A stretch of DNA of 32,000 bases from Geobacter sulfurreducens PCA (lineage in GTDB: Bacteria > Desulfobacterota > Desulfuromonadia > Geobacterales > Geobacteraceae). The stretch is taken from positions 2,760,001 through 2,792,000 of the forward strand of contig NC_002939.5 of NCBI RefSeq assembly GCF_000007985.2. The letters run 5' to 3'. A program made the translations under genes and the position numbers. Below, one piece after another: positions 1 through 32,000 of the stretch; within the stretch, counting starts at the first letter, position 1, and the number at the start of each line of letters is the position of its first letter. The notes under the pieces were generated by a model that saw only the letters and a list, made by a program, of their open reading frames with translations, was not told where the DNA came from and ran no database searches.

Positions 1-194
1 GCGGCACCCGTCGGCTTTGTGTCCCCACCTTGCGATGGGTTTACTCTTTTCGGAGGAAATTTGGTTTCGCCTTTCGGCTCGTGAGTGTTGTGCCTGCAAT
101 GCAATACAAAATGGTCTTCAGTGCATCCCCAGCGTTTTGTGGTCCCTCCACCTCCCCTCCAAGGCGGGATGCCGGCCTGAGTTACGACTCGCGA

Positions 195-1178
195 TCAGTC
201 GTGCGTTACCTTGAATACGCTTACTCCGCGATTGCCGAGCTGACCCACGTAAAGCTTCCCCTCGGCATCGATTGCCAGGTCGTCGGGGCCCACCAGACTG
301 CCGGGGGCGTCACCGCGACCGCCGAACTCGTAGATGAACTTGAACTGCCGGTCGAACACCAGGATCGCGCATCTGAGCTTGTCGGAGATGTAGTAGTTGC
401 CCAGGCCGTCAACCGCGATCCCCGTGGGGACTCCGAACTTGCCCGGCGCGCTGCCCCGCTTGCCGAAGGATTCAACCGTGCCGTTCGCCGAGATCCTGAA
501 CACCTTACCGGTGACCGGCGAGGTAAAGAGCACGCTGCCGTCCGAATCGAAGGCCACTGCGCCGATGCCCGTGTTGAGGCGGTCTTCCTCGGTTACGCTC
601 GATGCTTCGGCCAGATCGATATGCTTGACGTAGTTCCCTTCCGGATCGAGCATCACGACCATCATGGAACCCAGGCTCACCAGGCAGATCTTGCCGTCCC
701 TCAGCATGAGCCGGTTCGGCTTGAACGCGGCCAGTTTCTCGGGCAGCCCCTTGAACTCGATGGGCTTGATGGGTTCCGCCCGGTAGTTGCAGAGGAGCAG
801 GCTGGGCGTGCCGTTGTTGTAGGCCAGGACCAGGATCCGACCCTGCTCGTCGATGGCGGCGTCGTACACGATCCCGGACTCCATGGTGTTGGTGAACCGG
901 TAGACTTCCATGCCGCTGTTGTTGAATACCTTGACCGTCTCGCCCGAGATCACATAGGTCTCGCGTGCCGTCGCATCAAGGGCGATCTTGGCCAGGCTGT
1001 ACGGAATCGTGCCCGTGAAGTCCGAGAGGTTATACAGATACGCAACCTTGAATTCACCCGTGCTCGCATTGGTGGGTCCACCCATGAGAACGGCGGCGAG
1101 GATGGCCAGCGGTGCTACACGCCGGTTGCCGATTTGTCTCATTCGGGTTTCAATATGTTTGCACAGGTGGTTAATCAA
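195..1178 (-). CDS. Secreted NHL-repeat (beta-propeller) protein
   Basis: 327-aa ORF with a hydrophobic signal-like N-terminus (VAPLAILAAVLMGGPTNA). Recurring NHL-type blades follow (GKFGVPTGIAVDGLGNYYISD; PGSLVGPDDLAIDAEGKLYVG). The + strand ORF 30..1307 over it has no recognisable motifs and is treated as a shadow ORF. Confidence 0.8.
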   Translation of the reverse strand: MINHLCKHIETRMRQIGNRRVAPLAILAAVLMGGPTNASTGEFKVAYLYNLSDFTGTIPYSLAKIALDATARETYVISGETVKVFNNSGMEVYRFTNTMESGIVYDAAIDEQGRILVLAYNNGTPSLLLCNYRAEPIKPIEFKGLPEKLAAFKPNRLMLRDGKICLVSLGSMMVVMLDPEGNYVKHIDLAEASSVTEEDRLNTGIGAVAFDSDGSVLFTSPVTGKVFRISANGTVESFGKRGSAPGKFGVPTGIAVDGLGNYYISDKLRCAILVFDRQFKFIYEFGGRGDAPGSLVGPDDLAIDAEGKLYVGQLGNRGVSVFKVTHD

Positions 1179-1228
1179 GTTTCGCCTCTAGCGACTGCCA
1201 GCAAAATGTGTTTGTTTTCTCGTGATTT

Positions 1229-1244
1229 AGCACAGCGCATGCCT
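1229..1244 (-). promoter_or_regulatory. Candidate sigma-54 (-24/-12) promoter for the NHL-repeat gene
   Basis: The minus strand reads AGGCATGCGCTGTGCT, versus consensus TGGCACG-N4-TTGCW. The GG and GC dinucleotides are separated by exactly 10 nt. The -12 element lies about 50 nt upstream of the ATG at 1178, and a sigma-54 activator gene is adjacent (2037..3731). Confidence 0.45.
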
Positions 1245-1347
1245 AAGCATTTTTTAACAGTGGTAACAAATTTGTATCTAACGGTAATTGTTCGCTTTTT
1301 AAAATAATTAAGATTTTTTGTTGAAAGCAACCGGGCAAATCGCGGCC

Positions 1348-1383
1348 ATTTGGCGAAAACGCACTGCTATTTGGCCGTAAAAC
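1348..1383. promoter_or_regulatory. Direct repeat pair, candidate upstream activator site
   Basis: ATTTGGCGAAAAC (1348..1360) and ATTTGGCCGTAAAAC (1369..1383) start 21 bp apart. They lie about 110-150 bp upstream of the candidate sigma-54 promoter, measured along the minus strand. Confidence 0.25.
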
Positions 1384-1720
1384 CACTACCGGATCGGACC
1401 ATGTGGCACAACCACCTGTCCTGACTGGCTTTCTGCCGAGCCGCCCGGGTGGCCGAAGGTATCGGTGAAGTCACCGGAAGGGGTGCGTCAGGCACGAAAC
1501 CGGCGCGTGACACTTACGCATGGAGCGAGAGAACGCGGGAGCGGCCCGCCGGGCTGGATCGAGGGCCGCTGCGGGCGCGGGGACGGCGGAACAAGGGGGA
1601 CGGCCGGTGCATCGGGATGCCCGCCACGCCTTGGCAAGAGGATCGACGGGAGCCGCGCGCGGGGCTACCCTCGCCTTTCTGCGGCGCAAATCGGCCGGCC
1701 TGCGCCGACAGCCTTCCCGT

Positions 1721-1797
1721 GGGGGGAACAACGGGGTTCCCGGGGGGGTACACCCGGTGTGGTGGTGGGGGGAATATGATGGGGGGTTCGTTAGGGG
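1721..1797 (+). repeat. Cluster of six G-tracts (G4 to G7), G-quadruplex-capable
   Basis: G runs at 1721-1726, 1733-1736, 1742-1748, 1767-1772, 1781-1786 and 1794-1797. They sit inside a GC-rich non-coding core of the 1179..2036 gap. Confidence 0.5.
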
Positions 1798-1971
1798 ATG
1801 TTACACTTTTCAGGGTCTTGCCGGGGGCGTTGCAACGGTGAACTATGCGGGGTGTCAAACTTACATATCAGAATTTGAATGTATAAATCTCGGCATGTTA
1901 GTGTCTTCCTGTCCGCAAATTAAATTCCGTTTATCGCTATTTCACTTATCGTTTCCGACCGGCCGTTCATT

Positions 1972-2027
1972 GAAAAAGTGTATCATGTAACACAGATGTT
2001 AAGGAACAAATGTGTTACATGATACAC
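1972..2027 (-). terminator. Intrinsic terminator after the response-regulator gene
   Basis: Perfect 17-bp inverted repeat GTGTATCATGTAACACA (1978..1994) / TGTGTTACATGATACAC (2011..2027) with a 16-nt loop. On the minus strand a TTTTT run (1973..1977) follows the hairpin. The structure starts 10 nt after the stop codon at 2037. Confidence 0.55.
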
Positions 2028-2036
2028 CCTAATCGG

Positions 2037-3731
2037 CTACTCGTCGTGAACAATCTTTAATTCATTGAGTTTTCGGTACAAGGTGATACGGCTGATGCCG
2101 AGCAGGCGCGCCGCCTTGGCCTTGTTGCCGCCGGATTTTTCCAGGGCTTTCCGGATCGCCTGCAGGGTGGTCTCCCGCTCGGTGGCCGGTTCGTTGCCGT
2201 GGATCTCATGGTGTTCCATGAAATCCGAGGGAAGGTGTTCCAGGGTGATCAGGCCGGAAGTGCAGACGATGCACGAGTGTTCGAGCACGTGTTCCAGTTC
2301 GCGGACATTGCCCGGCCAGGGATAGGACATGAACACCTTCATGACCTCGTCGGAAACCGCGCTGACGTCCTTTTTGAACTTGCCGCGGAATTTGGCCAGG
2401 AAGTGTTCCACGAGCATGGGGATATCCTCGCGCCGTTCCCGCAGCGGCGGGATGTGGATCCGGACGACCTTCAGGCGGTAGAAGAGGTCTTCCCGGAACT
2501 GGCCGATCCGCACCTTTTCCGCCAGGTCGACGTTGGTGGCGGCAATGACCCGTACATCCACCTTGATGGGGGTGGAGTCGCCCACCCGCTCGAATTCCCT
2601 CTCCTGCAGGACCCGCAGCAGCCGCACCTGCATCCCCGGCGAGATGTCGCCGATCTCGTCCAGGAAGATCGTGCCGCCGTCCGCTTTCTGGAAACGGCCC
2701 ATCTTGTCCTTGATGGCGCCGGTGAAGGCCCCTTTCACGTGGCCGAACAGCTCGCTCTCCAGCAGCGGTTCCGCCAGGGCGGAACAGTTGACCTTGACGA
2801 AGGGCTTGGTGCTCCGCCCCCCCTTGTAGTGCAGGGCCGCCGCCACGAGCTCCTTGCCGGTGCCGCTCTCGCCGGTCACCAGCACGGTAGTGGGGACATC
2901 GGCCAGGGACTCGACAAAGGCGTAAATCTCCTTCATGCGGGGGCTGCTTCCCACCAGGTTGTGGAACGTCTCCCGCCCCTCGAAACTCTTTTCCAGATCA
3001 TCCAGGCGCGTTTCGTCGCGCACCACCATGACGGCCCCGGAGAAGGTGCCGGTCCGGTCCACCAGGGGGGAGGTCTTGAGGCTCACCACGCGCTTTTCGC
3101 TCCCCCCGACCACGCATTCGGTCCGCTGGGTCTCCACCGGCCGCTTGGTCTTGAGGGTTTCCGTGAGCGCGTGGAGGAACGCGCCGTTCCCCTCTCCCGG
3201 CACGTAGCGCCTGCCGATGGATTCGGCGGCGAGGCTGAAGAAGTATTTCCCGGACTCGTTGTAGGCCACCACGTTCATGTCCAGATCCACGGTGAGGATG
3301 GCATCGTCCACGCTCTGGAAGATGGCCTCCAGGTTGGTCCGGTATTTCTCCCGCTCCTCCATGAGGTCCTTGTGTTCGAGGGCCATGCGAGCCACCCGCA
3401 GCAGGGCGTCGCGCTTGACCGGCTTGGGGAGATAGTCGAAGGCCCCGAGCCGGACGGCGTCGGACGCCGTCTCCACGTTGGGATAGCCGGTGATCATCAC
3501 TACGGGGATGGAGGGCTGGCGCTCCTTGACTTCGCGCAGGACATCGATGCCGTTATCGTTGCCCAGGATGATGTCGGTGAAAACAAGGTCATAGTCGGCG
3601 GATTCGACCTTGCCGATCGCCTCCGCGAAATCGGCCGCCGTATCGACGGCATAGCCCTCGGCCGCGAGGAAGTGCTCGAACGTGAACCGCAGCGTGTCCT
3701 CATCCTCTACTATCAGAACCCTTCTGGCCAT
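2037..3731 (-). CDS. Sigma-54-dependent response regulator (REC-PAS-AAA+-Fis HTH), NtrC family
   Basis: 564 aa. Receiver domain (RVLIVEDE, DLVFTDIIL), central PAS-like segment, Walker A GESGTGKE, sigma-54 contact loop GAFTGA, Walker B FLDEIG, and C-terminal HTH (AARLLGISRITLYRKL). Confidence 0.95.
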   Translation of the reverse strand: MARRVLIVEDEDTLRFTFEHFLAAEGYAVDTAADFAEAIGKVESADYDLVFTDIILGNDNGIDVLREVKERQPSIPVVMITGYPNVETASDAVRLGAFDYLPKPVKRDALLRVARMALEHKDLMEEREKYRTNLEAIFQSVDDAILTVDLDMNVVAYNESGKYFFSLAAESIGRRYVPGEGNGAFLHALTETLKTKRPVETQRTECVVGGSEKRVVSLKTSPLVDRTGTFSGAVMVVRDETRLDDLEKSFEGRETFHNLVGSSPRMKEIYAFVESLADVPTTVLVTGESGTGKELVAAALHYKGGRSTKPFVKVNCSALAEPLLESELFGHVKGAFTGAIKDKMGRFQKADGGTIFLDEIGDISPGMQVRLLRVLQEREFERVGDSTPIKVDVRVIAATNVDLAEKVRIGQFREDLFYRLKVVRIHIPPLRERREDIPMLVEHFLAKFRGKFKKDVSAVSDEVMKVFMSYPWPGNVRELEHVLEHSCIVCTSGLITLEHLPSDFMEHHEIHGNEPATERETTLQAIRKALEKSGGNKAKAARLLGISRITLYRKLNELKIVHDE

Positions 3732-5565
3732 ACTCGTCCTCCCAGGTCATTACGGGCAAATCAATCATTACACGGGTGAACTCTCCCTCGACGCTTTCAA
3801 CCTTCAGTCGCCCTCCATGGTCCGAGATCAGGCCGTGACTGATGCTCAGCCCCAGGCCCGTGCCTTCAGCGGCAGGCTTGGTCGTGAAGAAGGGGTCGAT
3901 GACCCTCCCGATCACATCGCGCGGGATGCCGGTGCCGTTGTCCCTGAACTCGATCCGGACAAAGACGCCGTCATCTCCGATAATCTTTTCTCCCTTGATA
4001 TCCAGGCGCTTGCCCCCTCCCGCGCCGGCGGAGAACTTCTTGTCCAGGGCGTAGCGCGCGTTGCTGATGAGGTTGAGGAACACCTGCTCGATCTGGTGCG
4101 GGTGCACCAGCAGCGCCGGCAGGTCCGACGGCAGATCCACGTGGAGCTGGACCCCGTCACGCTTCAGCTGGACCCTGGTCAGTTCGAGGGTGTCGTTGAG
4201 GATGTCGGGCACATAGGCGGGGACCCGCTCCCTCCCCTCGTAGCGGGCAAAGGAGAGCAGGCTCCGGACGATGACCGCCACCCGCTCCCCCTCCTTGATG
4301 ATCCTGCTCGCAACCCCCCGTTCCGGCTCGCTGAGGCACGGCTCCGCCGCCAGGATCTGGGCACAGTTGATGATGCCGTTGATGGGGTTGTTGATCTCGT
4401 GGGCCACGCCGGCCGCGACTTCGCCCAGGGACGCCAGGTGCCAGGTCTGCATGGCGTCCTTCTGGATCGTCTCCTTTTCGATCTCCTTGAGCCGCAGCCG
4501 CTCCAGCAGGCCGTTGATCGCCTCGGCGGTTTCGCGGATTTCGTCGTTGGAGTCGATCCGGACCATGGGCAGGTCGCCGTTTGACGCCCCCAGCTGCCTG
4601 ATCTGGCGGGTGAGGGAGAGCAGCGGCGAGATGAGATGGCTCATGGTCATCCACATGAGCAGGGCGGCAAAGACGCCGCCGCAGCCCATGATCCACCAGG
4701 AGAGCCGGACCAGGCGCTGCACGGGCGCGTAGGCCTCTTCCACCGGATATGAAGCGGCCAGGATCCAGTCGATGCTGCCCAGCTTCTTCATGGTTGAGAG
4801 GGTCCGGCTGCCGTCCCGCTGTCCGAGCTCGCCCTGGACATTGGCGCCGCGTCTCGCCTGGGCGATGCGCGCCGTCATACCCTCGGCCTGCTTGTCCGCG
4901 GGGCTGAAAATCCGCTCACGCACCGGATGCATGATAACCACCCCTTCGTGGTCGTAGAGGCTGAAGTATCCCAGCGAGCCGATCCGGGCGGTGGAGAGAT
5001 CGCCCAGGAGGTTATCCTTATAGAGATCGGTGCTGCCGGCCAGGATGGCGATCAGCTTGCCCCCGGAGCCGAACACCGGCGCGGTGAACATTACAACGGG
5101 ATGGTGCAGGGTCCGGGGGACATAGGGAGCGGAAATGACCGGCTTGCCGGTGGCGAGGGTATCCTTGACGTATTCCCTGAACGAATAGTCACGGCCGACG
5201 CGGCTCGGCTTCCAGGCGGTCTCGGCGATCAACTGGCCCCCGGGGTTCAGCAGGAAGGTGCCGCTGTCGAAATACATGCTGAGGAACGAGCGTTCGTAGA
5301 GGAAACGCTCCGCTGCCCGCGGGTCGCGGACGACCTGTTCGGGGATGCTCAGGGCCACGGATACAAGCATCCTCTGGGCGGAGGATATCTTGAAATCCAG
5401 CTCCGACGCGGTCCGGCTCACCAGAATGACCTGCTGGTTCTGGATCGACTCCTGTAACCGGTCCTTGAAGTAACCGATGACGAAATAGGAGGTGGCCGGT
5501 GCAACGCCGAAAAAGACCAGCAGCACAATCGTGACGATTTTTGCTTTCAGGCTGATTTTGCGCAT
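3700..5565 (-). CDS. Sensor histidine kinase (Cache-like periplasmic domain, HAMP, HisKA, HATPase_c)
   Basis: H-box HEINNPINGI, N-box NLISNARYAL, G-boxes DNGTGIP and GTGLGLS. A TM segment, Cache-like region and second TM precede a HAMP domain. I place the start at the ATG at 5565 (MRKISLKAKIVTIVLLVFF) rather than the TTG at 5616. The 3' end overlaps the regulator start by 32 nt. Confidence 0.9.
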   Translation of the reverse strand: MRKISLKAKIVTIVLLVFFGVAPATSYFVIGYFKDRLQESIQNQQVILVSRTASELDFKISSAQRMLVSVALSIPEQVVRDPRAAERFLYERSFLSMYFDSGTFLLNPGGQLIAETAWKPSRVGRDYSFREYVKDTLATGKPVISAPYVPRTLHHPVVMFTAPVFGSGGKLIAILAGSTDLYKDNLLGDLSTARIGSLGYFSLYDHEGVVIMHPVRERIFSPADKQAEGMTARIAQARRGANVQGELGQRDGSRTLSTMKKLGSIDWILAASYPVEEAYAPVQRLVRLSWWIMGCGGVFAALLMWMTMSHLISPLLSLTRQIRQLGASNGDLPMVRIDSNDEIRETAEAINGLLERLRLKEIEKETIQKDAMQTWHLASLGEVAAGVAHEINNPINGIINCAQILAAEPCLSEPERGVASRIIKEGERVAVIVRSLLSFARYEGRERVPAYVPDILNDTLELTRVQLKRDGVQLHVDLPSDLPALLVHPHQIEQVFLNLISNARYALDKKFSAGAGGGKRLDIKGEKIIGDDGVFVRIEFRDNGTGIPRDVIGRVIDPFFTTKPAAEGTGLGLSISHGLISDHGGRLKVESVEGEFTRVMIDLPVMTWEDEYGQKGSDSRG

Positions 5566-5705
5566 GGACAAAGCGGGACTCGAAACAACATTACATTTTA
5601 AATACAATATATGCAATTTATAACAATACAGTTATGTGTGTCACACCCCAAATGATGATAATCAGCTAACAACCAGTTGCGCCGTGCAGAGCCCCGTGAT
5701 TAACA

Positions 5706-5721
5706 AACAATATCCATGCCA
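5706..5721 (-). promoter_or_regulatory. Weak sigma-54-like site upstream of the kinase/regulator operon
   Basis: The minus strand reads TGGCATGGATATTGTT. The -24 element and spacing are good, but the -12 dinucleotide is GT rather than the canonical GC. Confidence 0.2.
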
Positions 5722-5781
5722 GCCGGCGACAAATTAACTGAAACAAATTCTACAAACCTCCTTTCCGGGCCGTCACCGAAA

Positions 5782-5797
5782 TGGCACTCAACTTGAA
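5782..5797 (+). promoter_or_regulatory. Weak sigma-54-like site upstream of the TMTC-like gene
   Basis: TGGCACTCAACTTGAA has a perfect TGGCAC -24 element and correct spacing, but the -12 dinucleotide is GA rather than GC. It lies 47 nt upstream of the ATG at 5844. Confidence 0.25.
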
Positions 5798-5843
5798 AGC
5801 CGTGAACAACTGCCCAGCTCAGCACACACGAGGTCACACCACC

Positions 5844-7460
5844 ATGGACACTTCCCGCTCCCCTGCCGCGGGCACCCACCCCCTGCTTCCGCCCCTCATC
5901 CTGGCGGCGGTCGCCCTGGGGGTCTATCTCGTTACCCTGGCCAACGGTTTTGTCTGGGACGACGGCTACATCATCGTGGAAAACCCGGCCACCCGCAGTT
6001 TCACCAGCCTGCGCGACATCCTCCTGTCGCCCGATATCGTGAAACCCTACTACCGGCCCCTCAACCGGGCATCCTACCTGCTGGACTTCCGGCTGTTCGG
6101 CATGAATCCGGCGGGATTCCACGCGGTTAACATGGTGCTCCACGCGCTGAACGTCCTGCTCGTCTACCAGCTGGGGAGGCGCCTGTTCAGTGCCGGACCG
6201 GCCGCGCTGACGGCCGCGCTGCTCTTCGCGGTGCACCCGATCAACGTGGAGACGGTTGCTTTCATCTCGGCGCGCAACAACCTCATCGCCCTCTTTTTTG
6301 CCCTGTCCTGCTTCCTGGCGTTTTTGCGGGGACGGGACACCGGCGGCTGGCCGTGGCACCCGGCCGGCGCGCTGCTGCTGTTCCTGGGACTCATGAGCAA
6401 GGAAACGGCCCTCATGGTGATCGTCCCCGTCTTCCTCTACGCGATCCGGCCATTTCACGGTACCGGCGACAGGGAAAGCGACCTTTTCCGGCCGTGGCTG
6501 TCGCTGCTCCCCTATATTGCCGCCATTGCCATCTACCTTCTGATGCGGTCTGCGGCCCTGGAAGGGGTACTCGGCACCGGCATGGCCGCGGCGGAGCTTC
6601 CCCAGCGCCTGGTCCGCAATCTCTATGTCATTCCGCGCTACCTGGCCCTGTTCCTTTTCCCGGCCGGGCTCACCATCTTTCATGAGGTGCCGCCGGGCTG
6701 GGCGTCGGCCCCCTGGCTCGTGCCGGCATGGCTCGTCATCGCGGCCGGCCTGTGGCTGCTCCTGCGCCGGGGCGGCCCGGCCGCCCGCTTCGGCCTGCTC
6801 TGGCTGGGGGTCAACTTCCTGCCGGTCGCCAACATCGTGCCCATCCCCAGCTACCCCATGGCCGAACGGTTCATGTATCTGCCCGCCGCCGGGTTCTGCC
6901 TGGTTGCGGGGGCCGTGCTGGGGGGGCCGCTGTTCGACCGGTGGGGGGCGCGGGTGGGCTGGGGGGTGGTGGGGAGCATCACGCTGCTCCTGGCCCTGGT
7001 GGCCGTTGAGCGGAACCGCGACTGGCGCGACGACGTCAGCCTGTTCGCCAGCGTGGTCGAGACCGACCCCCGCTCCGCCGAGGGGTATTTCAATCTGGGC
7101 TCGGCCCTGATCGAGCGGGGGGACACGGCGGGCGCCCGCGCGGCATGGGAGCGCGCCGTCGGGATCGACCCGCGCCACTCCGGGGCCCTGGCCCAGTTGG
7201 GGACCCTGGCGGCGCGGCAGGGGGACCTGGCCGGCGCCAAGGCCCGCTATCTGGCGGCGGTCGAGGCCAATCCCGCCAATGTCATGGCCCGCTACAACCT
7301 GGGCCGCATCTATGAAATGCAGGGAGAGCCGGCCCGGGCCGCGGAGCAGTACGAGCTCTTCCTGCGTTACGTGCCGGTGGAGTACGGCGAGTACGTGCCC
7401 GAGGTGCAGGCGCGGCTCGCGAAGCTCCGCGGCACGGCGGGGGCTGCCCCTGCGCCCTGA
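5844..7460 (+). CDS. Polytopic membrane protein with C-terminal TPR repeats, TMTC/PMT-like GT-C glycosyltransferase candidate
   Basis: Multiple hydrophobic helices are followed by TPR-like repeats ([44 protein letters not shown]). An N-terminal YYRPL motif and DGY segment are typical of this family. The start could instead be the ATG at 5781; 5844 has a GAGG upstream. Confidence 0.75.
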
Positions 7461-7569
7461 CCGGAACACCGCATTCCCCGACACCCCAACCTTCCGTCTC
7501 CGGCCGCTGCCGGCGCGGAAGCGGCACGACCGGCCATTTCGCCGCCGGCGGCCCCGACCCGGTGCCTAC

Positions 7570-8334
7570 ATGCTCAATTCACGCAGGATAGTTGTCGTGC
7601 TTCCGGCCTACAACGCCGAGAAGACGCTGGAAATGACCTACGCCGAGATTCCCTTCGAGCACGTTGACCACGTGCTGCTGGTGGACGACGCCAGCCGCGA
7701 CCGGACCGCCCAGGTGGCCGAGCGGCTCGGGATCAAAACCATCGTTCACGACCGGAACAAGGGTTACGGCGCCAACCAGAAGACCTGTTACCGGGCCGCC
7801 CTGGACCTGGGCGCGGACATCGTGATCATGGTCCACCCGGATTACCAGTACACCCCGAAGCTGATCACCGCCATGGCCGCCATGATCGCCTACGGCGAAT
7901 TCGACGCGGTCCTGGGCTCGCGGATCCTGGGCATCGGCGCCCTGAAGGGGGGCATGCCGCTCTACAAGTACGTGGCCAACCGGGTGCTGACCCTGGTGGA
8001 GAACCTGCTGCTGAGCCACAAGCTGTCCGAGTACCATACCGGCTACCGGGCCTTTTCCCGCCAGGTGCTGGAGCAGCTCCCCCTGGACGCCAACGGCGAC
8101 GACTTCGTCTTCGACAACCAGATGCTGGCCCAGATCATCTGGCACGGCTACCGGATCGGCGAGCTGAGCTGCCCGACCAAGTACTTCGAGGATGCCTCGT
8201 CCATCAATTTCCGGCGGAGCGTCATCTACGGCCTCGGGGTCCTGGGCACGGCCCTGGAGTTCAGGCTGGCGCGGATGGGCCTGATCAGGTCCGGGCGATT
8301 CACCCCCCGCAACGATCAGGCGGCGGCGCAATGA
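7570..8334 (+). CDS. Family-2 glycosyltransferase (polyprenyl-phosphate sugar synthase-like)
   Basis: A start at the internal ATG at 7570 gives [16 protein letters not shown], then DDASRDRT and HPDYQYTP, which are GT2 signatures. The track ORF from 7279 adds an Arg/Pro-rich N-terminus that looks non-coding. Confidence 0.9.
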
Positions 8335-9257
8335 CCCGCCTTTCCGCGTGCCGGGCCTGCGGCGGGCCGCTGGCCCCCTGGCTGGAGGGGGTTGCCGATC
8401 CCCAGACCGGCGAACGGTTTCACCTCACCAGGTGCGGCAGGTGCGGCCTGGGACACACGGAGCCGCACCCCGCCGACATGGCACCCTACTACGGGGCAGC
8501 CTATCACGGGGGCCGGCACGGCGTGACCGCTGCCTGGTGCGCCCGGCGCCGCATCCGGTGGGTAACCGCCGCCTGCGGGGGCGACGGCGCGGGCAGGCGC
8601 TTGCTGGATGTGGGGTGCGGGGACGGGACGTTTCTCCTGGAGGCGGGACAGCGGGGCTGGCGGACGGTGGGGACCGAGCTGAACCCGGCCGCGGCCCGGG
8701 AGGCGGGGCTCGACGTGCGCGGCAGCGTGGATGCCGCCGACGACGGCATCCCCTACGACTGCATCACCCTCTGGCACAGCCTGGAGCACATGACGGACCC
8801 CGGGAGGCTCCTGACGCGGCTCGCCGCCATGCTCGGCCACGGCGGGGTGCTGGTGGTGGCCGTGCCGGATGCCGGCGGGCTTCAATGCGGGTTTTTCGGC
8901 CGCCACTGGCTGCACCTGGACGTGCCGAGACATCTCTACCATTTCAACCACGGGTCCCTGGGGCGGCTCCTGGCCGCCGACGGATGCGCGGTCGTCCGAA
9001 CCATGCACCACGAGTTCGAGTATGACCTGATGGGGTGGCTCCAGAGCGCCCTCAACGCGCTGCTGCCGGTGCCCAACATCCTCTTTGCCGCCCTGACCGG
9101 CCGGCGCCGCCGCGGCGAGCACGGCGCTCTCACCCTGATCAGCCTCCTGCTGGCGGTGCTCTTCGCGCCGGCCGCGACGCTGCTGGTGATCGGGGAAACG
9201 CTCCTGGGGCGGGGCGGCACCCTGGTGATGGTCGCACAAAAAACGCCGCGCACGTGA
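8331..9257 (+). CDS. Class I SAM-dependent methyltransferase with N-terminal CxxC zinc-ribbon
   Basis: CRACGG...CGRCGL cysteine pairs and SAM motif [12 protein letters not shown]. The ATG overlaps the upstream stop codon (ATGA at 8331..8334), indicating translational coupling to the GT2 gene. Confidence 0.85.
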
Positions 9258-9268
9258 GGGTGCGCGGC
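9238..9268 (-). terminator. Intrinsic terminator of the GGDEF-EAL gene
   Basis: Perfect 9-bp stem GCCGCGCAC (9245..9253) / GTGCGCGGC (9260..9268) with a 6-nt loop. On the minus strand a TTTTTT run (9238..9243) follows. It lies 38 nt downstream of the stop at 9306 and overlaps the last codons of the convergent methyltransferase. Confidence 0.6.
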
Positions 9269-9305
9269 ACTGTGTCCGATCGTCGCGACAGGGGGGAGGG
9301 CCGGT

Positions 9306-11927
9306 TCATTCCCTCGGCGCGGCCGGCAACAGGGGCACCGTGCGGCCGGCGATATACCTCTCGAACTCCTCCGGCGGCAGCGGGCGGGAAAAGTAAAAGC
9401 CCTGGATTTCCTCGCAGTTCCCCTCCATCAGCAGCTTCATCTGCTCGGCGGTCTCGACCCCCTCGGCAACCACCTTCATGTGCATGTGGTGGGCTATGCC
9501 GATGATGGTGGCGACGATTGCCGCATCTTCCCGCCGCTTCACCATATCGTCGATGAACGACTTGTCGATCTTGAGGACATCCACCGGGAAACGCTTCAGG
9601 TAGTTGAGCGACGAGTAGCCGGTACCGAAGTCGTCGATGCTGATGGTGATACCCCGCTCCCGGAGCCGGTTCATGATCTTGACCGTTTCGTCCACGTTGT
9701 GGGTCAGGGCGGTCTCGGTCAGTTCCAGCTCCACAAAGTGGGGGGAGAGCCCGCTCTGCTCGATGATCCGCACCACCCGGTCCACGAAGTCGTGGCCCAC
9801 GAACTGGCGGGCGGAGATGTTGACCGACACCCGGAGGGAATCGTGGCCCATCCGGTGCCATTCCAGCGCCTGGCAGCAGGCGGTAGCCAGGACCCAGTCC
9901 CCGATTTCCACGATGAGCCCCGAATCCTCGGCGATGGGGATGAAGTCGGCGGGCGAGATCAACCCCATGTCCGGGCTGTTCCAGCGGACCAGCGCCTCCA
10001 TGCCGACCACGGCGCCGGTGCCCGGTTCCAGGCGGGGCTGGTAGTGCAGGAGCATCTCCCCCTTCTCCAGGGCCCGGCGCAGCCCAGTTTCAATGGTGAG
10101 GCGGGCATTGACCTTCTGGTTCATCTCCTCGGCAAAGAACTGGAAGCTGTTCCGGCCGCTTTCCTTGATGTGGTACATGGCCGTATCGGCCTTCTTGATG
10201 AGTGCTTCCATGGTGTCGCCGTCGTCGGGGAACAGGGAGATGCCCATGCTGGCGGTAATGAATATCTCCCGCCCGCCCAGGAAAAACGGCATGGCGAGGA
10301 GGTTGCGGAAGCTCTCGGCCACGGTGACCGCATCATCCATCCGCGTCAGGTTGGTCAGGACGATGACGAATTCATCCCCTCCCAGCCGGGCAAAGGTGTC
10401 GCAGTTGCGCACGAAGGATCGGATGCGGGCCGCCACGCTGCGCAGGAGCTGGTCCCCTGCCGTGTGACCCAGGGTGTCGTTGACCACCTTGAAGTTGTCC
10501 AGGTCGAACATGAGGAGCGCCACCATCTGCCCCCGGCGGCGGGCGCCAGCGACGGCCTGATTGAGGCGGTCCTCCAGAAGCGAGCGGTTGGGGAGCCCGG
10601 TGAGGGTGTCGTGGGTTGCCTGGTGCAGGAGCTCCTCCTGGAACCGGCGGCGATCGGTGATGTCGTGGAACATGAGGCAAAGGGCCTGATCGTCCCCGTG
10701 GGGGACCTGGGTGGCCATGGCCTCGACAACGAGCTCGGCGCCGTCCCGGTGACACAGGCTCAGCTCCCGCGTTTCCCGGAGGCAACGCTCCAGTTCGCTA
10801 TCTACTTCCTGGACGGGACCGCTCAGGAGCGCGTGGATGTCAGCCCCGGTCAGTTCGTTTCGCGAGAAGCCGAGCAGGACGCAGGTGGCCGGATTGGCGT
10901 CGATGATCGTCCCCGCCCCCGGCTCCAGCAACAGGATCGCCTGGTTGGTCCGCTCCACCACCAGCCGGTTCCGCTCCTCGGAGCGCCGGCCCTGCTGCAG
11001 CGACTCCAGCAGCCTGCGCCAGAACAGGTTGATGATAAACGCGAAGCAGACCCCCACCACCGCGAACCAGGTCAGGAAGTAGGTGACGGCCTTTTTCCCC
11101 TCCTGGTAGATGCTGCGGGGCGCGTCGACCCTCAGAAGCAGGGCGGGTTTGCCATAGATGTCGGGAATGGCGGCATAGCCGGCGATCATTTTGCTGTCGG
11201 CGCGGCGCAGAACGACCGGCGCCCCCTGTGCCAGTTCGCCCCGGACCGCCGCGAAATCGGGGGGAAGCGTAGCATCGTCTGCGGTGTGTATCTCCAGGGG
11301 AATGTGGATTGTCTCCGAGAGCCGCATCACCTCTTCTTTGTCGAGCAGGCGGCCGAGCACGAGGACACCCCGCACCGGACCGGCATACTTGCTCGTGAGC
11401 ACGGGTCGGGCCGCAACCAGGAACGGGCCCTCGGGCAGGGTCACGATGCCCGAGACGTGCTGGTCCGGGGTGGTGAGGGACACGAGCTTCGCCCCGGGCT
11501 TCAGGTGCTCCTCCAGGCCGGCGGGAAGCGGTTCGTACTTTCCGGAGGCTCTGTCGAACCCCCGGCCGTAGACCACATCCGCCCTGGAATTGAGATACAC
11601 CAGGGCATTCAGCCGGAGCTTGGGATATATTTCAATGGTGAGATTCGAGGCGATGAAGTCGCTGTTGCGGTCCCGGACAAACTGGTAGGCGTCGTCCCAT
11701 CCCGAATAGTCGGTGCAGATCGTCGAGAGCTTGTCCAGCTCGTCGGCGATGATGCTGGTGGCCCGCTCCACGTTCTTGCACATGTCCCGGGACTCCACCT
11801 CGGTGAAACTGTCGACCAGAATGTGGCGTACGCCGAAAAAGAGAACGAGGAGAATCGCCAGGAGCAGACCGGTGATACCCAGCAGGATTTTCGCGGGGCG
11901 GCTGTACTGTGTGAAGAACGCAACCAT
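9306..11927 (-). CDS. CHASE4-TM-PAS-GGDEF-EAL signalling protein (diguanylate cyclase/phosphodiesterase)
   Basis: 873 aa. N-terminal TM plus a periplasmic CHASE4-like region, second TM, and PAS. The GGDEF motif is intact (RLGGDEF) and an RNCD I-site lies 5 residues upstream. EAL-domain motifs are intact (EALVRW, DDFGTGYSS, KIDKSF, EGVET). Confidence 0.95.
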   Translation of the reverse strand: MVAFFTQYSRPAKILLGITGLLLAILLVLFFGVRHILVDSFTEVESRDMCKNVERATSIIADELDKLSTICTDYSGWDDAYQFVRDRNSDFIASNLTIEIYPKLRLNALVYLNSRADVVYGRGFDRASGKYEPLPAGLEEHLKPGAKLVSLTTPDQHVSGIVTLPEGPFLVAARPVLTSKYAGPVRGVLVLGRLLDKEEVMRLSETIHIPLEIHTADDATLPPDFAAVRGELAQGAPVVLRRADSKMIAGYAAIPDIYGKPALLLRVDAPRSIYQEGKKAVTYFLTWFAVVGVCFAFIINLFWRRLLESLQQGRRSEERNRLVVERTNQAILLLEPGAGTIIDANPATCVLLGFSRNELTGADIHALLSGPVQEVDSELERCLRETRELSLCHRDGAELVVEAMATQVPHGDDQALCLMFHDITDRRRFQEELLHQATHDTLTGLPNRSLLEDRLNQAVAGARRRGQMVALLMFDLDNFKVVNDTLGHTAGDQLLRSVAARIRSFVRNCDTFARLGGDEFVIVLTNLTRMDDAVTVAESFRNLLAMPFFLGGREIFITASMGISLFPDDGDTMEALIKKADTAMYHIKESGRNSFQFFAEEMNQKVNARLTIETGLRRALEKGEMLLHYQPRLEPGTGAVVGMEALVRWNSPDMGLISPADFIPIAEDSGLIVEIGDWVLATACCQALEWHRMGHDSLRVSVNISARQFVGHDFVDRVVRIIEQSGLSPHFVELELTETALTHNVDETVKIMNRLRERGITISIDDFGTGYSSLNYLKRFPVDVLKIDKSFIDDMVKRREDAAIVATIIGIAHHMHMKVVAEGVETAEQMKLLMEGNCEEIQGFYFSRPLPPEEFERYIAGRTVPLLPAAPRE

Positions 11928-12039
11928 ATACCATTTTTCGGATGAACATAGAGAGTTCTTGAGGAAAAATAATCGCTATGTCTCAACTTACGGCAGGGTC
12001 GGCGGCGAGCCCCGCCGGGAGCGGAACCGCGCCACCGGT

Positions 12040-12378
12040 TCACCGGCAGTGCCCCATGGGCTCACTGTCGATCTCGTGCACCCGGCCGTTGCGGATGTGG
12101 ACCTTGGCGCAGCTGCCGACATCCAGGCGCCCCTCGGACTGGTCGAATTCCGTGCGGGAGTCGGTGGCAACGGTGCGACCGTCGATCACCCAGGTGCCGT
12201 GCAGCCCTTGTTCCGGCCGTTCCTGGACGATGCCGTAGAATTCCGTCCGATTGTCGTCGCGGCCGCCGCGCTTGGCCAGGGCAGCGTCCGGTCCGAAGCC
12301 GAGCACCACGGCAATCATGACGGCAAGTGTGCTCCTGGCCGCGGTACCCGCTAGTGTGTGTGCGATTGACTGGCGCAT
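12040..12378 (-). CDS. Small secreted protein, DUF5666-like
   Basis: 112 aa. GGAGG Shine-Dalgarno upstream of the ATG and a signal peptide ending ALA. Pattern FYGIV...GTWVIDGRTVATDSRTEF...VHIRNGRVHEID. The family assignment is from memory of the motif pattern only. Confidence 0.55.
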   Translation of the reverse strand: MRQSIAHTLAGTAARSTLAVMIAVVLGFGPDAALAKRGGRDDNRTEFYGIVQERPEQGLHGTWVIDGRTVATDSRTEFDQSEGRLDVGSCAKVHIRNGRVHEIDSEPMGHCR

Positions 12379-12547
12379 GCAACACCTCCCCCTATCGTTA
12401 TCCGGCCTTCCGTGAAGTCCCTGGAAGTAGTATAGACCGAATGGAGCCGCTGGCGAGGGACACTATTCTTTTTCCGGATCGCACCCATTGCCCTGTCCGG
12501 ATTTTCCCCGGCAGTGTGCCGTGAAACGGCCCTTGACGGCCATCCCC

Positions 12548-12575
12548 TTGACAGACCACCGGCTCTCACTATACT
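12548..12575 (+). promoter_or_regulatory. Sigma-70-type promoter for the cytochrome c lipoprotein gene
   Basis: TTGACA (12548..12553), 16-nt spacer, TATACT (12570..12575). A GGAGG Shine-Dalgarno precedes the ATG at 12610. Confidence 0.5.
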
Positions 12576-12609
12576 TCATGAGATGTAATTTACCAAACGG
12601 AGGTACGCC

Positions 12610-13050
12610 ATGATTTCAAAAGCTATCAGTGCCCAATGCCGCCACCTGCATCGGGCCGCCGTTCTTGTGGCAGTGATGTCCGCCCTTGCCGCAACCGGCT
12701 GTTCGAAGAAGGAGGCACCGCAGGCACCCGCGCCGTCCGCCGGGACGCCGCAGGCAGGGGCGCCGGCCGCCATGCCCGAGGGGATGAGCGGCCAGCAGCA
12801 AACCGCCATGGGACGGGCCATCTTCAACAAGCGGTGCGCCAGCTGCCACGGCACGGACGGCAACGGCGCGGGGAGCCGCAGCGGACCGGCACTCGACCAG
12901 GCCCAGTTCAAGTACGGCAGAACCCCCGAGGCAATCCGGGAAAGCATCGTCAAGGGACGCCCCAACGGCATGCCTGCCTTTGGAGCCGCCTTCCAGGAAA
13001 TTGAAATCGACACCCTGGTCGGCTACGTGATGGGTCTCACCAAGCAGTAA
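12610..13050 (+). CDS. Monoheme class I c-type cytochrome, probable lipoprotein
   Basis: 146 aa. Lipobox-like LAATGC, a single CXXCH motif (CASCHG), and a distal Met region NGMPAF typical of class I cytochromes c. Confidence 0.85.
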   Translation: MISKAISAQCRHLHRAAVLVAVMSALAATGCSKKEAPQAPAPSAGTPQAGAPAAMPEGMSGQQQTAMGRAIFNKRCASCHGTDGNGAGSRSGPALDQAQFKYGRTPEAIRESIVKGRPNGMPAFGAAFQEIEIDTLVGYVMGLTKQ

Positions 13051-13089
13051 ATTACGTCACCCATTCGCCACGTTCCCGCCCCGAAGACA

Positions 13090-13118
13090 CCCCCTGCCCT
13101 GACGGGAGGGCACGGGGG
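13090..13118 (+). terminator. GC-rich hairpin downstream of the cytochrome gene (no U-tract)
   Basis: CCCCCTGCCCT / AGGGCA-c-GGGGG forms an 11-bp stem with one bulge and a 6-nt loop, 40 nt after the stop codon. No T-run follows, so terminator function is uncertain. Confidence 0.3.
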
Positions 13119-13320
13119 CCTCTCGGAGAAAACACCCCGCACGAAAGCGGGATCCAGGGGTGCTGGAAATCGGATCAATGGCATCTCAACTCAATCCAGG
13201 TGTCCCGGTGACAACAGCAAAAAGTGGCGTCTTTTCAGGCGTGGAGCTCTCTTCACGGCTGAACCAAAATGCTACAACATGTGCAATCGTCATTATTTTG
13301 CACTCCGAACGCTTTTGTTT

Positions 13321-13349
13321 TTGACACAGAGTTTCTAATCTGATACAAA
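13321..13349 (+). promoter_or_regulatory. Sigma-70-type promoter driving the riboswitch leader
   Basis: TTGACA (13321..13326), 17-nt spacer, TACAAA (13344..13349). It lies about 30 nt upstream of the aptamer. Confidence 0.5.
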
Positions 13350-13374
13350 AGTGTATCAATTAACCAGAGCAGTA

Positions 13375-13466
13375 AGCTGGCGATAGCGATACTACTAAAC
13401 CATCCGCGAGGATGGGGCGGAAAGCCCACAGGGTCTCACGAAGACAGCCGGGTTGCCGAACTATCA
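13375..13466 (+). promoter_or_regulatory. GEMM-I cyclic-dinucleotide riboswitch aptamer (A20-type, possible 3',3'-cGAMP class)
   Basis: ACUAAACCAUCC-GCGA-GGAUGGGGCGGAAAGCC...AGCCGGGUUGCC aligns with the Vibrio Vc2 aptamer GGCAAACCAUUC-GAAA-GAGUGGGACGCAAAGCC...AGCGGGGUUACC. A GNRA-capped P1b helix is present. The Vc2 G21-C46 pair is replaced by a compensatory C(13395)-G(13420) pair. The position equivalent to G20 is A (13394). Confidence 0.7.
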
Positions 13467-13498
13467 CACCACGATAGGGCGGCGGCCCGGCTTTTTTT
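13447..13498 (+). terminator. Riboswitch expression platform: intrinsic terminator
   Basis: GCCGGGUUGCCG (13447..13458) pairs with CGGCGGCCCGGC (13480..13491): 12 bp including two G-U pairs. An inner CUAUC/GAUAG extension is present and a U7 run follows (13492..13498). The 5' arm is shared with the 3' strand of the aptamer. Confidence 0.7.
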
Positions 13499-13609
13499 GT
13501 GCCGTGGCCGCGCCGGCCGGTGACGGAAGGGAGGTGACCACTAACCGATAGAGACCGGCCATGATCTACACACGACACGGATTCAGGCATCCTATTCAGG
13601 GAGGAAACT

Positions 13610-14035
13610 ATGGCTAAAAGAATTCAGACCGTTACGAGAGGGCACATTACAGCCGCAGCGGCCCTGGTCATCGGCGTGCTGGCGGCATTCACCGCGGACG
13701 CCAATACGGGCCGGACCGCCGACGGTTCGGTACCACGCACCCCGGCCATCATAGCCACACCCGGCGAACGGACAATTCAAGCCGACCCCGCCTACCCGCT
13801 CCCCCAACCGGCAGAGCGAAAATCACGGACTGAGGCGCGCCGTTCAGGCCCCATTGACGGAGCTACGCTCTACTATACCGGCAACTGCGCCGGTTGCCAC
13901 GGCACCATGGCGAACATGAAGGGAACCACGGCGGAAATGATCCGCTTCGCCATCGACAACAACGTGGGCGGCATGGGCTTTCACGTGAACCTTACCCCGG
14001 AAGAACTCCACTCCATTGCCGACGCCCTCAAATAA
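13610..14035 (+). CDS. Small periplasmic monoheme c-type cytochrome
   Basis: 141 aa. GGAGG Shine-Dalgarno, signal peptide (AAALVIGVLAAFTADA), one CXXCH motif (CAGCHG). Confidence 0.8.
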   Translation: MAKRIQTVTRGHITAAAALVIGVLAAFTADANTGRTADGSVPRTPAIIATPGERTIQADPAYPLPQPAERKSRTEARRSGPIDGATLYYTGNCAGCHGTMANMKGTTAEMIRFAIDNNVGGMGFHVNLTPEELHSIADALK

Positions 14036-14044
14036 CCGCGAAAA

Positions 14045-14074
14045 GGAAGGGGCCACCGCTTCCGGTGCCCTTCC
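14045..14074. terminator. Hairpin after the cytochrome gene
   Basis: GGAAGGGGCCACCG-CTTC-CGGTGCCCTTCC, a stem with two bulged bases. A T-run follows only in the minus-strand reading (TTTT, 14041..14044). Confidence 0.35.
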
Positions 14075-14146
14075 ACCACATCCCTTCAGACATGTACCCG
14101 AAAAACAACGCTCTCACCAACGTCCCGTCGTAAGTCCTGCCAATTG

Positions 14147-14176
14147 AAAAGGGCCACCGACTCTGGTGACCCTTTT
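14147..14176. terminator. Bidirectional intrinsic terminator between convergent transcription units
   Basis: AAAAGGGCCACC (14147..14158), loop GACTCT, GGTGACCCTTTT (14165..14176). There is one mismatch, and A/T runs sit on both flanks so a U-tract follows on either strand. It lies between the cytochrome gene (+) and the rhodanese operon end (-). Confidence 0.55.
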
Positions 14177-14339
14177 ACAGATCACATTCTCCGCTATCGA
14201 TCCAATCTTCCATGAAAGTAATTGCGAGGCAGTGCGGCTGCCGGCGCTGCGACGCACGCGTCCGGCAACGTGAGGCAGCCGTGACGCCACAGCGATCGAA
14301 CCGACCATAATTACCACCAGGAACGTACCAATCGGGACA

Positions 14340-15083
14340 CTACCTTGCTACCGGCAGCCCCGCCTCCTTCCACTCGACGAACAGCGACTGGAATATTGAG
14401 GGATAGGCGAGGCCGATCAGCTTCTTGTAGGCCATGTAGCTGCGGCTGCCCGTATTGCAGTAGACAATGATCTTCTTTTCCTTGGGCAGTTGGTCGGACC
14501 GTGCCGCAAGCTGCTCGGCCGGGATATTGATGGCCGTGGGGATGTGCCCCTCCTCGAACTCCATATCATCCCTCACGTCGATCAGGACATAGTCCTGGCT
14601 GCCGGAGCGGATCATCCGGTCCAGCTCGGCTGCCGGGACTATGGTCGTCTCGATCTTCCTGCCGTAGCCCGCCCCCTTGACGATGGGGAGACCCCGCTCT
14701 TCCCAGACCGGCATCCCTTCGTTATAAACGGCAATGGCGGTGTAGCCCAGGGGTTCCACCTTTTTGGCCACCCGCTTGCTTTTGCCGCACTTGATACCGT
14801 TGCAGTAGAGAACGATGAGCTTCGCCTTGTCGGCCGGGAGTTGCGCCGAAGCGCTGTCGAAGGTCTTCTCCGGCACGTTGACCGCTCCGACGATGTGCGC
14901 TTCCGCATACTCTTCGGGGGTCCGGGCATCGATCAGCAGGAAATCCCGCTTCTCGTCGATCATGGCCTTCAGGTGGTCCGTGGTCACGACCGGGTAATCC
15001 CCGGCGGCCCAGCCGGCACCGCCGGCCAGGATGCCGAGGGCCAGGACGGCGCATGCCAGCGCACGCTGCACAATTTGTTTCAT
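14340..15083 (-). CDS. Periplasmic tandem-rhodanese sulfurtransferase
   Basis: The start is placed at the internal ATG at 15083, which has an AAAGGAGGA Shine-Dalgarno and opens MKQIVQRALACAVLALGILAGGAGWA (signal peptide). Two rhodanese domains carry active-site loops YCNGIKCGKS and YCNTGSRS. Confidence 0.85.
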   Translation of the reverse strand: MKQIVQRALACAVLALGILAGGAGWAAGDYPVVTTDHLKAMIDEKRDFLLIDARTPEEYAEAHIVGAVNVPEKTFDSASAQLPADKAKLIVLYCNGIKCGKSKRVAKKVEPLGYTAIAVYNEGMPVWEERGLPIVKGAGYGRKIETTIVPAAELDRMIRSGSQDYVLIDVRDDMEFEEGHIPTAINIPAEQLAARSDQLPKEKKIIVYCNTGSRSYMAYKKLIGLAYPSIFQSLFVEWKEAGLPVAR

Positions 15084-15199
15084 GGTTCTTCCTCCTTTGG
15101 GTGACAGGCTCGGGCAGGAACGCCCGGATTTCATAACCCCGCGCGGGGGCGACACAACATCAGACGGATCGCTTCGGCCGGACCGGGGGCCGCGGCGGA

Positions 15200-17197
15200 T
15201 CAGCGGTGCAGCCTTTTCCACTCCTCCATGCCCCCCTCGTAATTGCGGGCAGGGCCCAGGCCGGCCAGTTCGTGCACCATCAGGGCGTACGCCGACCGGA
15301 TTCCCCCGGCACAGTAATAGACAACGGGCCGGTCCGCATCGACCCCGTTCCTGGCCAGAAGCCTGCGCACCTCGGCCGGAGCCAGGGGGCGACGCTCCTT
15401 GCCCGTAAAGAACTTGTTCCAGGGGATGTGCACCGAGCCTGGGATACGTCCGGCGAGCCGCTCGAAAAAGGAGCGGGTATCGATAATCGTGACCGCGCCG
15501 AGCGAACGCTCCAGTTCGGCGGTGGTAATATCTTCCTCGGGCCGAACGGCAGAGCGGTACGTCAGGGTGCCGCCGCTGTACCGTTCATGGCCTCGCGTGA
15601 GGGGAAGTCCCGCGGCGGTCCAGGCCTGGATGCCGCCGTTGAGCATCCGCACGGGGCCCTTGTGCCCGAGCCAGGCCAGGACCCAGGCGGCCCAGCCCTC
15701 CCCTCCCCAGCTCTTGTCCGCATCCCCGTACACCACCACGGGAGTCCGCTCGTCGATCCCCATGGATCCCAGGGCCCGGGCGAGGTCGCGGGGCGGCCAG
15801 AGCTTGTAGGGGACCCCCTTGTCGTCCGTTCTGGTGTAGTTCTCCCACGAAAAGGAACGGGCGCCGGGGATGTGACCCGCCTGCCAGTCGGAGCGCGGAC
15901 GGCCGTCGAGCACCACCCAGGTTCCGGGGGCGCGCGCCAGGGTCTGGGGCTCCATCAGCCCGAAATCGCGGGCTGACGCACCGGAAACGGCAAGCATCAC
16001 CACAAGGACAGCCGCCGCCAGCATCAGGAGGATGAGTACGGCGGCGCGTCTCCCGCCGACAGCGCTGCCGACGCCATCGGCAGCGCTGCGGAAGGTCCGC
16101 TCCCGCGACGAGGCCACCGGGAGGCTGCGGCGCAACCGCCTCTTCAGCAGCAACCGGTTCAGGTAGGTCCGGGGACCGCTGGCCACCTTGACCCTGCCCG
16201 CCAGGGCGGCCTCAGGTTCGAAAAGCAGGTCCGCCACGTGGCTGGTGGGCGTGTGCGGACCGAGATACGAGGCGCAGCCGGCACAGTAGGTGATCGTCGT
16301 GCTGCCGCCGGCCTCTGCCGCGCGCAGGGAGGTCCATGCCCCGGCCAGGCGGGGCGCGGTGCAGCGGACCGCTCCTCCCTCGCCGCAGCAGAGGGTCCGG
16401 ACGCCGTGGTGGGGCATTTCCCGAACCCTGAGCCCGGCTGCGCCCAGCAGCGTTCTCACGGCCGCGTGCACCCCGGCGTTATCGCGCGAGACGCAGGGAT
16501 CGTGCACGGTCACAGCGCCCTCGGTCTGTTTGAAGCTGATGCCCGCCCGCGCCAGTACCTCGTAAACGGTGACCACCTCCAGCTCCGGGGCATAGCGGGA
16601 GAACACCTCATGGCAGTTGGGACAGGCCACCTGGACGGTCTTCACCCCCTGCGCCAGCAGGTAGGCCTTCATTTCGCCGAACATGGCCGTAAAGTGCCCG
16701 GATCGTCCCAGGTCGTGGGACGGCTTGGTGCAACAGTCGAGAACCATGCCGAGGGATGGTTCGCTGCCGCGCAGCAGGTCGAAGAGCTTCAGCGTTGTCC
16801 GGGGGCGGGTCCCCGGCAGCGCGCAGCCGGGGAAAAAGATCGTACGGCACCCGTCGGGGAGCCCGTACCAGGTGAAAAGTCTCGATGTCCCGGCCCGCTC
16901 GTAGGAAAGGAGCCCCCGGTAGGGAGACAGTTGCAGCGTACCGGCATCGGCGGTGGCGCGCCGCATGGCAAGGAACAGGGCGGCAGGATCGACCCCTTCG
17001 GGGCAGACCGCGCGGCAGAGGCCGCACAGGCTGCACCCGAAGGGGAGATGGGACTGGTCCAGTCGCCGGGGGTCAAAGGATGCTGCCAGCGCCTTTGGCG
17101 TGCCGTGCTCCCGCAGGAAGGCGCATTCGGCTACGCAGATGCCGCAGGCGGTGCAACGCGTCGCCACGTCACCGGCGGACCAGGGGGAATGACTCAT
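15200..17197 (-). CDS. HdrD/GlcF-like Fe-S + CCG-domain protein fused through one TM helix to a tandem rhodanese module
   Basis: Two ferredoxin-type motifs (CTACGICVAEC, CSLCGLCRAVCP) and two CCG-type Cys-rich regions (CCTKP...CPNC; CCGEGG...CAGC). An Arg-rich linker leads into a TM helix (AAVLILLMLAAAVLVVMLAV). Rhodanese 1 lacks the catalytic Cys (YGDADKSWG); rhodanese 2 has it (YYCAGGIRS). The ATG at 17197 overlaps the upstream stop (ATGA). Confidence 0.85.
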   Translation of the reverse strand: MSHSPWSAGDVATRCTACGICVAECAFLREHGTPKALAASFDPRRLDQSHLPFGCSLCGLCRAVCPEGVDPAALFLAMRRATADAGTLQLSPYRGLLSYERAGTSRLFTWYGLPDGCRTIFFPGCALPGTRPRTTLKLFDLLRGSEPSLGMVLDCCTKPSHDLGRSGHFTAMFGEMKAYLLAQGVKTVQVACPNCHEVFSRYAPELEVVTVYEVLARAGISFKQTEGAVTVHDPCVSRDNAGVHAAVRTLLGAAGLRVREMPHHGVRTLCCGEGGAVRCTAPRLAGAWTSLRAAEAGGSTTITYCAGCASYLGPHTPTSHVADLLFEPEAALAGRVKVASGPRTYLNRLLLKRRLRRSLPVASSRERTFRSAADGVGSAVGGRRAAVLILLMLAAAVLVVMLAVSGASARDFGLMEPQTLARAPGTWVVLDGRPRSDWQAGHIPGARSFSWENYTRTDDKGVPYKLWPPRDLARALGSMGIDERTPVVVYGDADKSWGGEGWAAWVLAWLGHKGPVRMLNGGIQAWTAAGLPLTRGHERYSGGTLTYRSAVRPEEDITTAELERSLGAVTIIDTRSFFERLAGRIPGSVHIPWNKFFTGKERRPLAPAEVRRLLARNGVDADRPVVYYCAGGIRSAYALMVHELAGLGPARNYEGGMEEWKRLHR

Positions 17198-17616
17198 TTG
17201 CCCGATTCGCAGAGCTGGGGATGGGGCCACCCCTCCATTCCTTTTTCAAGGATGAAGAGCCGCTTCTCATCCACGCCGCGGGACTTCAGGTAGTCATAGG
17301 TGTTCTTGGCACCGCCGCCGCCCCGGGGGCAAACGATAACCACTTCATCGGCGGAGGCGTTGATCCGCTCGAGGGTCTTGTCGAGCCGCTGCTTTTCCTC
17401 GTCGCTCTTGACGGGATAGGCGTTGGTTTCGAGGGAGCCCTTGAAATGGCGCTTCTGGAACGATTCGGGGGTCTGGATGTCCACGATGACCATGGACTTG
17501 CCGCCTTCGACCCACTGCTTGAATGTGTCCTGATTCACGTACCGGTAATCGGCCGCCAGCGCCGCTACCGCGAAGGCCACCACCATCATTGCTGCCAGCA
17601 CTACTACTTTTCTCAT
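17194..17616 (-). CDS. Periplasmic single-domain rhodanese
   Basis: 140 aa. AAGGAG Shine-Dalgarno, signal peptide (VVLAAMMVVAFAVAALA), active-site loop VCPRGGGGAKN. Confidence 0.85.
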   Translation of the reverse strand: MRKVVVLAAMMVVAFAVAALAADYRYVNQDTFKQWVEGGKSMVIVDIQTPESFQKRHFKGSLETNAYPVKSDEEKQRLDKTLERINASADEVVIVCPRGGGGAKNTYDYLKSRGVDEKRLFILEKGMEGWPHPQLCESGK

Positions 17617-17643
17617 TCGATTCTCCTTTTTTCCGGGACCGCC

Positions 17644-18807
17644 CTAGGCGGTCCTCTTCATTGAACGGTGGACAATTTCGAGGAATGCCTCGACCCGGAC
17701 CTTGAGCTGGCCCGTGTCCGACTCCGAATAGTCGGTTTCGATCTGGAGGAACGGCAAACCGGTCCGCTGCTGGAGATGCTTCTTCAGGACCGATGATTCG
17801 ACGGCATAGGTATGGCACCCGAGCCAGGTCAGGTCCACGACTCCGTCCACGCGGAATTCGCGCGTCAGGCGCTCCACCAGCTCCAATCGGCCGGTATTTG
17901 GCGACATGCATGAGCAGGGCACCTTCAGGTACCGTTCGGCGATGGCCCGAAGCGGGTCGCCGCCCTCCCGCACCTGCTCCACCTTCTTGTAAGCCCCGCA
18001 GCTCTCCAGGCAGACCACCGAAGCGCCGCTCTCCTCGATGATCCGGATCAGCTTTTCCGAACCGACTCCCACCGGCACGCCGGTGAGCAGAATCCGCGGG
18101 GTGGATTCGGTGAAGGGGGAAATGCCCGCCGCGGCCATCTGCCGCAACTCAGCCGCGAACCGGTCCACCAGCTCGATGGCTGCCCGCCGGTCCACGGAAA
18201 AGCCGCGGTTGTGAAGGACGGTCAGCAGGTCGAGGCCGCTGATGGGGGACGGGATGGCCTTGCAGACATCCTGGAGGGCCTGGAGGGACCGGCGTTCTTC
18301 GTTCATGAGTCGGATGGCTTCGGTCAGGGCCTTGTCGGTGATCCGCACCCCGAACTCCCGTTCGAGCCGGGTCTTGAGCCGACCGATCTCCATGAGCCAG
18401 TAGTCCAGGGCAGCCTCGTCCTGGATCTGGGGAAGCTGCATCACATGGATCGGCTTGAGCTCCCCCAGGAGCTCATACATCTTTTTCTTGCCGTCGCAGG
18501 TGGTCTCTGCCAGGAGGAAGTCGGCAAAGTGAAAATAGGGACAGGTGTCCGTGACGGCAAACCCGTAGCTCGACTTGATGAGCGGACAGAGGTTGCGGGG
18601 CAGCACCTTCTCGGCCGCGGGGATCGGCTTCTGGCTCGTGCCGCAGAGCGACACGGGAATGGCGCCGGCCGCCAGAATCAATTCCGTCGGCGAGAAGAGA
18701 CAGTAGGTGCCCACCGCGTGCCGGCCGGCTTCCCTGGCCTCCTTGAGGGCGATGAGATTGCGCTCCTTGAGGGTGGCAATCTCGGCAAAGGTTTCTGAAT
18801 GTATCAT
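17644..18807 (-). CDS. 2-hydroxyacyl-CoA dehydratase (HGD-D) family protein, double-cubane-cluster-protein-like
   Basis: 387 aa with the family's scattered cysteines (GTYCLFSP, SLCGTS, NLCPLIK, DTCPYF, TTCDGKKK, VVCLESCG, VPCSCMSP, LGCHTY). It lies directly downstream of an activase-type ATPase and appears as a single subunit, not an alpha/beta pair. Confidence 0.8.
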   Translation of the reverse strand: MIHSETFAEIATLKERNLIALKEAREAGRHAVGTYCLFSPTELILAAGAIPVSLCGTSQKPIPAAEKVLPRNLCPLIKSSYGFAVTDTCPYFHFADFLLAETTCDGKKKMYELLGELKPIHVMQLPQIQDEAALDYWLMEIGRLKTRLEREFGVRITDKALTEAIRLMNEERRSLQALQDVCKAIPSPISGLDLLTVLHNRGFSVDRRAAIELVDRFAAELRQMAAAGISPFTESTPRILLTGVPVGVGSEKLIRIIEESGASVVCLESCGAYKKVEQVREGGDPLRAIAERYLKVPCSCMSPNTGRLELVERLTREFRVDGVVDLTWLGCHTYAVESSVLKKHLQQRTGLPFLQIETDYSESDTGQLKVRVEAFLEIVHRSMKRTA

Positions 18808-18840
18808 GGCGACGGGATGGCCTCTTTCCGGACCGGCATG

Positions 18841-19602
18841 CTACGCATTGCAGCCGATGAGGGCGGCGCCGAGGGCGCCCACGATCTGGGGGTCTTCCGG
18901 CACGTGCAGGGAAAGCCCCAGCCGCCGGGCGATGACGCCGCTGATGGAGCCGTTGGTGGCGAGTCCCCCGGTGAAGGTAATCCCCTCGTGGGCTTCCAGC
19001 CGCCCCACCAGCCCTTCCATCCGGCGGGCGATGGCGTCGATGATGCCGGCCGCAATGGCGCCCTTGGGCGTTCCCTGGGCGAGGAGGCCGATGATTTCCG
19101 ATTCGGCGAAGACCGTGCACATGCTGGTGAGCGGCACCGGTTCGCTGGACGCGGCCAGGGAGCCGAGCTCGTCGAGGGTGAGGTCGAGGATGCCCGCCAT
19201 GACCTGGAGAAAACGGCCGGTGCCCGCGGCGCACTTGTCGTTCATGATGAAGTCGGATACCGACCCGTCGTCGCTTACCAGGATGACCTTGCTGTCCTGG
19301 CCGCCGATATCGATGACCGCGCGGGTGTCGGGATTCAGGTACCAGGCCCCGCGCGCGTGACAGGAAATCTCCGTGACCCGCTGGTCGCTGAACGGCAGAG
19401 ATACCCGGCCGTAACCGGTGCCCACCACGCGGGAGACGCTTTCTTCCCGGAGGCCGGCGGACGAAAGAGCTTCGCGAAAGGCCCGAAGGCCCGCCTCGCG
19501 CGGCTCCCAGCCGGTGGGTACCACTGCCCGGCCGCGAACCATGCCGTCGAACACGACTGCCTTGGTGGCGGTGGAGCCGATGTCGATCCCGACACTCACC
19601 AT
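18841..19602 (-). CDS. BcrAD/BadFG/HgdC-type activase ATPase (ATP-dependent electron-injecting reductase)
   Basis: The start is placed at the ATG at 19602, which has a GGGAGG Shine-Dalgarno. ASKHA phosphate-1 motif GIDIGSTATKAV, and the two cluster-bridging Cys contexts DKCAAGTGRF and CTVFAESEIIG. Confidence 0.9.
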   Translation of the reverse strand: MVSVGIDIGSTATKAVVFDGMVRGRAVVPTGWEPREAGLRAFREALSSAGLREESVSRVVGTGYGRVSLPFSDQRVTEISCHARGAWYLNPDTRAVIDIGGQDSKVILVSDDGSVSDFIMNDKCAAGTGRFLQVMAGILDLTLDELGSLAASSEPVPLTSMCTVFAESEIIGLLAQGTPKGAIAAGIIDAIARRMEGLVGRLEAHEGITFTGGLATNGSISGVIARRLGLSLHVPEDPQIVGALGAALIGCNA

Positions 19603-19651
19603 ATCTGCCTCCCGCCGCAGCAGCGCCGCGGCATCACACAATCAGCACCCA

Positions 19652-20239
19652 TTACAGGCGAATGACGGAACCGGCCGTGAGCAGCGCCTCGGCCGTGGTG
19701 AACATATTGGTTACCGTTCCGGCCGCGAGTTTCTCCTTGCAGTGGAAAAAGTCGAGACAGACGCCGCAAGAAAGGACCTCTACACCCCGGTTGCCCAGCT
19801 GCTCCAGCGCCTGAAGCACCTCCGACCCTTCGGTGGTGAGGAGCACGCCCGAGTTGAGGAACATCATCCGGTCAGGGAGACTCTCCTGGTCGAGCAGCGT
19901 AATGATGAAGCTCTTCATCAGGAGCCGGCCGAGGTCCTCGGGGCCGTCGCCCAGGCGGTCAGAGGTGATGAGCATGACCGTCCGGCCCTGCCGCGCGGGG
20001 TTCTCCGCCGGGGCCGAAGGGGCGCCCTCCCCGCTGCCGATGGTGATGGCAAAGCCGCCGTCCGCCTCCTCGACAGCCACCCTGAATCCCCGGTTGGCGG
20101 CGAAGCGGGCCACGTTCTCGCGGGGCGCCCCCGCATCGACGAGCACCCGCACGGTCTCTCCGCCTGCCTCCTCCAGTGCCCGCTTGGTGGTCACCACCGG
20201 AGCCGGGCACGCCATATTCCTGCAATCGATCGTTTTCAT
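19652..20239 (-). CDS. yedF: YedF-type protein (TusA/SirA-like domain fused to DsrE-like domain)
   Basis: 195 aa. N-terminal TusA motif CRNMACPAPV. The C-terminal DsrE/DsrF-like half reads RTVMLITSDRLG...VEVLSCGVCLDFF. This length and architecture match the YedF family. Confidence 0.8.
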   Translation of the reverse strand: MKTIDCRNMACPAPVVTTKRALEEAGGETVRVLVDAGAPRENVARFAANRGFRVAVEEADGGFAITIGSGEGAPSAPAENPARQGRTVMLITSDRLGDGPEDLGRLLMKSFIITLLDQESLPDRMMFLNSGVLLTTEGSEVLQALEQLGNRGVEVLSCGVCLDFFHCKEKLAAGTVTNMFTTAEALLTAGSVIRL

Positions 20240-20255
20240 ACGAGCTGTAACCTTC

Positions 20256-20773
20256 CTACATCCAGAGGACCCAGGAGTCCTGGATGTTCTTCATGAGCCA
20301 GTCGCCGGCAGCCTTTTCCACGAAATCGAACTTGTCGCCCCCCACGGCGCCGGCATATTCGGCGCACGGCGGGCAGACGCCGAACCAGGCCCCCTTGTCC
20401 TTGAGCTTTTTCATGATGCTTTCGGCATTGCCGAACTTCTTGAAGATGGGGGATTCGATCCGCCCGGCCTTGTTGCTGTTGGCCAGATCGGCCCCTTCCA
20501 GGTCATCCAGACGTGGAGCTTGCCCCAACCCTTGTCGGCAACCACCTGGGCCATGAGCAGGGCAAAGACGGCACGGTTCGGGTCATTGCCGCCATTGGTG
20601 ATGACGATGACGTATTTGCCCTTCCCTTCCGGATCACCCGCAAATGCCTGCCCCCCCATGAGTCCGGCAAGGCCGGCCGCGCCGAGCCCCATGCCGATGG
20701 TCCTGAGGAAGTCACCCCTCGAAACCGCTTCCGCTACCGAAGATTCCGGGCACTCCGTTTCTTCCCTTTTCAT
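20256..20773 (-). pseudogene. DsrE-family exported protein with CPPC motif, interrupted by a 1-nt frameshift
   Basis: ORF 20411..20773 encodes a Tat-like signal (SRGDFLRTIGMGLGAAGLAG) plus KYVIVITNGGNDPNRAVFALLMAQVVADKGWGKLHVWM. ORF 20256..20528, in the -1 frame, continues LEGADLANSNKAG...WFGVCPPCAEY. Restoring one C in the minus-strand ATGACCTGG (plus-strand GG at 20501..20502) gives a continuous HVWMTLEGADLA. Confidence 0.7.
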
Positions 20774-20827
20774 GAGAATCCCTCCGTGATAAATTCATAG
20801 GATAAAATTATGCAAATTATCGACTAA

Positions 20828-20856
20828 TTGACAGAAACAGGTCAAATTGATATTTT
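20828..20856 (+). promoter_or_regulatory. Sigma-70-type promoter for the LysR gene in the divergent AT-rich region
   Basis: TTGACA (20828..20833), 17-nt spacer, TATTTT (20851..20856). The opposite strand carries TTGACC, an 18-nt spacer and GATAAT, a candidate promoter for the operon. Confidence 0.4.
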
Positions 20857-20899
20857 TCATATATAAAATAACTCCAATTGAGAAAGGCGATAGCGCTCC

Positions 20900-21796
20900 A
20901 TGAACCTCAAGCAGCTCGAAGTATTTCTGGCCGTCGCCGAGAGCGGCAGTTTCTCCCGTGGCGCCGAAGCCACCTTCCTTACCCAGTCCACCGTAAGCCA
21001 GCACATTGCCGCCCTGGAGAGCGAGGTGGGCGTGCGGCTCCTGGACCGGACGAGCCGAGGGGCGCTCCTCACCGAGGGGGGGAAAATCCTGCTGGAGCAC
21101 GCCCGGAAAGTGGTGGCCGGCAGCCGCGAGATCAGCAAAGTCATGCGGCGGTTCCGGGGACTTGAGGAGGCGGAGTTGCGCATCGGCGGCAGCACCATTC
21201 CCGCCGACTACATGATTCCCGCCATGCTCGCCTCGTTCCTGGGCCGGCACCCCGGCGTCCAGGTGACGCTGCTCCAGGGGGACAGCCGCGACATCCTGGA
21301 CCGGATCGAGCGGGAGGACGCGGAGGTGGGCATCATCGGCAGCCGTTTCGACGAGGAGGGGTTCACCTTCACCCCCCTCGGCCGGGACGAGATACGACTC
21401 ATCGCCGCCCCGGACCATCCTCTGGCGGGCACCGGAGCCGTTCCTCTCGCCGAGCTGGCGAACCACGGCTTCGTCTTCCGCGAGCTGGGGTCGGGCACGG
21501 CCAAGAGCGTTGCCGAGGCGCTGGCGGGGGCGGGCCTGCCCGCCGAGAAGCTCCACGTCCGCGCCTGCCTGGGAAGCAACGAGGCGGTCAAGCAGGCCGT
21601 TGCGGCGGGACTCGGCCTGTCGTTCGTGTCGGAGCTGTCGGTGCGCAAGGAACTTGCCCGGGGCGAACTGGTCGAACTGCCGGTGGAGGGGCTGACCATT
21701 GCCCGGACCTTTTATCTCGTCGCCCGTACCGGCCGGGAACTCTCCCCCCCGGCAGTCGCCTTCATCGGCGAACTGACCGGAACCCGGCTCGCCTGA
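20900..21796 (+). CDS. LysR-family transcriptional regulator
   Basis: 298 aa. The N-terminal wHTH MNLKQLEVFLAVAESGSFSRGAEATFLTQSTVSQHIAALE is canonical LysR. The gene is divergent from the sulfur-carrier operon. Confidence 0.95.
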   Translation: MNLKQLEVFLAVAESGSFSRGAEATFLTQSTVSQHIAALESEVGVRLLDRTSRGALLTEGGKILLEHARKVVAGSREISKVMRRFRGLEEAELRIGGSTIPADYMIPAMLASFLGRHPGVQVTLLQGDSRDILDRIEREDAEVGIIGSRFDEEGFTFTPLGRDEIRLIAAPDHPLAGTGAVPLAELANHGFVFRELGSGTAKSVAEALAGAGLPAEKLHVRACLGSNEAVKQAVAAGLGLSFVSELSVRKELARGELVELPVEGLTIARTFYLVARTGRELSPPAVAFIGELTGTRLA

Positions 21797-21829
21797 CCCG
21801 CGGCTCGACGCTCCCTCCTATCGCGCACC

Positions 21830-23224
<1,395 letters not shown>

Positions 23225-23245
23225 GAAGCGGCAGGTACTGCGGAG

Positions 23246-23749
23246 TCAGAATTCAGCGACGATCAGCTCTGACAGGGGCTTGCGGTCCGAGTGGTGGGGG
23301 ACCCCGGACGGACGGCCCACGGCGATCACCGCCATGAGCTCCAGATTCGGAGGGAGCCCCAGCAGGTCGCGCACCTGACCGGCGCTCTTCAGTATCTCGC
23401 CCAGCCACACGGCCCCGAGCCCCAGGGCGTGGGCCGCGAGCAGCATGTTCTGGAGGCAGGCTCCGATGGCCTGATGGTCCTTGGTCTCGTGGTACATGGC
23501 GTCCCGGTCGCAGAACACCGCAATGCTGACCGGCGCTCCTTCCACGATGTGGCGGTAGCGGGTGAGCCCCGCCAGGGACCGGAGCTTTTCCCGGTCGCGG
23601 ACCACGGCGAACCGCCACGGCTGATTGTTGAGCCCGGACGGTGCCCATGCCCCGGCCCGGAGGATATCCTCCACCTCTGCGGGGCTCACCGGTTCATCGG
23701 TGAATTGCCGCACGCTGCGGCGCGAAAGAATTCCCTCGAGCAGTTCCAT
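23246..23749 (-). CDS. Nitroreductase-family flavoprotein
   Basis: LSRRSVRQFTDEPV, APSGLNNQPWRF and the rest are typical of the nitroreductase fold. I prefer the ATG at 23749, which overlaps the upstream stop (TGATG), over the GTG at 23767. Confidence 0.85.
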   Translation of the reverse strand: MELLEGILSRRSVRQFTDEPVSPAEVEDILRAGAWAPSGLNNQPWRFAVVRDREKLRSLAGLTRYRHIVEGAPVSIAVFCDRDAMYHETKDHQAIGACLQNMLLAAHALGLGAVWLGEILKSAGQVRDLLGLPPNLELMAVIAVGRPSGVPHHSDRKPLSELIVAEF

Positions 23750-24483
23750 CAGCGCATCAACCGCCACAGGTAGATGAACGATCCTCCCACCGTCATGGCC
23801 GAAACGAGGCTCATGGCCTGGTGGACCGACATGGAAAAGGCTATCCGGCCCGGAAAGTCGGCCGCGTTGGAAGCCCCGCCCAGGAATTCGATCAGGTCAA
23901 CCCACTCCGGGTCCCACTGGTAGACCTGGAGGTAGAGGGCCGACCCCTTCCAGAGGAACAGGCAGACAAAGGCAACCCCGAAGGCGATGAATCCGCCGGA
24001 GATGGGGGAGTCCTTGATCTGGCGGTAAATCTTCAGAATCATGTCGAAGTTGACGATGGAAAGAAAAACCCAGTTGGCGTTGTCGATCATCCTGATCTGG
24101 CGCAGGACGTAATCGGACGGCGGCGGGTTGGTGTAAATGAGCAGGGCCGACAGTGCGATGGCCCCCACGGTCAGGATGGCAACGGTGCGCTTGCTGCCGG
24201 TTATTTCAAGGGTCCGGGTGAAGAGGTAGTACTCCCTGAACCCGAATGTCAGCACAATGATGGCGATGGTGCTGATCACGTAGTGGATCGCCGCCAGATG
24301 GTGGTACATGGAAAAGGGGTTGAGCGCGTAGACCTGGCTGAAGAAAATGAGGCAGAAGCCGATGGCGATGCTAGTCCAGAGGCGGGCGTTGCCGATGCTG
24401 AAATAGATGCTGATGATGGCGGCGATCAGCCAGAAGAAGACCTCAACGATAGTCACTATGGTGACATTATGGAGAAACTCCAC
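23749..24483 (-). CDS. Polytopic membrane protein of unknown function
   Basis: 244 aa with a GTG start and a GGGAGG Shine-Dalgarno 5 nt upstream. About seven hydrophobic segments and no motif I recognise. It is visibly more AT-rich than its neighbours. Confidence 0.6.
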   Translation of the reverse strand: MEFLHNVTIVTIVEVFFWLIAAIISIYFSIGNARLWTSIAIGFCLIFFSQVYALNPFSMYHHLAAIHYVISTIAIIVLTFGFREYYLFTRTLEITGSKRTVAILTVGAIALSALLIYTNPPPSDYVLRQIRMIDNANWVFLSIVNFDMILKIYRQIKDSPISGGFIAFGVAFVCLFLWKGSALYLQVYQWDPEWVDLIEFLGGASNAADFPGRIAFSMSVHQAMSLVSAMTVGGSFIYLWRLMR

Positions 24484-24622
24484 GTCAACCTCCCGTCAAT
24501 TGGCTTACACCGACACTGCGGCCCTCTCCGCGAAATAAAAGCTTCTCCGGAGAGTTACGGCCATTGCAGATCTTTCGCACTACCTCGTTCTGTATAATAC
24601 AACTCGTTAGGTAATGCAAATC

Positions 24623-24638
24623 TACAATTTACATGCCA
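24623..24638 (-). promoter_or_regulatory. Weak sigma-54-like site upstream of the membrane protein/nitroreductase pair
   Basis: The minus strand reads TGGCATGTAAATTGTA. The -24 element and spacing are good, but the -12 dinucleotide is GT rather than GC. It lies about 140 nt upstream of the GTG at 24483. Confidence 0.2.
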
Positions 24639-24671
24639 ATCCGTCCCTCCGGCATAACTACGCGGTACCGG

Positions 24672-25973
24672 TCAGCGTTCGAGACGCACGGCCGCCACGA
24701 GTTCTTCCAGTTCGAGTCCGCTCCCGACCACAACACCAAGGCTGCCGTCATCCTCGCGGCGATAGAGGTCGAAGAGGGGGCGGCGTTGTCCGTCCTCTCC
24801 CTTGACGCTCTTGGCGGTGACGATCCCCACCCGGGCAAGCTGGGGCTGGGAGCAGGAGTTGGGGCAGCCGGATATGGACCACCGGAGCGCCGCGGCATCG
24901 TCACCCATGGCGCCGATAACAGCCCGGGCCACGTCCCTGGTCGGCGCGAGTCCCATGGCGCATTCGTGGCTGCCGGGGCAGATGCGGAAGGCTACCCGCT
25001 GTTCGGGACGGTCCGCAGCGAATCCGGCGGCGGCCACGGCGTCGAGGGCATCCTGACGGCGCACGGATTCGGGCAGGAGGAAGCGCACGTTCTGATCACC
25101 GGTGAGCACCATGAAGCCGCCGGCAACGTCACGGGCCACGGCGGCCAAGGACCGCAGGCCGCCCGTTGTCAGTTCGCCGGCAAAGACCGGTGCCTCCACG
25201 CAGACGCCGCCGGCGGCGACGGACGGGAACAGCTCGCCGCTGAAGGAGTCGGCCAGGGGCAGAGGCTGGTCTCCCCGGCGCTCCGCCACCAAGGCGAGGA
25301 AGTCCTCGCGGCCCAGGTCGCGGACCAGATGCTTGAGACGCTTTCCCTTGGGCGCACGCTCCTTGTAGACCCGGACAATGGCCTCCACCAGGGGGATGAT
25401 CCGATCCTCGGCCACCGCCTCCTCCACCAGGAATGCCGGCGAGGGTTCCCGGCCGAGGCCGCCGGCTGCCCAGACATCGTAGCGCGGTGCATCGGCCTCG
25501 TTCTCCCGGTGCACGAGCGACAGGTCCTGGATCAGGTGCCGCCCCTCGTTATCGCCGGTAAAAACGCCGATCTTGAATTTTTTAGGCAGCGCCTCGAAAT
25601 GGGGATTGCGGGTAAAGTGCAGATGGAGCTTGTGGGCCAGTGACTGGACCAGGGGCCAGGCCGCGGCGGTGACCGAGCCGCAGACCACCCCGCGCACCGC
25701 CCCGCCGCAGGCGCCGCGGGAGGTGAGGCCCACGGCGGCAAGGCCGCGCCAGACCGATGAAAGGTGATCCTCGGTGAGGCCGTGCAGCTCGATGCTTCCC
25801 CTGGTGGTAAGATGGAGCAGGCCGCCGGCGAACCGGTCGGCGATGTCGGCCACCGCCTCGGCCTGCTCCGCTGAAAGAATGCCCGCCGGCACCTTTATCC
25901 GGAGCATGAAGGTCCCGGGTTGTCGCTGGGCATACACGCCGTCAATTCTGAGCTGTTGCGGATCGAATCGCAT
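24672..25973 (-). CDS. Nitrite/sulfite reductase-family siroheme/[4Fe-4S] hemoprotein (short form)
   Basis: 433 aa. Cys cluster CPGSHEC ... CPNSC (CX5C-Xn-CX3C), preceded by ferredoxin-like half-domain repeats. Confidence 0.85.
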   Translation of the reverse strand: MRFDPQQLRIDGVYAQRQPGTFMLRIKVPAGILSAEQAEAVADIADRFAGGLLHLTTRGSIELHGLTEDHLSSVWRGLAAVGLTSRGACGGAVRGVVCGSVTAAAWPLVQSLAHKLHLHFTRNPHFEALPKKFKIGVFTGDNEGRHLIQDLSLVHRENEADAPRYDVWAAGGLGREPSPAFLVEEAVAEDRIIPLVEAIVRVYKERAPKGKRLKHLVRDLGREDFLALVAERRGDQPLPLADSFSGELFPSVAAGGVCVEAPVFAGELTTGGLRSLAAVARDVAGGFMVLTGDQNVRFLLPESVRRQDALDAVAAAGFAADRPEQRVAFRICPGSHECAMGLAPTRDVARAVIGAMGDDAAALRWSISGCPNSCSQPQLARVGIVTAKSVKGEDGQRRPLFDLYRREDDGSLGVVVGSGLELEELVAAVRLER

Positions 25974-25980
25974 TGCCTAC

Positions 25981-26009
25981 CTCTTTGGTAAATAATTTTA
26001 GCCAAAGAG
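25981..26009 (-). promoter_or_regulatory. Hairpin occluding the Shine-Dalgarno of the sulfite-reductase-like gene
   Basis: CTCTTTGG (25981..25988) and CCAAAGAG (26002..26009) form an 8-bp stem with a 13-nt loop. The minus-strand AAGAGG Shine-Dalgarno (25980..25985) lies in the 3' arm, 6 nt from the ATG. Confidence 0.3.
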
Positions 26010-26063
26010 TACCACAAAAATACTGCACTTTAAACCATAAAATACCCACCCAAATATACCGCA

Positions 26064-27944
26064 CTATTCCCGATCATCTCTGCCGTACTTTTTTCGATCC
26101 TTTCCCTGTCCCTCGTCCCGCCGCTCCCGGGCCGGACGCTGGAGTTCGGGCTCGCGGGCCTGTTCCGGGCGGGGTGCGGGACGATTCGAGATTTCCCGCC
26201 CCTGGCCGCCGGCACCGGCGGGGGGCGCCGGCTTTACCTGCGGTGTCTGCTCCTCGGGGGCGGGGGCCTGCCTTTTCATCTCCGGCACCTGCTTCTTTAC
26301 CTCCGGCATCTGCTTCCTTGTGTCGGGGGCGGGCGTCTTCACCTGGGGCGACCGTTGCTGGACGCGGGGCTGACGCACCGCATCATCCGGGCGTGGCGGG
26401 GGGGACGGCGCCTTGCCGGGAACGGCGCGCGGTACCGGGGGCGGGGGAGCGTTGCGTCCCTTCCCTTCTGGTGTCCGTTCGCGACCGGAGGGAAGCCCGG
26501 CACCTTTTCCGCCCTGCCGACTGCCGGACGGCGCCGGCGCGGCTTCCTGGCGATGCGGCGTTTCGCGGCGCTTGACCCGCATTTCGTCGGCCTGGCGGCC
26601 GGGGCTGAAGACCGATCCGGCGTCGCCGGGAACCGTGCGGCGGTCGCGCCGTACCTCCTCCGGTTTCAGCTTCCTGATGCGCTCCGGCGGCTGCCGTTCG
26701 GGTGCTATCCGCTTGTCGATGGGGCGCCGGGTTTCCCGGGCGGGCCTGATGGCCGGGGGACCGACCTCGACTCTGGCGGAGATGAACGGGTTCTCCCGCG
26801 CAATCGAACGCCCTCTCCTCCCCGTGATGAATGTGTCCCGGTCGATGATGGTGACGGCGTTGCGGACGTGAATGTGGCGGTATGTGCGGACCACTACCGG
26901 ATTCACCGCCACGTTCGTGATATCAACGCTGAAGGGGCCGTAAAAGCCGATGCCGTAGTAAATCTCCCCTGGCGCCAGCGGGACCCAGGCCACGGTGTCC
27001 GAGCTGTACACCCACCCCACGTACCCAGGCCCCCAGTAGGCGGCGCCACGGGAGGGAGGCACCCAGCACCAGCCGACCCGGGACACGAATACCCACCGCC
27101 CGTAATGGTAGGGTGCCCACCCCCAGGGCTCATAGGAGATCCAGACGTAGGAGCCACGCACCCACGTCCACCGCCCCAGCCGATAGGGGGCCCAGTCCAC
27201 GGCGGCTGAGACCCGGGGCGACCAGACGTAGCCGTACTCCCTCGCGTAGAGCCACCGGCCGTTGGCGTCCAGGTCAGCCGCGTAGTCGTCCAGTTCGTCG
27301 GGAACGTAACGGAGGCTTTCAGCCGCATCGGCCAGCAGCCGGTCCCGCTTCCGGTTCCAGGTTTCCCACTCGTCGGGCGAGCCGATCGGGGCGATCTCCG
27401 CCTGCTCGTCGGCCCTCAGCCGCAGCTCGCTGCCGGCGGAGACGCGTGTCGTGCCCTGGCGGGTCTCCACCACGGCATAGCCCTTGATCACTGCCACGAC
27501 CGCGGTCCCTCCGCTCGTGGCGTCAACCATGACGATGGAGTTGTCGTAAATGCCGGTCGAGGCGTAGGGGGTGTCGACCCGGATGCGGTCGACCCCGCCC
27601 TTGCGATTGGTGAGATAGGCCCGTCCTTCGGCCAGGCTGAGCTGGAACGATTCCCGGCCCAGGTCGACGATGTCGAGGGCGGTCCGGGCATCGACCCGCA
27701 CCTGGACTCCTCCCCGCACCTGGATCTCCGCCCGGCTCCCGTCCGGCGACCAGAGCCGGTCTCCTTCGGCCAGCGGCGTATTGACCGCCGCCGCTACCCA
27801 CTCATTGGTGTCCTCGGTGAGTATCTGCACGTCTCCCGCCACCAGCGAAAGCCGGGCAGTACCAAGCTCGGCCGCGCCGACAACCGACGCGACCCAGAGG
27901 ATCACAATGGCGCACAACGCTGCTGCGCGACTCACGATTCCCAT
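26064..27944 (-). CDS. FecR-domain protein with WxxGxW-type Trp/Tyr-rich repeat region and basic Pro-rich C-terminal tail
   Basis: The start is placed at the ATG at 27944, which has a GGGGAGG Shine-Dalgarno and opens [24 protein letters not shown]. FecR-like beta region ([13 protein letters not shown]...), then [12 protein letters not shown] / [14 protein letters not shown] / GWCWVP repeats. A long low-complexity P/R/K/E tail ends the protein. Confidence 0.75.
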
Positions 27945-28176
27945 GATCAACCTCCCCTCAGGCGTCCCGGGCGGGTGCTCTGCGGAAGGATTCCGGTCAC
28001 GGCCGCCGGCTGCGACCCAACTGACCGGAATTACCGGCACACAGCACCCCGGCGGGATACCGGGCTGTTTTACAATTCTAGCGATGGACGGGCGGGGCGC
28101 AACGCACCCTCCATCCATCTGGCAAAGACCGCTCCTTTTCGCTATACTGTCGGACAATTCGCGTCCCGGAGGTCCC

Positions 28177-30246
28177 ATGGCCCGCCCCCCCCTCGACCAG
28201 GTCCGCACCATCGGCATCATCTCCCACATCGACGCCGGCAAGACCACGGTGTCCGAACGCATCCTCTTCTACACCGGTGAAACCCACAAGATGGGCGAAG
28301 TCCACGACGGCGAGGCGGTCATGGACTGGATGCCCCAGGAGCAGGAACGGGGAATCACCATCACCTCCACCGCCACCGTTTGCACCTGGCGTAACCACCG
28401 GCTCAACCTGGTGGACACGCCCGGACACATCGATTTCACCATTGAAGTGGAACGGAGCCTCAGGGTCCTCGACGGCGCAGTGACCATCTTCAGCGCCGTG
28501 GAGGGGGTCCAGCCCCAGAGCGAATCGGTCTGGCGGCAGGCCGACCGCTACGGGGTCCCCCGCATCTGCTTCATCAACAAGATGGACCGGGTCGGCGCCG
28601 ACCTGCGGGGCACCCTGCGTCAGATGGAAGAGAAGCTCAAGGCCCGGCCGGTGCTTCTCCAACTCCCCGTGGGCGAAGAAACCGGCTTCCGCGGGGTGAT
28701 CGACCTCCTTGCCGAGGAGCTGATTACCTTTGCCGACGGGGACCAGGGACGAACGGTCAGCCGGGGTCCCGTGCCTGCGGACCTGCTGGACGCGGCCCGC
28801 GAGGGCCGGGATGCCGTTGCCGAGGCGGCCGCCGATTTCGACGACGCCATCCTCGCCGATCTCCTGGAAGGCAAGGATATCACCGCCGCCCGGCTGCGGG
28901 GCGCACTCAGGCTCGGCGTCCTGGCCTGCCGCATCTTCCCGGTGCTCCTGGGCTCTGCCCTCCGGAACAAAGGGATCCAGCCATTGCTGGACGCCGTGGT
29001 CGACTTTCTCCCCTCGCCCCTTGACGTTCCCCCTGCTAAGGGCAAACGTCCCGGCAGCGAAACCGTTGACGAACTCCCCTGCGACCCCGGCGGCCCCTTC
29101 TGCGCCCTGGCCTTCAAGGTCCAGTCGGAGGATGGACGCAAGCTCACCTATCTCCGGGTCTATTCGGGCACCATCAAAGCGGGCGGCGCGGTCTGGAACA
29201 GCTCCCGGGGGTGCTTCGAGAAGCTCGCCCGGCTCTTCCGGATGCATGCCCACAAGCGGGAACAGATCGAGGAGGCGGCCGCCGGCGACATCGTGGCGGC
29301 GGCAGGGCTCAAGGAGGTGCTGACCGGCGACACCCTCTGCGACCCGGCCCACCGGATCGTGCTGGAGGGACTGGCCGTGCCGGAGCCGGTGGTATCGCTG
29401 GCGGTGGAGGCGCGTGGGGTCGACGACCGGGACAAGCTCCTGCCGGCCCTGGAGAAGCTCCAGTGGGAAGACCCCACCTTCCGGGTCCACGAGGACGAAG
29501 AAACGGGCCAGACCATTCTCACCGGCATGGGTGAACTCCACCTGGAAGTGGTTGTGGACCGGCTGCAGAGGGAATTCGGCGTAGGAGTTAAGACCGGACG
29601 ACCCCAGGTGGTCTATCGGGAAACCATCACCCGGGCGGTGGAGCGGCGGGAGATCTTCCGGGCCGAGCATGAGGGAAAAGTCCAGGGGGGAGAGGTTCTG
29701 CTGCAGCTGTCGCCCCTGCCGCGAGGGGCCGGGGTGCGGGTGAACGTGCCGGACGCCGCGGAACTGGGCATCGGCAAGGAGTTGCGGGACGCGGTGGCCG
29801 ACAGCATCGGCCGGGCCTGCTCTGCCGGGGCCCGCACCGGCTACCCCCTCACCGATCTGGAGGTACGGGTGGCGGCGATTCCGGTGGAGCCGGGCGTTAC
29901 CACTGACGCGGGGGTTCGGGCGGCGGCAGGCAGGGGGCTCATGCTGGCGGCCCGGGACGCGGGGCCCACGCTCCTGGAGCCGGTCATGAACCTGGAAATC
30001 GTCATCCCGGCCGACTATGCCGGCAAGGTCCTCGGGTCGGTTCAGCAGAAGCGGGGACGGATCGAAGGAATCAGCAGCCAGGGCGACACGGAGACCATCC
30101 GGGCGTCGGTCCCCCTGGCGGAAATGTTCGGCTACATGACCGAACTGCGCAGCGCCACCAAGGGGCGCGGCACCTACACCATGGAATTCTCCCACTACGA
30201 TCGGGCCCCGATCGAGGTGCTGCGGCGCTTCGGCCTGGAGGCGTGA
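28177..30246 (+). CDS. Elongation factor G paralogue
   Basis: The start is placed at the ATG at 28177 with a GGAGG Shine-Dalgarno. G1 [10 protein letters not shown]3 DTPGHIDF, G4 NKMDR, and full EF-G domain II-V length (689 aa). It is not in an rpsL-rpsG-fusA-tuf context. Confidence 0.95.
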
Positions 30247-30255
30247 ACCGGACGG

Positions 30256-31332
30256 CTACTTCTTTCCCTTCTTGCGCAGCACCGCCCGCAACCCCTTGGC
30301 CATGCGGCGCTCCCCCTTCTTGCGCTCCCGCCGCCCCTCGGCATCGGCCAGGGTTGCCATGGTTTCTTCTTCCAGCCGAAGCTTGAGATAGCTGCCGTAG
30401 CGGCCCGGATCCAGCCCGCCCTCGGCCAGGGCGGTGCGGACGGCACAGCCGGGCTCGTGCCGGTGGGAACAGTCGTGAAAACGGCAGCCGGCGGCCAGCT
30501 CCGCGATCTCGGGGAACGCCGCGTCGATCCCCTCGTCCACCTGCCAGAGGCCGAATTCCCGCATCCCCGGTGTGTCGATGACGATTCCCCCGCCCGGCAG
30601 GAGGATAAGCTGACGATGGGTGGTGGTGTGGCGCCCCTTGGCGTCCCGCTCGCGCACCGCGCCGATGGCCATGACCGGATCTCCTGCCAGCAGGTTGACC
30701 AAGCTCGACTTGCCCACGCCGGACGGTCCGATGAAGCAGGCGGTCACACCGGGGGCGAGAAGGGCTCCGACTTCGTCGACACCGGCGCCGTCCAGGGAGC
30801 TGACGGTCATGACCCGGATGCCGGGAGCGACCGTTGCGGCCTCCTCCGCCGGTGCGGCCGGATCACCGGCCAGATCGCTCTTGGTGAGCAGTACCACCGG
30901 TTCGGCGCCGCTCTCGCGGGCCGCGGCCAGGAACCGTTCGAGCCGGCGAAGGTTGAGGGCGCCATCCAGGCCGGCTACGATGAAGACGATGTCGACGTTG
31001 GCGGCAACCGGCTGAACCTCGGCCCCACGGCCCGACTCACGGCGGGCCAGGATGGTGCGGCGGGGCAGAACGGCCCGCACCAGGACGGTGCTGTCGCCGG
31101 CAACGGGCTCCACAATCACCCAGTCGCCCACCACCGGCCGTTCGAGCCGATCGCCGGCCGTCTCCCGCATGGCGCGGCCGGTGAGGATGGCCGCCACCTC
31201 GCCGTCGGCCGTGCGCACCCGGTATTCGCCGCGCTGCTCGGCAACGACCCGCCCCGGCCGGCCGGCGTCGGAAGACGCCCCGGCATGGGCGGCGAACCAG
31301 TCGTCCCATCCCATTTTTACAAGTAATTCCAT
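30256..31332 (-). CDS. rsgA: Ribosome small-subunit-dependent GTPase A
   Basis: GPSGVGKSSLVN P-loop, a circularly permuted GTPase order, and the C-terminal zinc motif CRFHDCSHRHEPGCAV. I prefer the ATG at 31332 (AAGGA upstream) over the GTG at 31350. Confidence 0.9.
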   Translation of the reverse strand: MELLVKMGWDDWFAAHAGASSDAGRPGRVVAEQRGEYRVRTADGEVAAILTGRAMRETAGDRLERPVVGDWVIVEPVAGDSTVLVRAVLPRRTILARRESGRGAEVQPVAANVDIVFIVAGLDGALNLRRLERFLAAARESGAEPVVLLTKSDLAGDPAAPAEEAATVAPGIRVMTVSSLDGAGVDEVGALLAPGVTACFIGPSGVGKSSLVNLLAGDPVMAIGAVRERDAKGRHTTTHRQLILLPGGGIVIDTPGMREFGLWQVDEGIDAAFPEIAELAAGCRFHDCSHRHEPGCAVRTALAEGGLDPGRYGSYLKLRLEEETMATLADAEGRRERKKGERRMAKGLRAVLRKKGKK

Positions 31333-31397
31333 GAGAGTCCTTATGCTCACATCCTCGTGGGAAGGAACCGCTGAGGGGTCTGCTGTTACGTTATCAC

Positions 31398-31447
31398 TTT
31401 TCCTCCGGGCGGCCCCTAAGGGGACCGGGGGCTCACCCGGAGGAAAA
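31398..31447. other. 12-bp inverted repeat hairpin between the kinase and rsgA
   Basis: TTTTCCTCCGGG (31398..31409) / CCCGGAGGAAAA (31436..31447), with an inner CCCCT-A-AGGGG mini-hairpin. No U-tract follows on either strand. Confidence 0.3.
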
Positions 31448-31470
31448 AGTCGTGCAACAAAGCAGAACTA

Positions 31471-32000
31471 CTATAGCGGGAGTTTGTGAGAAAAGGAAGA
31501 CGGCAGGGTGAAGCTGAACGTGCTCCCCACGCCCGGTTCGGACTCGCACCAGATGCGGCCACCCAGCCGCCGCACCAGGGTCTTCACGAAGGCCAGCCCC
31601 ATCCCCTCGCCGGGGACATCCTGCCGGCCGGCGCGGCGGAACAGTTCGAAGACCCGGGGGATTTCTTCCTCCCTGATGCCGCGCCCGTTGTCCTTCACAT
31701 GGAAGACGCACTCCTCGCCGCCCACATCGGCCCAGATCTCCAGACGGCCCGGCCGCCCGGGCTCCAGGTACTTGAGGGAGTTGTCCAGCAGGTTGCCCAT
31801 GATCTGTTCCATGGCAATCCGGTCCGCGGTGATGACCGGAAGGTCGCGGATCGCCACTTCGGTACGGTTCGTCTCGATCTGATGGGCCAGGGAGTCGAGG
31901 ATCGAACGCACGACAGCGCCCATGTCGACCGGTTCCGTCTTGAGTTCCCTGCGACCGAGGCGCGACAGGTTGAGAATGGCGGTGATGAGGGTATCCATGC
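31471..32000 (-). CDS. Histidine kinase, C-terminal part (gene continues beyond the window)
   Basis: HATPase_c motifs: N-box NLLDNSLKYL, G1 DNGRGI, G2 GEGMGLAFV. The dimerisation/H-box region would lie past coordinate 32000. Confidence 0.8.
   Translation of the reverse strand, partial: MDTLITAILNLSRLGRRELKTEPVDMGAVVRSILDSLAHQIETNRTEVAIRDLPVITADRIAMEQIMGNLLDNSLKYLEPGRPGRLEIWADVGGEECVFHVKDNGRGIREEEIPRVFELFRRAGRQDVPGEGMGLAFVKTLVRRLGGRIWCESEPGVGSTFSFTLPSSFSHKLPL

Follow-up and report, generated by a model that had tools for sequence, protein, structure and literature searches.

The closest described relatives of the element reported here belong to the GEMM-I riboswitches, of which the GEMM-Ib subclass carries an adenine at the position of G20 and binds cGAMP, while the prototype of the class, Vc2 of Vibrio cholerae, is a c-di-GMP-selective OFF-switch (PMC6140456). 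The prototype cGAMP riboswitch, Gs1761 (GSUR3008; PDB 4YAZ), is located upstream of pgcA (GSU1761) in Geobacter sulfurreducens and is ~1200-fold selective for cGAMP. It operates as an ON-switch by antitermination, and loss of gacA, the gene of the cGAMP synthase, lowers pgcA 10-fold (PMC6456294). The pgcA gene encodes PgcA, a ~50-kDa lipoprotein whose three heme domains are joined by (PT)x linkers; the structures 8QJ6 and 8QJG are those of its domains I and II, both monoheme with His-Met ligation (PMC11520253). In Geobacter metallireducens, the pilM riboswitch (Gm0970), also of the GEMM-Ib subclass, precedes the pilMNOP operon and is ~1600-fold cGAMP-selective with a Kd of ~16 nM (PMC8835794). 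It is a transcriptional ON-switch in which the terminator sequesters the ligand-pairing C75 by pairing it with G102, while the formation of P1 requires ligand (PMC9262584). Tandem GEMM-Ib riboswitches are likewise established, for example upstream of omcAHG/GSU2885 (PMC6456294). All GEMM-Ib-controlled genes of G. sulfurreducens drop in a gacA deletion, and they rise, rather than fall, when deletion of esnD lowers c-di-GMP (PMC6456294). Published precedents exist for tandem GEMM-Ib copies, for the ON-switch logic and for cytochromes as targets.

The locus described here lies in a 32-kb stretch of DNA, referred to as the window, in which a single aptamer-terminator unit precedes a gene for a small c-type cytochrome (Table 1). 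The source DNA has a G+C content of 64%.

Table 1. Features of the riboswitch locus and its neighbourhood, numbered from the first nucleotide of the window.
Feature	Position	Strand	Details and basis
CHASE4-PAS-GGDEF-EAL gene, 873 aa	9306-11927	minus	Pfam; edge at 11927 is 1,394 nt from 13321
Putative sigma-70 promoter	13321..13349	+	-35 TTGACA 13321-13326; 17-nt spacer; -10 TACAAA 13344-13349
5' leader, promoter to P1	13350..13381	+	weakly conserved, 56-59% identity to L001/L002
GEMM-I aptamer, A20 / GEMM-Ib type	13382..13465	+	RF01051 match; identity to pilM, L001 and L002; covariation
P1, distal part	GAUAG 13382-86 / CUAUC 13461-65	+	prolongs P1 past an AA bulge
P1, proximal part	C13387-G13458, G13388-C13457	+	from the RF03167 structure line
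Lower P2	C13395-G13420, U13396-G13419	+	in place of Vc2 G21-C46 / C22-G45
P2	CCAUCC 13400-13405 / GGAUGG 13410-13415	+	GNRA loop GCGA 13406-09
P3	13423-35 / 13443-54	+	
Intrinsic terminator (expression platform)	13446..13498	+	MFE structure; layout as in pilM
Terminator outer stem	13446-13458 / 13480-13492	+	13 bp
Terminator inner stem	CUAUC 13461-65 / GAUAG 13473-77	+	
U-tract	13492-13498	+	U7
Shine-Dalgarno GGAGG	13600..13604	+	5 nt before ATG; >100 nt past the terminator, outside the switch
Secreted monoheme c-type cytochrome gene, 141 aa	13610..14035	+	predicted from sequence; PDB-sequence matches

Aptamer Structure and Comparison With Characterised Riboswitches

RF01051 (c-di-GMP-I/GEMM-I) is the sole Rfam family to reach gathering level in the 32-kb window. 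Its plus-strand match at 13384-13460 spans model positions 1-87 of 87 and, at 44.4 bits, lies above the gathering score of 35; with the whole window searched against all families, the E-value is 1e-5. The covariance-model search that the preliminary description had proposed as a check is thus positive. All pairs of the RF01051 model are standard in the window sequence. That description had recognised a match to the Vc2 core with a GNRA-capped CCAUCC/GGAUGG helix, a C13395-G13420 pair replacing Vc2 G21-C46 and A13394 at the position of Vc2 G20; the helix and loop were found where it had placed them, the aptamer strings GGCGGAAAGCC and AGCCGGGUUGCC are both present, and the RF01051 alignment reproduces the pair replacement as well as A13394 (model position 11). 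Folding of the segment 13355-13500 gave z = -6.07, none of the 200 shuffles being equally stable. In an alignment of 101 relatives, for which the majority P1 register was used, the structure is 93.1% paired (29-47% in slid controls), and eight pairs are altered on both sides as against 4.1 in shuffles (0/500). In judging this count, it has to be borne in mind that the pattern used to collect the relatives fixes part of the sequence, so that several pairs were unable to vary. The element is a true GEMM-I riboswitch and as such belongs to the cyclic-dinucleotide riboswitches.

Among the characterised riboswitches, pilM could be compared over both the aptamer and the terminator, using the construct sequence from the supplement of PMC9262584. 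The two aptamers are identical at 73 of 84 positions (87%) and have in common A20, the C-G/U-G lower P2, the GCGA tetraloop, the equivalents of A47 and C92, and the P1 register. The expression platforms are likewise built alike: in both, the 3' strand of the aptamer doubles as the terminator 5' arm, and an inner hairpin competes for the 3' strand of P1. Differences are confined to C13392 in place of A (the A12-equivalent), GGC in place of GAC in the P2-P1a bulge, G-U in place of G.A at the second P3 pair and a compensatory change in P1 (G13386-C13461 for U-A), together with the loop and 3' arm of the terminator, which are 59% identical, and with the downstream gene, a cytochrome here and the pilMNOP operon there. 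Gs1761, of the same subclass, was compared via its published contact list (PMC7288161). Ten of the 11 cGAMP-contact nucleotides listed for PDB 4YAZ are identical in the window, including A14, A41, C75 and the lower-P2 pairs; the position of A12 is occupied by a C in the window. With Vc2 the element shares the fold (RF01051), a GNRA-capped P2, A47 and the Watson-Crick C92, but differs in having A for G20, C-G for G21-C46, C for A18 and a short P3, as well as in its predicted ON-switch behaviour. A full-text literature search with the aptamer core sequence returned nothing relevant.

Orthologous Loci and Metagenomic Relatives

A protein-seeded scan of species-representative genomes for orthologues of the small cytochrome identified two loci, L002 from a Geobacter sp. 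MAG and L001 from a ‘Deltaproteobacteria’ MAG, with 66-67% identity over residues 56-141. Both carry two GEMM-I aptamers in tandem upstream of the gene, each with its own terminator, the arrangement known from tandem GEMM-Ib riboswitches, whereas the window has a single unit; a search for a second or degenerate aptamer within 13000-14100 found none, even at E <= 10. By sequence, the window copy corresponds to copy 1 of the orthologous loci and retains its own complete terminator; the spacer beyond that terminator can be aligned only weakly with its counterparts in the two MAGs. Identity to L001 and L002 is 96-98% for the aptamer and 82-88% for the rest of the terminator, as compared to ~67% for the protein and still less for the leader (Table 1). 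Since the aptamer and the terminator exceed both the leader and the protein in identity, purifying selection on the RNA is indicated.

The promoter, too, stands out from its surroundings. A consensus promoter scan made no call at 13321..13349, because the last base of the -10 element is A and not T. The sequence there nevertheless agrees with the TTGACA-17-TACAAA promoter proposed in the preliminary description and adds an extended -10 (TGnTACAAA, with TG at 13341-13342). TTGACA and CTGATACAAA, the latter containing the extended -10, are invariant across the window, L001 and L002 while the surrounding sequence diverges (promoter segment, 76-79% identity, above that of the leader), and this invariance in three loci supports the promoter assignment. 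A conserved leader hairpin abutting P1 was considered as well and rejected, its median z being ~0 and its occurrence limited to 26 of 142 relatives. Further downstream, GGAGGAAAC(C/T)ATG is conserved in both orthologous loci.

A wider sample was obtained by scanning metagenomes with an A20-type core pattern, which yielded >120 loci and ~146 unique aptamers, including 17 adjacent aptamer pairs <300 nt apart. An overlapping terminator, defined by a complementary CCNGG(C/T) arm and a T-run, was present in 103 of the 138 relatives with enough downstream sequence. A test of P1 pairing in a fixed register failed on these relatives, because they use two registers; when the register was left free, both P1 (71; shuffled, at most 64) and the terminator arm (55; shuffled, at most 48) agreed better with their own than with shuffled partners.

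Expression Platform and Mechanism of Switching

The minimum free energy (MFE) structure of 13355-13500 is the long terminator hairpin. This fold reaches -64.8 kcal/mol, whereas -30.5 kcal/mol is the best value attained with the aptamer pairs retained; the terminator hairpin alone accounts for -35.2 kcal/mol. As the preliminary description had noted, the terminator takes its 5' arm (13446/7-13458) from the aptamer, where it forms the 3' strand of P3 and P1. The shared strand includes C13456, which pairs with G13482 in the terminator fold, in parallel to the C75-G102 pair of pilM. The competition pointed out earlier between GAUAG at 13382-13386 and GAUAG at 13473-13477 for CUAUC at 13461-13465 is also borne out, both copies being complementary to it. 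Because one strand serves both structures, aptamer and terminator are mutually exclusive; and because the terminator is far more stable, it is expected to win without ligand, while a ligand-stabilised aptamer would permit read-through, i.e., an ON-switch. The ON-switch logic suggested before is thus supported by mutually exclusive predicted folds and by the match to the pilM/Gm0970 architecture. In the energy model, the aptamer is not the MFE structure at intermediate transcript lengths, as is expected of a fold that depends on ligand and tertiary contacts; the kinetic window is thus a postulated one.

The following sequence of events is proposed. Transcription would start at the TTGACA-17-TACAAA promoter, and the nascent RNA would form P2 and P3. 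A cyclic dinucleotide would dock at the three-way junction, with its A base on A13394, its G base in a Watson-Crick pair with C13456 and A13421 intercalated between the two ligand bases, and would lock P1 (13382-88 with 13457-65). P1 and P3 would then retain the strand 13446-13465, which otherwise provides the 5' arm of the terminator, and RNA polymerase would read through the U-tract (13492-13498) to give a monocistronic mRNA for the PgcA-like cytochrome c. Without ligand, the more stable terminator hairpin would form and transcription would stop at ~13498. The computations establish the family of the element, the nucleotides of its pocket, the mutual exclusion of the two folds, the conservation of the RNA and the nature of the gene; from these we infer the ligand as well as how, and in which direction, the gene is regulated in the cell. 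Most likely, the riboswitch turns on the cytochrome by preventing early termination of transcription.

The Regulated Cytochrome and the Neighbouring GGDEF-EAL Gene

The small cytochrome c reported earlier downstream of the switch is a predicted 141-residue protein in which a signal peptide is followed by a Pro/Thr/Ala-rich linker of ~50 aa. Residues ~83-141 make up a heme domain of the PgcA type, in which a CAGCH motif and the conserved Met of GGMGF are found. Residues 83-140 match the PDB sequences 8QJ6 (E = 1e-9) and 8QJG (E = 3.5e-7), with the CXXCH motif and the GGMGF Met aligned. Pfam Cytochrome_CBB3 gives a sub-threshold match, and no NCBIfam model matches the protein. The regulated gene is a single-domain homologue of the PgcA monoheme domains by sequence, and heme binding is predicted. 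Its heme domain thus belongs to the same family as domains I and II of PgcA, the target of Gs1761; it differs from PgcA in possessing one heme domain, a single Pro/Thr/Ala-rich linker and no lipobox. The same heme module, often repeated, occurs directly downstream of A20-type aptamers at a minimum of four other metagenomic loci (L044, L055, L082 and L112). The gene is monocistronic, since those that follow it are encoded on the other strand, beyond an AAAAGGG...CCCTTTT hairpin.

The preliminary description had also drawn attention to a CHASE4-GGDEF-EAL gene 1.4 kb away, on account of which the identity of the ligand was held to matter for the local wiring. The gene is present at this distance; a direct role in the wiring is not predicted. 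The signature of the Hypr cGAMP synthases is a Ser (or Thr) in place of Asp at GacA 348, nine residues past the substrate Asn (PMC6456294). In the neighbour, the motif NDTLGHTAGD has Asp at +9 from the substrate Asn, and GGDEF, the RxxD I-site (RNCD) and EAL are intact. The neighbour was, therefore, rejected as a Hypr cGAMP synthase and is predicted from these motifs to be a c-di-GMP enzyme rather than a producer of cGAMP. The window as a whole contains no cGAMP synthase (Hypr GGDEF or DncV-type) and no other cGAMP-pathway gene. Since c-di-GMP inhibits GacA via its I-site in G. sulfurreducens (PMC6456294), any link between the neighbour and the riboswitch would, going by the literature, be indirect and antagonistic.

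A Recurrent Cytosine at the A12-Equivalent Position

Adenine at G20/A14 (A13394), cytosine at C92/C75 (C13456), the intercalating adenine at A47/A41 (A13421) and a lower P2 of C-G followed by U-G, identical to that of pilM, are all present, and the element agrees with GEMM-Ib in every testable respect but one. The exception is the contact position of Gs1761 A12 (Vc2 A18), where the adenine typical of GEMM-Ib is absent and C13392 is found. This substitution had escaped the preliminary description. The A12 of Gs1761 forms a hydrogen bond with the pro-Sp phosphate oxygen at the A-alpha site; a cytosine at 13392 might also provide an exocyclic amino donor. None of the sources cited here states the A12/A18 position as subclass-defining, and C13392 is hence treated as a variant position and not as an exclusion from GEMM-Ib.

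Of the 146 unique A20-type relatives, 134 have an A at the equivalent position and 12 (~8%) have a C. The cytosine always occurs in the context CGAUACU.A and is found in all five aptamers of the orthologous loci of the cytochrome. C-type aptamers precede unrelated genes. Their nearest neighbours are A-type aptamers with 0-2 differences over the conserved core, and no position co-varying exclusively with C13392 was found among the sampled relatives. This scatter of C-type among A-type aptamers, at so few core differences, favours a tolerated or neutral polymorphism on sequence grounds. There is only a slender chance that the A12-to-C exchange defines a tuned GEMM-Ib sub-variant with a shifted affinity threshold or with relaxed or altered selectivity; if it did, the second-messenger level needed for triggering could differ between paralogous riboswitches of a single Geobacter-like genome.

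Ligand Identity and Alternative Interpretations

The element is probably a transcriptional ON riboswitch of the A20 (GEMM-Ib) subclass, and the pocket and the closest relatives point to 3',3'-cGAMP as its most likely primary ligand. The statement of the preliminary description that GEMM-Ib binds cGAMP and resides upstream of cytochrome and extracellular electron transfer genes accords with the literature (PMC6456294; PMC6140456). Selectivity for cGAMP, however, is not provable from sequence, as A20 alone gives bispecificity: the G20A mutant of Vc2 binds c-di-GMP with a Kd of 53 nM and cGAMP with one of 120 nM, and the natural A20 riboswitches Cbe 1-2 and OmcST bind both ligands, Cbe 1-2 with a preference for c-di-GMP. 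In Vc2 G20A, in Cbe 1-2 and even in Gs1761, c-di-GMP is bound via a protonated adenine. The cautious wording of the preliminary description, which spoke of a possible cGAMP sensor, was hence appropriate. The OmcST riboswitch is, moreover, reported as sensitive to both ligands in Geobacter (PMC6456294), and selectivity depends, beyond the pocket, also on the lower P2 and on P1 stability, the lower P2 being the region in which published point mutations shift selectivity (PMC9262584). These observations, together with C13392 in place of a phosphate-contacting adenine and a canonical diguanylate cyclase/phosphodiesterase gene close by, speak for a bispecific or c-di-GMP-responsive element, in which case the cytochrome would follow the c-di-GMP network, including enzymes like the neighbouring CHASE4-GGDEF-EAL protein. 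Such a response is nevertheless considered rather unlikely, given the close identity to the cGAMP-selective pilM aptamer, with the same A20 and lower P2, and the interspersion of C-type with A-type aptamers, which argues for neutrality of the exchange. In G. sulfurreducens, furthermore, all genes under GEMM-Ib respond to cGAMP (gacA deletion) and are raised at lowered c-di-GMP (esnD deletion), and in the window the GGDEF-EAL gene and the riboswitch are divergently oriented, with two other genes between them.

Two further interpretations concern the integrity and the family of the element. The presence of two aptamers in each of the orthologous loci and of one in the window, along with the loss of a conserved pocket adenine to C, could suggest a GEMM-I copy that has been decaying or non-functional since the loss of its tandem partner and that acts as a constitutive terminator or is simply read through, without ligand control. 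This is very improbable, as the aptamer and terminator are much better conserved than the adjacent leader or the protein, the pairs of the consensus structure are all intact, the remaining unit is the equivalent of orthologous copy 1 with a complete terminator, and single-copy GEMM-Ib riboswitches (pgcA, pilM) are functional. As for the family, the c-di-GMP-I-GGC model (RF03167) comes out narrowly ahead of RF01051 within the clan in a short-region E-value search, at 44.5 bits, which might hint at membership in this orphan variant family and at another ligand. The score, however, falls far under the gathering score of 59, and the signature of the family, G at the G20 and A47 positions (...AAAGGC... 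and ...GACGCGAA...), is replaced by A13394 and A13421 in the window, so that RF03167 membership was rejected and retains a next to negligible probability.

Significance

The riboswitch in the window offers no new mechanism, and the additions made here to the published picture are modest: the PgcA-domain identity of the target, the difference between single and tandem copies among orthologues, and the recurrent A12-to-C variant. For annotation, the analysis supplies a riboswitch, its assignment as an ON-switch and the gene that it regulates. The A12-to-C variant and the orthologous pair of single and tandem arrangements could be used for studying the tuning of riboswitch sensitivity. The occurrence of a minimal, single-domain relative of PgcA under GEMM-Ib supports the view that the heme module of the PgcA type is passed on together with control by GEMM-Ib, and the locus would bring a further cytochrome into the cGAMP/GEMM-Ib regulon, through which Geobacter-like bacteria control extracellular electron transfer.

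Copy number and sequence variation of the aptamers

Whereas the window carries a single riboswitch, the loci encoding an orthologous small cytochrome in a 'Deltaproteobacteria' MAG (L001) and a Geobacter sp. MAG (L002) harbour two complete A20-type riboswitches in tandem, with one terminator per aptamer, and copy 1 of these loci is, by sequence (CACAGGG; GGCGGCCCGGCTTTTT), the counterpart of the window riboswitch. Among the loci of relatives, A20-type GEMM-I aptamers number three each in L007 and L042, while L025 has four consecutive copies spaced ~150-185 nt apart; rows of more than two are not reported in the published descriptions found, which give tandem pairs only.

At position 13392, the window has C in place of the conserved adenine (Vc2 A18; A12 in Gs1761, the prototype cGAMP riboswitch) that contacts the ligand phosphate. 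This C is present in 12 of the 146 unique A20-type aptamers (besides the window, at L018, L040, L063, L071, L073, L099, L103 and L114), and these C-type aptamers are interspersed with A-type relatives and precede unrelated genes.

Genomic context

The PgcA-type monoheme module (residues ~82-140 of the window protein) occurs elsewhere in arrays of 2-9 tandem repeats, and no GEMM-I match was obtained at L003, the locus with the longest array.

Features of the window and of related loci
Feature	Location	Strand	Remark
Second small cytochrome c, 146 aa	window 12610-13050	+	CASCH; Pfam Cytochrome_CBB3, E = 4e-14
Candidate bidirectional terminator	window 14150-14181		hairpin AAAAGGGCCACC...GGTGACCCTTTT
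Regulator genes	window 2037-5616	-
Regulator genes	window 21830-23224	+
Gene cluster adjoining riboswitch gene	window 14340-20239 and 24672-25973	-	sulfur-handling or redox appearance
PgcA-type array	L003 4735-6591		9 repeats
PgcA-type array	L082 263-1813	-	directly 3' of A20-type aptamers
PgcA-type array	L055 1150-1722		directly 3' of A20-type aptamers
PgcA-type array	L044 2015-2464		directly 3' of A20-type aptamers
PgcA-type array	L112 7889-8236		directly 3' of A20-type aptamers
Tandem aptamers	L001 5221-5297 and 5409-5484
Tandem aptamers	L002 5399-5475 and 5577-5652
Four consecutive aptamers	L025 6426-7035	-

The second cytochrome gene directly precedes the riboswitch promoter, lies outside the riboswitch-controlled transcript and is syntenic in L001 (67% identity). 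The candidate terminator, located between the convergent cytochrome and rhodanese genes, is absent from the terminator calls of the consensus scan. Rhodanese domains occur in three proteins of the adjoining cluster, one of which is a fusion with a 4Fe-4S/CCG heterodisulfide-reductase-like module; the cluster also encodes TusA, a sulfite/nitrite-reductase-type protein, and an HGD-D dehydratase-like protein together with its BcrAD/BadFG-type activator ATPase. Two of the regulators in the window are response regulators that depend on sigma-54 (Rec-[PAS]-AAA+-Fis); a histidine kinase of the dCache-HAMP type and a LysR regulator are also encoded, such a regulatory density being typical of Geobacter-like genomes.

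Family assignment

In short-region Rfam searches, window 13385-13461 scored 44.5 bits against RF03167 (c-di-GMP-I-GGC), under its gathering score of 59, and 44.4 bits against RF01051, over its gathering score of 35. Clan competition nevertheless returned RF03167 and not RF01051; therefore, E-value-ranked annotation could mislabel aptamers like that of the window.

Follow-up and report, generated by a model that had tools for sequence, protein, structure and literature searches.

A conserved LysR-linked operon of Geobacter sulfurreducens predicted to pair an ATP-driven double-cubane reductase with selenium/sulfur carriers

The locus and its control region

The window analysed here is a 32-kb stretch of the Geobacter sulfurreducens PCA genome, in which seven co-directional genes face a LysR-type regulator across an AT-rich region. 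The features are listed in coordinate order.

14340-20773, minus strand: predicted operon of seven co-directional genes, from ORF positions
14340..15083, minus strand: exported tandem rhodanese, probably GSU2516 (loops CNGIKCGK and CNTGSRS; PF00581 twice)
15200..17197, minus strand: membrane fusion protein, probably GSU2517, HdrD/HdrB-like domain plus TM helix plus tandem rhodanese (profiles and motifs)
17194..17616, minus strand: exported single-domain rhodanese, GSU2518 (loop CPRGGGGA; PF00581, E = 1.4e-10)
17644..18807, minus strand: double-cubane cluster protein (DCCP), GSU2519, yjiM (NF040772, PF06050)
18841..19602, minus strand: DCCP reductase/activase-type ATPase, probably GSU2520 (TIGR00241, PF01869)
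19652..20239, minus strand: YedF, probably GSU2521, TusA plus DsrE-like domains, putative cytoplasmic chalcogen carrier (TIGR03527)
20256..20773, minus strand: gene 1, probably GSU2522, exported DsrE-fold protein, here a pseudogene (two ORF fragments)
20774..20899, minus strand: divergent AT-rich control region (126 nt, 32.5% GC)
20852-20841, within the control region: conserved operator-like element TATCAATTTGAC
20845-20828, within the control region: dyad TTGAC-N8-GTCAA
20821-20801, within the control region: second dyad GATAA-N11-TTATC
20900..21796, plus strand: GSU2523, LysR-type regulator of the LysR_Se/NF040786 family (291 bits)

The first-pass annotation had described seven co-directional genes, their gap lengths and a divergent LysR across an AT-rich region, all of which agree with the recomputed coordinates, and its domain calls hold in profile searches of the operon proteins and the LysR (TIGR03527, TIGR00241, PF06050, PF00581, HTH_1, LysR_substrate). 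In transcription order, the genes are separated by 16, 49, 33 and 27 nt, an ATGA overlap of 4 nt and 116 nt; no convincing terminator was found on the coding strand of the operon, whose GC content is 65%. The transcript evidence found comes from gsu1771 and csrA mutants only. In these RNA-seq tables, from which the label yjiM is taken, GSU2518 and GSU2519 are up in the gsu1771 mutant, a weak co-variation, and GSU2519 is up in the csrA mutant, both results being silent on selenium.

GSU2523 contains HTH_1 and LysR_substrate domains, exceeds the cutoff of NF040786 (LysR_Sec_metab, the selenium-metabolism-associated LysR; cutoff 250 bits) and is matched exactly by its published cloning primers at 20900-20923 and 21770-21793. 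Among the LysRs that adjoin DCCP genes elsewhere, those of Clostridia and Geomonas also pass this model, and those of Chloroflexota and Dehalococcoidia fall slightly under its cutoff. Sigma-70-like promoters are predicted on both strands of the control region, with no other promoter-like sites within 13900-21100. The 10-mer TATCAATTTG occurs just upstream of the first gene of the module in PCA, strain YM18 and loci L001, L002/L087, L088, L093, L105, L112, L113 and L137, and of the 16 copies of this 10-mer in the 1.9 Mb of loci fetched, 11 are such module-upstream sites. By this sequence comparison, a conserved, operator-like cis-element marks the divergent region in several lineages.

Proteins encoded by the module

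A 1-nt deletion in PCA breaks gene 1 into two ORFs, 20411-20773 and 20256-20528: positions 20501-20502 read CC, and a metagenome contig that is near-identical otherwise (L081) has CCC there and encodes an intact 172-aa protein. Across this 561-nt stretch, the DNA alignment of the two differs by that single C. The 172-aa form is also intact in strain YM18 and on record from 107 contigs, whereas the PCA genome record holds a 52-aa fragment only. The protein, which bears the invariant motif GVCPPCA, scores 21.5 bits against PF02635 (DsrE), below the cutoff of 22.7, and its homologues match in 15 of 15 cases; a structure model with a confident core gives DsrE, YchN and TusD as top PDB matches (TMt 0.67-0.80). 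Its DsrE-like nature is real, as modelled: weak by sequence and clear by fold. Of the earlier description as an exported DsrE-like CPPC protein, the fold stands and the intact gene does not. Selenoproteins, among them MccSep (PMC13510729), are made by PCA although gene 1 is broken, so that at least this gene is dispensable in laboratory media, which counts against a selenium function.

The second gene product scores 227 bits against TIGR03527 (cutoff 110), is identical to AAR35894.1 and carries the confirmed motifs CPAP and CGVC in its TusA and DsrE-like domains, respectively; by profile and motif, GSU2521 is a bona fide YedF. The activase (265 bits with TIGR00241, 196 bits with PF01869) has its predicted cluster-bridging cysteines at C124 and C162, in the contexts NDKCAAGTG and SMCTVFAE. 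GSU2519, a member of the HGD-D family (PF06050, 404 bits), reaches 510 bits with the DCCP model NF040772 (cutoff 350) and at most 92 bits with the HadC and BzdN models, which rules out a CoA-ester dehydratase or reductase. The same protein does not cluster with CoA-ester enzymes when compared with PDB sequences (286 bits with DCCP 6ENO/7YYL against 85 with BzdN and 77 with HadC), in keeping with the first view of it as no conventional dehydratase. All cysteines common to GSU2519 and the C. hydrogenoformans DCCP are conserved, and its assignment as a DCCP is firm at the sequence level. DCCPs require ATP-energised electrons, as dithionite or Ti(III) citrate fail to reduce their cluster, and have no physiological role assigned (PMC9351452).

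Signal peptides were confirmed in GSU2516 and GSU2518, together with the active-site loop of GSU2518. A homologue of GSU2518 (68%) is found in the syntenic locus L088, and homologues of GSU2516 with 57-61% identity lie beside DCCP genes in Geomonas, the MAG L013 and L091. GSU2517 combines a cytoplasmic HdrD/HdrB-like domain, with two each of the CxxCxxCxxxC ([4Fe-4S]) and CCG motifs, a single TM helix at about 385-407 and a predicted periplasmic tandem rhodanese (C629, loop CAGGIR). Its N-terminal domain is related to 'diclust_near_Sec' (NF045663), of which it matches the C-terminal half with 207 bits, under the cutoff, and this relationship speaks for selenium. Homologues of the HdrD-like domain are mostly fused to VTT/DedA membrane domains, rhodanese fusions being rare. 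GSU2517 has a single helix, in contrast to the VTT/DedA domain of its homologues, and the operon encodes no obvious inner-membrane transporter; selenium would thus have no evident route across the membrane, which counts against it.

Conservation and linkage to selD

Synteny was found in other lineages, so that the adjacency noticed at first goes beyond chance. The metagenomic locus L088 retains the PCA order at 58-76% identity: a response regulator and LysR, then DsrE-like, YedF, activase, DCCP, rhodanese, HdrD-like membrane protein and rhodanese. In L091 the same families are shuffled. Co-directional arrays read DCCP-DCCP-activase-x-YedF-DsrE-like-SelD in L120 and YedF-DsrE-like-SelD in L119 and L155, and L105 has DCCP-activase-YedF-DsrE-like beside a LysR gene. 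On these comparisons, GSU2516-GSU2523 is a real, conserved operon that pairs a predicted ATP-driven double-cubane reductase with selenium/sulfur carriers.

In 32 of the 50 informative metagenome loci (those with enough downstream sequence), the gene directly downstream of the gene 1 family member is a selD with a TGA(Sec) codon, and 54 of 80 loci with the family hold selD, a LysR homologue (the one tested is LysR_Se) or module genes. In an unbiased census of 80 diverse DCCP loci, activase is adjacent in 59, followed by LysR (12), DUF3343 (11), an SclA-like desulfurase (10-11) and YedF (9). Published data point the same way: 955 of 970 DCCPs occur in SelD-encoding assemblies (Haft & Gwadz 2022), STRING links YedF, YedE and LysR_Se to activase and HGD-D proteins (Lin 2015, Table 1), and DCCP has been "provisionally linked to selenium" (PMC10418091). 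Judged from sequence, the protein families, their order and predicted topology, the conservation in other lineages and the physical linkage of relatives to selD form the established part of this account, and the support for a selenium role is guilt by association throughout.

Proposed role and alternative readings

Because its relatives in other bacteria adjoin SelD, the module most likely prepares selenium for the cell. The likeliest role would be selenium capture and ATP-driven reduction for SelD, and the chances that GSU2516-GSU2522, under LysR_Se control, serve to acquire and activate selenium appear roughly even. In the periplasm, the catalytic cysteines of the rhodaneses (GSU2516, GSU2518 and the GSU2517 C-terminal half) would bind selenium in the form of perselenide or selenotrisulfide, and the DsrE-fold CPPC protein would do likewise in strains where it is intact. 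At the inner membrane face, the CCG/[4Fe-4S] domain of GSU2517 may resolve S-Se or S-S bonds, and in the cytoplasm YedF would carry the chalcogen. The activase would supply the [8Fe-9S] cluster of DCCP with electrons of very low potential, driven by ATP hydrolysis, and DCCP may then reduce refractory selenium species (elemental or carrier-bound) to selenide for SelD, and GSU2523 would switch the operon according to selenium status through the conserved putative operator, which overlaps a -35 box. In vitro, SelD can accept selenium from rhodanese perselenide, and the potential usually given for the Se(0)/HSe- couple, about -0.7 V, is lower than that of ferredoxin. Against this role, selD, selA, selB and yedE are all missing from the 32-kb window, and we know of no DCCP for which a selenium substrate has been shown.

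Movement and reduction of sulfane sulfur (S0, polysulfide or persulfide), in S0 respiration, persulfide detoxification or sulfur assimilation, is unlikely, although it heads the alternatives. The folds of TusA, DsrE and rhodanese serve primarily in sulfur relay, and a sulfite-reductase-like gene is found 3 kb from the operon. S0 respiration by G. sulfurreducens and the classical role of rhodaneses in carrying polysulfide weigh against selenium. However, DCCPs follow SelD rather than sulfur respiration, polysulfide can be reduced without ATP-energised electrons, a reaction that MccSep already carries out in the periplasm (PMC13510729), and sHdr/LbpA, Psr and YedE genes are absent at the PCA locus. 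With the selenium-associated equivalog matches of the regulator and YedF and the mostly selD-adjacent gene 1 family, the published DCCP-SelD co-occurrence makes selenium clearly favoured by sequence as the chalcogen. The first-pass proposal of an ATP-coupled reductive module for sulfur or selenium, spanning cytoplasm and periplasm under a LysR, survives in its core, but no longer with the two elements left even.

Two further readings are somewhat less probable still. In cofactor maturation, YedF, the DsrE-like protein and the rhodaneses would feed selenium or sulfur into DCCP, for example as the Se atom bridging its two cubanes, a possibility listed by Haft & Gwadz 2022, and its substrate would be an unrelated small molecule. 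The near-perfect DCCP-SelD co-occurrence and the tight clustering of DCCP, activase, YedF, DUF3343 and SclA-like genes would be accounted for, but the [8Fe-9S] cluster of crystallised DCCP, presumably from heterologous production, is all-sulfur, a role in cytoplasmic cluster assembly is hard to reconcile with periplasmic carriers and with an exported protein encoded next to selD, and selD-terminated arrays suggest flow towards SelD and not DCCP. Equally doubtful is that the module salvages organo- or methyl-selenium or serves some other selenium-dependent pathway. DCCP would then act on an organic selenium or organometallic compound, by reductive cleavage or activation, and the carriers would take the released selenium; such a role has been put forward for DCCPs that adjoin SAO and corrinoid-methyltransferase (MGC) clusters, for which PMC10418091 proposes methyl-selenide recycling. 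DCCPs of Syntrophotalea and Desulfuromonas thiophila (~71% identical) adjoin a corrinoid/UroD/RACo methyltransferase cluster, accompanied in Syntrophotalea by YedF, a Sec-lyase-like gene, DUF3343 and an ABC transporter, and NitT/TauT-type ABC transporters rank second among the neighbours of DCCP genes; the Geobacter operon, however, lacks methyltransferase, corrinoid, ABC-transporter and lyase genes, and its extra parts are putative periplasmic inorganic-chalcogen carriers. Chance or merely regulatory adjacency of unrelated genes in one species is very improbable: all seven genes together, rhodanese fusion included, were found only in the G. sulfurreducens/anodireducens/soli clade, but the families recur together in different gene orders and lineages, and this synteny largely refutes it, with the very short gaps and overlap, the lack of a convincing terminator on the coding strand and the conserved upstream element as further points against it.

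As regards known systems, under sulfur trafficking the periplasmic rhodaneses would act like Wolinella Sud, and reduction of persulfides or polysulfides would fall to DCCP and the HdrD-like domain. The SelD-adjacent DsrE-like family, the HdrD-like membrane fusions and the composite operon appear undescribed in the literature searched, and the initial statement that no characterised system has such a composition is true; the association of YedF, LysR_Se and DCCP with selenium, however, was already in print (Lin 2015; Haft & Gwadz 2022; PMC10418091).

Operon layout and component proteins

The operon is transcribed from the minus strand, opposite a LysR-type regulator gene, and the reading frames on which its description rests are as follows:

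14340-20773, minus strand: seven co-directional reading frames, from the ORF listing
20411-20773 and 20256-20528, minus strand: overlapping ORF fragments of the first gene (gene 1), from the ORF listing
20900-21796, plus strand: LysR gene GSU2523, divergent from the operon

With start codons placed as in independent gene calls on near-identical contigs, successive genes are separated, in transcription order, by 16, 49, 33 and 27 nt, a 4-nt ATGA overlap and 116 nt. The spacer between the LysR gene and the operon is 126 nt long, with a GC content of 32.5% against 65% in the operon. The gene order, gaps, divergent regulator and AT-rich promoter region described in the first-pass annotation were recomputed, and the figures are exactly equal. 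Within 13900-21100, the only sigma-70-like promoters are located back to back in this spacer; no convincing coding-strand terminator was found within the operon, and Rfam and tRNA scans returned no match inside it.

Published cloning primers for GSU2523 match both ends of the LysR gene exactly, the HGD-D gene GSU2519 is named yjiM in RNA-seq tables, and three products are identical to G. sulfurreducens PCA records: the YedF protein (AAR35894.1), the HGD-D protein (AAR35892.1) and the HdrD-like/rhodanese fusion (AAR35890.1). The neighbouring genes, for cytochromes GSU2513 and GSU2515 and for a GGDEF/EAL protein, GSU2511, are consistent with the KN400 comparison paper. The tags 2518, 2519 and 2523 are thus direct and the remaining ones follow from the numbering; the operon is therefore GSU2516-GSU2522 and its regulator GSU2523. 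The only transcript evidence found comes from two RNA-seq tables, in which GSU2518 and GSU2519 rise in parallel when gsu1771 is mutated and GSU2519 rises in a csrA mutant; these changes are uninformative for function, and the operon genes are absent from the lists in the proteomics and cobalt datasets.

[quoted passage not shown] The PDB scores give the same picture, with 286 bits for the DCCP of Carboxydothermus hydrogenoformans against 85 for BzdN and 77 for HadC. An alignment with the C. hydrogenoformans protein among its members shows C36, C55, C74, C89, C104, C270, C298, C300 and C331 to be invariant, and every cysteine common to the two proteins is conserved. A single HGD-D gene lies 33 nt downstream of a single activase gene, with no alpha/beta pair. 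From these sequence comparisons, GSU2519 is a double-cubane cluster protein. Clustering with CoA-ester enzymes, which the first-pass annotation had named as the outcome that would count against its reading, is not seen, and its statement that no CoA-ester genes are adjacent extends to the whole window, whose ORFs include no CoA-transferase, ligase or beta-oxidation gene. The characterised DCCP is known to act on artificial substrates only (acetylene, hydrazine and azide) and its physiological role is unassigned (PMC9351452).

The partner ATPase, a BcrAD_BadFG gene product, matches TIGR00241 with 265 bits and carries the cluster cysteines C124 and C162. YedF (TIGR03527, 227 bits, cutoff 110) combines a TusA CPAP motif at residue 11 with a DsrE-like CGVC motif at residue 158. 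GSU2518 is a 140-aa rhodanese and GSU2516 a 247-aa tandem rhodanese, both with a signal peptide. Between them, the 665-aa GSU2517 contains two CxxCxxCxxxC motifs (C15/18/21/25 and C55/58/61/65) and two complete CCG motifs (C125...C155C156...C192xxC195 and C235...C270C271...C305xxC308), followed by a single hydrophobic helix at about 385-407 and a TST/MST-like tandem rhodanese with the catalytic loop CAGGIR in its second domain. Its N-terminal half matches both Fer4_17 and CCG in Pfam, as expected of an HdrD/HdrB-type protein. Against NF045663 ('diclust_near_Sec'), it reaches 207 bits (cutoff 530) over model positions 298-668 of 759; membership of that family is defined over the full length, including an N-terminal flavoprotein domain that GSU2517 does not match, and its HdrD-like domain is related to the C-terminal half of the family without belonging to it. 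The only other rhodanese-fusion homologue, P0123 (50% identity), sits on a contig too short to show its neighbourhood. The records for G. anodireducens and G. soli list the orthologue in pieces (P0241, P0246, P0247, P0249): a sulfurtransferase of 258-285 aa and, at another place, an Fe-S oxidoreductase of 414 aa. The fusion may be split or frameshifted in these species.

Gene 1 is broken in PCA. A metagenome contig that is 99% identical across the operon differs in a 561-nt stretch by a single extra C, reading ATGACCCTGG where the window reads ATGACCTGG (CC at 20501-20502), and encodes a single 172-aa protein. This intact form is also encoded by strain YM18 and recorded for 107 contigs, while the PCA genome record holds a 52-aa fragment only. 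All the family assignments of the first-pass annotation stand, with the exception that it took gene 1 as intact and missed the 1-nt deletion. A programmed frameshift was rejected because other strains have a continuous ORF and because the change amounts to the loss of one C (CCC to CC) at a site that lacks a slippery heptamer; it may be either a real mutation or a sequencing error. At its N terminus, the intact protein carries a Tat-like signal (SRGDFLR...AFA; SKRDFLK in relatives), and its GVCPPCA motif is invariant in the family. It scores 21.5 bits against PF02635 (cutoff 22.7), and all 15 homologues match this model at E <= 0.01. The core blocks of its AlphaFold model have pLDDT values of 81-95, and the best PDB matches of the model, with probability 1.00, are the DsrE-like 3MC3 and 3PNX, YchN, DsrEFH and TusD. 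The DsrE assignment is thus marginal by sequence and clear by predicted structure. PCA produces the selenoprotein MccSep (PMC13510729) despite the broken gene, which makes gene 1 dispensable in selenium-supplemented media; users of this reference strain should be warned that the first gene of the operon is broken in it.

Several further features were observed in the window. Downstream of the operon, a 1.29-kb segment at 13051-14339 (GC 57.8% against 64% for the window) is missing from YM18 (L085) and from the metagenome contig L081. It holds the gene for the monoheme cytochrome c GSU2515 (13610-14035, plus strand) and, about 150 nt upstream of it, an Rfam c-di-GMP-I (GEMM-I) riboswitch aptamer (13384-13460, plus strand; 44.4 bits, gathering score 35). 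Geobacter GEMM-I variants sense cyclic dinucleotides, including cGAMP. Of the PCA cytochromes, GSU2515 alone lacks an orthologue in KN400 (KN400 comparison paper). On the other side, a nitroreductase-family protein (23246-23767, minus strand) and a 433-aa NIR_SIR sulfite/nitrite-reductase-like protein (24672-25973, minus strand) are encoded 1.5-4 kb past the LysR gene, a position kept in YM18. Farther on, the start of an 858-aa EF-G-like ORF (27670-30246, plus strand), whose GTPase domain begins at residue 177, is probably over-extended, unless the protein has an unusual N-terminal extension.

Conservation, selD adjacency and the regulator

Exact-protein look-ups and a metagenome scan showed the complete seven-gene set, rhodanese fusion included, only in the G. 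sulfurreducens/anodireducens/soli clade. Beyond this clade, the module is kept in altered form. The metagenome locus L088 has a response regulator and LysR gene divergent from genes for DsrE-like, YedF, activase, DCCP, rhodanese, HdrD-like, YdjY and rhodanese proteins, in the same order as PCA and with 58-76% identity, its HdrD-like domain being joined to a VTT/DedA membrane domain, not to a helix and rhodaneses. In L091, the families are shuffled (LysR; then HdrD-like, divergent from DsrE-like, tandem rhodanese, DCCP, activase, TusA and DsrE), with a tandem rhodanese 61% identical to GSU2516, and in Geomonas a LysR gene is divergent from activase, DCCP and tandem rhodanese genes. Synteny in other genomes, by which the first-pass annotation proposed to judge whether the adjacency was accidental, is thus found, and chance adjacency of the operon genes is essentially excluded.

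An unbiased clustering of the ORFs around 80 diverse DCCP loci listed (GTDB genomes) gives a broader census. Full seven-gene synteny appears in none of these loci, few of which are from Desulfuromonadales, and the Geobacteraceae among them have the LysR-activase-DCCP(-rhodanese) core only. In Geobacter sp. AOG2, a LysR gene stands beside the DsrE-like gene only, with no DCCP nearby.

Neighbours of DCCP genes in the 80 GTDB loci listed
Activase: 59 of 80
NitT/TauT-type ABC ATPase: 22 of 80
LysR: 12 of 80
DUF3343: 11 of 80
SclA-like cysteine desulfurase: 10-11 of 80
YedF: 9 of 80

Two other arrangements were seen among relatives. A transglutaminase-core (PF01841) protein, not part of the PCA operon, is encoded near or downstream of the module in four of them (L087 12069-13079; L088 12188-13201; L089 2083-2682; L091 20216-20519). 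The enterobacterial yjiM loci of Citrobacter, Raoultella and Atlantibacter (L060, L061, L064, L066, L080) encode DCCP (YjiM), then the activase, then a protein of about 83 aa that resembles DUF3343 (a Se/S carrier) by eye and has no NCBIfam match; a MetC-like lyase and a LysR are encoded nearby, and the one LysR tested (L061) is YafC-like, not the selenium-associated LysR_Se.

Selenium enters the picture most directly through gene 1. A JGI metagenome scan with its family recovered 80 loci, and selD is the next gene in 32 of the 50 with at least 1.2 kb of downstream sequence (TIGR00476, 237 bits). The 35 plus-strand selD ORFs each carry an in-frame TGA, in the context ...SRTCG[U]AAKI, which indicates a selenocysteine-containing SelD. 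Overall, selD, a LysR homologue or module genes accompany gene 1 in 54 of the 80 loci (the one LysR tested, in L171, is LysR_Se), and both selD and module genes are present in six loci. L120, for instance, encodes on a single strand DCCP, DCCP, activase, an unassigned product, YedF, DsrE-like and SelD, and L119 and L155 encode YedF, DsrE-like and SelD. No sel genes occur in the 32-kb window. The gene-1/selD context provides the strongest argument that the operon may feed SelD rather than a sulfur pathway. Curated models also assign the regulator and YedF to selenium-associated equivalog families, both of which were defined through their association with SelD by Lin et al. 2015, where a STRING table already gives an activase and HGD-D subunits, uncommented, as partners. 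The relation of the HdrD-like domain to the C-terminal half of 'diclust_near_Sec' points the same way. DCCPs were found in SelD-encoding assemblies in 955 of 970 cases, with processing of a selenium compound suggested (Haft & Gwadz), and DCCP has been 'provisionally linked to selenium metabolism' (PMC10418091).

Genes for other periplasmic or chalcogen-related proteins lie close to these modules. A c7/c3-type multihaem cytochrome gene follows DsrE-like-selD in 15 metagenome loci (e.g. L101, L117), and a GSU2513-type monoheme cytochrome c gene adjoins the module in PCA (12610-13050, plus strand), YM18 and L088 (13285-13728), its position in L081 being 6663-7103; these periplasmic cytochromes may be part of the same process. 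Upstream of the module in L091 (4552-6136), a SLAC1/TehA-family (tellurite-resistance-type) anion channel, an ArsR-type regulator and a single rhodanese hint at chalcogen oxyanion handling.

The regulator GSU2523 scores 291 bits against NF040786 (LysR_Sec_metab, cutoff 250), the second-best family reaching 180 bits. LysRs that pass this model adjoin DCCP in Geomonas, Clostridia and Eubacteriales, and two more, from Chloroflexota and Dehalococcoidia, are just under the cutoff; in all, five of the seven non-enteric DCCP-neighbour LysRs tested pass it and two are just under. LysR_Se adjoins the DsrE-like gene in L171 and in PCA is divergent from the YedF/DCCP operon. The spacer carries TATCAATTTGAC and then a dyad, TTGAC-N8-GTCAA, that overlaps the -35 box. 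The 10-mer is also present a short distance upstream of the gene that opens the module in YM18, Geomonas and the loci L001, L088, L093, L105, L112, L113 and L137, as it is in PCA. It occurs 16 times in the 1.9 Mb of loci fetched; 11 of these sites are upstream of the module, the other five being about what chance would produce. Together, the 10-mer and the dyad fit a candidate LTTR operator. A sigma-54-dependent response regulator (21830-23224, plus strand) starts 33 nt past the LysR stop on the same strand, and the pair is also kept in the syntenic L088; this response regulator may be the second of two that act on the module. No convincing sigma-54 element (TGGCAC-N5-TTGC) was seen by eye in the intergenic region before the operon.

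A proposed selenium relay and competing readings

With the families, predicted topology, conservation and selD linkage of the operon established, a most likely mechanism can be proposed whose functional steps we infer throughout. The periplasmic rhodaneses, together with the DsrE-fold CPPC protein in strains that have it intact, would hold selenium on cysteines; the HdrD-like domain of GSU2517, at the inner membrane face, would resolve S-Se or S-S bonds; and YedF would serve as a selenium carrier. The activase would use ATP to supply energised electrons to DCCP, which would reduce recalcitrant selenium species to selenide for SelD, while GSU2523 would adjust expression of the operon to selenium status. 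The Se0/HSe- couple is usually quoted at about -0.7 V. The DCCP step is thermodynamically attractive because, at this potential, the couple is beyond ferredoxin and within 'archerase' reach.

It is a tentative and rather doubtful proposal that DCCP and its activase form the long-sought physiological ATP-driven 'selenium reductase', fed by a dedicated periplasm-to-cytoplasm relay and yielding selenide for SelD. Its substrates would be forms of selenium beyond ordinary cellular reductants, such as elemental selenium or carrier-bound perselenide, and the relay would comprise the exported DsrE-fold CPPC protein, the rhodaneses, the HdrD-like membrane protein and YedF. No transporter is evident in the operon; relatives have the VTT/DedA domain. 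If true, the proposal would give DCCPs, whose natural substrate has been missing since their discovery in 2018, a first natural function and explain their near-confinement to SelD-encoding anaerobes. The locus bears on that function, and also on the unsettled source of reduced selenium for SelD in anaerobes, especially those without glutathione where selenium is mostly insoluble Se0. Since G. sulfurreducens is genetically tractable and makes the selenoproteins formate dehydrogenase and MccSep, the hypothesis is directly testable.

A possible alternative is that the operon moves sulfur for S0 respiration, which G. sulfurreducens performs, and the authors of the MccSep study allow for additional periplasmic sulfur-transfer components (PMC13510729). 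This reading, however, leaves the selenium-family regulator, YedF and the selD adjacency unaccounted for, and ATP-energised electrons are unnecessary for the reduction of polysulfide. Two other readings stay within selenium metabolism: selenium may be incorporated into the double cubane during cofactor maturation, or the DCCP module may salvage organoselenium compounds, as the position of DCCP beside corrinoid methyltransferase clusters in Syntrophotalea would favour. An sHdr sulfur-transferase cascade or a YTD sulfur-disproportionation cluster was rejected, the marker genes being missing: sHdr (hdrC1B1AHC2B2), LbpA, Dsr and the YedE-like transporter with two conserved hypotheticals are all absent from the ORFs of the 32-kb window. 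A CoA-ester dehydratase or reductase is out, given how GSU2519 scores in the HMM and PDB comparisons, the presence of one HGD-D gene only and the missing CoA genes.

Comparison with known systems

The first-pass annotation knew of no characterised system of this composition. The locus is indeed genuine and conserved, and it is uncharacterised; that YedF, LysR_Se and DCCP are in general associated with selenium has been published before (Lin et al. 2015; Haft & Gwadz), and for this reason the operon is not a new kind of system. Four elements appear to be undescribed in the searchable literature: the Geobacter operon as a composite, the family of exported DsrE-fold CPPC proteins encoded next to selD, the HdrD-like domain with its alternating rhodanese and VTT/DedA partners, and the candidate operator. 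The DsrE-fold family, the partner-swapping domain and the candidate LysR_Se operator would sharpen the annotation of selenium genes in metagenomes.

Among the closest known systems are the bioinformatically defined selenium neighbourhoods of YedE, YedF, LysR_Se, DUF3343 and Sec-lyase (Lin et al. 2015), with which the Geobacter operon has YedF, LysR_Se and DCCP/activase in common. DCCP-SelD co-occurrence was defined bioinformatically (Haft & Gwadz 2022/2023; MGC clusters, PMC10418091), and an SclA-like desulfurase, DUF3343, LysR_Se and YedF recur around DCCPs across phyla. Compared with these neighbourhoods, the operon is without YedE, DUF3343 and the lyase, and has in addition the exported DsrE-fold CPPC protein, three rhodanese proteins and the HdrD-like membrane fusion. 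Neither the DsrE-like/selD adjacency nor the conserved operator was found in the accessible literature on selenium neighbourhoods. The C. hydrogenoformans DCCP/DCCP-R system (PDB 6ENO, 7YYL) resembles the operon in having a single HGD-D gene beside a single activase-type ATPase with two cluster-bridging cysteines, and the catalytic proteins are about 40% identical over their entire length, with the shared cysteines conserved; unlike in Geobacter, no link to YedF, LysR_Se or an exported chalcogen carrier is reported for it in the available literature. The 2-hydroxyacyl-CoA dehydratases (HgdAB/HadBC with HgdC/HadI) and class I Bcr/Bzd reductases belong to the same superfamily and share the 'archerase' principle, in which an ATPase with a bridging [4Fe-4S] cluster energises electrons for an HGD-D-fold partner, but GSU2519 reaches at most 92 bits against their cutoffs of 420-750, and there is one HGD-D gene instead of an alpha/beta pair.

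The carrier folds of the operon are those of the TusA-DsrE-rhodanese relays that feed Dsr/sHdr (PMC11094781) and of HdrD/HdrB reductases, and the logic is common to both: the chalcogen passes from cysteine to cysteine until it reaches a redox protein of the CCG/[4Fe-4S] type. The operon differs in that its carriers are mostly periplasmic and its terminal redox partner is an ATP-driven DCCP; in GSU2517, in contrast to HdrD/HdrB, a single helix links the CCG domain with periplasmic rhodaneses, and relatives have a VTT/DedA fusion. ExtH/ExtI selenite uptake in G. sulfurreducens likewise ties periplasmic rhodanese-type proteins to chalcogen oxyanions, whereas the ext cluster is of the cytochrome/porin type and maps to another part of the genome, and the scores of 17 bits for the ExtH model and 26 bits for YnjE indicate a weak relation. 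A last parallel is offered by the E. coli ydjXYZ-ynjE operon, which we take to encode DedA-family proteins, YdjY and a periplasmic rhodanese: in L088, an HdrD-like protein with a VTT (YdjX/YdjZ-type) domain is likewise followed by YdjY and a rhodanese.

Follow-up and report, generated by a model that had tools for sequence, protein, structure and literature searches.

A probable natural fusion of an HdrD-like Fe-S protein with an exported-type tandem rhodanese in Geobacter sulfurreducens

HdrD, the HdrB-HdrC pair and DsrK share an arrangement of two [4Fe-4S] ferredoxin motifs followed by two complete CXnCCXnCX2C cysteine-rich (CCG) domains. A single protein of Geobacter sulfurreducens presents the same series in its N-terminal half (N-half), matches the HdrB fold and, like HdrD and DsrK, would work on the cytoplasmic side of the membrane; it differs from them in having a transmembrane (TM) tether of its own and no adjoining gene for an HdrE- or DsrM-type cytochrome b. 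Its best match in the PDB, by structure as well as by sequence, is mycobacterial EtfD (9ojn), a membrane-bound, HdrD-like ETF:menaquinone oxidoreductase in which the module of Fer4 motifs and two CCG domains is likewise attached covalently to membrane helices. EtfD has five TM helices with b haem, and Cys residues of its CC dyads are gone, which leaves it with a linear [3Fe-4S] cluster and a second, non-catalytic one completed by His (PMC13083937). In the Geobacter protein both CC dyads are retained, the helix is single and a haem site is absent.

The C-terminal half (C-half) resembles bovine rhodanese (TST), 3-MST/SseA and A. vinelandii RhdA in pairing an inactive N-domain with a catalytic C-domain that carries a CX4R loop, but it is predicted to be exported, whereas those enzymes are cytoplasmic or mitochondrial. 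The loop reads CRKGVTA in TST and CGSGVTA in MST, and the CAGGIRS of the C-half fits neither. Sud of Wolinella, YnjE and PspE of E. coli and ExtH are also exported rhodanese-fold carriers of S or Se; they differ in domain number and subfamily, and none is fused to a cytoplasmic Fe-S protein. ExtH, a rhodanese-like lipoprotein, belongs to a cluster for selenite/tellurite reduction in G. sulfurreducens (PMC5877670; reference cited in PMC13510729). Fusions of COG0586 DedA with rhodanese and of COG0398 DedA with pyridine nucleotide-disulfide oxidoreductase (PMC10127716) illustrate a recurrent pairing of redox or sulfur domains with DedA/VTT-type domains, and most relatives of the N-half are themselves Fer4/CCG-VTT fusions, whereas the protein described here keeps only the helix that precedes VTT in those relatives.

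The gene lies in a 32,000-nt stretch of the G. sulfurreducens PCA chromosome (the window), to which the coordinates below refer (Table 1). Its longest frame runs from a GTG (15200..17230, minus strand, 676 aa); the true start is the ATG at 17197, which shares bases with the stop codon of the rhodanese gene upstream (caaATGAgtc) and yields 665 aa, as long as the database orthologues. The two flanking rhodanese genes had been credited with signal peptides in the preliminary description, and both indeed begin with signal-peptide-like leaders (MRKVVVLAAMMVVAFAVAALA/AD and MKQIVQRALACAVLALGILAGGAGWA/AG; here and below a slash marks the cleavage-type site). Neither cytochrome b nor HdrE turned up when the operon genes and most of the remaining large ORFs of the window were searched with Pfam and NCBIfam, none was called in the syntenic loci described below, and the haem proteins seen around the gene are small periplasmic cytochromes c only. 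A sigma-54 activator is also encoded nearby. The annotated product name, 'rhodanese-like domain-containing protein', gives no hint of the Fe-S half. Literature searches on the locus tags GSU2512-2524, on CCG with DedA and rhodanese, and on double-cubane with rhodanese and Geobacter did not return this gene, and the neighbouring cytochrome GSU2515 is the only gene thereabouts with a published study.

Table 1. Features of the fused gene and its surroundings (window coordinates).
Feature	Coordinates	Strand	Remark
Tandem rhodanese with signal peptide, downstream gene	14340..15083	-	Start MKQIVQR; 247 aa, as in L167
Fused ORF, 665 aa plus stop	15200..17197	-	GSU25xx region, G. sulfurreducens
Rhodanese domain 2	15203..15532	-	Catalytic C629 in CX4R loop (CAGGIRS, 15293-15313)
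Rhodanese domain 1	15593..15964	-	Without catalytic Cys (YGDADKSWGGEGW)
Signal-peptidase I type c-region SGASA, residues 405-409	15971..15985	-	Inherited; predicted cut before R410
Single TM helix, residues 385-404	15986..16045	-	N-terminal part from tail anchor, C-terminal part from signal peptide
Deletion junction, about A396/V397	16005..16009	-	Inside helix; from alignment with L167
Flexible cytoplasmic linker ending RR, residues 370-384	16046..16090	-	
Family-conserved basic helix and strand, residues 343-369	16091..16171	-	YLNRLLLKRRLRRSLPVASSRERTF
CCG domain 2, C235-X34-C270C271-X33-C305-X2-C308	16274..16495	-	CC dyad intact; Pfam CCG match
CCG domain 1, C125-X29-C155C156-X35-C192-X2-C195	16613..16825	-	CC dyad intact
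Ferredoxin-type motif 2, CX2CX2CX3C(P), C55-C65	17003..17035	-	CSLCGLCRAVC
Ferredoxin-type motif 1, CX2CX2CX3C, C15-C25	17123..17155	-	CTACGICVAEC
Single-domain rhodanese with signal peptide, upstream gene	17194..17616	-	
Double-cubane-cluster reductase	17644..18807	-	NF040772, 510 bits
Activase ATPase	18841..19641	-	BcrAD_BadFG / TIGR00241
YedF, TusA-like plus DsrE-like	19652..20239	-	TIGR03527, 227 bits
DsrE-like protein, first gene of operon	20256..20773	-	1-nt frameshift in window
Divergent LysR-type regulator	20900..21796	+	Read from translation; syntenic gene in L166-L168 has HTH_1 and LysR_substrate Pfam matches

The domain inventory first proposed from the letters alone, namely two four-Cys ferredoxin-type motifs, two CCG domains, one helix and a tandem rhodanese, stood throughout. 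Pfam recognised Fer4_17 (E 1.1e-10), CCG (E 1.4e-9) and two Rhodanese stretches (E 8.8e-33); only the second CCG domain passed as a Pfam stretch, and the Fer4 and CCG cysteines were all invariant or nearly so in an alignment of 30 family members. The AF2 model of the N-half (pLDDT 88.6, pTM 0.88) has an HdrB/HdrD-like fold, with which Foldseek retrieved EtfD (9ojn, E 4e-12, TMq 0.62), LutA (2e-7) and HdrB (5e-5); sequence profile searches of the PDB gave EtfD at E 1.9e-18 (hmmsearch) and HdrB at E 8e-6. Combining two Fer4 motifs, two CC-intact CCG motifs and this fold, the N-half appears, on sequence and model, to be an HdrD-like protein. The NCBIfam DsrK model (NF045796) scored 28.9 bits against a cutoff of 400, and the best NCBIfam match was NF045663 ('diclust_near_Sec', pyridine nucleotide-disulfide oxidoreductase / dicluster-binding protein), covering model positions 298-668 of 759 at 207.6 bits, below the 530-bit cutoff for a full-length member, with the N-terminal flavoprotein part absent; with that family the locus shares a neighbourhood of Se or S carriers (YedF, double-cubane reductase). 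The Arg-rich stretch noted earlier (KRRLRRSLPVASSRERTFR...GGRR) comprises residues 352-384, and residues 343-369 belong to the fold and are not a loose linker. The segment YLNRLxLK…SRERTF and the TM helix are kept in stand-alone and VTT-fused relatives alike, and the tether is a trait of the Fer4/CCG family.

In the C-half, PDB profile matches included 1uar (E 4e-29), 3-MST 3olh (7e-27) and 1rhd (3e-21), and also the periplasmic rhodaneses YnjE 3ipo (6e-12) and Sud 1qxn (6e-6); the SseA model NF008557 gave 67.7 bits, below its cutoff of 250. The catalytic loop YYCAGGIRS occupies residues 627-635 and the equivalent site of domain 1 reads GDADKS, confirming that the second rhodanese alone keeps the catalytic Cys; the Cys, both Gly and the Arg of the loop (C629-A-G-G-I-R634) are invariant in the C-half alignment (A2). 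The half is a tandem of the TST/3-MST type, with an inactive N-domain and a catalytic six-residue CX4R loop in the C-domain. Its best 120 matches were all stand-alone proteins, and 94 of the 120 had a hydrophobic leader (median length 31 aa). At the site aligning with ASA/R in the window, leaders of at least 15 residues (n = 99) carried A (53) or V (30) at position -3 and A (77) or G (13) at position -1, and homology places the C-half in this exported subfamily, in which an n-h-c leader with small -3/-1 residues precedes a conserved (D/N)(L/F)GL(I/M)E. The window protein retains the h-c part of such a signal peptide (…VLVVMLAVSGASA/RD), while the n-region is replaced by the Fe-S protein; the last K or R lies 25 residues from the cleavage-type site, as against 15-27 in typical stand-alone leaders. 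A separate rhodanese, WP_226048272.1, begins MERCRGRFVLLTVLVAAVVVVLAASGASA/RDFG….

Between the halves lies the only hydrophobic segment of the protein, residues 385-404, whose 19-residue Kyte-Doolittle mean is 3.22 (next best 1.23). The charges flanking it are +11/-2 in the 40 residues before and +1/-2 in the 15 after, and the full-length AF2 model (mean pLDDT 87.8, pTM 0.59) has one helix at 382-403 between low-confidence linkers (375-382 and 404-409). A cytoplasmic Fe-S module and periplasmic rhodaneses are therefore predicted from the positive-inside flanks, as had been suggested before, and this orientation is reinforced by the cleavable-type signal peptides of stand-alone C-half relatives and by the N-half, which has no signal and whose family carries the same juxtamembrane helix and TM helix. 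The helix contains no Cys, and a DsbD/TsoB-type multi-helix core with a membrane Cys pair is absent (TsoB model 29.5 bits against a cutoff of 805). No GxxxG-type dimerisation motif is visible in it by eye.

The origin of this arrangement was found in fully syntenic genomes of the G. anodireducens type (L166-L168), which have the window's gene order (LysR, DsrE-like, YedF, activase, double-cubane reductase or DCCP, Rhod140, Fer4/CCG, Rhod, Rhod247, cytochrome c) and two genes where the window has one: a 415-aa tail-anchored Fer4/CCG protein and, after a 99-nt spacer, a 285-aa rhodanese with a Sec signal peptide (…SGASA/RDFGLMEPQ). Window positions 17230-16009 align with 6621-7843 of L167 at 92.7% identity, and 16005-15200 with 8053-8858 at 94.7%. 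From first ATG to last stop L167 has 2205 nt and the window 1998, a difference of 207 nt or 69 codons; missing relative to L167 are the last ~19 Fer4/CCG codons, the stop, the spacer with its RBS and the first 17 rhodanese codons. The separate proteins P0392 and P0002 end directly after their TM helix. With 93-95% identity on both sides of the junction, L167-type genomes appear to be the direct parent type; an L002-like ancestor (Fer4/CCG, GT2, GT87-like, rhodanese) was rejected as direct parent, as identity drops from 96% to 82% across the junction. G. sulfurreducens itself is absent from the 80 species loci of the GTDB neighbourhood set, so the strain comparison rests on genomes of fused and split strains, and we infer the direction, fusion and not fission, from the wide spread of the split state.

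These comparisons indicated that the gene is probably a recent, natural in-frame fusion of two adjacent operon genes; a membrane anchor and a signal peptide form the seam, and the protein is best regarded as the product of two ordinary neighbours. The first would have encoded a cytoplasm-facing HdrD-like protein, with two [4Fe-4S] motifs and two CCG domains, held on the inner membrane by a tail-anchor helix, and the second a Sec-exported periplasmic tandem rhodanese (sulfurtransferase). A net 207-nt deletion would have removed the end of the first, its stop, the spacer and the start of the second, so that the anchor helix contributes its first ~12 residues and the signal peptide its final ~8 hydrophobic residues together with the SGASA c-region. 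The hybrid helix would then serve as an internal signal-anchor that leaves the Fe-S/CCG part in the cytoplasm while the rhodanese pair is translocated to the periplasm, and neither electrons nor sulfur would need to pass along it. An internal translation start for the rhodanese half was also considered and rejected: the deletion took away the native RBS and ATG, and the remaining in-frame ATG/GTG codons sit only inside the helix, without a Shine-Dalgarno-like sequence.

That the junction might be an assembly or frameshift artefact joining two genes had been named in advance as a way in which the fusion could fail; the rival considered here also takes in a sequencing artefact, with the two genes really separate in this genome. 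Close relatives do have two genes at this site, and a 1-nt frameshift affects a second gene of the operon in the window; against this, database records place exactly this 665-aa protein on 79 contigs, independently sequenced strains, KN400 and subsp. ethanolicus among them, carry fused alleles of 665, 657 and 647 aa, and the fused form departs from the split one by a clean in-frame deletion (207 nt net), not a slip of 1-2 nt. Because the ORF recurs in several independently sequenced strains, an assembly artefact is excluded and this explanation is effectively refuted, whereas the other part of the same proviso, that two separate genes had been joined, proved correct in a natural sense, the syntenic sister genomes keeping both genes 99 nt apart. 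It is also quite improbable that the fusion crippled one half, through an unexported rhodanese or a misfolded Fe-S module, and left a tolerated, decaying remnant. The rhodanese no longer has an RBS, start codon and n-region of its own, no region is more polymorphic between PCA and KN400, the operon's first gene is frameshifted here, and the two other periplasmic rhodaneses of the operon could compensate; yet every catalytic and cluster-binding residue is preserved, many strains have an uninterrupted ORF, and the hybrid helix has the positive-inside flanks, hydrophobic core and AXA site that export needs. Both halves are under purifying selection (dN/dS against L167: N-half 0.22, C-half 0.08), although these low values and the kept SGASA site say little about selection after the fusion, since fused and split forms diverge by only 5-7%.

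Whether the product stays in one piece is a closer question. Cleavage after SGASA would regenerate the two proteins that sister strains make separately, and otherwise the rhodanese would remain membrane-tethered; on a nearly even balance, tipping slightly towards cutting, signal peptidase I may still cut here. Speaking against cleavage, the hybrid h-region is internal and has 20 residues, compared with 17 in the stand-alone signal peptide, which could hinder the peptidase. Polyproteins that an internal signal peptide splits offer a parallel, for example Bradyrhizobium FbcH, the cytochrome b-c1 precursor: a hydrophobic segment inside one ORF is followed by an AXA-type site, and what lies downstream is exported and set free. 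The FbcH arrangement is old and fixed, whereas the Geobacter fusion is a strain-level deletion with processing predicted only. Rather unlikely, by comparison, is an adaptive fusion whose product stays uncut and holds the rhodanese 1:1 above its Fe-S/CCG partner while a separate DedA/VTT-type or other carrier passes an S or Se substrate. The same two families have been fused independently twice, relatives of the Fer4/CCG module are fused to flippase-type domains, a 20-residue h-region is long enough for a stable anchor, and the fused form is fixed in several G. sulfurreducens strains. However, the 32-kb window holds no homologue of VTT, GT2 or another carrier, and the fused protein itself gives no VTT match; sister strains manage with two separate proteins; both independent fusions keep a signal-peptidase-type site; and a single deletion suffices, so that the fusion may be neutral. 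The single-pass layout with globular domains on both sides, together with the nearby LysR regulator and sigma-54 activator, would suit a redox or sulfur sensor in which the helix conveys the state of the periplasmic rhodanese Cys to the Fe-S/CCG part, or the reverse; this is very improbable, as there is no output domain, the linkers flanking the helix are predicted to be disordered and so ill suited to passing on a signal, the helix itself came about by accident from two unrelated ones, and the covalent link is absent in sister strains. The preliminary description had taken the fusion to imply an unrecognised transmembrane partner or else an anchoring or sensing role; the evidence supports neither such a partner nor sensing, and of the alternatives listed it favours anchoring.

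As to function, in a tentative scheme the periplasmic rhodaneses may, in the manner of Sud in polysulfide or selenite handling, bind or pass on selenium or sulfane sulfur, and the HdrD/DsrK-like module may reduce a persulfide, trisulfide or selenotrisulfide carried on the TusA-type YedF at the cytoplasmic face. The substrates are named with reserve, since they are read from the neighbours (YedF, rhodaneses, double-cubane reductase) and from analogy with DsrK/DsrC and Sud. An EtfD-like, pure electron wire to quinone is less likely, with both CC dyads kept and no haem-binding membrane domain.

The fused architecture is rare, as first supposed: among 1.84 billion representative proteins one other fusion (P0003) was found, and the literature searches brought up no paper on the G. 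sulfurreducens fusion. A single ancient fusion common to G. sulfurreducens and P0003 was rejected in favour of two independent events; the N-half of P0003 is the most distant from the window of 123 sequences (45%), and its C-half ranks 77th of 123. Relatives of the Fer4/CCG family occur in 526 GTDB species genomes, mostly Desulfobacterota and Nitrospirota, and the two families adjoin in 14 of the 80 GTDB species loci, in 15 of the 33 metagenome loci whose upstream flank was long enough, and in L002, L004 and L005. The fusion serves as a natural 'Rosetta stone', linking a widespread but uncharacterised HdrD-like family with an exported sulfurtransferase subfamily; this tie is confirmed independently by gene neighbourhoods in many other taxa. 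It is of ordinary origin, yet useful. Unlike in HdrDE, DsrMK and EtfD, the HdrD-like module is tethered by its own helix or by a flippase-type domain and not by a cytochrome b subunit. G. sulfurreducens is tractable, respires elemental sulfur and reduces selenite, and fused and split forms exist in close genomes, so the role of the module and the fate of a deletion-made internal signal peptide are directly testable.

About 55 of the 80 species-level relatives of the N-half carry a VTT domain (PF09335), and in relatives generally the module is fused to flippase-type membrane domains, either VTT (in either order) or LPG_synthase_TM. In most other taxa both families lie in a glycosyltransferase/flippase cluster, which points to a chemistry different from the sulfur/selenium reading. 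This undescribed cluster of Fer4/CCG-VTT, GT2 and exported rhodanese encodes cell-envelope proteins, and it is a more interesting lead than the fusion itself. The G. sulfurreducens window has no homologues of its VTT, GT2 and ArsS, nor of its 281-aa and 171-aa proteins. It is conceivable, as a long shot, that the fusions and the clustering mark an undescribed envelope pathway in which an HdrD-like reductase at the cytoplasmic face is mechanistically coupled to translocation of a lipid-linked sugar bearing S, Se or As, and the sulfurtransferase processes that sugar in the periplasm; the fused protein would be a minimal, uncleaved version, both catalytic ends acting from opposite sides on one membrane-embedded carrier, and a genetically tractable one. 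The components in this reading are Fer4/CCG with a VTT or MprF-type flippase domain, a polyprenyl-phosphate-type GT2, a GT-C and the exported tandem rhodanese, together with an outer-membrane-barrel-like protein and often ArsS.

The ATG at 17197 shares bases with the stop codon that ends the upstream rhodanese gene (…caaATGAgtc…), and translation starting there yields 665 aa, just as in the database orthologues. A Pfam scan of this protein returned Fer4_17/Fer4_8, CCG and two Rhodanese stretches. Its cysteines form two CX2CX2CX3C ferredoxin-type motifs (C15-C25 and C55-C65) and two full CCG motifs (C125…C155C156…C192xxC195 and C235…C270C271…C305xxC308), and the catalytic cysteine, C629 (CAGGIRS), is confined to the second rhodanese domain. 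Exactly one hydrophobic segment was found, at residues 385-404 (Kyte-Doolittle 19-residue mean 3.22; ≤1.23 elsewhere), with charges of +11/-2 in the preceding 40 residues and +1/-2 in the following 15, and the products of both flanking rhodanese genes carry signal-peptide-like leaders. Domains, cysteine pattern, hydropathy, charge counts and leaders thus agreed throughout with the preliminary description of an Fe-S/CCG module joined by one helix to a tandem rhodanese with a single catalytic loop.

We considered whether the junction could be an assembly or frameshift artefact joining two separate genes, as the preliminary description had allowed. The top database match, 98% identical, was a Geobacter sulfurreducens protein of 665 aa annotated as "rhodanese-like domain-containing protein", the identical window protein is recorded on 79 contigs, and fused alleles of 665, 657 and 647 aa occur in KN400 (ADI85274.1), subsp. 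ethanolicus, Geobacter sp. 60473 and others. Since the exact protein recurs on 79 contigs and other strains have fused alleles, the ORF is evidently no such artefact. The joining of two separate genes, on the other hand, was borne out by relatives. The 90% cluster of the fused protein also contains two stand-alone forms, namely 285-aa rhodaneses (WP_226048272.1 "MULTISPECIES Geobacter"; G. anodireducens) that start with MERCRGRFVLLTVLVAAVVVVLAASGASA followed by RDFGLMEPQ…, and Fer4/CCG proteins of 414/415 aa that stop just past the TM helix (…GGRRAALILLMLVAACAFGVFVVGSDMLGWGAFR, then stop). Three G. anodireducens-type contigs (L166-L168) carry the split pair in full synteny with the window, in the order LysR, DsrE-like, YedF, activase, double-cubane reductase, Rhod140, Fer4/CCG (415 aa), a 99-nt spacer, Rhod (285 aa), Rhod247 and cytochrome c.

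DNA alignment with one of these contigs (L167) located the junction. Window 17230-16009 matched L167 6621-7843 with 92.7% identity and window 16005-15200 matched L167 8053-8858 with 94.7% identity, and the distance from first ATG to last stop was 2205 nt in the split pair versus 1998 nt in the window, that is, 207 nt (69 codons) fewer, in frame. The segment absent from the window comprises the last ~19 codons and stop of the Fe-S gene, the spacer with its GAGGAGG ribosome-binding site and codons 1-17 of the rhodanese gene. The alignments therefore place the junction at about A396/V397, within the helix, and show a hybrid helix in which A385-A396 come from a tail anchor and V397-A409 from the h- and c-regions of a signal peptide. 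Because the split state was seen in every other lineage examined, we read the event as a fusion by deletion of two adjacent genes. The conspicuous trait of the protein, one helix separating sulfurtransferase and redox module, is explained in ordinary terms by a strain-level in-frame deletion running through an anchor helix and a signal peptide.

The neighbouring window genes (GGDEF/EAL protein, two small cytochromes c, TPR/PMT_2 protein, histidine kinase) correspond to the GSU2507-GSU2515 region, the most polymorphic part in the PCA/KN400 comparison and the most SNP-rich of the genome according to the KN400 paper. In a more distant relative (L002), GT2 and GT87-like genes lie between the Fer4/CCG and rhodanese genes, and identity to the window is mosaic, at 96.2% as far as the linker but 82.3% across the rhodanese half (window 16084/15968 versus L002 3163/5383), which suggests recombination in the SNP-rich region. 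L002 also carries a 642-aa four-rhodanese lipoprotein downstream.

Four lines of evidence support the predicted N-in/C-out topology, with the Fe-S half cytoplasmic and the rhodaneses periplasmic, as the preliminary description had proposed. The charge bias obeys the positive-inside rule, and the N-half carries no signal at all. A basic helix and strand (YLNRLxLK…SRERTF) followed by the TM helix are kept in stand-alone and VTT-fused relatives and belong to the fold in the AlphaFold model of the N-half (helix 343-358, strand 363-365; pLDDT 88.6, pTM 0.88). Finally, the best 120 homologues of the C-half were all stand-alone proteins, 94 of them with a hydrophobic leader (median length 31 aa); among leaders of at least 15 residues (n=99), position -3 was A/V in 83 and position -1 was A/G in 90, and this site aligns with ASA/R410 of the window protein. 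The structure prediction that had been called for likewise gave a single helix (382-403) between low-confidence linkers 375-382 and 404-409, and its full-length pTM of 0.59 fits two modules placed independently.

Signal peptidase-type cleavage after SGASA has about an even chance on sequence grounds. The predicted cut lies 25 residues past the final basic residue, within the range of typical stand-alone leaders (15-27), but the h-region is longer (20 residues versus 17 in the stand-alone signal peptide) and now internal, so cleavage is plausible, not assured. Cut or uncut, the physical outcome is that of the sister strains, with Fe-S/CCG anchored at the cytoplasmic face and the rhodanese pair in the periplasm. 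A partner passing electrons or sulfur across the membrane, which the preliminary description had offered as one option beside an anchoring or sensing role, is accordingly not needed: the arrangement equals that of sister strains with split genes and requires no transport along the helix.

By profile and model, the N-half is best described as an HdrD-like module. Its PDB sequence profile matched M. smegmatis EtfD (9ojn, E 1.9e-18) and HdrB (8e-6), and Foldseek ranked EtfD first (E 4e-12, TMq 0.62), with LutA second and HdrB behind it. EtfD has lost CC-dyad cysteines and its clusters conduct electrons to haem b and menaquinone (PMC13083937), whereas the Geobacter N-half family retains both CC dyads, as does the catalytic HdrB. 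The N-half scored below the NCBIfam cutoffs of DsrK, GlcF, TfrB and "diclust_near_Sec" (207.6 bits versus 530 for the last), and no cytochrome b partner was found for it. The C-half is a standard TST/3-MST-type tandem rhodanese, with PDB profile matches to 1uar (4e-29), 3-MST (7e-27) and bovine rhodanese (3e-21) and weaker ones to periplasmic YnjE and Sud; its score was below the SseA cutoff. Motifs are retained in both halves: the cluster-motif cysteines of the N-half are all invariant or nearly so across 30 aligned family members, and in the fused protein no cluster ligand is missing and the rhodanese loop is preserved. Because divergence is small, the dN/dS values against the split L167 genes (N-half 0.22, C-half 0.08) show overall constraint on both genes, not constraint specific to the time after they fused.

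The search for CCG and Rhodanese in one protein confirmed that the fused form is rare: when 1.84 billion representative proteins were scanned with HMMER, only one other protein, P0003 (662 aa), covered both halves. Among 123 sequences, no N-half was more distant from the Geobacter one than that of P0003, and its C-half came 77th of 123; since neither half groups as sister to its Geobacter counterpart, P0003 is evidently an independent fusion. It retains an SFA/A site, and its hydrophobic segment is shorter and more signal-peptide-like (RLLPLFLLGTILLSAGTSFA, then ANLG).

When unfused, the Fer4/CCG and exported-rhodanese families are frequent neighbours. Among 33 rhodanese-subfamily metagenome loci with at least 3 kb upstream, Fer4/CCG was present in 15, VTT in 16, GT2 in 22 and a 281-aa protein in 19. 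The Fer4/CCG family matched in 526 GTDB species, and loci from 80 of these contained ~55 VTT fusions and, in 14 cases, a rhodanese within 10 kb. The genes form a conserved envelope cluster, apparently undescribed to date, in the order outer-membrane-barrel-like 281-aa protein, Fer4/CCG-VTT, polyprenyl-phosphate-type GT2, exported tandem rhodanese, periplasmic 171-aa protein, ArsS radical SAM (some loci only), CelA-like GT2 and GT-C (~473 aa). TIGR04282/TIGR04283 "arsenosugar" glycosyltransferases lie near the cluster in L004. The HdrD-like Fer4/CCG module occurred fused with flippase-type membrane domains in three ways, Fer4/CCG-VTT, VTT-Fer4/CCG and Fer4/CCG-LPG_synthase_TM (P0250, P0251, P0256, P0257, P0313). 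LPG_synthase_TM is the MprF flippase domain, and ~830-aa Fer4/CCG forms bear an extra polytopic C-terminal extension. An earlier paper had already remarked on DedA fused to rhodanese and to disulfide oxidoreductases, but gave no explanation (PMC10127716). In a second context, stand-alone Fer4/CCG is paired with YedF and/or double-cubane reductase, a family that co-occurs with SelD (bioRxiv 10.1101/2022.07.06.499078). The G. sulfurreducens operon unites both contexts with VTT and GT2 lost; no homologue of either was found in the 32-kb window.

We propose that the hybrid helix would act as an internal signal-anchor that is likely, though not certain, to be cut behind SGASA, that the periplasmic rhodaneses may be Sud-like carriers of sulfane sulfur or selenium, and that the HdrD/DsrK-like module on the cytoplasmic face may act on the TusA-type YedF by reducing a persulfide, trisulfide or selenotrisulfide that it carries. 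This substrate assignment, drawn by analogy, is tentative and somewhat doubtful, because the glycosyltransferase/flippase context elsewhere points to chemistry without explanation in known pathways. S0 respiration in G. sulfurreducens uses a polysulfide reductase located in the periplasm (PMC13510729), and the rhodanese-like lipoprotein ExtH of this species is encoded in a cluster implicated in selenite/tellurite reduction (PMC5877670). The chief value of the fusion is as a Rosetta-stone pointer, in a testable organism, to an uncharacterised and widespread Fer4/CCG-flippase-rhodanese cluster.

Coordinates of the fused gene, its surroundings and comparison loci
Feature	Position	Strand	Remark
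Fused ORF, GTG-type longest frame	15200..17230	-	ORF call
DsrE-like gene	20256-20773	-	first operon gene; 1-nt deletion near 20501
DsrE-like gene, L167	3077-3595		whole, 172 aa
Sigma-70-like sites	20807-20856	both	LysR/operon intergenic; TTGACC-18-GATAAT on minus strand
Two small monohaem cytochromes c	12610-13050, 13610-14035	+	adjoin rhodanese operon
PMT_2/TPR GT-C, GT2, methyltransferase trio	5781-9257	+	
EF-G-like ORF, 858 aa	27670-30246	+	GTP_EFTU from residue 177, 273 residues over 188-position profile
P0003 gene	L001 1787-3775		flanked by PAS histidine kinase and PLP-dependent enzyme; Logan SRR31323341
Envelope cluster	L004 5325-15418		also L116, L118, L131, L132, L134, L136, L149, L161, L164

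The deletion in the DsrE-like gene splits its frame (ATGA-CCTGG versus ATGACCCTGG), and the broken gene would be either a pseudogene or a sequencing error; the leader of the protein (…SRGDFLRTIGMGLGAAGLAGL…) is Tat/Sec-like. No sigma-70-like site was found within or directly upstream of the fused gene, which accords with a single transcript that starts at the DsrE-like gene. The small cytochromes c are probably GSU2513-like and GSU2515-like; GSU2515 is reported to be highly expressed in current-consuming biofilms and to donate electrons to PccH (PMC13591261). The EF-G-like ORF possibly carries an N-terminal extension or an insertion; alternatively, its start may be over-called. A homology search of the window showed that the GT2 of the glycosyltransferase/methyltransferase trio is no homologue of the envelope-cluster GT2. 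In G. anodireducens-type contigs the trio lies directly past the cytochrome c, beside the rhodanese operon, and in the window the GGDEF/EAL gene and the second cytochrome c separate the two.
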